57,712 nt of DNA from a virus (lineage: Duplodnaviria; Caudoviricetes): the IMG/VR virus record IMGVR_UViG_3300030107_004068, positions 1-57,712 of that record, one strand, 5' to 3'. The notes beneath the pieces were generated by a model that saw only the letters and a list, made by a program, of their open reading frames with translations, was not told the origin of the DNA and searched no databases. Shown one piece after another: positions 1 through 57,712 of this stretch. Within the stretch, counting starts at the first letter, position 1, and every line of letters starts with the position of its first letter. Made by a program: the position numbers and the translations under genes.

Positions 1-1401
1 TGGGTTGGCCCCCTCCCTTTTGCTGAGGTTGACGGAAGGCCTCTGCCTCATCTTGTCCCGCTGATTTTCAATCATGAGCCTGAGTTTCCTCTTCGAGGCT
101 TGGCTCACTCGGCTCGAGTCCTTCCTCAAATTCAAGAGTTGAACGCTTATCGGTCATTTATGGCGATGGCGACCCGAAAGGACACAAGGCAGTTCATCAC
201 CCGTAAAGGAACATTTGGCTCTGACGAGTTGACTGATCTGACTGAAGGCCATGACGGCCTAATTCTTCAGCTTGATCAGGACTTTGATCGACCACTTTCA
301 GATGCGATTGTTGGTCTCCCAAACTCTCCTATTAGCGCAAATGTAGATCAATACATGGCGATTGTTCAGGATGATCTTGAGCGAAACATCGGCATGTCTC
401 CATCAGCGCGAGGGATCGTAACTAAAGCTACTGCCTTCGAGGTTCAAGCCGTACAGCAGTACACTGAGTCTGATTTCGGGATGCATGCATCAATCAAAGA
501 TGAGTGGCTCGCTCACCTTTGTAAGGTTGTTATTCGCGCTCTGATTGCTTCAATGCAAGACCTTGGAGACTCTGCTGGAGCATTTGAAAACCAAGATGTT
601 GCGCTTGGTGAGGTTGGCGCCGTTTCTCTGGAAGAAGAGGGCGGTGAGGATTCGCCAGGAATTGATGGTGAAGGCCAGATCGAGGCTGCTGAAGAACAGC
701 AAGAGGATGCGGAGCAAGAGCCTTACATCAACGAAGATCAGATTGACGAGTTTACTGAAGACCTTCAAGAGCCAGAGAAGATTGAGCCTGAAATTCTGAA
801 GCTTCGTGATCGTAGGGAATTCGTTGATATTTCAGTTGAAGACTTGGATGCAGAGTTCGACATTACGTTTATTGAGGGCGGTGGGGCTCCAATGGATGAG
901 GCCACCAAGCAGCAAAACCTTCTTGGTCTCCTCGAGTCTTATTCTGCGCTTTGGGCTGCGGTTCAAGAGGGTGGTCCTCAATCGGTAATGGCTCGTGCAT
1001 ATATGAAGGCAATCGCTGAAAAGTTCCATCTTCCAAAGGATTTGCACCCAGATGAGATTGAGGCAAGAATCGCAGAGGAACAGGAAGAGATGGAAGCAGA
1101 GGGACAGGATCAGGAGGCCATGGTTGCGGCGACTGAGGCTCCAGAAGGCCAAATCCCTGGCGCACCTGAGGCCCCGATGGAGCCACTTCCGCCACCAGAT
1201 GTAAATCAAATACCACAACAACTTCAAGGTTTGTTAGACTTACCTCCAGATCAGGCCATACTCGCGCTTCGCGATATGTTTGCTGATGATCCAGAAATGC
1301 AGCAGGTACTAACAGAGATGGAAGCCTTGCCCCCAGAACAACAAGCTGAGATGATTGCATCACTTCTTCAGCCCCCAGGAGAGCCTGTTGCCCCTGTATA
1401 A
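1..1401 (+). CDS. Phage portal protein, C-terminal part (5'-truncated), with long acidic/Pro-rich tail
   Basis: Frame is open from base 1 (WVGPLPFAEVDGRPLPHLVPLIFNHEPEFPLRG...). It has portal-like motifs (ELN..RS, IGMS..ARG, TAFEV, EFDITFIEG) and lies upstream of scaffold and capsid. Confidence 0.75.
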   Translation, partial: WVGPLPFAEVDGRPLPHLVPLIFNHEPEFPLRGLAHSARVLPQIQELNAYRSFMAMATRKDTRQFITRKGTFGSDELTDLTEGHDGLILQLDQDFDRPLSDAIVGLPNSPISANVDQYMAIVQDDLERNIGMSPSARGIVTKATAFEVQAVQQYTESDFGMHASIKDEWLAHLCKVVIRALIASMQDLGDSAGAFENQDVALGEVGAVSLEEEGGEDSPGIDGEGQIEAAEEQQEDAEQEPYINEDQIDEFTEDLQEPEKIEPEILKLRDRREFVDISVEDLDAEFDITFIEGGGAPMDEATKQQNLLGLLESYSALWAAVQEGGPQSVMARAYMKAIAEKFHLPKDLHPDEIEARIAEEQEEMEAEGQDQEAMVAATEAPEGQIPGAPEAPMEPLPPPDVNQIPQQLQGLLDLPPDQAILALRDMFADDPEMQQVLTEMEALPPEQQAEMIASLLQPPGEPVAPV

Positions 1402-1984
1402 TTATATATGTGATTCGTGTGACTGGACGAAAGATAAGATCTTTAGGGCGTCTTCTCGTCCAAATGAAATCAATTGTGAATCGTGCCAGGGGACCGCTAA
1501 GTATAAGTTCAGCGTATCTAAGCATCAAAACTCTGATGCTAAATTTATAACTCCAGAATATTCAAGCGAAAAGCGTGGCTTGTCTATGCATCAATTTAAA
1601 TGCAATGAGTGCGATCACGTTTTTGATGAAATTATTGACCACAGCAAAGGCCAATCTGTTGATGATGCTTTTGAGTGCCCCGAATGTAAGGCTATGGATT
1701 GCTCGTGGAAGCCGTCTGTTCAAATAGACAGATGGAGCGAGCGTTTTCCTTACTATGATCGAGGACTTGGTGTTATGCTTCAAAGCAAAGCGCACCGTAG
1801 GAAAATATGCAAGGAACGTGGGTTGACACCAGTAGATGGTGATTTTGATGAAGAAAAGCTTTTCTCTGACCAAACAAATAGAAGAGAACGTGAAGAAAAA
1901 GAATACAACGATTATGTTGATAGATTAGATAATGCACCAGAGTTTAAAGAATATCGACGTGCGCAAGATCAAGGTAGATTTTAA
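1388..1984 (+). CDS. Double FmdB-type zinc-ribbon protein
   Basis: Probable TTG start at 1388 after AGGAG gives MPLYNYICDSC..CESC, followed by a second ribbon HQFKCNEC..CPEC. Confidence 0.7.
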   Translation: MPLYNYICDSCDWTKDKIFRASSRPNEINCESCQGTAKYKFSVSKHQNSDAKFITPEYSSEKRGLSMHQFKCNECDHVFDEIIDHSKGQSVDDAFECPECKAMDCSWKPSVQIDRWSERFPYYDRGLGVMLQSKAHRRKICKERGLTPVDGDFDEEKLFSDQTNRREREEKEYNDYVDRLDNAPEFKEYRRAQDQGRF

Positions 1985-2004
1985 TCTACTAAAAGGAGTC
2001 TTAA

Positions 2005-2667
2005 ATGCCTACTGATCCAAGAACAGGAAAGTCTCTCCCATACCCCGGCGAACCCGGATACGATGAGGCGATGGCCGCAAATCCAGACGCTTATGCTGAC
2101 GAGGGCATGATGGCTGAAGACCCAGGGGCAATGCCCATGGATGAAGCTGGGGCCCCAACGCCAGACGACATTGCAGCGCTAGAGCAAGAAGAGGCGGCCC
2201 TTCAGCAAGATATTACAAGCGAAATGGCTCCAATGCCAGAGAAACCATTCTCTGTAAAGGCAATTGGAACGCTTATCGATGAGTTCAATAGCACCATCGA
2301 CGCGTTTGCTGGAGAGGATATTCCCGACCTTGTGTGGGAAGACCCGGAAGGTGGAAAGAATTGGGACCAGCCTCTTCCTTCAGATATTTATGTACCACTT
2401 GTTGCCCTAGACGAGTCCTTGAAGATGGTCGGTGGCGGAGAGTTTTACGATAAATATGGGATGGATCTTCAGGGCCTTACCTCTGATCCAGAACTTCGAA
2501 AAGCCACAGCAAACCTGAAGAAAATGGGCAAGGACAAAAAACTTATTGAGGCAATGCAGGAGCCTCTTGCTGGCGCAGAAATGGACATGGAAAACCAAGG
2601 CGCCATGCCTCCTGAGCCGGGAATGTTCGATGAAGACGAGCAGGCCCTTGCAGCAAATATGGCATAA
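2005..2667 (+). CDS. Acidic hypothetical protein of the head module
   Basis: 220-aa ORF with AAGGAG RBS, located between portal and scaffold. Confidence 0.65.
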   Translation: MPTDPRTGKSLPYPGEPGYDEAMAANPDAYADEGMMAEDPGAMPMDEAGAPTPDDIAALEQEEAALQQDITSEMAPMPEKPFSVKAIGTLIDEFNSTIDAFAGEDIPDLVWEDPEGGKNWDQPLPSDIYVPLVALDESLKMVGGGEFYDKYGMDLQGLTSDPELRKATANLKKMGKDKKLIEAMQEPLAGAEMDMENQGAMPPEPGMFDEDEQALAANMA

Positions 2668-2714
2668 TGTTGCACGCAGTTATTGTAGAGTGGTAATATA
2701 AATATTAACGATGG

Positions 2715-3716
2715 TTGGAGATCATTGTGGATGAAATAAATCAAAATAATGAGGATGCTGAGGCTCCGTTGGGGGCTACTCAGGCGTTTGCTGAAAACCA
2801 AGGTGATCTGGACCAAGCTCCAGAGGTTCACGCCTCTGCTGCGGTTGATGATTCTCAGCCATCCTTTGATGACGCGCCATCTGGTGGTGCTGAGCCCTCG
2901 TTTAAGTCTGATGAGTCAGAACCGCATTCAAGCTTTAGTGCTCTTGATTTGGCGCTTAATGATATTGAAGAGCTTGAGCATGACGGCTTTTACGACAAGA
3001 TCGATGAAAGCCATCTGAAAGACTTGCCTCCGGTGGCTCGACGCATTCTGCACAACTTCCGTGTTGACCGTAAGCTTCAAGAGAAGAAGCACGGCACTGA
3101 GATGCAGAACCTTATGGCTAAGATCGAGGCCCGTGAGCGTCGTCTTGCCGAGTCAGAGCGTGATTTTGCAAAGCAGCAGGCTGAGTTCGCTTCTCTTGTA
3201 GAGAACCCTGAAGTTCAGGCGATTCTTCAAGAGCCACAAGGTGAAATGCCTGACGTTTATACCCAAGAGGGCATCGAGGCCCGAATTCAGCAGGGTATTG
3301 CAAAGGGTATGCAGACAATCCTTCAACCAATGAAGGCTGCTGCTGATATCAAGTCTAGAGAAAATGCATATCTTGATTTTCTTTCTGCACATCCAGAGAT
3401 GAAAGATCCTGGGTTCAAGAAGGAAGTTGCGGGGCTTGTCCGTAGTCGCGCTGATGCCGGAACTCCGGTAACTACTCAAGATGCATATCAATTGGTGAAG
3501 GCACAACGCATTCAGGCACAGCAGCAAGCTCGAGTCCTGAAGGAGCAACGTGCTCGCCAACAGTCTGCACGGCGTGTTGGTCGTGCTGTTTCGGGTGGTA
3601 ATCCCTCCAATGGAGAGATTCCTCCCGATGTCAAGAAGCAGGGTGCGTTTGCAATCGCGAACTGGCTAAAGGCAAACCCCGAAGCAGCCCGAAAACTCTC
3701 CCAATCACTCCGTTAA
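2715..3716 (+). CDS. Capsid scaffolding protein (putative)
   Basis: Acidic N-terminus, coiled-coil middle and basic C-terminus, directly upstream of the capsid gene. Confidence 0.65.
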   Translation: MEIIVDEINQNNEDAEAPLGATQAFAENQGDLDQAPEVHASAAVDDSQPSFDDAPSGGAEPSFKSDESEPHSSFSALDLALNDIEELEHDGFYDKIDESHLKDLPPVARRILHNFRVDRKLQEKKHGTEMQNLMAKIEARERRLAESERDFAKQQAEFASLVENPEVQAILQEPQGEMPDVYTQEGIEARIQQGIAKGMQTILQPMKAAADIKSRENAYLDFLSAHPEMKDPGFKKEVAGLVRSRADAGTPVTTQDAYQLVKAQRIQAQQQARVLKEQRARQQSARRVGRAVSGGNPSNGEIPPDVKKQGAFAIANWLKANPEAARKLSQSLR

Positions 3717-3744
3717 ACACTCTCCATTGGAGCAATAGAAAAAC

Positions 3745-4821
3745 ATGGCTACTACCGATCTTACCATTGGTAACGAACTACTCTCGACCACGATGCACAT
3801 CGTGATGAAGGAGTGGCGCGATAACGTCCACGAAAGCACTGCATTTTTGGATGCAGCAACCCGCGTACACGGTCAGGGCAACCCGACACAAGCTGGAGGA
3901 ACGAAGATCGTTGTCCCGCTTGGTTTCGGTGAGCACTCTAAGACTACTCGTATGCAAACAGGTTACGAGCGCATCGACCTTAGTGTCGAAGACGTGTTCT
4001 TGCCTGCTCAATACGACTGGGCACACGTTGTTCGTCCTGTTGCGATTTCTTCTGAAGAAGAGCTTGTCAACCAAGGCGATGCAGCAATCCTCTCTATCCT
4101 CGAAAGCCGCGTCAAGATGACTGCAAACGCTCTCAAGCGTGAGTACGTCAAGCAAATGGTTCAAGGTAACCAGGCTGGATGGGAAGACTGGAACCACCTC
4201 AACGGCATCGACTTCGATAGTGGAACCCCTACAGATGGTTTCGCTGGTGGATTCCTTGAGGCTTCTGCGCCCATCACTGGTTCACAGAACAACACCCCTG
4301 GTGGTGTTGCGAAGAACACCTATGCAGCCAAGACTGGTTGGAACAACCAGTACTTTGATGGCTCTGACTCGTTCAACTCGAACGGTCTTGCTGGCTTGTA
4401 CGACCTTATGGTCGAGATCAACGCTGTGTCGCCTTCTGGCCCGCCCAACGTGATTCTTGCTTCCCGCAGTGGATTCAAGAACCTGAAGCGTGCCCTGTCG
4501 GCTTCTGAGCGCTACATCGATACTGCCAAGCTTGATGGTGGTCGCGTGTCTCAAACTTGGGACGGTGTGCCAATCGATGTCGAGTACAACATGCCCAACA
4601 TCACTGGAAAGACTTCTGCTACAACTGAAGCTTCTTTCTACATGCTGAACATGGACGACATCTACACCCTGTGGGATCCGAAGGGCTACTTCGATCTGGG
4701 TGACTTCGAGACTGTGTCTGGTGAGTACGATGTTCGTGCTGCCAAGATGCGCGTCCGTGGTCAGTTGATCGCGAAGCACCTCGGTTCTTCAGGTCTTGCA
4801 GTTAACCTGGACACGTTCTAG
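3745..4821 (+). CDS. Major capsid protein (HK97 fold)
   Basis: 358 aa with GGTKIVVPL, AQYDW, ISSEEEL..N.G...ILSILE and FYMLN motifs typical of podovirus capsid proteins; strongly biased codon use. Confidence 0.85.
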   Translation: MATTDLTIGNELLSTTMHIVMKEWRDNVHESTAFLDAATRVHGQGNPTQAGGTKIVVPLGFGEHSKTTRMQTGYERIDLSVEDVFLPAQYDWAHVVRPVAISSEEELVNQGDAAILSILESRVKMTANALKREYVKQMVQGNQAGWEDWNHLNGIDFDSGTPTDGFAGGFLEASAPITGSQNNTPGGVAKNTYAAKTGWNNQYFDGSDSFNSNGLAGLYDLMVEINAVSPSGPPNVILASRSGFKNLKRALSASERYIDTAKLDGGRVSQTWDGVPIDVEYNMPNITGKTSATTEASFYMLNMDDIYTLWDPKGYFDLGDFETVSGEYDVRAAKMRVRGQLIAKHLGSSGLAVNLDTF

Positions 4822-4830
4822 GATTTCATT

Positions 4831-4858
4831 TGGGTGGGGGTCGTTGTGATCTCCACCC
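4831..4858 (+). terminator. Hairpin downstream of the capsid gene (terminator or stabiliser)
   Basis: GGGTGGGGGTC-GTTGT-GATCTCCACCC stem-loop; weak U-tract. Confidence 0.4.
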
Positions 4859-4895
4859 TACTTAACAGCCAATGTCTCGAGAGTAGGAGGACAAA

Positions 4896-5366
4896 ATGGC
4901 AGTACATAAGATTGATGGCGTTAATGGCGTCGTAAATTACCCCAAGAAGTTTGTGACCCTTTGGGCGGATGGTGCAATCACTAAGGGTGACGTTGTTTGC
5001 TTTTCTTCGTCAACAACGTATGGGATCGGTCTAAGCGTTACCATCACTGATGGTTCAGTTGCAATCGCTGACGATTCACAGCGCGCAGTTGGCATTGCAG
5101 TAGAGACTGTCACTACTGGTAAGCCTGTAAAGGTTCAGGTCGCTGGATACAACAATATGTCCACGGCTGCTGCAAATATCGACATCTGGGATCCGGTCGG
5201 GCACGACACTGGTGTCGATGGTCGCATTCAGACGATCGGCGGTACTGCTGATGGTACAGTTGCTTTTACCACAAAAGTAAAGCCGATTGGTATTTGTATT
5301 GACGCCTTTACTTCTGGTAACGCTGACGGCGCGATCATGATCTATGATCACGGCATGTTCGGTTGA
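4896..5366 (+). CDS. Capsid decoration/cement-like protein
   Basis: ITKGDVV...AVGIAVE...VKVQVAG and PIGICID motifs of DUF2190-like cement proteins; follows the capsid gene. Confidence 0.65.
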   Translation: MAVHKIDGVNGVVNYPKKFVTLWADGAITKGDVVCFSSSTTYGIGLSVTITDGSVAIADDSQRAVGIAVETVTTGKPVKVQVAGYNNMSTAAANIDIWDPVGHDTGVDGRIQTIGGTADGTVAFTTKVKPIGICIDAFTSGNADGAIMIYDHGMFG

Positions 5367-5399
5367 TATAAGAATCGCTACCGGACCTCGGTCCATTCT

Positions 5400-5441
5400 C
5401 GGCTGCTGGGGTATACTACTTCAGCAGCCGTTTTCTTTTTT
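5400..5441 (+). terminator. Rho-independent terminator
   Basis: CGGCTGCTGG..TCAGCAGCCG stem followed by TTTTCTTTTTT. Confidence 0.7.
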
Positions 5442-5452
5442 AGGGGTCAACA

Positions 5453-7354
5453 ATGAATCTCAAAGAGATTGTACAAGAGATCAACTCAGCGCTCGATTAC
5501 AACCCCGATATCAAGGCCTATACGGACCAAGTCGTTCGGGTCGTTAATCGCCATTACCTGCAGGTTTCAGGTCAGTATCCCTGGAAGTTCATGCAGAAGA
5601 CTGAAGATATCATTCTTCGCCCCGATATTTCTGGGTCTGCAGATAACAGACTTCAAGTTTTTGTTGGTAGTCGTGGTGAAACAGACATTCCAAGTGTTTC
5701 ACGAAGGTTAAAATTTAAAGGTGATTCACAAGCTGTTGTGACCACAGAAATGGAAGGCCAGCACTTGGTATTAGATCTTCAAACTCGTGAAAACGCTGCT
5801 GCATCTACGCCATCAGCTAGTTCCTATAAAACAACCCCTCAGGGTGCTGGAGGATTTGGGCAAGACTTTCTTATTACTAGAGCGGTAATTGGAAGGTGGG
5901 ATCCAAGCGGGCCGAGTGGATCTATTCCTGGCCTAGAGACAGCCAAGAACTATGTATCCTCCGGTACGGATGACGGAGGAACACCATTGGGCATTGGAGG
6001 AACTGGCAGTGAACACGAGCACATGAGTGTTGCTACCGTTACTTCCGGTAAGACAAATCCTTCGCCATATTATATTGATACAACAAACTCGTATATCGTT
6101 ATTGAATCAGAGATGTCTGAAGACTTGTTTGCTGCAGTCAATGATGCAGATGTCGCCGCTGGAACGAGATCTGTAGACGATAAAACCATCACGACAGATT
6201 GGAAAATAGAGTTCAGGCGTTTTCCGCTACCGAAAGACTGTGCAGAAGTTCTATCTTTTATGGATCGAGGCGCGAGCGTGCCCGCTCACAGCGTTGTTGG
6301 TGGTACTTCAACCACAACCAAGAAAACATCTCCAGACAAAGGTCGCTTAGTCTTTATAGACTCAAAGAAAGAAGAGTATCTATTTTTAGATAGAGATTCT
6401 TCTGGAGACCCAATGGTGGCAGTTGAAGATGAATGGATGCATCTTGAGGCCCCCTCTGTTGCCCCACTACTGCAGATAGACGACAGTATCAAAGGAATGT
6501 TTAGCACAGGGCAAACATATCAATACTGCTATACGTTCTTGTATGCTGGAGGAGAGTCTCCACCGTCGCCAGTTGCAGAGATAGCTGGGCAGTCTGGATA
6601 CGCAATCAGGGTCTATGGTTTAGAAGACACATCATCTTCGTATGGTAAAGATGGTGAAACTGGCAGAATAAAGAGGCTTTATAGAAGGCTGGCTCCAGAC
6701 CCAAAAAAGAAAAACGGAGCAAATGTAAACACAGGCTCTGGCCCCTGGTTGCACGTTGTGGACCTAACTGAGGTTGGCGGAACTAGTCGTGTAGAGAGTC
6801 AGGAATATGGTGTAGATAGTAAGAGCGCTAAAGTTAAAAACGACGACAAAGAACACAACTTTTGGGACCAGGGAAGCACAAAGGGAGACTTTGGATCTTT
6901 TAGCGACTCTCCATTTTTCGCTGCTGCGCTTACTGGTGCTCCAGACAGCCAAGACATTGTTTCTAAATTCACTTACCACGGTGGTGATAAGTACAAGCTA
7001 ATTCGGCTCGATGAACACGGCCCAAGGCAATGGATTCGAGTATATCGTCCACCTTCTGATGATATGAAAATTCAGGTTCGATACCTCGCGAAGCCAAGGC
7101 GCATGGTTAGCGATAACGATTACCCCAACTGGCCTCCACAGTACCATCACTTGCTGGTTTACTTGTCTCTTTCAGACATCTGTATGCAGCATGGAATGAC
7201 AACACAGTCACAACTGTATGAGCGCAAAGCCCAGCAACTCCTTGATCGAATGAGGCAAAAATACCTGTCATCCCCCGCAAGGCAGTACATTCGTCGTGGA
7301 TTTGATGCTCGCTTTTCTTCTGGTGAGCGCTGGGGAACACCAACTAAGATTTAA
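5453..7354 (+). CDS. Head-tail adaptor / tail tubular protein A-like with large insertions
   Basis: N-terminal MNLKEI...VN..Y....YPWKF and C-terminal YRPPS....I.VRY...P..M....D.P..P.QYH.LLVY adaptor motifs. Confidence 0.7.
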   Translation: MNLKEIVQEINSALDYNPDIKAYTDQVVRVVNRHYLQVSGQYPWKFMQKTEDIILRPDISGSADNRLQVFVGSRGETDIPSVSRRLKFKGDSQAVVTTEMEGQHLVLDLQTRENAAASTPSASSYKTTPQGAGGFGQDFLITRAVIGRWDPSGPSGSIPGLETAKNYVSSGTDDGGTPLGIGGTGSEHEHMSVATVTSGKTNPSPYYIDTTNSYIVIESEMSEDLFAAVNDADVAAGTRSVDDKTITTDWKIEFRRFPLPKDCAEVLSFMDRGASVPAHSVVGGTSTTTKKTSPDKGRLVFIDSKKEEYLFLDRDSSGDPMVAVEDEWMHLEAPSVAPLLQIDDSIKGMFSTGQTYQYCYTFLYAGGESPPSPVAEIAGQSGYAIRVYGLEDTSSSYGKDGETGRIKRLYRRLAPDPKKKNGANVNTGSGPWLHVVDLTEVGGTSRVESQEYGVDSKSAKVKNDDKEHNFWDQGSTKGDFGSFSDSPFFAAALTGAPDSQDIVSKFTYHGGDKYKLIRLDEHGPRQWIRVYRPPSDDMKIQVRYLAKPRRMVSDNDYPNWPPQYHHLLVYLSLSDICMQHGMTTQSQLYERKAQQLLDRMRQKYLSSPARQYIRRGFDARFSSGERWGTPTKI

Positions 7355-7362
7355 GGCTTGTC

Positions 7363-9975
7363 ATGAACAGTCAAACTTTCAATGTATTTAGACTTCGTGG
7401 AATGGATGAGCGATGGATTGCTGAAGTAAACAGCGCATCGTTGATCGTAGACATGACCTGGAGCGGGAAAGACTCTTGGAAAGATTCTGGAGGATACGAT
7501 CAGGTTTGGGCCCCAAAGCATGAGTATGAAGTAGACGAAGAGTACACCCCCCCAACTGATTCTGATGATTATGGTGAAGACGATAAACCAGATGAAAACG
7601 ACACCAATGGAGGCGGCGATCCAAGGTGGGAAGGAGTAGATGAGCCAAAAGAAGACGGTGACGAAGAGATAAAAGAAGACGGTGACGAAGAGATAAAAGA
7701 AGATGATGATTCATACGAAGACCCCAACCCTGAACCTCCTCATGAGACTGACGATAGAGGAACAATTGAAGAATATTATCATCATTATCCAATTCATTCT
7801 TTGCATTGGTTTTCACAACACAACGGTGCTCGACAATGGACAATTTGGGAATCTCAAACAACTCGTGGAGCGATCAGAAGTGATTCTAGATTAAAGTTAA
7901 AGTGTTTCGATGGAACGCTGGTAAACAGCACAGATTACAGTGAACACACAGGCAAGGCTCCGTGGAGAACGCTTAAAACATATGCACCTGAGAAATACCC
8001 GGTTGGAAGTACACATGTTCCATTCAAAAGTGTAGATGATAGAATTCCTGTCGAAGTTGGAATCACAACTCAATCCGAAACTTGGGGCGGAAGGTTATAC
8101 CTTGTAAATGGGTATAATTCTCCGATTGTTTTCAATGGTGAATATGTAGAAATTGCAGGCTTTACTACTCCGCCTCCGCCTCCAACAGCAAGCGCTGCAC
8201 CTTGGGACGCCGGTAACACTCGGGTCAAGGGACATGGTTACCCTCAAAAAGACGGCGCAAGGTCTAAGTATGGAAGATGGAGAGAGCTTACCTACTCTGG
8301 TATGGGGCCTCGCGGGTACTCTGAGTATGCCGCAGGATCATACAGAGCGTACGGGGGTGATCCTGGTTCTGAGACTCCTGGTATTTACGGTGAAGGTCGG
8401 CCTGAGGGAGACTCCAGAAAGATGTGGTCTGACCTTCGAAACAAGGAACAACATGATAACAGAAAAGTGGGATGGCAATACCGCGTTACTTATGTGAACG
8501 ACCGTGGTCAGGAATCTATGCCTTCTGACCCAAGCAACACGGTTGTTACCCATAATGGTAGTGGAAACAAATCTTCTGGTCTGCACGGCAAGTGCATGGT
8601 TTCTGTCGATATTCCGATTGGTCCACCAGAGTGCGTAGCCAGAAAGATATATAGAACTCGGCAGTTGTTTAATTCAGATGGTGACGCAATAGAAAGGGGC
8701 GCATCAGCCGTCTATTACTTCTTGCATGAAGTTCAAGACAACATGACTTCAACGTTTATTGATCATCACCCAGATAGCTCCTTGGGATCAATATTGAATG
8801 AAAATGAGCTTGGCAACTATCCAATTGGAACAAAGTTTCTTGCTACATTTAAGAACACAATGTTTGCTGCAGGATCTTCGGCAAACACTATTCATTATTC
8901 TGCTGCACTTTTTCCAGAGGTTTTCCCATCAAGGAATGAGATTCATGTCGGAGATGAAGATGGTGGCGAAATTACGGGCATTAGAGCGACTAAAAATGCT
9001 TTGATTGTGTTCAAAACAAGAGGTATTTATTTAATTAAAGGCGATCCGTCTGGCGGCTTTTTTGCTCATACTTTGAACAAAGATGTTGGTTGCGTTGCCC
9101 CAGCATCTCTGAAAGAAATACCTGGGCTTGGCATGGCATTTCTTTCTGAAAAAGGAGTAATGCTTCTTGAAGGCGCTCTAGAAAACTCTGGAACCGTTAC
9201 CGCAGTAGTTGATATATCTACAACTATTCCAAACCAAATTGAGAGAATCACGAAGGCAACGGCCATCAATGCTGTTGGTGTCGTGTATTTAAAAGACAAA
9301 GAATATTGGCTTGCTGTCCCAATAGATGGCTCCAGAGAAAACACTAGAGTTTTGGTTTATCATTACGAAATTGGCGCTTGGAGCATTAGAGATAATTTTC
9401 CGATTAAGTGCGCCATAACAACAAGGGATCACAGGGGATATTTGTATTTCGGCTCTAACATAAATGCAGATAGTGATGTGCCTAGTTCAGAATTCAAAAC
9501 AGGCCTATGTGTTTACTCAAGAGGTTTTAGTAAAAAAGGAAGAACAGCAATTACTCCTACATATTCAACTAATCATATTCCTTTTGGTAATTATTTTGCC
9601 ACTGTTCAGCCGTGTCATGTAATGGCCTACTGTGTTGGCATGGGTGACAATGATATTCAGATTAACTATGAAGTAAATAGATCGCACAACCCAATTAGAA
9701 GCATATCACAGGGAGCCGACCAGCAAGACCCTAATGAGCGTTTTCCAGTATATGGTAGCGCAATATGGGGTGAAGACGAATGGGCTACACATAGACCAAC
9801 GGTTGTACGGTTTGACGTTAGCACTGCTTCTCGCGGTCCATGTAGAGAGTTTAAGGTGACATTTACTTCGGAAAGAAGGCGGATGGAACTTATCGGTTAT
9901 GATTTAGAAACAAAGATTGGAGAGCAGCGCAACATCAAGGCGCTTAATGAGGCTCTTTCGCCGGATCGGAGATAA
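7363..9975 (+). CDS. Tail nozzle / tubular protein B-like (P22 gp10-like beta-propeller)
   Basis: LYLVNG, IHYS, GGEITGI, LIVFKTRGIYLI, VGCVAP.S and VLVYHY..GAWS motifs; position after the adaptor. Confidence 0.75.
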   Translation: MNSQTFNVFRLRGMDERWIAEVNSASLIVDMTWSGKDSWKDSGGYDQVWAPKHEYEVDEEYTPPTDSDDYGEDDKPDENDTNGGGDPRWEGVDEPKEDGDEEIKEDGDEEIKEDDDSYEDPNPEPPHETDDRGTIEEYYHHYPIHSLHWFSQHNGARQWTIWESQTTRGAIRSDSRLKLKCFDGTLVNSTDYSEHTGKAPWRTLKTYAPEKYPVGSTHVPFKSVDDRIPVEVGITTQSETWGGRLYLVNGYNSPIVFNGEYVEIAGFTTPPPPPTASAAPWDAGNTRVKGHGYPQKDGARSKYGRWRELTYSGMGPRGYSEYAAGSYRAYGGDPGSETPGIYGEGRPEGDSRKMWSDLRNKEQHDNRKVGWQYRVTYVNDRGQESMPSDPSNTVVTHNGSGNKSSGLHGKCMVSVDIPIGPPECVARKIYRTRQLFNSDGDAIERGASAVYYFLHEVQDNMTSTFIDHHPDSSLGSILNENELGNYPIGTKFLATFKNTMFAAGSSANTIHYSAALFPEVFPSRNEIHVGDEDGGEITGIRATKNALIVFKTRGIYLIKGDPSGGFFAHTLNKDVGCVAPASLKEIPGLGMAFLSEKGVMLLEGALENSGTVTAVVDISTTIPNQIERITKATAINAVGVVYLKDKEYWLAVPIDGSRENTRVLVYHYEIGAWSIRDNFPIKCAITTRDHRGYLYFGSNINADSDVPSSEFKTGLCVYSRGFSKKGRTAITPTYSTNHIPFGNYFATVQPCHVMAYCVGMGDNDIQINYEVNRSHNPIRSISQGADQQDPNERFPVYGSAIWGEDEWATHRPTVVRFDVSTASRGPCREFKVTFTSERRRMELIGYDLETKIGEQRNIKALNEALSPDRR
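7647..7709 (+). repeat. 24-bp tandem repeat (two full copies plus a partial) encoding KEDGDEEI
   Basis: AAAAGAAGACGGTGACGAAGAGAT at 7647 and 7671, with a degenerate third copy at 7695. Confidence 0.9.
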
Positions 9976-9976
9976 A

Positions 9977-10846
9977 ATGGCTTGGAAATACCCTCAAGAA
10001 TGGTTTGAAACTGGGGACATTATTGAGCCATCTGATTTTAGATTGAATCAGCAAGAATATCTTGGTGAGATTAATGGCAACTTAGATAATGACAATTTGT
10101 ATCAAAAGATGTTTGGGCAAGACAGTTTTTCTCAATATTCTTTCAACAGAGTTTATCACTCTGATGGAATAAATAACTATAAGGCTACTGACTTCGGTAA
10201 TCCCGATTCGGACTACTACGGCGGCGGGGTGCCGGGCAGTAAATTTGGAAATAAACATTCGGGTTTTGAATTTGATATGTCAACGGGTGGTTGGATATCT
10301 GAATGTGATGGTGAAAGAGATCGTGATGGAGATAACTACCCTTACCCGCAGTATAGGCCAAATCATTTACCAATAGTCGTTTTCGATGCTGAAGAAGACG
10401 GGATGATTATGGTTGACCTTAGTGCTAACCATACCTGGAAACCGCCTTATCATTCTGAATATGTAAGAGGCTCAGTCGATTATCAAGTTGATTATGGATA
10501 CTATCGACCAAAAGGAGCCAGATTCCAATTTTGGAACGCCTATGTTCACTGCATACAATATCGAGTAGTTTGTAATGGTTTTACAGTTTGTCAGACTGGC
10601 CCGATAGGAAATGAGTATCAACAACAACCCGTTTATTTGTGCGGAGCCCTGCCGATTAGCTCCGGTCGAAACGTGGTCAAACTCGAGGTTCGTTTTGTTT
10701 GGTACTCTCCAGGCACTGATAAAATGATTGATGCGGCCGCTAGGGATCCGGAGGCCACAACCACAGAGATTGGAAATCAAAATATTTTTCTAAAAAGAAA
10801 CTGTAGCATTACCAGCAGACTTATTGTTACTCACAGGAAGAGATAA
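9977..10846 (+). CDS. Tail appendage protein 1
   Basis: ATG at 9977 directly after the nozzle stop; N-terminus FETGDII...INGNLDNDNL resembles podovirus fibre-docking segments. Confidence 0.6.
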   Translation: MAWKYPQEWFETGDIIEPSDFRLNQQEYLGEINGNLDNDNLYQKMFGQDSFSQYSFNRVYHSDGINNYKATDFGNPDSDYYGGGVPGSKFGNKHSGFEFDMSTGGWISECDGERDRDGDNYPYPQYRPNHLPIVVFDAEEDGMIMVDLSANHTWKPPYHSEYVRGSVDYQVDYGYYRPKGARFQFWNAYVHCIQYRVVCNGFTVCQTGPIGNEYQQQPVYLCGALPISSGRNVVKLEVRFVWYSPGTDKMIDAAARDPEATTTEIGNQNIFLKRNCSITSRLIVTHRKR

Positions 10847-10847
10847 A

Positions 10848-11882
10848 GTGCCTATTATTAGTCCTAAAATTTTTGTAGAGGGAGACAAAACCAACACCTC
10901 AGACATAGAAAAAATTGATGCAGAATGGACCAAAGTAGATGGTAATTTAGATGCATCGAATATTAGAGAGGAGGGGTTAGATAGAAGAGTAATCAAAAGC
11001 TCTACTTGGGCAGACCCTGGAAAAAAACCAGGACAATCATATTTCTATAGTTCCGGCTTCGCTGAACAGAAATTTCCCCACAATGGGGCAATTGATGTTC
11101 ACAATTCTTTTATTAGTAGTGGAGTCGTAGTCCCTCTTTTTTCAAAAGCAAGGGGGGGAATGGACGACGGGACTGCGAGAATCAGTGCGACATGGGAGCT
11201 AAATAAAACTGCCGCAATGATCGTTAGGTGTAGTTTTCGTGTTGAGTGGAATGCATCATATATGGGTGCTGATGAAAATAGCCCTCATGGGGGCTACCCA
11301 GATGGCTGGGCAGAATATTATGGCCACGAAGAAGACCCCCCGCTTCCTTACCCTATTCGAGAGCTTGCTCGGTCTCCAATGTTTTTTTACTTATACCGAC
11401 ACGAACGAACTATAAATGTAGACGATGGATCGGTTGGCACTGCTCCAGAAGGTATATCTAAAAAACTTAGCCAGTGGTCTGACGTGAACCCATACGCAAA
11501 CAATAAATATGTTGATAGAGCAAGTGTTGCATTGAGTAGGCTTTTTGCTAGTCATGGAGGAAGAAAAGGCTACTACGACGCGGTGACTGGATATGATGGA
11601 GACTTAAGATCGAATGTAAGTGTTCCTGTCACTTTGATTGATGTCGTTACTCCAGAGATGATTTGGAACAACGATGAGTCTTCTTTTGTTCGTAAACATT
11701 TTGAGGATGGCAACAACGCTACGTTTAACTTTGATTGGTATCTTTATTTCAATCACATGTTTAGCAATTATTCTAGATCAGACCTTGCTACGCTTATAGA
11801 AGACAAGCCGCATATATTTGAAGTTTTACCCGGTGTTGAAATTCATGATATTAATTTTTATGTGCAAAAGATAAATAGGTAG
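10848..11882 (+). CDS. Tail appendage protein 2
   Basis: GTG at 10848; N-terminus FVEGDKT...VDGNLDASNI is similar to the preceding gene. Confidence 0.6.
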   Translation: MPIISPKIFVEGDKTNTSDIEKIDAEWTKVDGNLDASNIREEGLDRRVIKSSTWADPGKKPGQSYFYSSGFAEQKFPHNGAIDVHNSFISSGVVVPLFSKARGGMDDGTARISATWELNKTAAMIVRCSFRVEWNASYMGADENSPHGGYPDGWAEYYGHEEDPPLPYPIRELARSPMFFYLYRHERTINVDDGSVGTAPEGISKKLSQWSDVNPYANNKYVDRASVALSRLFASHGGRKGYYDAVTGYDGDLRSNVSVPVTLIDVVTPEMIWNNDESSFVRKHFEDGNNATFNFDWYLYFNHMFSNYSRSDLATLIEDKPHIFEVLPGVEIHDINFYVQKINR

Positions 11883-11886
11883 TTTT

Positions 11887-12864
11887 ATGATCACTTGGCC
11901 ACATATACCGTCTGGATCAGAAATATCGGCTACAGTGTTGAAGCAAAGATTGTCGTTAGTTCAACGTTTTCTTAATTACGATATTGATAGTATCCATGAT
12001 TTTAACTTCGATGAAGGTAAAGCATTAGAAACGAAAAACATATATAAGCCAGACTTGTTTGGTTCACCGTCACCACGAATGGAGGCAGTAAGTAGTCAGG
12101 TTCACTTTAGAAGAACAGAAAATGATTATTCTCAAGGTGTTTATTTTTCTACCGCGACAGTTGGTCGAAGATATGTTGCTATCCCTGGCTTGTGTACAAG
12201 GATCAAGGTTGCAAAACCTGGATTCGTGCATTTTAGGTGTTCCTTTTATGCGTTTGAAACCGGAGGGGCAGCGAGAGCTAAAGCAGAGTATAAATGGATT
12301 GCAAAATCAGAGACCCCAGCGCCCAAACACCCTACTGATAAAACTAAATATGGGCTTGAATATACAACTGCTGCAATCACAAAATTATTTGTAAACAACA
12401 AAGCAATTGGCAGCACGGCCAGATACATAAAGGCGGGCCAAGTTAGGTCCATTGATCAGACAGGACAAAACTGTTTTGGTGGTCATATCCTTCAAACTAT
12501 GCTCTCAAGGCATCAATACAGCGTTGTTTACAGGCAATATCTGGATGAGGGAGTACATGACATTGGGATATGTATAAAGCCCAATAAACACTACACTGCT
12601 TTTATGATGGGTAACGCTTATGAACATTCTGGAAGCAGTAAGGCCAGAGTTTACCAGCAAAAGCATATATATGTTTTAGCCCGGTCAATGGTTGCTGATT
12701 TCGTATATAATGACGGCGACTATGACATTACAATTGAATCTTCTGAAGATGAAGAATACAACACTATCGAGGAGGATATTGGCGGAGACGAAAGGATTTA
12801 TGAAAGTGATGAAACTGCTCCAATCGACACTGTTCCATCAACTATCGATGACGTTAGTTATTAA
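11887..12864 (+). CDS. Tail appendage protein 3
   Basis: 325-aa ORF with related N-terminus (IPSGSEISA...LNYDID), beta-rich body and acidic C-terminus. Confidence 0.55.
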   Translation: MITWPHIPSGSEISATVLKQRLSLVQRFLNYDIDSIHDFNFDEGKALETKNIYKPDLFGSPSPRMEAVSSQVHFRRTENDYSQGVYFSTATVGRRYVAIPGLCTRIKVAKPGFVHFRCSFYAFETGGAARAKAEYKWIAKSETPAPKHPTDKTKYGLEYTTAAITKLFVNNKAIGSTARYIKAGQVRSIDQTGQNCFGGHILQTMLSRHQYSVVYRQYLDEGVHDIGICIKPNKHYTAFMMGNAYEHSGSSKARVYQQKHIYVLARSMVADFVYNDGDYDITIESSEDEEYNTIEEDIGGDERIYESDETAPIDTVPSTIDDVSY

Positions 12865-12942
12865 ATTTGATCGAGACTAGCATGCTGTGTCGAGTGTTTT
12901 CTGGTATGTTACGTAGTGTACTGATTAAAGGAATTGTTGCTT

Positions 12943-13365
12943 ATGGGATACGGCCAGCAAGTAGATAGCTATGAGTCTGCTGGAGCCTCTGCGGGAGCCT
13001 CACAGGGATTGACTCAGGGCGCCGGGCTTGGCGCTCTAGCTGGATCAGTCCTTGGTGGGCCAGTTGGCGGGGTTGTTGGCGCTGTTGCTGGTGGCGCTAT
13101 CGGATTTTTTACCGGCAAAAGCAAGGGCGCTAAGGCTGGAAGAGCCGAAGGCCGACGGCGGGCGGCAGCACATTACAGGAAAAAAGTACTCAGAACAAAA
13201 TCCGCAGAAGACAAAGCCCAGGCGACTGCTTTGGCAAAGGCTAAGGGTATGAAGCTAGGCGGTTCTGATGATTTAATTTTGTCAGGAAGCATGGGCCCCG
13301 TACAGAACGTAGGGTCTGGCGGAAGGCATGACGCATGGCATGATAGAACATTTGGAACAGTTTGA
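12943..13365 (+). CDS. Glycine-zipper ejection/pilot protein (putative)
   Basis: GAGLGALAGSVLGGPVGGVVGAVAGGAIG glycine zipper; first gene of the internal-virion block. Confidence 0.6.
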   Translation: MGYGQQVDSYESAGASAGASQGLTQGAGLGALAGSVLGGPVGGVVGAVAGGAIGFFTGKSKGAKAGRAEGRRRAAAHYRKKVLRTKSAEDKAQATALAKAKGMKLGGSDDLILSGSMGPVQNVGSGGRHDAWHDRTFGTV

Positions 13366-13372
13366 GGTAACG

Positions 13373-14494
13373 ATGGGAATTTACGACGATCCACTTATTG
13401 ATGCTCAAACAGCAAACACTATTCTCGGTGAAAGTCGTGAGTATGAGACACTGAAGCCAGGTCAGCTTCAAACCGCAGCAGGACAACCCGCTTCAGGGTA
13501 TAAGCTCGCCTATGTTCCTTCAGACTATACGGAAGACCCGAACCTGAAAGCCATGCAAATGCAGGGTCAAAGAAATCAGGCGATCTTCGGTGGACTGTTC
13601 TCTCTTGGCGCTGAAGGTGTCCAGTACGCTCTTGGAAGGGCGTCGGCTGCTAAGATGGAGGCAGAGGCCAAAAGTAGACTGGCTGCAGGCCCAAGGCTGC
13701 CCAGTGATGCTGATATGGAAGCCATTGAGGCAGGAATCGTTGCGCCAGCAAAACAAGCTGCTGCAGAGTCCGCTCTTCGGGCCCAAAAAGCCATTGCCTC
13801 GAGTCAAGGCAGAATAAGCTCTAGAGATCTGCTCGAATCTGAAAAGGCGGCTGTAGACGTAGTTCCTCAAGCAGCAGCAGTTGCTCAACTCAAAAAGGCT
13901 GATCTTGTTGAGAAAGCAGTTGATGAATTCGAAGATGATGAAGCTGCGCTGTTGCACTTTATCTCTGAATCCGAGAAGAAGACGCACTACGAGCCTTTTG
14001 CTAAGTTTACTGGCAACTTGGCCGAAGTCATGGGCCAGATCATGAAGTACGCGCCCGCCAAGGACTACATGAACGAAGTGGACTACTTGCGCTCTAAGAA
14101 CGTACCAGACCACATTATTGCTCAGGCCCTCGAATCAACTAAAGGCTTGAACAAAAAGCAAAAGGCTGCAGCGCTAGCTAAGGTCATTGACATACATGGC
14201 CGCGAAAGGACTGCGCAACTCGCGCGGGAAAGAGCACCAGCAAAGGCTCCTCCTCCGGTTACAATAACTAAGGTTGAGCCTAAGGTTGAGTGGAAGCCTG
14301 CTGAAGAATACTGGACCGGGAAATCGAAGGCTGAGGGTAATAGTTTTAGGGCTTGGGCTCTAAAGTCTTATCCAGACCTTGGAAAGGGTACACCAAACGA
14401 TAGGCTCGACCCAGCCGGGAACACAACCAGTTCTGCTTTCAAGAACGCTTGGAACAAGTACGGTAAAGAGTACCTAAATCAAACAACAAAGTAG
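13373..14494 (+). CDS. Internal virion/ejection protein (putative)
   Basis: ATG after GAGG; Ala/Gln-rich helical protein with a small C-terminal domain after a Pro linker. Confidence 0.6.
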   Translation: MGIYDDPLIDAQTANTILGESREYETLKPGQLQTAAGQPASGYKLAYVPSDYTEDPNLKAMQMQGQRNQAIFGGLFSLGAEGVQYALGRASAAKMEAEAKSRLAAGPRLPSDADMEAIEAGIVAPAKQAAAESALRAQKAIASSQGRISSRDLLESEKAAVDVVPQAAAVAQLKKADLVEKAVDEFEDDEAALLHFISESEKKTHYEPFAKFTGNLAEVMGQIMKYAPAKDYMNEVDYLRSKNVPDHIIAQALESTKGLNKKQKAAALAKVIDIHGRERTAQLARERAPAKAPPPVTITKVEPKVEWKPAEEYWTGKSKAEGNSFRAWALKSYPDLGKGTPNDRLDPAGNTTSSAFKNAWNKYGKEYLNQTTK

Positions 14495-14503
14495 GTAAAT
14501 CAA

Positions 14504-15007
14504 ATGGCGGATTTTAGAAGGCTATTTGATGACCCGATGTTTCTCAATTTGATGAGAAATGCTTTCCGTAGCTTTAGGCTGCCGCCCGACTCTGTCGGCA
14601 GGTCACAGATAAAGTCAAAATCAATCGAAGCAAATCATTGCAATCTTAACGGTAATTGGAATTTTACCGGCAACGTGCAAATACCTAAATCTGCTATTGG
14701 GTCATTGAATCCATTTTTGGTTCAAGTGAGACGTGTGTTCGATAATCACGTTTTGAATTCAAGCCCGATAATCATTGCAAGCGCTGCAAAGAAAAACATC
14801 TGTATTAATCTTCCAGAAGCTATATCTAAGAAAAACTACATTTACATTGTGAAAAGATCAGACAGTAATGAGCAATTTACTTGTGAGCTTATGGCTTCCG
14901 CTAATGATACGATAGATGATGTTACGTCAGTATCTATTCCTGCTCGCGGATGCTTGGTCTGCGTTTCTTCTGGATTTGGTTGGCATATTCTCGCTAACTA
15001 CTCGTAA
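14504..15007 (+). CDS. Small tail-fibre-domain-like protein
   Basis: INLPEA...YIYIVKRSD...DTIDD...SSGFGWHI pattern common in fibre C-terminal domains. Confidence 0.55.
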   Translation: MADFRRLFDDPMFLNLMRNAFRSFRLPPDSVGRSQIKSKSIEANHCNLNGNWNFTGNVQIPKSAIGSLNPFLVQVRRVFDNHVLNSSPIIIASAAKKNICINLPEAISKKNYIYIVKRSDSNEQFTCELMASANDTIDDVTSVSIPARGCLVCVSSGFGWHILANYS

Positions 15008-15019
15008 TAAAAGGGGTTT

Positions 15020-16894
15020 TTGATGGGCTATAGAGTAAAAACAGCAGTAATGTTCGACCCATCTTTTGATTCTGGTCAGTCCGCATTTAAGGCATACTGG
15101 GCCGGTCACCTTGGTCGCGCTGAGATGAACATGGCGATCTGGAAGGCCAGGTTGAAAATGGCTTCACCTGAGACGCGCAGGGCGGTCGAGAAAGACCTAA
15201 ATGATCGTATCTATAAGCTGACCAAGCTGAAGACAGACATGATCAAGGCGAAGCAAGAGGGCAATCAAGAACTTCTTATGAAGACGATGGAGTTGATTCA
15301 AAAAGACATCGACTCTAGGAATGATTTGGCCAAGACCAAAATTACTGCTTCTGCTGGCATTAAAAAACAACAAGCGGATCGGTTGATTGAATTCGAAAAT
15401 GCTGGACCAGTAGGTGACGCTAGAGCAGTAATTACTTCTATGCCAGACAGGATTGCGCCTAACATTGGTAAGGTTCCGCCTAACATCAGCGGCAACGCTC
15501 TTCTGACGCACCCAGCAACCAAGTCAGCGTTTACTCAGCTTGATATGGTTTTTAACGACGCTGCTAATCAGGCAAACACCCAGACCGAGGTTGATAGAGT
15601 TGCCGCAGACATGCTCGGCCAAATTATGAAGATGAATACGGGTGAAGGTGATCGCGGTCGCCTTATGAAAAACGCTTTGATTCATCGTCTGGCGAGAACT
15701 GTTTCTCTTAATACCAACGTGAACTATGGCAGTGGCTCAGACATGGTCAACTCTTTGACTATGAAGTACAGCGACAAAGCCCTTGGTCTTACCCAAGATC
15801 AGTTGGCTGCAGTCGTTGGATACGGTGGCGGAAGGTTTGACCCTGGATCGATTATTAAATCAATGGGCGGCCCCGGCGCTCTTGGCGGGTCTACAGTCTC
15901 TGACATTAGAACTACGGCTGAGACTATCGATAATGAGATTGCTCGCCTCAGAGGTGAGTTGGAGCTTGCAAAGCAAGAAACGGCTGCATCCAGAAAAGAG
16001 TTCGATTGGCTGATGAGGGGAGGGATGGGCAACATGGCCCTACGTCCTGTTGGCTCGAAGCTTACCCCAAGCCCGGTGGCCGAATATGTCCGTGGAATCG
16101 GGGATTTGTACCAAGCAGACCCAGAGTATGCGAAGAGGTTTCTGGATACTGGCGATGTAGGCAGGGCTGGCCCACCAACTCCATTCCAAGAGCAGCTTGA
16201 TGATCCCACTAAGAAGTACATGAGTGGAGTAGACTACCTTCAAAACTCGGTAAATGAGCTTAAGGAAATGTTCGGCCCAACGACGCCTTATGCGCCAGAA
16301 ACAGCAAAGCAGATGGCCCGCCAAAAGCTTATCGAAATGGCTAACGCTATTAAGCCTGTTGAGGTTGGTGGATCAGGGATTCTAGACCCATCGAATTTGA
16401 CTGAAAAGATTACGATGAGCCACAAGGGCCGAAGCCAAGAAGTTTCTCTCAAATCAGCACTTGAGAAAGCAGAGTCAGTGTTGACGGACCCAAATAAAAC
16501 AGAAGAACAAAAAGACGCTGTTACAAACTCAATTTTGCAGGGCCTAACTTTCGATTACACACGAAGAGAAATTCCATTGGTTCCTCCAGAGAGAGAGCAA
16601 ACCATGATTGGAACGGATCTTGGAGACAGGCTTAAGTCTGCGATTGACTCTAAAGACGCTGGCGATTCGGGTTCATACTATGGCCAAGTTACTCAGCTAT
16701 ATAACGACGTTGTGCAGAGGCCTGAAAGCACTTGGGGCGGCCTTGAGCGGTCTCTTGTTGAATCTGTACAACAAAATCTAATCAATCCACAGACAAGAAA
16801 TTCTGATGTGTTTGATTTCAAGCTTAGAGAACTCGTTAAGCCTGAGATGCTCGAACCTGACTACGGGCAAGGCCCATTGATTGAGGAGCAATAA
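15020..16894 (+). CDS. Internal virion/ejection protein (putative)
   Basis: 624-aa helical/coiled-coil ORF in the ejection block. Confidence 0.6.
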   Translation: MMGYRVKTAVMFDPSFDSGQSAFKAYWAGHLGRAEMNMAIWKARLKMASPETRRAVEKDLNDRIYKLTKLKTDMIKAKQEGNQELLMKTMELIQKDIDSRNDLAKTKITASAGIKKQQADRLIEFENAGPVGDARAVITSMPDRIAPNIGKVPPNISGNALLTHPATKSAFTQLDMVFNDAANQANTQTEVDRVAADMLGQIMKMNTGEGDRGRLMKNALIHRLARTVSLNTNVNYGSGSDMVNSLTMKYSDKALGLTQDQLAAVVGYGGGRFDPGSIIKSMGGPGALGGSTVSDIRTTAETIDNEIARLRGELELAKQETAASRKEFDWLMRGGMGNMALRPVGSKLTPSPVAEYVRGIGDLYQADPEYAKRFLDTGDVGRAGPPTPFQEQLDDPTKKYMSGVDYLQNSVNELKEMFGPTTPYAPETAKQMARQKLIEMANAIKPVEVGGSGILDPSNLTEKITMSHKGRSQEVSLKSALEKAESVLTDPNKTEEQKDAVTNSILQGLTFDYTRREIPLVPPEREQTMIGTDLGDRLKSAIDSKDAGDSGSYYGQVTQLYNDVVQRPESTWGGLERSLVESVQQNLINPQTRNSDVFDFKLRELVKPEMLEPDYGQGPLIEEQ

Positions 16895-16895
16895 A

Positions 16896-17792
16896 ATGGC
16901 AACGACTGGGGCAACTGAGGCTGAGGAAAGGGCAGCGCTTGACGATTTGTTCGGTGATCCCGTAGACCCTAAAACCCAAGCTGAACTACAATCAGCAGAG
17001 GACGACCGCATTGTTCAACAGGGGCTTGCTGGCGGCGGCGGCGGTGGTGGCGGCGGAAGCGATCTAGGTGTTGCCTCTGCTGGATCTAATCAGGTTCGAG
17101 ATGATCTTGGGATTGAGTACTCGGCTGATCTTGGTGATGCAGGGCCGTTTCAAATTAATGACCCAAGATGGGAAGGGGCTTCGCTGTACTCCTCACAAAA
17201 GGAGCCTACTGCCACCCAAGCACCAAAGAGACAACTTCCAGAGAATATCAGTTTGAGCCTAATTACCAATGAGGATTTGAGATCACTTGCTGACTCTGAA
17301 ACTCTTCCTAAGTTTTTGGAAGGTACGGTCTATGAAAGTCAATTCTCTAAAGCAAAAGACTCATTTGAAAGGGAAGATATTTTAAGGAAGGCGACCAGAG
17401 CGCAAAGGGGTAGTGCCGCTTTTGCTGAAAAGCGCGATGCGTTTTTGCAGCATGAAAAGACTGCAGAGATTGGTGTTCCAATTGCCGCTGGTGGTGCTTT
17501 TGTAGGTGCTGCCGCCGCTGCGGGCGCACCAATTCTTAGTTCAATAGCGCAAGGTATCGGGCCATTTTCCTCCTATGTGGCCGGATCTTTCCCCTACCTT
17601 GTGAAGGGTGGCGGCCTATACTACGTTGCTAAAAGCGCTTACGATGACATCATGGCCGATCCTCAAATAACTGAAGAAAAAGCACAGAGGATGGTTGAAG
17701 AGGAAGTTCAGAACTATATGAGAGCGCAAAAAGACACTGGAACTCCACCCGTTTCTGATGCTACAAAAGACACTGGAAAGACGGCGCAATAG
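16896..17792 (+). CDS. Hypothetical virion protein with poly-Gly tract and hydrophobic segment
   Basis: ATG after GAGGAG; eight-Gly run; IGVPIAAGGAFVGAAAAAGAPIL hydrophobic stretch. Confidence 0.6.
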   Translation: MATTGATEAEERAALDDLFGDPVDPKTQAELQSAEDDRIVQQGLAGGGGGGGGGSDLGVASAGSNQVRDDLGIEYSADLGDAGPFQINDPRWEGASLYSSQKEPTATQAPKRQLPENISLSLITNEDLRSLADSETLPKFLEGTVYESQFSKAKDSFEREDILRKATRAQRGSAAFAEKRDAFLQHEKTAEIGVPIAAGGAFVGAAAAAGAPILSSIAQGIGPFSSYVAGSFPYLVKGGGLYYVAKSAYDDIMADPQITEEKAQRMVEEEVQNYMRAQKDTGTPPVSDATKDTGKTAQ

Positions 17793-17821
17793 GGTTGTTA
17801 TATAGATTTTGAGGGGCTCTC

Positions 17822-20800
17822 ATGGCTGAACCAGAAAACATGGAAGACGACGCTGTACTTCTTGAGTCATTCAAAAACTTCGATTTTGATGAGTTTGACT
17901 TTTCTGACAAAGAAGAACTGTTTTCACCAGAAAGCGAAAACCTCTTCAGTGACATAACAAAAGAGCAGGCCGCCTCTATCGAAGAGCCTATGTCTGGCGA
18001 GATGAGGTCAGCCGGAACAACGTACACATCTTATGATGTTCACTCTGCTCTTGTGGATATCAGCGAGCAGGTACGAGAAGCACTTAAGTTTCAACATCCT
18101 GGCGCAAGCGATGATGAGCTAACCAAGATGCTCGATGAAAAACTTTGGGCAGTGGACCAGTTTCCTCGTCACAGATCACTTCCAATGCCAGATGCTCCGT
18201 CTATAGATCGATTTCGGGAATTTATATCCGATGAGCCTACATGGCTTGCTGAATCTCCAAGCAAGTACATGAGAGGCATTTCTGAGGCCATCGAGGCGGG
18301 CAAGAGCGATGACGAAATAGAGTCATTGATTGAAAAAGCGCCCAAGTCCCATATGCCTGATGAGTTGTTTAAGGTTCAGGGCATTGCAGGAGCGTTTAGG
18401 TCTGCTCTTGGGCCGCGACTAATTAAGGCATCTGCTGGCTCTAAAACTCTTAAAACGCCTGAAATGCGGTGGTCCCAGCGTAGGCAGTCTGCTCGAGATT
18501 TCGATAAAATCATAAAAGAGCAGGGCAAGCTAGAGGCCATGAAAATGGCATGGGAAAGTAATCTTGCTATGCCAGAAGAAGAGGCCAAAGAGATTGGTCT
18601 TATTTCTGACAAGATGCTCGGTGAGGAGCGAGAGTCTTTTTGGGGTCGCGCTGTTGAAGACAGGGACGATGAGGGCTTTTTTATTCCCGCTGGCTTGAAA
18701 GATATTCCTGGGTTGGTCAAAAGAGGATTTACCAAGCTTGGTGTTCAAGATGTATTCGCTCCATTGTTTTTGGATGAGGAAGATTATGAGCAGTACAAAA
18801 AAGAAGCCAAAATGCTCACTCCCACTGAAGGCTGGGAAACGGTTGTCAGAACAGTATGGAACGAGAAGGATAAAGGTAAGAGCGCAGAAGAGATCAAATC
18901 TGACGTGCAAGAGCAACTGTATGCAACATTCTTGATGAACTCGTACAGCGACCTTCCATCATCTGTTCGCCTTGACCCTCCGTCTGCAGATATTTTAATC
19001 AAATACGCCGCTAAAAACCCCCAAGTAGCTAACGATAAAACAAGGCCTGGTCTTGCTCGGCTTGTCAGAGCAGCAAATGCTGGTGGCGCAACAAAGGCAG
19101 ATTTACAAAAAGCGCTTATGTCCGTTCCTTTTGGACAACTTCCTATCGAAATTTGGAGAGGAAACGTAAAAAGCCTAAGCGGTATTGTTGATAAAATTTA
19201 CGAAGGCGCTGATAAGTCTATTGAGGCTATTTCAGAAAGTGGTGGACTCGAGGCTAGAGAGCTTGAAAAAGACTTCACAGATCTCATGCTTACGACAGAA
19301 GAGCGCGACGGTGAGATCTATGTTGTAGAGTCTGGGATTGGACAGCTTTTGCGCATGGTCGGAATGGCAACAGAGACGGTTGCTGAGGCAGATATTTCTA
19401 TTCCTGGCTTGGAGTGGGCAGCGATTACGCCAGCAAGCAGAGACTTTTACTACGCTTGGGGAATCCGAGACGCCAACACCTCGTACTTGGCGCGTATTTT
19501 GGCAAACACAAGCTTGGGTGAAGTTGGATTTAGTCGTCACCTGACAGATGAGGCTTTGGCTCGAGGATATGATCAGGCCGATCCTATTTATCGTATGTAT
19601 GCGTACTTAGGTCTTGGTTTGGATTTCCTTGTCCCGTGGGAAAAATACCATGTAAGCGCAGCTATACGCCCCGTTCGTGCCGTTCATCGTGGGTACAAAG
19701 CCAATAAGCTTGTAGGGATGCCAGGTTTTAGGGCTCAAGCGTTTCTTGCTGGCATGTCTCCTACAGTGTATTCGTACATAAATAAGAGCAGTGAAAGGGT
19801 TTCGAAGTCATCCTATTCTTTGCAACAAAGGCTTGGAAAGTCTCCCGACATCTCAGACATAAAAGAGGCCTTAGCGAAAACTGGTGATGATATTCTCACC
19901 TACAATGAGCGATGGCTTGCGAGTAAGCTTGTTGAAAAAATGGAAGGTAAGAAGCCACTTTCTTACGATAAGGCTATCGATGAAATAGCCGTTAGCGCCA
20001 AGACCGATGTATTCGAAACGGTAGGAGATGTTGCTGAAAATATTGTCAGACACATCATGGACAGCCCTGATGGTGGATCTTTGCTTCGAAACCTTCCATG
20101 GCAGTTCAGAAGGGAGATCGACGATATTATTCTCGCTAGTGGCGCTGACCCAAGTTTGGTTAGAGAGGCCGTAAAGGCCTACATGGGTGTTTCTCGCAGA
20201 ACGCATCTTGCTGCTCTTGAAGTTCTTATGCGTAAGGGCGACCCAGACACTCAGCTTTTACGGGCCAGTGATGAATACCAGGCGGTTTTGAAGCAAGTAA
20301 ACGACTTGCTTGATGAGGGCGACATCACTGCTGATCAGGTTCCTGTACTGATGGCTCTGCTTGAGAACCGTGCATATACGCTTGCTGCAGATGAGGCGGT
20401 AACGAGCATTGCTGAGCCTGTTGATTTCTTCAAAAAAGTAAAGATTAGAAGAACCAAGAAGGCTGTTGATGATGCGCAGCCATCGAAAACGTCTGATCTT
20501 TTGGACATAGAGAAGAGATTCAAGTCTACACAAAAAGACGTTTCTGATTTCGAAGTTGCTGTTGAAGACTTTCAAAAGGTTGTTTCTGGAAAAGATGATC
20601 TGGATAAACAGCTTAGGTCTGTAAATAATAAAATAGACAAGCTTACTAAGAAGATTCTTGGTGATGATTACGTTGAATTAGAAAAAGGACTAACACTAGA
20701 CCTCGATGATATTGAAGCGGACAACGCTCAACGTCTTAGGGCTTCACAGGTTGGAACAGAAAAACAGAAAAAAGACCTTTCCGCGTTGCTTGAGAAGCAA

Positions 20801-23800
20801 AGTGAACTTTCCTCTAAGTCTATGGAAGAGTTTCAAGTTTCGACCAAGCTGGAAGGTTTTGGAATAGATACTTTTCTTGCCGATGAAGATGTCGGAACTC
20901 AAATTATAAAGAAAAGAAAGGCGCTTAAGGCTCGAGTCTACCGGGCAAAGAAAAAGCTGAACGAAGCTCGAGTTCAAGCGAGCAAGACAGCCAAAAAAGA
21001 CAAGCCAGAAACAGGCGAGCGCTGGACTTTAGAAGTCAGAAAGTCGAAGAAGAAAGACTATTTTGTTTTTGTAAACTCAAGCGACATGGCTCCGCTTTCG
21101 AGCATCTTTAGAAACAAAAATCTCTCTCAACTTCTTGATGAAAATGGTCTGTTTCTCAGTCGAATCATGGGCCCTAAGTGGACAAACAAGTTCTTTAGAA
21201 GTGTTTCGAACCAAGGAGATATGCCTGATGCATACGTGAAGCCTGGTGCGGCCCGAATAGCGATAGATTCTGACGGAGCTAATGCTATCGAATTGCTGAT
21301 GCGTAAGTTCTTTTTCGAAAAGGGCGGACAAATCGGTGCAATGCGTCCTCAGTTGCAAGAGTTGGGCGCACAGCTTTCTGGAATTTGGATGAGAATGAGG
21401 GGGTCTGCCGATCTTGTTGTTCCAGATATGGCTGTACGAGAGTTTTGGGACAAGACATTTAGCCCAGCAAAAATCCTTGCGAATGAAGCCATAGGAACCA
21501 CAAACAGAATCAACGGTTTGGTTCGAGTAGTTCGTATTTCTGGCGACATGGAGCAGGCAATTAAGGAAGAGCTACCTGCAAGGGCAGGTCGTAAACGTGA
21601 GTTTATTGGCGTTGAGAAAAACCCTGCAGTTGTTCGTCAAGCGCTTGGCCTGACTGACGACGTTAGAGAGGTCAACGCTGTAGAGCTTTACGCTCGTTCC
21701 GTTGGATACGCCGTTGGCGAGCATTTCAAGCGTCACGTCGGAGGCATGGAGTTTTCTAAGCTTACTGATTGGACGTTTGCTACAGCGTCTAGGGCCAGGT
21801 CTATTACTGAATCAGTAAACAAGACAATGGCATCGATTTTGGGTGTTCCGGTACTCAACAACAAAACCATTAAGGGTATTTTCGACGATAAAGAAAACGT
21901 CTTGAAGTTGAGTGACGCACAGGCATCGAGCCTTAGGGTGCATCTGAGACAGTTGGCGAATGAGCCTATTTCTGTTCGACGCCTTCCCGATGAGATTATT
22001 GATCCAAGTGCTGATCTTACGCAGATAACAAACGTTCAACTGAATAAAATCATCGAGATTATGAAGGATGTTGAGGGTGGGGCGTTTTCTAAGAGGACAC
22101 ATTACTCGGAAGCCATCTCAAGATCTCTTGGATACAGCGTTTTGAACGCGCTGAAGGCCGCGTCGAGGGACACCTTCGAAGCATCAGACTCTGGAAAGGC
22201 TCTGATGGAAAAATTCGACACATGGTTTAGCCTTGAAGACCCTTATTTGGACACCTTGGGGCCAATGCAGCGGTCTCTTCTTGATAAATGGCTAAAGAAA
22301 GTACAGGGCGTACAGAAAGATGTTCTTGAAATGATGCGAGTTGCCATCGCTGAAGATCCAGACATCGCCATTGATGCAGTTTTCGATAAGATTAGGCGAC
22401 AGTTGTTTCCTGATGTTGATCCATCTAAGGCCAAGAGGATCTTAGGATCGACTCCTCAGACGCTTATTCCAGGGAGGCGCAAGGCTTCTGATGCGAAGCA
22501 GGGCTGGTTCCAGTTCTTGTCGGAGTTTACTGCTGCAGAAGCAAAGAGAAACGCTGACGAATACGCAGCAGCAAAGCAAGACCTTGATTTGCCAGAATCA
22601 CCAGCAGTGCTTCGTGGCGAAGAAAAGATGTTTCCATCTGAGTATGAGTTTTTCGACATTAGTGGGATGTCCACAGAAGAAATTACTCAAATGATGGAAC
22701 AGGGCGGGGTATCCAAGCTCGAGTTTCTGTTGAAAAGAACATCTCTTGATGAGTTGGAAGATTTAATCAGTGACCAATCTAGGGGCGTTAACGGTCTCAC
22801 TGAAAGAGAGCGTCAAGCGTTCTCTGTATTGGGCACATACGCAAACAAAACACCAGACGAGTTGGCAAAGCTGGACAAGCTTGAGCGAGTAGAGCTTGCA
22901 GACGCCATAGAGAACGTTCGATTGAGCTTGTATGACCGTGCTCGATACATCGAGATGCGCGGTAAGAAAATTTTCTTGTCGTTGATGGGCGGTGCTGGAG
23001 AAACTCTAATTGGCAACATGGATTCAGCCCAGTTTGGTTGGTTTTACACCAAGTTCTACGAGGGCGGTAACGGCTGGATTGAAATGCTCGACTGGCTGGT
23101 CAACAAGGCTGCTAGAGAAGGCGGACTATGGGCCGAAAGAATACCTAAATACAGCCCAGCGCAAGCATTCCTAGAAATGATAGTGCGGATGCGGTCGTAT
23201 GAAATCATGGATGGCATGGCTGACGATATGATGCGTCATGGCGTGCCCGTTAAGATGCAAGATTTTGTACAGCCACGTCCACGCATTGGCCCGAAAGGCG
23301 ATGTTATTTCTATCGAGGCTGGAAACAAGTTTAATGAGCGCGTAAAGCACTACATTACCGAGATTCTTGAGTTTGGTGACATCGTTGTGCAGCGAATGCA
23401 CAAAGTCTATGACGAAGACGGAAACGTGGTTCTTGCAGACAACGGAAAGCCGCTTCTGGAGCCGGGTGGATATGAAGGATTCAGGGCACCAAAGCCAGAA
23501 TCGTGGGCACCAGGCGAATATAAAATCGGGATCAAGAGCGGTGAGAACTCACACGTACATGATCTTCAAGCATACGGTGTAGCCACAGAAATACTGGCCA
23601 GATTCGGGCATCGATTCAAGTCTAAGGACTGGGTTGAGATGACATTCCCAGATGGCAGCGTAGGATTTGTTCCAGCGCCGATGAAAAAGCACATTGAGAA
23701 GACTATTGATCGTCTTTCAAGCGTTGGCTGGGCTCGAGGCACGTTTTCAGCGCGAAGATTGACCCCCGCAAGGGTTAGGGCTCCGATGGGGATAGAGCCC

Positions 23801-25414
23801 GACTATTCAAGAGAAGTTCGCGCCAAAATGACAACGGCAAAAGCCATCGATACGATGGTGAACCTGTTTCCTGCGACATTTGCCAACATCAAGATGGGTG
23901 TCACGACTGGTATTGGTTTGCCAAACCCAGCATATTTTGTTGGCAACTTCATTGGTGGCGCGTTTCAGCTATTTACTGGCGTTGGCCCAATCGGTGTCGC
24001 TAAGACTGTGATGGATCCACGAAAGTGGAAGATGACCGCCGCTGTAATGTCCAGAATGTGGAAAGAAGGGCACTTCAAGCCTGGTAATCCCATCATTGTT
24101 GCAGCAGACGGATCAATCTACACTGCAGATCAGATTGCAGAGCTTGCCCATATTTATGGATTGAAGTCGAGCTTTATTTCTGCTGAAACACAACGGGCGA
24201 TGGCTGAAGATGTAGAAATCATGCTTAGAAAGCGTGATGCATCCTTGGTTGGCTTTTACAATCGTGGTGCTGATGGTGCTCGATGGTGGCAAAACAATCT
24301 TACAGAAACAGCCACAGCTATTGATAATTTTTATCGTGTTTCTGTTTTTGTTGAGGAGCTTGAAAAGGGTGCAAGCGCTCGCTCTGCAGCGTCTCTTGCC
24401 CGCAAGGTTGCGTTTGACTACGCAGAGTTGAGTGAGTTTGAAAAGGTTGTACTCCGTAATGTGATTCTGTTCTACAGCTACATGCGTAAGAACATGGATC
24501 TAACTATTGATACGCTTCTCACTGAGCCGTCTCGACTTCTTGGTCAACTTCGACTGATGAACGGGATGCAGCAAATAAACGTTCAAGACGACACAGAATT
24601 GGTCTTGAAGGACTACATTAAAGAGCGCCTTATTGGTGGGTTTAAAAGCTCAACAATAAATCAGCATGCAACAGAAGGTTGGATGCGAATAACGCCCCCG
24701 ATGCCAATCATGGATGCGATTAACTTGCCCATGAATATGGTTGGATGGGTTCAAGATGACCCAGAGGCGCAAAGGTATATGGTTACCAGGCTGGCTGCGC
24801 CCTGGATTCAGTATCCGTTTGTTGCGACATTGAAGGTCGATCCGTTCTATGCGAAGGGTATCGACATGTACAACCGCGTGCCGCCATGGCTTGTAGAGCT
24901 TGATAGGGTGCTTTTAGGCGGTATTTTGCACGACTTCCTTGATATTCAGAATAAGCCTAACTTTGACCCGTCAAGACGTTCGGTTGAGGGCGACTACTAC
25001 GAAGGCTGGTATCACGCGAATAATGGTGTGAACTGGTGGGTATATCGCAATTTGCTCCAAATTCCTGGGGCTGGCCGATCTATTGATACGATCACTTACA
25101 TGGATCGCGCAAACCTTCAGGCTATTGAAGGCGGACTGGCGCTGGCTAGGCTGCTCAGGAAGGGCGCAGAAACCGTTGGTCTCGCTGAAGAGCTTGAAGA
25201 TCCTTACGTGGGCATGGCAAAAGACACCATGGGTCCACGACCAGGGCTAACAGCGCAAGACGAATTTGCTGGATGGCTTGGCTTCAAACCGACCGAATTG
25301 CCCACAGAAGAGGCTGCAGTTAATAAAATAATTAAAGAATGGGTTAAAGAGGCGAAGCGCCAACCCGGAATTATGCGTCAATCTGACTGGCGTAGACCTA
25401 TTAAACGCCGATAA
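17822..25414 (+). CDS. Giant internal virion/ejection protein (2530 aa)
   Basis: Uninterrupted ORF. The C-terminal NPAYFVGNFIGG...IDNFYR...A..ARKVAFDY.ELS.FEK...VILFYSYMRKN pattern is typical of large podovirus ejection proteins. Confidence 0.75.
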   Translation: MAEPENMEDDAVLLESFKNFDFDEFDFSDKEELFSPESENLFSDITKEQAASIEEPMSGEMRSAGTTYTSYDVHSALVDISEQVREALKFQHPGASDDELTKMLDEKLWAVDQFPRHRSLPMPDAPSIDRFREFISDEPTWLAESPSKYMRGISEAIEAGKSDDEIESLIEKAPKSHMPDELFKVQGIAGAFRSALGPRLIKASAGSKTLKTPEMRWSQRRQSARDFDKIIKEQGKLEAMKMAWESNLAMPEEEAKEIGLISDKMLGEERESFWGRAVEDRDDEGFFIPAGLKDIPGLVKRGFTKLGVQDVFAPLFLDEEDYEQYKKEAKMLTPTEGWETVVRTVWNEKDKGKSAEEIKSDVQEQLYATFLMNSYSDLPSSVRLDPPSADILIKYAAKNPQVANDKTRPGLARLVRAANAGGATKADLQKALMSVPFGQLPIEIWRGNVKSLSGIVDKIYEGADKSIEAISESGGLEARELEKDFTDLMLTTEERDGEIYVVESGIGQLLRMVGMATETVAEADISIPGLEWAAITPASRDFYYAWGIRDANTSYLARILANTSLGEVGFSRHLTDEALARGYDQADPIYRMYAYLGLGLDFLVPWEKYHVSAAIRPVRAVHRGYKANKLVGMPGFRAQAFLAGMSPTVYSYINKSSERVSKSSYSLQQRLGKSPDISDIKEALAKTGDDILTYNERWLASKLVEKMEGKKPLSYDKAIDEIAVSAKTDVFETVGDVAENIVRHIMDSPDGGSLLRNLPWQFRREIDDIILASGADPSLVREAVKAYMGVSRRTHLAALEVLMRKGDPDTQLLRASDEYQAVLKQVNDLLDEGDITADQVPVLMALLENRAYTLAADEAVTSIAEPVDFFKKVKIRRTKKAVDDAQPSKTSDLLDIEKRFKSTQKDVSDFEVAVEDFQKVVSGKDDLDKQLRSVNNKIDKLTKKILGDDYVELEKGLTLDLDDIEADNAQRLRASQVGTEKQKKDLSALLEKQSELSSKSMEEFQVSTKLEGFGIDTFLADEDVGTQIIKKRKALKARVYRAKKKLNEARVQASKTAKKDKPETGERWTLEVRKSKKKDYFVFVNSSDMAPLSSIFRNKNLSQLLDENGLFLSRIMGPKWTNKFFRSVSNQGDMPDAYVKPGAARIAIDSDGANAIELLMRKFFFEKGGQIGAMRPQLQELGAQLSGIWMRMRGSADLVVPDMAVREFWDKTFSPAKILANEAIGTTNRINGLVRVVRISGDMEQAIKEELPARAGRKREFIGVEKNPAVVRQALGLTDDVREVNAVELYARSVGYAVGEHFKRHVGGMEFSKLTDWTFATASRARSITESVNKTMASILGVPVLNNKTIKGIFDDKENVLKLSDAQASSLRVHLRQLANEPISVRRLPDEIIDPSADLTQITNVQLNKIIEIMKDVEGGAFSKRTHYSEAISRSLGYSVLNALKAASRDTFEASDSGKALMEKFDTWFSLEDPYLDTLGPMQRSLLDKWLKKVQGVQKDVLEMMRVAIAEDPDIAIDAVFDKIRRQLFPDVDPSKAKRILGSTPQTLIPGRRKASDAKQGWFQFLSEFTAAEAKRNADEYAAAKQDLDLPESPAVLRGEEKMFPSEYEFFDISGMSTEEITQMMEQGGVSKLEFLLKRTSLDELEDLISDQSRGVNGLTERERQAFSVLGTYANKTPDELAKLDKLERVELADAIENVRLSLYDRARYIEMRGKKIFLSLMGGAGETLIGNMDSAQFGWFYTKFYEGGNGWIEMLDWLVNKAAREGGLWAERIPKYSPAQAFLEMIVRMRSYEIMDGMADDMMRHGVPVKMQDFVQPRPRIGPKGDVISIEAGNKFNERVKHYITEILEFGDIVVQRMHKVYDEDGNVVLADNGKPLLEPGGYEGFRAPKPESWAPGEYKIGIKSGENSHVHDLQAYGVATEILARFGHRFKSKDWVEMTFPDGSVGFVPAPMKKHIEKTIDRLSSVGWARGTFSARRLTPARVRAPMGIEPDYSREVRAKMTTAKAIDTMVNLFPATFANIKMGVTTGIGLPNPAYFVGNFIGGAFQLFTGVGPIGVAKTVMDPRKWKMTAAVMSRMWKEGHFKPGNPIIVAADGSIYTADQIAELAHIYGLKSSFISAETQRAMAEDVEIMLRKRDASLVGFYNRGADGARWWQNNLTETATAIDNFYRVSVFVEELEKGASARSAASLARKVAFDYAELSEFEKVVLRNVILFYSYMRKNMDLTIDTLLTEPSRLLGQLRLMNGMQQINVQDDTELVLKDYIKERLIGGFKSSTINQHATEGWMRITPPMPIMDAINLPMNMVGWVQDDPEAQRYMVTRLAAPWIQYPFVATLKVDPFYAKGIDMYNRVPPWLVELDRVLLGGILHDFLDIQNKPNFDPSRRSVEGDYYEGWYHANNGVNWWVYRNLLQIPGAGRSIDTITYMDRANLQAIEGGLALARLLRKGAETVGLAEELEDPYVGMAKDTMGPRPGLTAQDEFAGWLGFKPTELPTEEAAVNKIIKEWVKEAKRQPGIMRQSDWRRPIKRR

Positions 25415-25496
25415 GGTGTGCTAAATATATTCTATCTCTCTCCCAAAACGTGCTATTCTTTAGCCGCAACCTCTCCCCTCCCAAATGGAGTAAATA

Positions 25497-25874
25497 ATGT
25501 CTCAAATTGTCGAACTTATGGGCGGTCGCCGCCTAGAGCATGGAATGATCACCGAAGGCCGTATCCGTGATGCTACAAGCACTGGATACAACGTCGAAGC
25601 AATCGCTAGCGGAAAAACGCTTACAACCTCTGACGCCAAGTATCAAAAGCTTGATCCTGCTGGTGGTGGCCGCACTGTTGTTCTTCCTGCTGAAGCAGAC
25701 AGCAAGGGCCTTGAGTTCTACATTATGAACGATGCGGACGCTTCAGAAGCTATCACTGTAAATAATGATGCTGCTGGCACAATCGTAACGATTCCTCAGA
25801 ATGAGGCTGCGCTTGTTGTGTGCAACGGAACGACCTGGATTCACCTTGGTATCCTTACGATTCAACGCTCATAA
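25497..25874 (+). CDS. Small virion protein with fibre-type beta domain
   Basis: GGAG RBS; VVLPAEA..GLEFYIMN...VVCNGTTW motif. Confidence 0.6.
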   Translation: MSQIVELMGGRRLEHGMITEGRIRDATSTGYNVEAIASGKTLTTSDAKYQKLDPAGGGRTVVLPAEADSKGLEFYIMNDADASEAITVNNDAAGTIVTIPQNEAALVVCNGTTWIHLGILTIQRS

Positions 25875-25934
25875 TCCTGAACCCCTGACTCGGGGGGCAA
25901 ACGTCCCCCGGATCACTTCTCTCTGGAGGCTCCC

Positions 25935-26366
25935 ATGCAGGGGTTTATCGTAAATGATGCAACTGTGACTGGCATTAATGACGGTTACGTTGTTGGAAAA
26001 AAGATTCTGCTCCACGAAGATAGCACTGCCGATGCGAAGTCAAAGGCTTTACCCTCTGCGTGCTACCTTTCTCACCTTGATCTCCAATTGGGTGATGCGG
26101 CTGGAACCAGTACGGTTTCGGCATACTTGACATGGGATTCGGACGGCAATGATCCAATGACTGGTGAGTCTCAAGGAAACCCAGTTTGGACTGGTTTAAC
26201 TGGTTCTGACAACCTTAGGTGTACGTCAATCGCACTTGATGTATGGGTTACAGCCCCGTCTGGTCAGACGACTGCTGGCAAGTGCTATTTGTTCTTGAAA
26301 ACGGATACTGGCACCGTGGAATGCACAAAAGCAAGACTTCACTGGGCGACCCGTAAAACCATTTAA
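25935..26366 (+). CDS. Hypothetical beta-rich virion protein
   Basis: GGAGG RBS; 143 aa. Confidence 0.6.
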   Translation: MQGFIVNDATVTGINDGYVVGKKILLHEDSTADAKSKALPSACYLSHLDLQLGDAAGTSTVSAYLTWDSDGNDPMTGESQGNPVWTGLTGSDNLRCTSIALDVWVTAPSGQTTAGKCYLFLKTDTGTVECTKARLHWATRKTI

Positions 26367-26384
26367 GAATATTCAGGAGACATC

Positions 26385-28277
26385 ATGGGTGACTTTTATA
26401 ATCGTGATGGCGGCGCCCTAACGACAACAACCATTACAGCCACAACAATTACCGCTGATGATCTTGAGGTTGATAGCGGGACGCTGTCTATTGATGAAAC
26501 CAACAACCGTGTTGGCATGGGCACGACCGCCCCAGGAACACAGCTTCAAGTTGAAAGCAATACTCCGTATGTCACACTGAAGAACGACACTTCGGAAAAT
26601 ACTGCTGGTGGCTGTGAGTCAAAGATAATCTTTGAGGACCATGCGAACGTTTCTCTTGGCCAAATTGAAGTAAGCCACAGCGGTTCATCGGATGACACCA
26701 AAGGCAAGATGATCTTGTCTACCCACACTGGTTCGTCGCTGACTGCCGCAATCACCATTAATGACGCTCAAAAGGTGACGGCTGCTGGTGACGTACAAGT
26801 CACTGGTGACATCATTCTTGATGATGGTGGCTCGCTAAAAGAGGCTGGCGGCACTGCGGCAATTACTTTTGATGGTTCTGGCCACGTTACTAAGATAGGC
26901 CAAGACACACATACCTCTGGTCAGTTCTTGAAGTGGGACGGCTCTAAGGCTGTTTGGGACGCCGTCGCTACTGGATCAAGTGCTGCTGACGATATTACCG
27001 CTGGCGATGCCGCAGTTACTATCGCAACCACCACCGGAAACATCACACTTGACGCTCAAGCGGGCGATGCTGACATCATCTTCAAGGGTACAGACGACAC
27101 CAGTGATATTACCGCACTGACTCTTGACATGTCAGAAGCTGGTGCAGCATCTTTCAACGCTGCCGTCACTGTAGGTACAGACCTTACAGTTACTGGTGGT
27201 GACGTATCATACGGGAACGGACAAGACGCAACCCTCGCTGTAGCCGAAACGAGTTCAGGTACAGACGGTCGTGATCTTACGATTTCTGCTGGCTCTGCTC
27301 CTGCGGGAGCAACCAACCAGAACGGTGGTGACCTTCTCCTAAAATCGGGTGGTGGCGACGGAACTGGAACGTCTATGATTGCGTTCCACACGAAGGTCAA
27401 TGGAACAGACGCCGCCGCAGAGCGTATGCGGATTCATACAGACGGTAACGTTGGTATCGGGACCAACGCGCCAAGCCAGATTCTTCAAGTAGCGTCCGCT
27501 GCTCCAATCCTTGTGGTTCAAAACACAACGAATGAGCACACTGACGGAGGCGCTGAATCTAAGGTTCTCTTTGGCGACCACGCCGGAAACGCATTGAGTC
27601 AGGTTGAAGGGTCTCACTCAGGTTCTTCAGACGACGCTAAGGGTCAGTTCCGAGTCTCGACTAACAATGGGTCGGGTATGCAACTGGCGATGAGTATTGA
27701 CGATAGTCAAAACGCAGTATTTGCTGGTGACCTCACAATCGATGGCGGTGACGCCACATTGGGTACCGCTGGGAACACAACAGCTACAACGATTCAAGTA
27801 GTTACGAACACCAGCACAAATGTTGGTAAGTCTCTGACCATTGCAGCGGGATCTACCACTACCGGCGCGAACAATCTAAACGGTGGAGACTTAATCCTCA
27901 AGTCTGGTGGTGGTGACGGTACAGGTACTTCAGCAATGCAGTTCCACACTAAGATTAGTGGTGCAGACACTGCTGCTGAGCGCATGCGTATCAACACAAA
28001 CGGTAATGTCGTCATCAATGGATCAACGGCACACGCTGCATCGCTTGCTCTCGATGGTGCGGCTGCTGCGGTGGCACTGAAAGAAATGGCTAATGCTCCA
28101 GCAGACACGGCGGCATTTGGGCAACTTTGGGTAAAGACTGCAACTCCAAATGAGTTGTACTTCACAACAGATGCTGGCGACGACATTCAGATTACGTCAG
28201 GCACGGCTACTGCTGGCGGTGGATCCGTTACTAACGATGACGCTAACCTTATCTTAGCCATTCAATCATTCTTATAG
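26385..28277 (+). CDS. Tail fibre protein with internal duplications
   Basis: Gly/Thr/Ser-rich, with NRVGMGTTAP, GNVGIGTNAP and ERMRI fibre repeats and GQFLKWDGSK. Confidence 0.8.
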   Translation: MGDFYNRDGGALTTTTITATTITADDLEVDSGTLSIDETNNRVGMGTTAPGTQLQVESNTPYVTLKNDTSENTAGGCESKIIFEDHANVSLGQIEVSHSGSSDDTKGKMILSTHTGSSLTAAITINDAQKVTAAGDVQVTGDIILDDGGSLKEAGGTAAITFDGSGHVTKIGQDTHTSGQFLKWDGSKAVWDAVATGSSAADDITAGDAAVTIATTTGNITLDAQAGDADIIFKGTDDTSDITALTLDMSEAGAASFNAAVTVGTDLTVTGGDVSYGNGQDATLAVAETSSGTDGRDLTISAGSAPAGATNQNGGDLLLKSGGGDGTGTSMIAFHTKVNGTDAAAERMRIHTDGNVGIGTNAPSQILQVASAAPILVVQNTTNEHTDGGAESKVLFGDHAGNALSQVEGSHSGSSDDAKGQFRVSTNNGSGMQLAMSIDDSQNAVFAGDLTIDGGDATLGTAGNTTATTIQVVTNTSTNVGKSLTIAAGSTTTGANNLNGGDLILKSGGGDGTGTSAMQFHTKISGADTAAERMRINTNGNVVINGSTAHAASLALDGAAAAVALKEMANAPADTAAFGQLWVKTATPNELYFTTDAGDDIQITSGTATAGGGSVTNDDANLILAIQSFL

Positions 28278-28286
28278 GAATCAACC

Positions 28287-28643
28287 ATGGCACAAACATT
28301 CTCAAAAGCACTTCTTAGCGGTTCTACGCAAGGTAAACCCATTTCGGTAACCGGCGCAAACTCAGGCGCTGCTGTTACGGTTCACACGGCTGTTGCAGGA
28401 ACGACCCACTTCGACGAAGTCTACGTGTACGCGACTAATGTTCACACAGCAGCAGTTACACTTACTATTGAGTTTGGTGGAACAGACGAAGACCAACATA
28501 TCATGGCAAACATTAATCCAGATGAAACCGTGCTGGTCGTTCCAGGGTTGCCGATACACAACGGGCTTGTGGTGAAAGCTTTTGCTTCGACGGCAGACAA
28601 GATTAATGTCGCTGGGTACGTCAACAAGATCACAGTGTCATAG
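28287..28643 (+). CDS. Small beta-rich tail-associated protein
   Basis: 118 aa; DEVYVYATN...LTIEFGG...VVPGLPI.N.LVVKAFA..INV.GYVN motif; follows the fibre gene. Confidence 0.65.
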   Translation: MAQTFSKALLSGSTQGKPISVTGANSGAAVTVHTAVAGTTHFDEVYVYATNVHTAAVTLTIEFGGTDEDQHIMANINPDETVLVVPGLPIHNGLVVKAFASTADKINVAGYVNKITVS

Positions 28644-28651
28644 GTAACTAA

Positions 28652-29536
28652 GTGTCTAAAGGTCTTCGACGAATACCAGGAAACATTTCCGGCGCTACAG
28701 TTGGTAAGGATAGGTATGCCGAGAAAGGTTGGAGACAGTTCTTCCTTTCAGACCCTCGTTGTGTTGTGGAGTCCGAAGGCGGTGATTGCGTAGCGTCTGT
28801 GGTTGAGACTACTGGGAATACAGTCATCACTTTTCAGACTGGGCATAGTGGAGGCACAGCTTTTCCGATTGAAGGTTATGTAGCGGGCATGCCACTTCGT
28901 ACTGACGAAGGTGACATCATCACATTCGGAACACCCTTCGTACTGAAGACAATGATTGAAGTGGTATCCATGACTGGTGACCATTCAGATCAGAGTGGCG
29001 AACACATGACGCAGCCCACGATCTCAATGGGGATTTGCATGAACGCCAGCGACTTTGATGCTGATGACAACCGACATATGGGTTCAGGATACAGGTTCAT
29101 GTCTCGATCATCTGCCAGTGAAGCAGCCGAAGAAGACATCAAATGGACCGTTAATAGTCTTCAGACTGATGGGTCAGGAAAGTTTACATCTGCTGGGAAT
29201 GCGTACAGTGGGTCGAACAACACCAAATTGCACATCGCAGAGTTTCATGTTGGCCCAGACATGGCCACAGCAGCCAATAATGCAATCCTGATGCACAATG
29301 AGTTTCAGGCTTCAGGCAACAACTTCCTCATACCAAACGCAGCCATTGATTGTGATGGCTTTAATGCGAATCAAGGTTTCAATGACGCAGCCACAACAGT
29401 CACTTTGTACGCTGCCATTCAAGATATGGAAACAGATAGCTTTAGCGGTAATACGGCCTGTGTGTTGACTGTACGTTTTTGGTACATGGTCGAAGCCGAT
29501 TGCCATGGTTTGTGGGGCGGGAGTGGGTCAGCATGA
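28652..29536 (+). CDS. Putative receptor-binding/tail protein, paralogue 1
   Basis: 294 aa, beta-rich; aligns by eye with the next gene. Confidence 0.6.
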   Translation: MSKGLRRIPGNISGATVGKDRYAEKGWRQFFLSDPRCVVESEGGDCVASVVETTGNTVITFQTGHSGGTAFPIEGYVAGMPLRTDEGDIITFGTPFVLKTMIEVVSMTGDHSDQSGEHMTQPTISMGICMNASDFDADDNRHMGSGYRFMSRSSASEAAEEDIKWTVNSLQTDGSGKFTSAGNAYSGSNNTKLHIAEFHVGPDMATAANNAILMHNEFQASGNNFLIPNAAIDCDGFNANQGFNDAATTVTLYAAIQDMETDSFSGNTACVLTVRFWYMVEADCHGLWGGSGSA

Positions 29537-30381
29537 GTAAGTTACCTGGAAACATTAAAGGTAAAAACACTGGCATTCGTAGGCGTAAGCATATGGGTTG
29601 GCGTAACTTTGACCCATTGGCACCTGATGTTGTAGCAGAAGATCCCAACTCAATGCTTGCAAGTATCGCCAACACTGGCGGCAACATTGTTGCAACCTTT
29701 GCCACTGCCTGCAGTACAGATTCTGAACACCCAACAGACTATGCAGTGTACGCAATACCACTGACCAACAACTATGGTGAGCCAGTCAACTTTGCAGAAC
29801 CGTTTTCTTTATTGACTCAGATCGAGTTTATTAGCGCCACGGGTGATCATGGCGACAGCAATGAGCCAGAGCTTGCATGGGGTTTGGGAATCTGTGAAAA
29901 CGCGACTGACATCGACAATCAATCAACGAACAAGTGGATCTGTCACGGGCTAAGTCAGGGGAACCCGAACAGCGGGGGGCAGCACAGCATGCTCCAAAGT
30001 AAGAGCTACAGCAGCACAAGCAGTCAGCGAAGCTACACGTCGAACATGGGAGCCAACACCGGCTTGTGCCATGCGCGATACTACATTGGTCCCGCTGTAG
30101 GGACTAATCAGGACTCTGAGAGCATTGCAGTAGTCGGGACGGCAGGGGATTACTCAGGTAGCAGCTACGCTAAAGACACAAGCGTTGCATTTGATTACTA
30201 CGACATCGCACAAGACAACTCAGTTTTTGATGAGGATGGCCAAGTCTACTTATTTGCGTGGATCGGTAGCTACGGCAACACTTGGGATTTTAGCAGCAGT
30301 GGTACGGCACCTGTTTTGACTTGCCGTCTGCGTTACTTGGTACAGCATGACCCCGCAGGTTGGGGAGGGACAGGCACATGA
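29533..30381 (+). CDS. Putative receptor-binding/tail protein, paralogue 2
   Basis: ATGA overlap with the previous gene; shares PGNI.G, GWR.F, F..PF.L.T.IE..S.TGDH and WGG.G. Confidence 0.6.
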   Translation: MSKLPGNIKGKNTGIRRRKHMGWRNFDPLAPDVVAEDPNSMLASIANTGGNIVATFATACSTDSEHPTDYAVYAIPLTNNYGEPVNFAEPFSLLTQIEFISATGDHGDSNEPELAWGLGICENATDIDNQSTNKWICHGLSQGNPNSGGQHSMLQSKSYSSTSSQRSYTSNMGANTGLCHARYYIGPAVGTNQDSESIAVVGTAGDYSGSSYAKDTSVAFDYYDIAQDNSVFDEDGQVYLFAWIGSYGNTWDFSSSGTAPVLTCRLRYLVQHDPAGWGGTGT

Positions 30382-30584
30382 CCGAACACGATTTGAATAC
30401 TGGAAAAAGCATAGCAAATGTGTATGACACAGATGTTGCTATCTCAACGAATGGTGTCACTGACCAGTGGGACGTTGTAAATGTCCGTGCAGACATTGTA
30501 AGTACTCAGTGGGATGCAGCCCTCGCATCCGCAGATGACGCTCTTGTCCTTATTCAGTGGCTTGAATCTAAACGAACCTCTTAG
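30378..30584 (+). CDS. Small hypothetical protein
   Basis: ATGA overlap and GGAGG RBS. Confidence 0.5.
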   Translation: MTEHDLNTGKSIANVYDTDVAISTNGVTDQWDVVNVRADIVSTQWDAALASADDALVLIQWLESKRTS

Positions 30585-30592
30585 GAAAAATC

Positions 30593-30970
30593 ATGGCACT
30601 TTCATCAGCGACATTCGATAGCACAGTACTATCGTACAAAATTGTTAAGCAGACGATTACTAACAATACTGCAAATATTGATGTCACTGCTGGGGCTGGC
30701 AAGCTGTATGAAATCATCTTGGCAAATGGATCTTCATCTAATGCCTACTTTAAAGCAGTGATTTCAGAAAATGAAGTCACTGTTGGAAATACAATTCCGC
30801 AACTAATGATTCGAGTAAATGCAGCAGAGACGAAGCGTTGGACCATCCCTGGCGGGCTAACGTTTACTAAGTTGAGCTTTTGGGCGGTTACTGGTCCTGC
30901 TGACAACAACACTACTTCGCCAACGCTAAACAGCGGAAACGGGCTAGTGACAACTATTGTCGCCACATAA
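30593..30970 (+). CDS. Beta-sandwich family protein, type A, copy 1
   Basis: SYKIV...GKLY.I...AYFK...P.L...IPGGLTF.KLSFW; paralogue of 32127 and 42690. Confidence 0.7.
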   Translation: MALSSATFDSTVLSYKIVKQTITNNTANIDVTAGAGKLYEIILANGSSSNAYFKAVISENEVTVGNTIPQLMIRVNAAETKRWTIPGGLTFTKLSFWAVTGPADNNTTSPTLNSGNGLVTTIVAT

Positions 30971-30981
30971 GGAGGTTTATC

Positions 30982-31350
30982 ATGGCTGTAACTTTGGGTA
31001 CTATTCCAGCCGCTCTGGCAACAGGGTTGGCGTCTGATAACAATGTTACTGATGCAGGTGGAACACAGGTTGCGTCTGGCTCCTCAACCCTGTTCTGCGT
31101 CAAAGGCGACGGAAGTGCAGCAACAGCAGAATCGTACATTAAGATTTGGGATGACACTTCTGGCGCACCAGACAGCAACAACCCAGACTATGTGTTCCCG
31201 ATTCTTACTGGTGAAACAATCGAGTATGTCTCCGCTGAAGGAAACGCATTGGCCGGTGGATTGCGTTATTTTGGAACATCAACAAGAGCAAACGCATCTA
31301 CTCAAGCTGCAGTTACTGGTACACTAGAAGCGAAATTTCTTTTCTCATAG
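30982..31350 (+). CDS. Beta-sandwich family protein, type B, copy 1
   Basis: AGGAGG RBS; paralogue of 32495 and 43090. Confidence 0.7.
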   Translation: MAVTLGTIPAALATGLASDNNVTDAGGTQVASGSSTLFCVKGDGSAATAESYIKIWDDTSGAPDSNNPDYVFPILTGETIEYVSAEGNALAGGLRYFGTSTRANASTQAAVTGTLEAKFLFS

Positions 31351-31358
31351 GAACGGTC

Positions 31359-31556
31359 ATGAAAGATTTTATCAACTCTCTTTTTTGCTCTCAGAAGCGT
31401 GTCTCTTGGCGTCGGCTTGCTGTTTTGGTGCTTGGTACTGGCCTACTTGCCGCTGGTCTACTTGCTTCAGACCAATGGCTGTACGTAGCCCTGGCCTACA
31501 TTGCTGGAGACTCTGCAGAGAAGGCAATGGCAGCCATCAACATCTCTAAGAAGTAG
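31359..31556 (+). CDS. Holin-like two-TM protein
   Basis: SWRRLAVLVLGTGLLAAG...QWLYVALAYIAG; two hydrophobic segments and a basic C-terminus. Confidence 0.55.
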   Translation: MKDFINSLFCSQKRVSWRRLAVLVLGTGLLAAGLLASDQWLYVALAYIAGDSAEKAMAAINISKK

Positions 31557-31565
31557 GAGTATGAC

Positions 31566-32126
31566 ATGGCTGATCCTACCGCAGCATACCCAACTTCAGA
31601 CCCTGGGGGAACAGCTTCACAGCAGGAGGCCTACCCGACCTCCCAACAGGAGTTGACCGAAGATCAGAAGTTAGCAGAACTCCGTCGAAGAGCAATTGAG
31701 GAAATGCGAAATAATCCGACTGCTGTCGCAGAGCGGTTGCGTGCTCGTGGTGCAACCGAGGACCAGATTGCGGGGTTATTTTCGAATGTTGGTGTCACAT
31801 ACCCCCGAGTAGACATTGGTCAAATTCAGTATGGACAGCAACCAGCAGGCGAAAGAACCGTTTTGCCTACTGTTAATATCAGCCCAGCATCTGCTCAGTA
31901 TGGACCCGGAGCAACAACCCTGCCAAGCGGTCAAGTTGCTCTTCCGGCCACACAAATCCAGCCAGCTTCTGTAGTTGCTGGACCCGGAGCACAAACGCTT
32001 CCCAGCGGACAGATAGCAATGCCAACCGTACCAATCCAAGCTGGTGCGCCAATGACAGACGAAGACATCCTAAGGGGAGGAATGTACGTTCAGCCTCAAC
32101 AGGGCGTTGTGGCGGGGAAGCAGTAG
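31566..32126 (+). CDS. Pro/Gln-rich hypothetical protein with 25-aa repeats
   Basis: AGGAG RBS; GPGATTLPSGQVALP and GPGAQTLPSGQIAMP repeats. Confidence 0.6.
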   Translation: MADPTAAYPTSDPGGTASQQEAYPTSQQELTEDQKLAELRRRAIEEMRNNPTAVAERLRARGATEDQIAGLFSNVGVTYPRVDIGQIQYGQQPAGERTVLPTVNISPASAQYGPGATTLPSGQVALPATQIQPASVVAGPGAQTLPSGQIAMPTVPIQAGAPMTDEDILRGGMYVQPQQGVVAGKQ

Positions 32127-32486
32127 ATGGCGTTTAAGGCTACCGGGTTTCATGACGCAGTCTCGTACAAAATTGTACATGAGTCTGGTGTCGTTAATGC
32201 TATGCATCAAAACGTCACTACGTCTAGCGGTAAGCTTTATTCTATTCTGGCTGTAAACTCAGGTAAGAATATCGCTTATTTGAAGATATTCGATACACCT
32301 AGCGCAACAATCGCTTCTTCACAGCCAATCATTATTTTGAGGATTGCTGCACAATCTACTGAAATTTATGAGATCCCAGGCGGTTTAGATTTTACAAATT
32401 TAAGCTTTTGCGCTACCCAAAATCAAAACCCTTTAGACAATACATCTGCAGTGACAACTTTAGACGTAAAGTTAGTTTGTAGTTGA
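32127..32486 (+). CDS. Beta-sandwich family protein, type A, copy 2
   Basis: SYKIV...SGKLYSI...AYLKI...IPGGLDFTNLSF. Confidence 0.7.
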   Translation: MAFKATGFHDAVSYKIVHESGVVNAMHQNVTTSSGKLYSILAVNSGKNIAYLKIFDTPSATIASSQPIIILRIAAQSTEIYEIPGGLDFTNLSFCATQNQNPLDNTSAVTTLDVKLVCS

Positions 32487-32494
32487 GGTGAAAA

Positions 32495-32884
32495 ATGGCA
32501 ACCACAACTATATCTACATTCACCGCAGTTGCTGGAAAGCTAATCAACGATACTGCTATTCAACTAACTGCAAACGCTAGCGGCGTTTCCAGTGGCAGGG
32601 TCTATATGGTCGAAATCGACAATACCCTCAACTCTTCTGCAGTGTATTTGAAATTCAGGGATAGCCAAAGCCTAACCGGAGCGAATATTACGGTTACAAC
32701 CGCTAACGGTGTTGGAACACCACATTTTATGTTTTATGCTCCGTCAGGAAAGTCAATTACCTACGTTATACCTAATGGCCATGCGTATACCTCAGGATTG
32801 TCTGTTTGGTGTGTTACCGGCGCTGAGGTTGGAAGCGCGACTTACCCATCAAGAGACGTACAGATCAACATTCTTTGTTCGTGA
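32495..32884 (+). CDS. Beta-sandwich family protein, type B, copy 2
   Basis: VYMVEIDN...AVYLK...FMFYAP...Y.IP.G.....GLSVWC. Confidence 0.7.
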   Translation: MATTTISTFTAVAGKLINDTAIQLTANASGVSSGRVYMVEIDNTLNSSAVYLKFRDSQSLTGANITVTTANGVGTPHFMFYAPSGKSITYVIPNGHAYTSGLSVWCVTGAEVGSATYPSRDVQINILCS

Positions 32885-32891
32885 GAATCAT

Positions 32892-33134
32892 ATGACTGAC
32901 ATTATTGGCATGGTTGCAACGCTGGTTTTTGGACTGTTTGCTTTTTTTGTTGGTAAAAAGGTGTCTAAGAAGGGTAAAAAGCAGGCAAGTCCGCCAGAAA
33001 ACAAGGCCGCAAATGTTGCTATAGACAACGTTCAAGAAAAACTCAAAGAAGAACTAGATCGAATCAAATCAGCCACTACAGGTGATTCTCCTGCTGATGA
33101 TCTTGCTGATCTTGGTAACTCGAGACGACGATGA
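32892..33134 (+). CDS. N-terminal TM plus coiled-coil protein (i-spanin-like)
   Basis: TM IIGMVATLVFGLFAFFVG followed by basic and helical segments; in the lysis cluster. Confidence 0.5.
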   Translation: MTDIIGMVATLVFGLFAFFVGKKVSKKGKKQASPPENKAANVAIDNVQEKLKEELDRIKSATTGDSPADDLADLGNSRRR

Positions 33135-33577
33135 TGACGGGGCTCCTCCTTTTCCTTGGTTTGGCCCATGCATCAGACCCTATTGAGCGACCGGAGGCGC
33201 CGGATCCTGTAGAGAACGAGTGCTTAAAGGTTATGCCTATTACGTACCATAAGACTTTACCTGCGATGTTGGCAGATGAGTCTGGAGTTGCCAGATGCTC
33301 TTCTGTAGCCGTACCGTTGTCGCAGTTCTCGGATTTGTTGCAAACTGAGAGGTGGGGCCTTGCAGTCGAGTCACAGTACAAAATTCAGACTTCGAAGCTG
33401 GAAATGGAACGAGATTGGTACAAGCAACAGTTAGATGAGGCGTTAAAGCCTAAACCGTGGCTTGAAAGGCCTGGAACTCAGCGTTGGCTTGGTAGAATAG
33501 AAACGATAGTTATCGTTGGCATTGTCACTGCCGGGTTAGGGGCTACATATCACTACACATCGGGAGCAGGAAAATGA
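33131..33577 (+). CDS. Signal-peptide protein with C-terminal TM (spanin-like accessory)
   Basis: MMTGLLLFLGLAHA signal, coiled coil and TM IVIVGIVTAGLGA. Confidence 0.5.
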   Translation: MMTGLLLFLGLAHASDPIERPEAPDPVENECLKVMPITYHKTLPAMLADESGVARCSSVAVPLSQFSDLLQTERWGLAVESQYKIQTSKLEMERDWYKQQLDEALKPKPWLERPGTQRWLGRIETIVIVGIVTAGLGATYHYTSGAGK

Positions 33578-33861
33578 ATATTAAAGATATAGCCATTCCC
33601 TGCAGTACTATTTTGTTTGCTGCTGGCGCTGCCTTTGCTTCATTTGAGTCTGCTGCACAAGAAACAGAAGAGCTTGCAAGAAGGGTTACAGTTATTGAAT
33701 CTAAAGAAGGCAAGCAGGAAGTTGTTGACCTTAAGATTGAAGGCGTAGAAAAACGCCTCGATAAGATGGAAGAACTCATGGGCAAAATGCTCGAGGTTCA
33801 ACAACAGCAAGCAATTAACCAAGCCAAGATTTGCGCGGCTACTAACGCGAGTTGTAACTAA
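33574..33861 (+). CDS. TM plus coiled-coil lysis-associated protein
   Basis: N-terminal hydrophobic segment and heptad repeats; overlaps both neighbours. Confidence 0.5.
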   Translation: MNIKDIAIPCSTILFAAGAAFASFESAAQETEELARRVTVIESKEGKQEVVDLKIEGVEKRLDKMEELMGKMLEVQQQQAINQAKICAATNASCN

Positions 33862-34436
33862 TGAGACCACTTATTCTTGATTATGTTGATTCGCTCGGTC
33901 ACGCTGTATTTGAGAGCGGTGAGTACAACCTAAACATCATTGGTATCCGTAGTAAGGATCACCAGGCAAATAGTTTTGATGATCGTATCTGCGTAGTGTT
34001 TAGGGATGAGAGTGGATGGATAGTCCGCACCTGGGAATGCACTACAGAGCCCGGTCGATACTGGCTCGAAAATCCCAGCAATGTCAATGGAACTGCTATT
34101 CTTGTACCTGGGCAGTATCGGTCTGTTTGGAAGATCGACAAGCACCAAGGACGATACGATGCGCTCTGTCAGAGGAACGGTACGGTCAAAGTTTATCGGG
34201 ACGACAATAAAGACGACGTTATTGATCTTGATGTGGACTCAATTACTGAAGGGATGTATGGCATCAACATTCACAAGGCGGGGTCAGCATCGACGCAAGT
34301 AAACAAGTGGTCTGCCGGGTGTCAGGTGTTTAGCCATAGCGCTGACTTTGAAGAGTTCATGAGCATCTGCTACGCAGCAAAGGAGAAGTGGGGTAACAGC
34401 TTTACGTATACGCTGATCGACGAACCGGAGTTCTAA
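33861..34436 (+). CDS. Putative endolysin with L,D-transpeptidase (YkuD)-like catalytic motif
   Basis: NIIGIR..N.FDD, TTEPG, GTAILVPGQY, VYRD and GINIHKAG...WSAGCQV (His/Cys motif), among membrane genes. Confidence 0.7.
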   Translation: MRPLILDYVDSLGHAVFESGEYNLNIIGIRSKDHQANSFDDRICVVFRDESGWIVRTWECTTEPGRYWLENPSNVNGTAILVPGQYRSVWKIDKHQGRYDALCQRNGTVKVYRDDNKDDVIDLDVDSITEGMYGINIHKAGSASTQVNKWSAGCQVFSHSADFEEFMSICYAAKEKWGNSFTYTLIDEPEF

Positions 34437-34744
34437 TGGAAGCGTTGCTGGAGTCCCTTCTTGCTGATGGTCACCTTGGCGTCTTCGCGGCGTTTCTGAT
34501 TTATCAGTTTGTTACTATGCAGAAGCGTCTGGATGCTCTTGTAGAGGGTTTTCAGAAGCAACTCAAAGAGATCAACGACGAGTACGATGACCGCATTGAG
34601 AAAATGCGTGAGCGTTATGACATCGTAATCAAAGAAGCTCGGGCTGAGACTGCTGCTCAGGCTAAAGACTTTCTACAGGTTCGCAATAAAATTCAAGAAC
34701 AGATCGTGTCTAAACTCGATATTTTGACCGCACGAGGAAAGTAA
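34436..34744 (+). CDS. Holin-like protein (BhlA/UviB-like layout)
   Basis: GHLGVFAAFLIY TM followed by a coiled coil; directly after the lysin. Confidence 0.5.
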   Translation: MEALLESLLADGHLGVFAAFLIYQFVTMQKRLDALVEGFQKQLKEINDEYDDRIEKMRERYDIVIKEARAETAAQAKDFLQVRNKIQEQIVSKLDILTARGK

Positions 34745-34748
34745 AATC

Positions 34749-35261
34749 ATGTCATCACCAGTAGAAACGCCTGCGCCAGCCTCAACTCAAAGCCCTGATC
34801 CGGTCGATATCAAAGGCTTTGATCCAGGTCCTGAACCGCCACAACTTTCTGAAACTGTTGGTGTAGCTCCAGACATTACAGCAGCGGCCAATGCCGCTAA
34901 GTCGTTGGGCGGAGAACACGCGCCTATGGTGGCAATCGCTTTGGCGGGCATGGCCGTAGCCGGTGGTTCAAAAGCGTTCAAGCTATATCGTGATTGGGCT
35001 GAGCAGAAGCATGAGCGAGAGATGAAGAAGCTGGAGATTGAGTCCCAGAATCAGGGTCTTGAGGGACAGCAGCCCCCTCCTTGTGCAGCCAAGTGTGCGG
35101 CTATGCAAGTAGAGATCGACGGCCTTAAGTCAAAGATCGCAGGCATCGAGAAGAAAACGGCTACCATTTCTGCCGACTTCGATGGAGATGATGTTGAACG
35201 TAAGGTCAAGCGCATGAAGAAGCGCATTGATGAGTTGTTCGAGATTGTTGAGAAAAGCTAA
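34749..35261 (+). CDS. Membrane-anchored coiled-coil protein
   Basis: Pro-rich N-terminus, hydrophobic MVAIALAGMAVAGG and coiled coil. Confidence 0.55.
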   Translation: MSSPVETPAPASTQSPDPVDIKGFDPGPEPPQLSETVGVAPDITAAANAAKSLGGEHAPMVAIALAGMAVAGGSKAFKLYRDWAEQKHEREMKKLEIESQNQGLEGQQPPPCAAKCAAMQVEIDGLKSKIAGIEKKTATISADFDGDDVERKVKRMKKRIDELFEIVEKS

Positions 35262-35551
35262 ATTAGTTTACTTATCAGCGTCACGATGGATACGACCAAT
35301 GCCGCACAAGAAAAGATCATCGCTCGTCTATTGGCACGCCAACTGCGCTCAACACCATGTCGCTTCAATTCAAAGTCGAAGTGATCCTCAGGGGTCCAAT
35401 CAGGAATCTTCTGAAGATACTCTGAACAAGTCCGATGCTCCCACAAAGCGTCCTCAGGAACGTCGAGCCCTCGATACATCAAACAGACGCCTGCCTGTTT
35501 GCTAGCTCCGTTGTAGGGCTTGTAAAACCCGCATCGTCCACATCTTGCCAT
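35258..35551 (-). CDS. Cys-rich protein with C-terminal TM
   Basis: CGRC..C..C metal-binding pattern and C-terminal hydrophobic helix. Confidence 0.5.
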   Translation of the reverse strand: MARCGRCGFYKPYNGASKQAGVCLMYRGLDVPEDALWEHRTCSEYLQKIPDWTPEDHFDFELKRHGVERSWRANRRAMIFSCAALVVSIVTLISKLI

Positions 35552-35563
35552 GACAAAAGAATA

Positions 35564-35794
35564 CCCCACTTGAGTCGTGACTCTCAAGTGGGGCCAGGTT
35601 TAATCCACGGGATTAAAATGATCTCAGCCTATCCGAGATCAAAATGTTAAACCACCACCAAGTGTGTGGATTAAATCTAAAACGCCCTATCACGACTAAG
35701 GCCCCTGCACCCCTCTGACGGTGGGAACCAATTCAACTATTTTTGCTCTTCGTACAAGAGTTGAACTAGCGTGTCAGAGGGGACAGGGGGGACA
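35564..35794. ncRNA. Candidate structured RNA/DNA element with several consecutive stems
   Basis: Stems at 35564-74/35583-93, 35599-608/35666-75, 35619-41 and 35702-19/35773-89. Confidence 0.4.
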
Positions 35795-36469
35795 TTAGCC
35801 ATCGAAGGTTTCAGCAATATCTTCGATGTCGTTTTTCGGCTTAGCCTTGGCAGTGACCTTTTTGGGCGTGTCTTCGTTGGCGCCTTCAATAGCTTTTCCT
35901 GCCATTGCGGCGATAAACTGCTTCATCAAGTCTTTAAGCTCATCATCGTTAGATGAGTTCTGCTTGTTTGTAAGAGCTTCAATCAGTTCCTTGTTACTGT
36001 TTGACACGTCAACGTGAACGTCTACTGCTGGCACACCGTTAGTGTAGCGAAGATCTTTCTCGTTGCGGGCATCGACCCACTGACATGCTGCAACAATAGA
36101 CTCTACGCCGTACTCTGATCGAATATCAACCTCGTAGTCGTAGAGCTTCCACTCACCGTTAGGCTGCGAGTTGTTGATGTTTTTAACCATTGCAGCAAGT
36201 GTCGCATGCATCATGGTGTTCCAAAGGTCTTCATCAACAGCGTTCAGTGTTCCAGCCAGTGTCCAGCGTTGAGTTTTTAGCTTTTTTCGATAATCGGACC
36301 ATTCCTTCTTTGTCTTCTTATCAACCATTTCGTCATCAAAAACTGACCTCATAATCGACAATAGATGACTTGATTGAATGATCTTTTTTGGCCCATCGCT
36401 CGTTCCTGCAGTTTCGTGGAACATTTTGCTCCGTGAACGCTGTGATGCTGCTTGATCGATAAGTGACAT
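35795..36469 (-). CDS. Hypothetical protein downstream of RecT
   Basis: 224 aa with AGGAG RBS. Confidence 0.65.
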   Translation of the reverse strand: MSLIDQAASQRSRSKMFHETAGTSDGPKKIIQSSHLLSIMRSVFDDEMVDKKTKKEWSDYRKKLKTQRWTLAGTLNAVDEDLWNTMMHATLAAMVKNINNSQPNGEWKLYDYEVDIRSEYGVESIVAACQWVDARNEKDLRYTNGVPAVDVHVDVSNSNKELIEALTNKQNSSNDDELKDLMKQFIAAMAGKAIEGANEDTPKKVTAKAKPKNDIEDIAETFDG

Positions 36470-36477
36470 GAAATCTC

Positions 36478-37368
36478 CTACTCAGTGAAGTCTTGTTCTG
36501 GTTCTGGAAGTCCGTTGTCTTTAGTTTTTTCAACTAAATCTTTTACGCTGGACTTCTTTCGTCTTTTTGGTTTTGGTTTTTCAGTAACATCAATGACGCT
36601 ATCGTCATCAATAATAGCTTCGTTGCTCATTGAATGTATGTCATTGCCTACTGTGTTGTCAATGACGCCAACATCTTCAAAGTCAGATTTTATGTCATGA
36701 TCAAGAACCGCTGTTGTTTGGGGTGTAAGCGGCAAATACTTACAGATTCGCCTGATTACGGTTTTTCGCCACATTTCCTCTGTGTGCTGTGACCAAGGGC
36801 CAGAATCTGGGCTTCGCGAGTTAGATCGAATCTTGTCGATTTGATCCTTACGCATGACCTCTACTTGGCGTTGCCCATCTTTGTAGTAGCAAACAGCATA
36901 GGCAAGCTTGAGTCCACCAGGGTCGTCATAGTTGACTTTGTGCTTTAATACTTCACCATCATCAAGATCAAAGTAATGCTCGAACTCATCGTTTTCATGA
37001 ACAACACGAGCAACAAAATGAGCAACCTCTCCAGACCGCTTCACCAAGTCCATAAGTCCCGTATATTCGATCCAAAGTTCAGCATCGTATGACTTGGCGC
37101 GCTTGTTCCACATGGGCACAAGAGATGCTCGATGCAGGACGCCGCCAGCTACGAGATTAAGCTCACATGCTTTGGCTAAGGCAAGGTAAACGGAACCAGG
37201 AGTGCATTGGGCAAGACGCTCATTCTTAGCAGCCTCGAACATTGCCACCCGGATAATTCGATCTACATCAGTTCCCTTTGGTGCGATCTTTACAAGGCTG
37301 TCTCGCTTGGCGCCTAAAAACTCATTTAGAGATGTAAGTTGGTCGCGTCTACTAATTGCTGTCGTCAT
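36478..37368 (-). CDS. recT: RecT-family ssDNA annealing protein
   Basis: LAQCTPGSV..AL, LVP, Y.GLMDLVKRSGEV, VVHENDEF, GPW.QH.EEMWRKTVIRRICKYLPL. Confidence 0.9.
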   Translation of the reverse strand: MTTAISRRDQLTSLNEFLGAKRDSLVKIAPKGTDVDRIIRVAMFEAAKNERLAQCTPGSVYLALAKACELNLVAGGVLHRASLVPMWNKRAKSYDAELWIEYTGLMDLVKRSGEVAHFVARVVHENDEFEHYFDLDDGEVLKHKVNYDDPGGLKLAYAVCYYKDGQRQVEVMRKDQIDKIRSNSRSPDSGPWSQHTEEMWRKTVIRRICKYLPLTPQTTAVLDHDIKSDFEDVGVIDNTVGNDIHSMSNEAIIDDDSVIDVTEKPKPKRRKKSSVKDLVEKTKDNGLPEPEQDFTE

Positions 37369-38323
37369 CTTTAGGCTCCATGATGCGAAGAATTCTGTTG
37401 GAAGATCCCTCACTAACGTATTGTTGGTAAAGTTCTGGATGCTCGGCTGAAAATCTTTTCTTATCGAACAGTTGCCGTGGCCTAGTTGGCTTCCATGTGG
37501 CAATACCGGAAATGCCAATAGACTCACCAATGCAGTTTCTCAATTGATTTTCAAGCTCGTTTTTCTTTTCTGTGAGCGCCTTGTGTTCATCCCTAATTTT
37601 GAGAATTTTCTCGTATATCTCTCTCTCAGCGACACTGGCTGGGCGCAATGTTTCTTCTTTTACTCGAGGGTTTAGTTTCCCAAGGGCCTCACGGCATAGG
37701 TCTGTTCCATCAACTGGCGGTGGAGTTTCAGTTTTTACGTAGGAGTCCCACCATTGCTCGGCCACTGTAAGTATTTGCTCGCCAAGCTCTTTGTCTCTTT
37801 CGATTCGATAAACTCGAAAATCGTCCAAACCAAACAACGTTGCAATATCCCAAAATGGAGCATCAAATATCTCCATGTAGACTCGCATCTGTACCTCTAC
37901 GTCTAAAGGCACATCTGTTGTTCCAGTCTTACCCCAGCCTTTCCTCATCCTTCTGGTCTTCGCGTCCATCCCAAATGAAACGCCGTTGTGTTCAACCATA
38001 GCGTCTGGCGTGCCAAAGATGCGTGGTCGAGTCGGATGCCAAGTCAATCCCCTCTCCCAAAGGCGACATCCCTCTCCCAAATGGAGTTCATATAGCTCAA
38101 ATACGTACTTCTCCATAACTCGACCACGCATCAAAATTGCATTGTCTTGATCTTCAGATTTGAACAGGCCAGTTTTTTCCGACCAGAGCTTGAAAAGGCT
38201 GTTTTCGAAACATCCAACTCTGTCTTCAATGCTTGCTGATGCGAGCATGATTGATGCGACATCTGTTCCGCCAAGGCCTTTTCTACGTTCAGCTAGCCAA
38301 GCCTCGCGCTCTTCTTGATTCAT
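37352..38323 (-). CDS. YqaJ-like viral exonuclease
   Basis: WLAERRKGLGGTD, LWSEKTG, GTPDA, DAKT and VQMRVYM motifs; adjacent to RecT. Confidence 0.9.
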   Translation of the reverse strand: MNQEEREAWLAERRKGLGGTDVASIMLASASIEDRVGCFENSLFKLWSEKTGLFKSEDQDNAILMRGRVMEKYVFELYELHLGEGCRLWERGLTWHPTRPRIFGTPDAMVEHNGVSFGMDAKTRRMRKGWGKTGTTDVPLDVEVQMRVYMEIFDAPFWDIATLFGLDDFRVYRIERDKELGEQILTVAEQWWDSYVKTETPPPVDGTDLCREALGKLNPRVKEETLRPASVAEREIYEKILKIRDEHKALTEKKNELENQLRNCIGESIGISGIATWKPTRPRQLFDKKRFSAEHPELYQQYVSEGSSNRILRIMEPKDDDSN

Positions 38324-38344
38324 TGGTTGTTTTCTCCTTTTGGT

Positions 38345-38373
38345 AGAATACTTTCTTGAGCGATGTGTGTCAA
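38345..38373 (-). promoter_or_regulatory. Sigma70-like promoter for yqaJ-recT
   Basis: TTGACA-17 nt-TATTCT on the minus strand. Confidence 0.7.
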
Positions 38374-38390
38374 GGAGCCACACCCCTTTG

Positions 38391-38419
38391 TGGACAAAAG
38401 TTGTCCGGTGCGCTATTTT
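38391..38419 (+). promoter_or_regulatory. Divergent promoter with overlapping GGACAA-N3-TTGTCC palindrome
   Basis: TGGACA-17 nt-TATTTT upstream of the HTH gene. Confidence 0.4.
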
Positions 38420-38439
38420 TGTTTGACAAGGTGTGTCTA

Positions 38440-38679
38440 ATGGTCATCGAAGACTATCGAAAAAGCTTGCCTGGGAAGAGCACTCGAGCTTCATTTGTTG
38501 ATTGGCTCAACAATGAACTGAACCAGTTCGATTTGAGCCTGAGTCTTGGATATCTTAGGGATCTTGAGTATGGAAGGAAAACGCCATCCTTGCCTTTAGC
38601 TATAGGTATCGAAAAAGCTACAGGTGGTGTAGTATCTGTAAGAGATTGGCCTGGTTTAAAGTCAGGCCTTCGTTCATAA
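38440..38679 (+). CDS. Cro/XRE-like HTH regulator
   Basis: LSLGYLRDLEYGRKTPSLPLAIGIEKATGGVVSVRDW. Confidence 0.8.
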   Translation: MVIEDYRKSLPGKSTRASFVDWLNNELNQFDLSLSLGYLRDLEYGRKTPSLPLAIGIEKATGGVVSVRDWPGLKSGLRS

Positions 38680-38692
38680 ATGGAGTAGGACA

Positions 38693-38932
38693 ATGAGTCT
38701 TAAGGAAAAAGTTGAAGCAATGAAGGTTGTCACCCGCCAGCGTGGGTCAGGGCATGGGTACAATTCACAGCAGGTATACGGCACGCTGTATGCCTACATT
38801 GCAGAACTCGAAGCAAAGCTTGCTGCTGCAGACAAGCCAGCGCCCGCTAAAAAGGAGCCTGCTAAAAAGGCCCCGACAAAAAAGCCTGCCGCTAAAAAGG
38901 CTCCAGCGAAGAAAACGCTGAAAAAGAAGTAA
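38693..38932 (+). CDS. Small protein with histone-H1-like PAKK tail
   Basis: AGGA RBS; KPAPAKKEPAKKAPTKKPAAKKAPAKK. Confidence 0.65.
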   Translation: MSLKEKVEAMKVVTRQRGSGHGYNSQQVYGTLYAYIAELEAKLAAADKPAPAKKEPAKKAPTKKPAAKKAPAKKTLKKK

Positions 38933-39163
38933 TTAAGCTTCAATAGGCTCTTTAAGGGTTGCTTCAATAATCTTGAAAGCAGCCCAGCTTTGCTGTGTCT
39001 CGATGTGTTCATTTATCTTTTCAATGATGTTGATTTGAGTCATCGCTGTGATCACATGGTCCCGTTCTGAGTCGAACACTTCCATGTTGTCTCCGACTAT
39101 CTCTACAATCCAGTTATCTGGAACTGTCCAGCAGTCTCGTATTCGTTCTATGTCATTCATCAA
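38933..39163 (-). CDS. Hypothetical protein
   Basis: Coupled ORF at the end of the helicase operon. Confidence 0.5.
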   Translation of the reverse strand: MMNDIERIRDCWTVPDNWIVEIVGDNMEVFDSERDHVITAMTQINIIEKINEHIETQQSWAAFKIIEATLKEPIEA

Positions 39164-47256: not shown

Positions 47257-48668
47257 CCTGGTATCTCGTTCACAGTGCATCCAAGTTTTCTGTAGAACCG
47301 CGCTCGCTTCTTGTGCTTGTAGAACAAGCCCCTGCTGTAATCGACCAAGTCCACGACTATTGGTTGCTTCTTGTTTTCTGCTGTTCGCATGATTCGACCA
47401 ATACGTTGCTGCACTCGACCCATAGCGTTCGTTGGCGTGGTCAAGATGAGAGTATCGAGCCCTGGTAGGTCTAAGCCCTCGTCTGCGATTGTGGTGGCAA
47501 AGATCACCTTCACCTCTCGAGACTCGGCAGCAGCCATAGTTTCTGCTCGCTGCTTCTTACTCATCTTTCCAACAAGAGCAGCAGAGCTAGCTCCTCGGTC
47601 TGCAACCTTCTCTGCCATATCTATGCAGTGCTGCACTCGATCTGACAAAACCAGGATCTGTCGATCGTCTTCCAGAAACCCATCGATAAGGTCGAGGATC
47701 TGATTGTTTCGGCCTTCGTCTGCACACATCTTGTTCACCAGCTTTGGCCAATCCATGTCGCCTTCTGGATACCATGATGTGATTTGAAACCTCACTTCTG
47801 GTGCGAGCACTCGACCTTCTTCGATCAGTTGCCTCGTTGTGATCCGAACCAACTCATTGCCGAAGTGCCAGTACAGTATCTTGCTGAGCCCGTCAGGCCT
47901 GTCTGGTGTTGCGGTCAGCCCCATCCGCACAGTCGCTGGCATTGCCATCATCACATGGCTGAAGCTGTTTGCTGGAATGTGGTGAGCCTCATCAACGATG
48001 CATACTCCAAACTGCTTTCCCCAGTCATGCAACTCATCCCATCGTTCTTTGGCAAGGGATTGAATCATTGCGATTACGATCTGCCCTGAGTCGTCTTTCT
48101 TTCCTCCGCCCCAGATAGTGACGTGTGGAGCTTCACCGTCCTTTGTTGTCAACTGAGCCTTGATACGATCTTCCCACTGCTTGGCAAGGTCATTGGTGTG
48201 TACCAATACGATTGTTCGTGTAGCGAACTTCGTCATGGCTCCAAGCCCTATCATTGTCTTTCCTGCGCCACATGGTGCGATTACCAACCCCTCCTGCGCC
48301 TTCACCAGTTCTTCCACGGCCTCTTGCTGGTATGGCCTGAGCTTTACCCCTTCCGCCATCTTTAGTCGGCTGTGGCTGCTATCGGTAAGCTCTGGGTACG
48401 ATGTCTTCCATGTGTACTGTAGGCTTTCTGAAAGTGTGACACCCCTGGGTATCATCAACCCGCCGCCCCACTTATGCCACAGTGGAATCGTCTTGCACGC
48501 ATACACATGTTGGTCTGGAATCTGCACCCACTTGCCCTTGTTTCTGAGAGCCATCGCTTGGTGGTACTCAGGGTTGGGGCATCGAAACTTGCTTTTAATC
48601 TTATCGATGTGTGGTGAGGCTGGAGGCAAGAACTTCGCTCCGCCAACCGCGCAGATTGACTCAATCAT
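47253..48668 (-). CDS. Superfamily 2 DEAH helicase
   Basis: LRPYQ, PCGAGKT, VDEAHH, GLTATP.R.DG, EGLDLP and QRIGRIMR. Confidence 0.92.
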   Translation of the reverse strand: MIESICAVGGAKFLPPASPHIDKIKSKFRCPNPEYHQAMALRNKGKWVQIPDQHVYACKTIPLWHKWGGGLMIPRGVTLSESLQYTWKTSYPELTDSSHSRLKMAEGVKLRPYQQEAVEELVKAQEGLVIAPCGAGKTMIGLGAMTKFATRTIVLVHTNDLAKQWEDRIKAQLTTKDGEAPHVTIWGGGKKDDSGQIVIAMIQSLAKERWDELHDWGKQFGVCIVDEAHHIPANSFSHVMMAMPATVRMGLTATPDRPDGLSKILYWHFGNELVRITTRQLIEEGRVLAPEVRFQITSWYPEGDMDWPKLVNKMCADEGRNNQILDLIDGFLEDDRQILVLSDRVQHCIDMAEKVADRGASSAALVGKMSKKQRAETMAAAESREVKVIFATTIADEGLDLPGLDTLILTTPTNAMGRVQQRIGRIMRTAENKKQPIVVDLVDYSRGLFYKHKKRARFYRKLGCTVNEIPG

Positions 48669-48687
48669 GGTGTTTCTCCTAACACTA

Positions 48688-48716
48688 AATGTAGTGCAAA
48701 ATCATTGTGGTGTCAA
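48688..48716 (-). promoter_or_regulatory. Sigma70-like promoter
   Basis: TTGACA-17 nt-TACATT upstream of the SF2 helicase. Confidence 0.7.
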
Positions 48717-48764
48717 TGTGGTGAGGCATCTGTACGCCATGCCTCCCTGCGCGGACGGACTAGT

Positions 48765-50087
48765 CTACTCTTCATTCAGAGAAACGTTGCAAAACCAAAT
48801 CTCTTCTTCAGCATCCCACTGAAGCATACTGTGCCCAGGCTCCCCGTCTGTTGGGACAAGGTAGACACCAGCGTTCTTCATTAGGATTGTTCGCTCAGCT
48901 ACGGTTTCTGTTCCATCATCATTGATAAGCTTGACGTAGACTACATCTTGTGTTTCTTCGTCACCTTCATCACCAGCATCACCCTCGTCTGCATACGACC
49001 ATGGGATATCATCGTCGATATCTGGCTCTGGCTGCTTGAGTCGGGGCAGGCCATCTGCGATGCTCGGCTCGTCTTCAGAGTCTTCGACTACTTCCTCGGC
49101 GTGGTTTACCTTTCGTCGAATCACCGTCTCTACCTTGTCGTTCTCGACAATCTCGACGGGCACGTCTTGATACCAGCCAGACACTGGGATGCCATCGATG
49201 CGCTTAGTCTTCTTCTTCCATCCAAGCGCCTTCATGGTTGCGCCAATCGATAGCTTGACCTTGTGAGACATGTCCTGCTCTGTTTCAGGAATCTCGATGT
49301 CATTTGCAATGAAGTCATAGCATTTGATAGCAAGCTCGAATGATGTGATTCCATTGTGAAGGTCTACATCATTAACGATACGAGCAGACAGTTCTTCGTC
49401 TGGCTTGACTCCGCTTCCCTTTCGCTTCTTCCTTGGGCTCTTTACAACCTCTGGCTCCTCAGACGTGAACTGCTCCATGTCATCGAACACATCATCAAAG
49501 TCGTTGGACTCTTCTTCAGCCTGTGATTCAACAGGAGGCTCTGCAGTAGTATTGAACGACCAATCCTTTGGTGGATACCAGCGATAGGCTCGAACACCAT
49601 TAGTCATCTGGCGACGACGCTCCCATCCCAGATTGCGTAGAGCTACACCGACAGCCTGTTCGAGTGTGCGATACCCAACGGTTGCATTCTTGTGAAGCAT
49701 GAAGCGATCGATCAGATTGGAGATCTCCATCCCAATAGATCCCTCGTCCAGCAAAGTATCAAGAAGCTCGGAATACTCACTGCCAAGGTTGTCCAGATCA
49801 GGACCAGACTTCTTTGTGGTAGCAGACTCTGTGTCTTCTGAACCGTTGTTGGCAGCAACAATCAGTCCCATCTCAACTTCCTCAAAGGTGAGAGTCTTCC
49901 CATAGGCTGCAGCCATGTAGACCAGAACATCAGCAATCGAGTGTTTGGTTGCTTTGTTTCCTCTGTCCATCAATCCTTTGCCGTTCTGGGTAAACCGACC
50001 GGTAAGGATGTTGTCGTTCATAGCTGCCAGATAGACGCTGTATGCGCCAACTGCCTTCTTAATCTTGTCAGCAGTTTCCATTGTCAC
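48765..50087 (-). CDS. Protein with two VapE-C-terminal-like winged-helix repeats and no ATPase
   Basis: VGVALRNLGWERRRQMTNGVRAYRWY and IGATMKALGWKKKTKRIDGIPVSGWY resemble the helicase C-terminus. Confidence 0.65.
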   Translation of the reverse strand: MTMETADKIKKAVGAYSVYLAAMNDNILTGRFTQNGKGLMDRGNKATKHSIADVLVYMAAAYGKTLTFEEVEMGLIVAANNGSEDTESATTKKSGPDLDNLGSEYSELLDTLLDEGSIGMEISNLIDRFMLHKNATVGYRTLEQAVGVALRNLGWERRRQMTNGVRAYRWYPPKDWSFNTTAEPPVESQAEEESNDFDDVFDDMEQFTSEEPEVVKSPRKKRKGSGVKPDEELSARIVNDVDLHNGITSFELAIKCYDFIANDIEIPETEQDMSHKVKLSIGATMKALGWKKKTKRIDGIPVSGWYQDVPVEIVENDKVETVIRRKVNHAEEVVEDSEDEPSIADGLPRLKQPEPDIDDDIPWSYADEGDAGDEGDEETQDVVYVKLINDDGTETVAERTILMKNAGVYLVPTDGEPGHSMLQWDAEEEIWFCNVSLNEE

Positions 50088-50106
50088 ACCTCCAGTGTGT
50101 TCTTTT

Positions 50107-50514
50107 TTATTCCTCTACCATTACGGTAGTGGGTACAAGTTCTCTCATTAGTTTGGCAAGCGATTGCTTGTCTTCCTCTGTCGGGAGGCCTCGTGCAATG
50201 CGCTCAACAAAACCAAACAGCGGCTGTTCTCCACCGTCTATCAATCCATAGACCCAGTGCGTTGCTGCAGTGAATCCAAGAGGATGATCCAGGTCAATGA
50301 CCAAAGCATCCATTTGGCAGGGAATGCTCGTTCCCTTGTCATCGATGATCATGCAATGACTCTCGTGCTCATCACCCCATGGTCTTACAGTCAGACACAT
50401 GTTGTCTCGGACTGGGAATCCTTCTGGTGCTTTGTCATCCAGTAGCTTCACAGGAGTTCCGATCACAACATCCATCTGCTGCAAGGTTGGGATGTCTTCT
50501 ACCCATTCACTCAT
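50107..50514 (-). CDS. Hypothetical protein
   Basis: 135 aa with AAGGAG RBS. Confidence 0.6.
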   Translation of the reverse strand: MSEWVEDIPTLQQMDVVIGTPVKLLDDKAPEGFPVRDNMCLTVRPWGDEHESHCMIIDDKGTSIPCQMDALVIDLDHPLGFTAATHWVYGLIDGGEQPLFGFVERIARGLPTEEDKQSLAKLMRELVPTTVMVEE

Positions 50515-50810
50515 TATCGCTCCTTCCTTCGAGCTTCATAGCTTTCGTACTCAGCATCTTCCTTCAACTCTCGAAGGTGTTTGTGAAGGTTGTTGTATAC
50601 ATATTCTTCTTCGCATGGGGTAAGTTCGACCCTGTTGCCATCATCATCAATACAGTCGCCAATACTAATCTCTCCAGGGCTACCGGGCGAGTCCCATGTC
50701 TGTCTTTGTTCTTCAAGAAAGACGACATTGATGTGAACCTCAACCTCGTTGATGAGTTCACCAGAGTCGTCATAGACTTCTCTAAGCATTGTCATTGTTG
50801 TGTCTGCCAT
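50514..50810 (-). CDS. Acidic hypothetical protein
   Basis: AGGAGG RBS; QTWDSPGSP motif. Confidence 0.6.
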   Translation of the reverse strand: MADTTMTMLREVYDDSGELINEVEVHINVVFLEEQRQTWDSPGSPGEISIGDCIDDDGNRVELTPCEEEYVYNNLHKHLRELKEDAEYESYEARRKER

Positions 50811-50832
50811 TGTTCCTCCTTGTGGTGTTGGC

Positions 50833-50863
50833 GTAGCCTAACACGGCTACATCTAATAGTCAA
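50833..50863 (-). promoter_or_regulatory. Promoter overlapped by GTAGCC-N6-GGCTAC palindrome
   Basis: TTGACT-17 nt-TAGGCT; palindrome at 50833-50850. Confidence 0.55.
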
Positions 50864-51066
50864 TGAATGTCTGCGTCCATGTTCGCAGATTGCAGGGCCA
50901 GCCTTGCGAACTCCCAGGCGCCCAGGTCCATCTCTGGATTGCGGTATTGGTTAACGTCTACAGCAAACTCCAACTGCTCTACGGCGTGGGTGATTGCGAA
51001 CAGAGCTTGCCACAACTGGTCAGCGTTTTCTGGGTTGATCTTAGGTGTGTTTTTCTTCTTAGTCAT
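50860..51066 (-). CDS. Hypothetical protein
   Basis: AAGGA RBS; translationally coupled. Confidence 0.55.
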   Translation of the reverse strand: MTKKKNTPKINPENADQLWQALFAITHAVEQLEFAVDVNQYRNPEMDLGAWEFARLALQSANMDADIH

Positions 51067-51296
51067 TGTTGATTCCTTTCTTTGTTTTTGATTCGATGTT
51101 CTGCGCTTCTTGCGAGCTTGTGTAGTCCTTGTCGTTGTGCTTCTAAGAGCACCTCCTTTGGGTCATATCCATCCATCACAAGTGAAGTCCATGGGACTGT
51201 TCTCCTGTGTAGTCTTTCGTCAGTAAGATCCATTGCCTTTGTCTTCATTTCATTTGCCTTAGTAGATTGGTGTGACAATTGAAAAGCCGTGCTCAT
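51063..51296 (-). CDS. Hypothetical protein
   Basis: Short ORF in the operon; start uncertain. Confidence 0.45.
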   Translation of the reverse strand: MSTAFQLSHQSTKANEMKTKAMDLTDERLHRRTVPWTSLVMDGYDPKEVLLEAQRQGLHKLARSAEHRIKNKERNQQ

Positions 51297-52680
51297 GTGG
51301 GTTTACCTCCCACTCGCTCAATGGTGACCTTCCGTTCGCGGACATGATTGCTCGGTTGGCTCTGTAGACATCTCTGAGGTTGAGCGCGTCAGGCTCTGGC
51401 CCAAAGTCTAAGCCCCAGTGTTCACACCCTGAAAGCAGCTTCTTTCTTGCCTCTTCGTACTTAAGGCCCTCTCTTGGTGCGAGCGTCAGGTGCAGGCCCT
51501 CAAGTTGCTTAAGGGCGTCATCGTATGTGCCCATCTTAAGGTGTGCCACCCATGCGGCCATTGTGCCCCTGGGAATATCAAAGACTTTGGCTGCAACCTT
51601 TGTCCCTACAAGCTGTGCATATCTTGCGGCGTATGGCCTGAGCGCCAGTTCTCCTTGCGATGCGGTGATGGCCCGGTAGTAGCCATAGGTTTTTGCGCCA
51701 TACTCAAAGTAAGAACATCCTTTGTACTCAGGCTGCTCTCTGCACAGCAGGTCAAGAACAATCCCGTGGGCAACAACGAATGTCATTGTGACGAACGGTG
51801 TGCCGTGCTGGTTTCCGTTTCTGCTGTGGTATCCAAGGAGCCCGCCTTGAAGTATTCCCATCGCAGCGTCAAGGTCTTGAACGGTTCCCCCAACCCTAAT
51901 CCTTCCACAGTTGAGGGCTTCAACCGCTTCCTCTTGAATCATTCTTGACATTAAGCATTCGCGCAGAACCTCCAACCTCGACACGCATGTTCCGAGATAG
52001 CTAATCTTTCCGCCTTTCGTTACCGCGTTACGCAAAGCCATGTCAGAAACTGTGCGATGTTTCCCGTTGCGCCTTGCTTCATGCCACTCTCTTAGAAGAG
52101 ACTGCTCTCCAATGTCGATGAGCTTGCGGGGCTCGAATGGTCCGTTCATCATCATGCGTGCAGCAATCTCATTTCCAGTAGACCTGAACTGTTTTGCGTA
52201 CATCTTTCGCAGGTTGCGAGGCAGCTTGGACACCACCTTACCGTTGGCCCGCTTATACTCTCGGCCCTTCAGCATTGTGACTGAGAGAATCAATGGCTGG
52301 CTCTTGTCTGCGTTGTTGATGACATTGACCAGCGTGTTGATATTTGGCATGGTCAAGCCGCCGCAGAAGTCTACGTGTGCCATGTTGTAATGCACGTTTG
52401 GGTTCTTTACTACCGACCCAAGTTGTCCATGCATCACCTTCATGCCTGGAAACCTCTGCCTACACTTGTCAACGCTGTCTTTCGACATGTCCACTGCGGT
52501 GATTTTATCGTGGTCGATACCCCAACCATCGAGAGCAGATAGGTCGCCACCGTCACCGGCAAGGACAAGGATGCCATCGTTGCTCATGTTGAGCCAGTTT
52601 GCGAAGTAGAACATCTGGTGCCACATCCTGCACCTGGTGATTTTCTTTCCAGGGCTGTCGCCCTTGTATGTACTGCTCAT
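51259..52680 (-). CDS. SAM-dependent methyltransferase-like N-terminal domain plus C-terminal HTH-like segment
   Basis: ILVLAGDGGD..ITAVDMS..V..CR...VMHG...HVDFCG Rossmann pattern; TKVAAKVFDIPRGTMAAWV. Confidence 0.55.
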   Translation of the reverse strand: MSSTYKGDSPGKKITRCRMWHQMFYFANWLNMSNDGILVLAGDGGDLSALDGWGIDHDKITAVDMSKDSVDKCRQRFPGMKVMHGQLGSVVKNPNVHYNMAHVDFCGGLTMPNINTLVNVINNADKSQPLILSVTMLKGREYKRANGKVVSKLPRNLRKMYAKQFRSTGNEIAARMMMNGPFEPRKLIDIGEQSLLREWHEARRNGKHRTVSDMALRNAVTKGGKISYLGTCVSRLEVLRECLMSRMIQEEAVEALNCGRIRVGGTVQDLDAAMGILQGGLLGYHSRNGNQHGTPFVTMTFVVAHGIVLDLLCREQPEYKGCSYFEYGAKTYGYYRAITASQGELALRPYAARYAQLVGTKVAAKVFDIPRGTMAAWVAHLKMGTYDDALKQLEGLHLTLAPREGLKYEEARKKLLSGCEHWGLDFGPEPDALNLRDVYRANRAIMSANGRSPLSEWEVNPHEHGFSIVTPIY

Positions 52681-52707
52681 GATGTTTCTCCTTTGTGGTG
52701 TAATATT

Positions 52708-52725
52708 GTAGCCTGCCTTGGCTAC
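52708..52725. promoter_or_regulatory. GTAGCC-N6-GGCTAC palindrome overlapping a TACAAT -10 box
   Basis: Second copy of the palindrome seen at 50833. Confidence 0.55.
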
Positions 52726-52734
52726 GGTGGTCGG

Positions 52735-52923
52735 TCAGATTCTGTCCGTGTTCCTTGTGGCAATGTTCTGAGCCCTTACGATCTTCGATGAAGTGCTCTC
52801 GTTAGGTGGTGGTCGGCACTCCTGTTGCTCGACCATCGTTGGGTTTGGTTTGTGACATGCTCTGCAAACGTGCAGGTCATCCCAGTAGGTATCGTATGCA
52901 TTACAGCATTCAGTCCGCAGCAT
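52735..52923 (-). CDS. Small zinc-finger-like protein
   Basis: ECC...CRAC; GGAGG RBS. Confidence 0.45.
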   Translation of the reverse strand: MLRTECCNAYDTYWDDLHVCRACHKPNPTMVEQQECRPPPNESTSSKIVRAQNIATRNTDRI

Positions 52924-53500
52924 CGATTGCCTCCTCGTCCTCTTCGTCGCACTTGTCTCGGAAGGCTTGGAACTCAGCATGAGTTGCAGAGGTAGGGGTG
53001 AACCCAGCCCTCAGCATCTGTTCTGACGAGAGCTTACAGAAGGACTCTTCGGACCCAGTGGTAGGCCAACGCTCCGCCTCATCGTACACTTCTTTGGCGT
53101 GGCGAAGGATCTCACGGTCACGGTCGAAGCCAGCAACTATAGTGCCTGGACGGTCAACGAACCGCTCGAAGTTCTCAATCATATCGCCCAGCGCGAGCAA
53201 CACCTTGTCCTCTTTGGCCTCTTTCTTTTTGTGAAAGGTCCGTGCTCCACACGCTTCCCCATAGATAGATGCGAGTTCGTGTACGCCGATGTCCCAGGCT
53301 TTGAGGTTCTCATCGTCCAGTTGACACAGGTGATTCCAAAGGTGGTACACAGCGTCAGCCAGATTCTCCAGGTACTCACGAGAGTCGTGTGTCCGGCATG
53401 GTAGACCAGCGTTGGTAAGCAGCGAAATAATATAGAGCGCACGAGAGTCCAGGTTTTCGTGGTCAGCAAGATCTTGAAGTGCGTGTTGTTTTTCAGACAT
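52910..53500 (-). CDS. Hypothetical protein
   Basis: GAGGAG RBS; 196 aa. Confidence 0.6.
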   Translation of the reverse strand: MSEKQHALQDLADHENLDSRALYIISLLTNAGLPCRTHDSREYLENLADAVYHLWNHLCQLDDENLKAWDIGVHELASIYGEACGARTFHKKKEAKEDKVLLALGDMIENFERFVDRPGTIVAGFDRDREILRHAKEVYDEAERWPTTGSEESFCKLSSEQMLRAGFTPTSATHAEFQAFRDKCDEEDEEAIDAAD

Positions 53501-53514
53501 GTTGTTGTTTCTCC

Positions 53515-53880
53515 TCATCCGTAGATGACGCTGCCGAAGCAGGCTTGTTGGGTGATAGCGTCTGCGATGTCAGAACCGACATCAGCGCAGCAATGGTTGT
53601 GTACAAGGTTGTCGATTGCGGACATGTAGTAGCTGTTGAGCGTGCGCTCGGTGAACAGTTGAACCACCGCACGCTCGGTTGCGGCGCGGGTGATTGTCTT
53701 CTTGATGTGGACTCGCTCACCAGTTTCGAGCTTGGTCTTCATGCTATCAACGATGGTGTAGCCCCGGCGTGCCGGTTCCATAGAGCGGGCCCAATAGCTG
53801 ATGCCGTAGTCAGCCATGTCCATGATGGCTTCGAAGTCCTCATCGGTGAGGTTGAACTTGAGTTTGATTGTGGCCATCAC
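53515..53880 (-). CDS. Phage early hypothetical protein
   Basis: GISYWA...ADAITQQACFGSVIYG, a motif I recall from phage early genes. Confidence 0.65.
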   Translation of the reverse strand: MMATIKLKFNLTDEDFEAIMDMADYGISYWARSMEPARRGYTIVDSMKTKLETGERVHIKKTITRAATERAVVQLFTERTLNSYYMSAIDNLVHNHCCADVGSDIADAITQQACFGSVIYG

Positions 53881-54269
53881 TTGGCTCCTACTGGGTTCAT
53901 GGACTCACTCAGTTGGTCCATCTTGTCGTTGGTCTGTTGGTACAGTTCATACCGCTCTGCATCCCACTCGAACTGGAGGCCATCGAACCATGCGAACTTG
54001 TTGTCCAGCGCCTCTTGCAGCAGACGTGCATGCATCTTGAGTCGAGCCTGCGTTGAGCCCAGGTTTGAAGTCCCGGCAAAGTTAGGCAGGTTGCGGATGT
54101 CGAACTCGTGTCCCAAGTATTCGTCAAGGTCTATGGTGTACCACCATGTCAGCCTTAGCTCGATGTTCTCGTCTTTGTAGACGTGGTACACAGGGCGCAC
54201 CTCACCGCTCTCACGGTCAGTGCAAATCATAAAGGCTTCCTCTGGTTTTACGTATGCGAGTGGCATCAC
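53877..54269 (-). CDS. Hypothetical protein
   Basis: AAGGAGG RBS; coupled. Confidence 0.6.
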   Translation of the reverse strand: MMPLAYVKPEEAFMICTDRESGEVRPVYHVYKDENIELRLTWWYTIDLDEYLGHEFDIRNLPNFAGTSNLGSTQARLKMHARLLQEALDNKFAWFDGLQFEWDAERYELYQQTNDKMDQLSESMNPVGAK

Positions 54270-54433
54270 TCACCTCCTTCGCTGTTGATAGATTGCAGGA
54301 GAACATCAAAGGTTTCCTGGCTGCCGACGATGCCACGCTCGTCCTCAGTCAAGTGATGGAAGTTTCCCTCTACAGCCTCAAGCAGGTAGCAGAGGAGCGC
54401 GTTCTTTATCTGGTCAAGCTCTTGAGTAGTCAT
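54266..54433 (-). CDS. Small hypothetical protein
   Basis: First ORF after the promoter at 54469-54497. Confidence 0.5.
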   Translation of the reverse strand: MTTQELDQIKNALLCYLLEAVEGNFHHLTEDERGIVGSQETFDVLLQSINSEGGE

Positions 54434-54468
54434 GGGTTGTTTCTCTCTAAGTGTTGTGGTGAACACTA

Positions 54469-54497
54469 AATATAGTCTTTGTTGTCGAGGGTGTCAA
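54469..54497 (-). promoter_or_regulatory. Sigma70-like early promoter
   Basis: TTGACA-17 nt-TATATT with an AT-rich UP region. Confidence 0.75.
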
Positions 54498-54649
54498 CAG
54501 GTTTTATTAAATAGTTTGACCTTACATTAATAATCTTTGACCCGACATGTGATTGCTGGACATGGTTAGCGTGGGCATTGCGGACCATATAAGGGTAGCT
54601 GAGTGGGGGGATAATGTCAATAACTTTCTGCTTGGTCATGGTTTTGTCC

Positions 54650-54850
54650 AGGGTAGTGGGACAGTTGGCCCTACAGGGGGACAGGCTAAAATGTAGGTTC
54701 TACCTGCTTTACTTTACTGTCCTTACTTGTCCCTACCTTAGTAGTCTAATAGGTAAATAAGTATGGGGTTATTATAATAATGTGTGTAATAATAGGTACG
54801 CAAAGTACTTTATAGGGGGGAGGGGGGGACAGGGGGACAGGTAGGGACAG
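54650..54850. other. Putative replication origin (GGGACAG iterons around an AT-rich core)
   Basis: GGGACAG at 54658, 54678, 54826, 54834 and 54844; inverted TGTCC copies near 54718 and 54728; AT-rich 54740-54812. Confidence 0.55.
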
Positions 54851-54854
54851 AGCC

Positions 54855-55349
54855 CTATTCGTCGTCTATGTCCACTATAGGCTCTATGACTCCAGTAGGA
54901 TGACATAGAAGGTACAGACGAATGCCCTCAGACTCCCAATGCTTGCTCAGTATCGTTGACCAACCATGCAGCAAGTCTAAGGCATACCTCTTGATACCCG
55001 CTGTGCCCTTCATCCAGTTAAACACCCAACGCTCTTTGCTGCCTACTAATGATGCGAAACTACCTAAATCGCCCTCCCGGCCCAGACTCTCCTCAATCTC
55101 GCGATACAATAGGTACAGACGTACACCGCATGCCTGAACCTCGGACTTCAATAATGAACCATCAAGATGAACCGATACATCCTCAAAGAACTGCTCCCGC
55201 TCCTGGGGACTCGCAACACCAGTCGTCCGCTGAACCAACCGAAGAGCACGCAACCAAGGCCTGCCGCCTGAAAAATGTCCGTCGCCTCGCCTCATTAAAT
55301 GGCCTCCTCGGTTTGACACATAACGTATTGTCCCAAAACCAAATGCCAT
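54855..55349 (-). CDS. HTH-containing protein
   Basis: SFASLVGSKERWVFNWMKG; C-terminus resembles the 42229 HTH protein; start uncertain. Confidence 0.55.
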   Translation of the reverse strand: MAFGFGTIRYVSNRGGHLMRRGDGHFSGGRPWLRALRLVQRTTGVASPQEREQFFEDVSVHLDGSLLKSEVQACGVRLYLLYREIEESLGREGDLGSFASLVGSKERWVFNWMKGTAGIKRYALDLLHGWSTILSKHWESEGIRLYLLCHPTGVIEPIVDIDDE

Positions 55350-55665
55350 GGATTAATCGTTATTCTGCCTGCGGTGGAAAATGGGTTCGTGCGGCCTTCG
55401 CAAATGTCCGTCCATCCGTTTGGGACAACGCATTTCTGCAACACGCCCATAGTATAGGTTTAACCCGCAATATCGACAGGCACGTTCGGCTCCAGTCCCT
55501 CGTCAACCCGAAAACTGCGGAGAGTGAGGGTGCGTCAGCCTCCCGGCGAGTGCGCAAAATCCTGCGTCGTGGTCGCCGCCGACAACAGGGCTGAGCCCCC
55601 AGAGCGAGCGCCTGCCTGGAGTGGGTGATGCCGAGCTGGTTCCACTGCGTCACCATACCCGGAGA

Positions 55666-55694
55666 GCGCGCGCGCGTGCGTTGAATGATAGGGC
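55666..55694. repeat. (GC)n + TGATAGGGC cassette, copy 1 (degenerate)
   Basis: GCGCGCGCGCGTGCG-TTGAA-TGATAGGGC. Confidence 0.7.
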
Positions 55695-55844
55695 GCGGGG
55701 TTGAGGCGACGGGGGAAGGACAAGAACCCCCGCCGCCAGGTTGCTACGACATCAGCCGTAGCGCAACCCCCAGCATTATATAGACCATGGCGATGTACGC
55801 CAGTGTACAAACGATATTCAATAGCAGTTCGGAAGCTCGGGCCA

Positions 55845-57712: not shown

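Follow-up and report, generated by a model that had tools for sequence, protein, structure and literature searches.

The window analysed here, the 57,712 nucleotides of virus record IMGVR_UViG_3300030107_004068 (Duplodnaviria; Caudoviricetes), encodes a protein that is almost certainly a paralogue, devoid of the motor, of the VapE/SaPI-Rep-type initiator-helicase which the phage itself encodes. The N-terminal domain and two winged helices of the helicase type have been kept and the ATPase is gone, while long acidic linkers, the linear motifs LPRL and DD[IL]PW and a C-terminal beta domain have been gained. We tentatively propose, at a little below an even chance, that this putative origin-binding protein serves as an accessory replication-initiation factor.

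Gene start and domain organization

The open reading frame listed at 48765..50087 (minus strand) is 440 aa long when GTG at 50087 is taken as the start. The database form of the protein is shorter by two codons, with 438 residues counted from the ATG at 50081. This ATG has a Shine-Dalgarno sequence, GGAGG, 7 nt before it and is probably the true start of the gene. The AF2 model shows four confident domains separated by acidic disordered linkers (Table 1), in agreement with the earlier note, in which the domains had been described as joined by acidic linkers. Two of the domains are winged-helix units carried by a single polypeptide (residues 96-169 and 229-305, pLDDT >90). Each consists of three helices and a hairpin, with winged-helix structural matches, and the two are held apart by a disordered acidic linker of 55 residues, around the end of which GVKPD is conserved in the family. 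The likely start codon, the C-terminal beta domain and the two linear motifs were all absent from the earlier note.

Isoelectric points are 5.8 for the first winged helix (WH1) and 5.2 for the second (WH2), in both of which only the wings are basic, and 4.45 for the whole protein. That neither winged helix is net basic and that the protein is very acidic speaks against the proposed role at the origin.

Table 1. Coordinates of the motor-less paralogue, its parts and the related features of the window.
Feature	Position	Strand	Remarks
Gene for the motor-less helicase paralogue	48765..50081	-	438 aa from ATG at 50081
N-terminal domain	49836..50081	-	Residues 1-82 of the 438-aa form; VapE/SaPI-Rep N-terminal domain fold
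WH1 (winged helix 1)	49566..49799	-	Homologous to the helicase C-terminal domain
Linker 2, acidic, disordered	49401..49565	-	Net charge -8, basic KKRKGSGVKP patch at end; pLDDT <50
WH2 (winged helix 2)	49167..49400	-	Diverged second copy; invariant GATMK..GW motif
Linker 3, acidic, disordered	48957..49166	-	Net charge -19; carries LPRL and DDDIPW; pLDDT <50
LPRL linear motif	49038-49049	-	In linker 3
DDDIPW linear motif	48999-49016	-	In linker 3; residues 356-361 of the 438-aa form
C-terminal small beta domain	48768..48956	-	Five strands, acidic ...EE tail; confident in model
VapE (PF05272) replicative helicase, parent type	39774..41111	-	N-terminal domain ~41-135 (40707-40991); C-terminal winged helix 358-425 (39837-40040)
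Putative primase	41098..42120	-	Overlaps helicase start; Zn-finger and TOPRIM-like motifs read by eye
SF2 (ResIII/DEAH) helicase	47253..48668	-	Directly downstream of the paralogue; PF04851 1.3e-32, PF00271 4.4e-17
Candidate origin or operator	54658..54850	.	GGGACAG iterons around AT-rich stretch ~54740-54800

Kinship with the VapE helicase

The helicase of the window is a clear member of its family (PF05272, 1.3e-78; phrog_1313, DNA helicase, 1.5e-96; PDB 7pds_A, E 8.5e-40). Profile-profile comparison with hhalign aligned WH1 with helicase residues 358-425, i.e. its C-terminal domain (CTD), over 66 columns (98.1 %, E 7.7e-14). WH2 aligned at the same position over 36 columns (32.9 %, E 4.6e-4), with a score that none of 60 column-shuffled helicase profiles matched, and the two winged helices also recognized each other (86.5 %, E 4.6e-6). 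Similarly, BLASTP aligned residues 140-170 of the paralogue with helicase residues 390-420 (14 of 31 identical, E 2e-4) and residues 273-318 with helicase residues 388-433 (12 of 46 identical, E 1e-3). When an HMM of WH1 was run against all six-frame open reading frames of the window, it matched only the paralogue and the helicase (E 2.2e-13), all others having E >1. Both methods therefore bear out the earlier claim that two segments match the helicase C-terminus, strongly for WH1 and less so for WH2.

The resemblance of the N-terminus to the pre-ATPase domain of the helicase, also claimed from the sequence alone, is weaker and falls in exactly the register proposed there: hhalign aligned residues 13-69 with helicase residues 60-118 (17 %, E 1.4e-3), scoring 27.2 against 25.5 for the best of 60 shuffles, and BLASTP did not detect it. 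A Foldseek search of the PDB with the whole four-domain model yielded no match at E <=0.001, 7pds appearing only at rank 15, and a clear structural answer for the N domain was obtained by folding it alone: the paralogue has the Rep-type N-terminal domain that in the helicases precedes the ATPase. The top named matches in BFVD are VapE/COG5545 proteins. The domain-by-domain comparison with the helicase proposed in the earlier note thus recovered both the N-terminal and the winged-helix likeness, and sequence profiles together with fold comparison back its description of an ATPase-less VapE paralogue with a duplicated winged helix. An uncontrolled complex prediction for the VapE helicase with residues 1-175 of the paralogue scored 0.00, which tells neither for nor against binding.

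The C-terminal beta domain has a different relationship to the rest: in profile comparison it was unlike the other domains of the paralogue and unlike the helicase, no match was found among the other open reading frames of the window, and the protein atlas returned no usable match.

Loss of the ATPase and conservation of the family

A Walker A motif, in its classical form or as the VapE variant GxxGxxK[ST], is found in none of the 66 family members, whereas the helicase carries one (GPQGARKS); the lack of Walker A reported earlier thus extends to the whole family. Searches with the paralogue gave no Pfam (E <=1), PHROG or NCBIfam match, the PF05272 ATPase included. Since there is no ATPase tier, the protein cannot form a hexameric motor.

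The family is unannotated, and its known occurrences are confined to marine metagenomes. It comes in three forms, N+WH1, N+WH2+C and N+WH1+WH2+C, the first two being those of more distant members, and the helicase-like N-terminal domain is kept in every form. When ten distant members were compared with Pfam, PHROGs and NCBIfam, the only matches were below threshold and lay between the winged helix and the C-terminal parts of PHROGs for helicases. A tblastn search of 50,697 phage records, from which the window's own record may have been excluded, found nothing at 1e-3; a pattern scan of genome contigs gave 13 pattern matches, none of them confirmed, and neither a prophage copy nor a pointer to the host; and the family profile had no match among PDB sequences at E <=10. 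Our literature search, which covered the main text of papers, turned up no description of an ATPase-less helicase paralogue or of an inactivated COG5545 derivative.

The absence of the catalytic core is what a decaying, functionless remnant of a duplicated helicase gene would also show. The frame, however, is open and conserved in 28 loci and in 40 clusters defined at 90 % identity; all four domains fold confidently and hold many invariant residues, and the protein has acquired new conserved motifs, so that we regard the probability of such a remnant as negligible.

Replication module and linear motifs

A module comprising primase, VapE helicase, SF2 helicase, SSB and RecT/YqaJ accompanies the paralogue in 26 of the 28 related loci; VapE is absent from the other two (L013 and L019), both of which end before its expected position. 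The putative primase, for which no Pfam match was found, lies directly upstream of VapE in 26 of the 28 loci as well. No DNA polymerase was recognized among the window's open reading frames that were scanned, and we infer from this that the phage probably must recruit host replication proteins. The SF2 helicase gene follows the paralogue in all long-form loci; in L025-L028, which are of the short form, it comes after VapE. Because of this change in gene order we rejected the neighbouring position of the SF2 helicase as a sign of a specific partnership.

Two linear motifs stand out in linker 3. LPRL is invariant, and the P and W of the acidic motif are nearly so, in the 19 full-length members; over the 66 members of the family, LP[RKD][LV] occurs in 46 and an acidic PW motif in 41. 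The second motif, DDDIPW in the window, follows the pattern of SSB C-terminal tails with their acidic D-D-D-I-P-F tip, namely an acidic run followed by [IL]-P-aromatic. The C-terminus of the phage SSB itself reads ...DEEIPF, and that of P0064, a short member of the family, ...DDYLPPF.

Winged helices can also serve as protein-binding modules, and the paralogue might be a protein hub without sequence-specific DNA binding. Its winged helices and N domain would bind proteins, and LPRL and the SSB-tail-like DD[IL]PW would tether the SF2 helicase, SSB, primase or the host replisome. Such a hub would account for the conservation of linear motifs within disordered acidic linkers, the resemblance to the SSB and short-member ends, the adjacency of the SF2 helicase in long-form loci and the very acidic character of the whole protein. 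Three observations make it quite improbable in our estimation. SSB tips work via a free C-terminus, whereas DDDIPW is internal, lying about 77 residues before the end of a protein that terminates in ...NEE; in L025-L028 the SF2 helicase is no longer a neighbour; and the arginines and lysines of the wings are conserved, as they are in the helicase CTD. An origin-binding accessory factor could use the same motifs to hold its partners.

A candidate iteron site

Five plus-strand copies of GGGACAG (at 54658, 54678, 54826, 54834 and 54844), out of 12 in the window, fall within 193 bp, together with two degenerate minus-strand copies (at 54717 and 54727). GGGACAG is the sole 7-mer with five copies in 250 bp anywhere in the window, and the motif is found at the syntenic place in related loci too. 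Given this conserved cluster, the region 54650-54850, which the earlier note had singled out for DNA-binding assays, is a plausible target as judged from sequence. The binder may be the paralogue, the winged helix of the helicase, or both.

According to PMC9371898, the CTD winged helix of SaPI Reps recognizes iterons that flank an AT-rich region, and their N-terminal domain forms one tier of the hexamer. This agrees with the background statement of the earlier note that the C-terminal winged helix binds the origin. The arrangement of iterons and AT-rich sequence in the window matches SaPI origins as described in PMC9371898, and we count it in favour of an origin.

The distribution of the iterons is less informative as to which protein binds them. 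Only phages with WH2 in their paralogue have GGGACAG clusters; short-form phages have other repeats, which are not adjacent to the paralogue gene. The helicase CTD also has a recognition helix (EMRVGDIMRQLG) that does not vary among precisely the phages with GGGACAG clusters and is different in those without them, so that the correlation fits the paralogue no better than the helicase. Co-variation was tried as a means of linking the iterons to a single winged helix and set aside as not discriminating, being confounded by phylogeny.

The iterons lie ~4.6 kb from the paralogue gene and just upstream of a sigma70-like promoter (54497->54469, 11 of 12) that reads into the minus-strand module, and they may serve as operators instead of forming an origin. 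The paralogue would then be a transcription factor whose winged helices bind GGGACAG operators at this leftward promoter and at a pair at 35780-35794, and whose acidic regions act on RNA polymerase, helicase ancestry having merely supplied the DNA-binding domains. Winged helices are typical of regulators, and GGGACAGGGGGACA occurs a second time at the opposite end of the module. On the other hand, promoter-like sites are no commoner in the region than in shuffled sequence (5 found against 5.6 expected), the presence of the N-terminal helicase domain in every form of the family is left unexplained, and the layout of iterons and AT-rich sequence is of the SaPI origin type (PMC9371898). We therefore give little credence to a role in transcription and retain initiation at the origin as the preferred reading.

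Proposed function and comparison with known initiators

As an accessory initiation factor, the paralogue would use its two flexibly tethered winged helices to bind the GGGACAG iterons at 54658-54850, or closely related sites. Its helicase-like N domain and acidic motifs would hold partners that are usually contacted by the N-tier of the helicase or by SSB-type tails, candidates being the primase, the VapE hexamer, the SF2 helicase, SSB and parts of the host replisome. The origin would be marked in this way, and the primase-helicase assembled, or its action timed, there. Comparable modes of action would be those of papillomavirus E2 towards E1 and of the tandem-winged-helix Rep initiators of iteron plasmids. 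The net effect could be positive, the paralogue acting as a loader, or negative, the paralogue acting as a competitor.

The negative outcome can also be taken as the whole function: the paralogue might occupy iterons, or the docking surfaces of the helicase N-tier, without unwinding, and thereby limit or time initiation, as a control of copy number or of early against late replication, or block the helicases of co-infecting relatives. A protein with the domains of the helicase minus the motor has the classical make-up of a dominant negative, and the paralogue evolves faster than the enzymes of its loci (46-49 % identity, against 73-79 % for VapE in the same loci), a point that also counts against the accessory-factor reading. 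Moreover, a helicase with its own winged helix could load itself, as SaPI Reps do according to PMC9371898, so that the need for another protein at the origin is not evident. We nevertheless consider a pure competitor unlikely. No related locus that extends far enough lacks the gene, and all four of its domains have invariant residues, which fits a core function better than a dispensable modulator; the extra C-terminal domain and the linear motifs suggest that additional partners are recruited, beyond simple competition.

SaPI Rep initiator-helicases (Rep1 of SaPI1, PDB 7pds; PriRep5 of SaPI5, PDB 7ola; VapE-like PF05272) share the type of C-terminal winged helix with the paralogue. Unlike them, the paralogue lacks the ATPase tier, its winged helix is doubled, and it has long acidic linkers, two new motifs and a new beta domain. 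It likewise differs from the VapE helicase of the window in the sequence of its recognition helices and in the lack of PF05272.

The Rep proteins of iteron plasmids (RepA of pPS10, RepE of F, pi of R6K) also have two winged helices per chain; they bind direct-repeat iterons beside AT-rich sequence and are not themselves helicases. The paralogue resembles them in carrying two winged helices in one chain. It differs in that these are split by a 55-residue linker rather than packed together, and in its descent from a helicase; it has no Pfam match at E <=1, Rep_3 included, and its family profile none among PDB sequences at E <=10.

Papillomavirus E2 loads E1, an SF3 helicase, and in phage P4 the gp-alpha protein, which has a C-terminal origin-binding winged helix, has a regulator, Cnr. 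The likeness to the E2/E1 and gp-alpha/Cnr pairs is one of concept: an SF3 initiator-helicase is guided or held back at the origin by a DNA-binding partner that has a flexible hinge and no motor. E2 and Cnr, in contrast to the protein described here, are not paralogues of their helicases.

These strands can be joined in a broader reading, rather unlikely as a whole, in which phages would repeatedly have made replication factors by excising the motor from their own initiator-helicase. The marine copy would be a four-domain, E2-like organizer of the origin. Its winged helices would bridge iterons across the AT-rich region, its N domain would nucleate the primase-helicase, and the internal SSB-tail mimic DD[IL]PW, LPRL and the beta domain would recruit host replisome proteins to a phage without a recognizable polymerase.

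Significance

The replication of many phages and genomic islands, and of satellites such as SaPIs and P4, is driven by primase-helicases of the VapE/D5/Rep type, whose loading at origins and its regulation are poorly understood. In PMC9371898, the role of the N-terminal domain is given as unknown. A natural protein made of the N domain and winged helices offers a tool for separating docking and DNA recognition from the motor. Its family is missing from Pfam, PHROGs and NCBIfam, although in a widespread group of uncultured marine phages the gene belongs to the conserved core.

A motor-less derivative of the VapE helicase

The protein of ORF 48765..50087 (the paralogue) derives from an initiator-helicase of the VapE/Rep type but has no motor; both end domains are kept and one is duplicated. 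It comprises an N domain, two winged helices (WH1 and WH2) and a C-terminal beta domain (C). The earlier note had likened two of its segments to the winged helix that forms the C-terminus of the window's own VapE helicase, and BLASTP finds both: residues 140-170 against helicase residues 390-420 (14 of 31 identical, E 2e-4) and residues 273-318 against 388-433 (12 of 46 identical, E 1e-3). Profile comparisons strengthen this relationship. When the WH1 alignment of the family was compared by hhalign with a 39-sequence helicase alignment, it covered the entire helicase C-terminal domain (358-425; 66 columns, 98.1 %, E 7.7e-14). WH2 aligns to the same place (36 columns, E 4.6e-4), scoring 30.4, above all 60 column-shuffled helicase profiles (mean 14.1, maximum 27.6), and the two winged helices are mutually related (86.5 %, E 4.6e-6). 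Run over every six-frame ORF of the window from 40 aa upwards, a WH1 HMM matched only the two winged helices of the paralogue and, at E 2.2e-13, the C-terminus of the helicase, all else having E > 1.

The N-terminus had been compared with the helicase pre-ATPase domain, a resemblance not seen by BLASTP. In hhalign, residues 13-69 align to helicase residues 60-118 weakly (17 %, E 1.4e-3) but in exactly the register proposed; the score of 27.2 was reached by none of 60 shuffles, the highest of which came close (25.5). Folded alone, the N domain (84 residues) has a pLDDT of 91.9 and, bar one, its best Foldseek matches are the six chains of 7pds, the Rep1 initiator-helicase of SaPI1 (TMq 0.63-0.69, rmsd 1.6-2.6 Å; E-values weak, 0.28-0.9, for a very short query), other entries having TMq <= 0.38. 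The named top matches of the whole model in a viral structure library are 'Virulence-associated E' and COG5545 proteins. The pre-ATPase assignment is thus supported, mainly by fold.

Neither a classical Walker A motif nor one of the helicase's own GPQGARKS type occurs in any of the 66 family members, and the linkers are acidic (net charge -8 and -19; pI 4.45 for the entire protein), both as read in the earlier note. Because the PF05272 ATPase that defines the VapE helicase family is absent, we consider the protein a derived paralogue rather than a VapE family member in the enzymatic sense.

The disordered last linker carries two short motifs: LPRL, invariant in 19 full-length members, and, in long forms, DD[IL]PW, whose P and W are nearly invariant. 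Family-wide, 46 of 66 members have LP[RKD][LV] and 41 have an acidic PW motif. The phage SSB has the canonical acidic tip ...DEEIPF at its end, and P0064, a 248-aa metagenomic N+WH1 member, has a true, SSB-tip-like C-terminus, ...SDDYLPPF; judging from these ends, DD[IL]PW may imitate an SSB-type tail, although the motif is internal and offers a lead only. The tails of other short forms end in acidic ...EE or carry a DPW or TPFD motif.

Conservation of the family and of its locus

At the 90 % cluster level the paralogue has 40 relatives, all from marine metagenomes or viromes and none named, and scanning all 1.84 billion representatives gave 31 matches and brought in more distant members. The family is modular, with forms of ~440 aa (N+WH1+WH2+C), ~370 aa (N+WH2+C) and 170-270 aa (N+WH1, in many cases extended by an acidic tail). 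The three combinations thus have as their constant core the helicase N domain and one winged helix of the helicase type.

The window is a phage genome, whole or in large part, with structural genes on the plus strand to ~35.6 kb and a replication/recombination module on the minus strand from ~35.8 kb. The ORFs scanned include no recognisable DNA polymerase. The metagenome-collection entry for the paralogue starts two codons further in, at ATG 50081 (438 aa); as a GGAGG is properly spaced upstream of this ATG, we take the gene as 48765..50081.

Genes of the replication/recombination module
Feature	Coordinates	Strand	Remarks
RecT	36478-37530	-	
YqaJ-type exonuclease	37352-38383	-	
205-aa ORF		-	between YqaJ-type exonuclease and VapE helicase
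VapE helicase	39774-41111	-	PF05272 at 1.3e-78
Putative primase (340-aa ORF)		-	overlaps helicase start; Zn-finger/TOPRIM read by eye; no Pfam match
DUF2589 paralogues, two, adjacent	44068-44673 and 44683-45177	-	inside the module
SSB with N-terminal zinc ribbon	46597-47280	-	227-aa ORF
SF2 ResIII/DEAH helicase	47253-48668	-	
Paralogue	48765-50087	-	440 aa counted from GTG
Small ORFs		-	after the paralogue, closing the list

Of the IMG/VR loci compared, 24 have long or intermediate forms and four have distant short forms, and the gene lies in the same replication module in all of them. The VapE helicase is present in 26 of the 28, the two others (L013 and L019) stopping before its expected place. 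In long forms the SF2 helicase directly follows the paralogue. In L025-L028, the order is paralogue, ~1 kb, primase, VapE and SF2 helicase; what persists is thus the link to the primase-helicase set rather than to the SF2 helicase in its own right. In the same loci, the paralogue is less conserved (46-49 % identity) than the SF2 helicase (66-70 %) and VapE (73-79 %). The protein is under selection, and the conservation data rule out a decaying remnant.

Only some of the related loci (L008, L009, L010) have the DUF2589 pair, and the NrdR-like zinc ribbon, fused to the SSB in the window, is in the related loci a separate ORF (~86-104 aa) adjoining that of the SSB (~130 aa). In short-form phages, a small N6-adenine-methyltransferase-like ORF (L019, 9576-9995, plus strand; NPPYG motif) lies immediately upstream, overlapping the start of the paralogue gene. 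A 473-aa ORF (51259-52680, minus strand), 85-89 % identical in several loci, shows by eye methyltransferase-like glycine-rich and DFCGG motifs, without Pfam or PHROG match.

The lineage is poorly covered by reference libraries. The structural module contains a 2530-aa ORF (17822-25414, plus strand) with no PHROG match at E <= 0.001, and further large structural ORFs lack matches (5453-7354, 15020-16894, 26385-28277). A 15-nt unit (GCCCGCTAAAAAGGA-like) occurs five times in register at 38829-38929, between ORFs 38356-38679 and 39160-39777; the copies would encode a lysine/alanine/proline-rich repeat if translated on the plus strand. There are also two T/G-rich 34-nt direct repeats (56519-56552 and 56945-56978; 97 % identical, 426 nt apart) and, near the right end, two similar GC-rich palindromes (GGGGCGCGCGCGCG..., 56620-56645 and 57612-57635); these may serve the early region as repeated terminator or regulatory elements.

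GGGACAG repeats as a candidate DNA target

Five exact plus-strand copies of GGGACAG (54658, 54678, 54826, 54834 and 54844) lie in the intergenic region 54270-54854, together with two degenerate copies on the opposite strand (54717 and 54727); they flank an AT-rich stretch (~54740-54800). Five of the window's 12 copies fall within 193 bp, and no other 7-mer in the window has five non-overlapping copies inside 250 bp. Syntenic clusters, just after the homologue of ORF 54855-55349, are found in eight related loci (L002, L003, L005, L007, L008, L011, L014 and L015); L009, L017, L018 and L020 have fewer copies. A second pair (GGGACAGGGGGACA, 35775-35794) directly follows the stop of ORF 35795-36469, at the junction of structural genes and replication module.

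The layout is that of SaPI origins as presented in PMC9371898, where the Rep C-terminal winged helix recognises iterons flanking an AT-rich region. Only phages with WH2 in their paralogue have such clusters, and the recognition helix of the helicase C-terminal domain is likewise invariant in exactly these phages and different in the others; the paralogue, the helicase or both may bind the repeats. For this phage group, we consider 54658-54850 a candidate for the replication origin or an operator. Since a sigma70-like promoter (11-of-12; 54497->54469, minus strand) lies just downstream, the repeats could also be operators. The paralogue is unlikely to be a transcription factor acting on them.

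Possible role of the paralogue

Our leading, still tentative, reading places the paralogue at the origin as an accessory initiator or an organiser: WH1 and WH2 would bind the iterons or related sites, while the N domain, acidic motifs and C-terminal domain would hold replication partners. Tandem-winged-helix iteron initiators, and E2 acting for E1, may be working likenesses, although the protein is by sequence a member of no such initiator family. Against this reading, the helicase has a winged helix of its own and, by analogy with SaPI Reps, may load itself, and the paralogue's winged helices are not net basic. A competitor or negative regulator, built from the same domains, is a less probable alternative, and a protein hub lacking sequence-specific DNA binding is unlikely.

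Our literature search, covering main texts, turned up no account of such a protein, which also lacks the ATPase that defines VapE helicases; we therefore rate it as a new, conserved arrangement of known domains.
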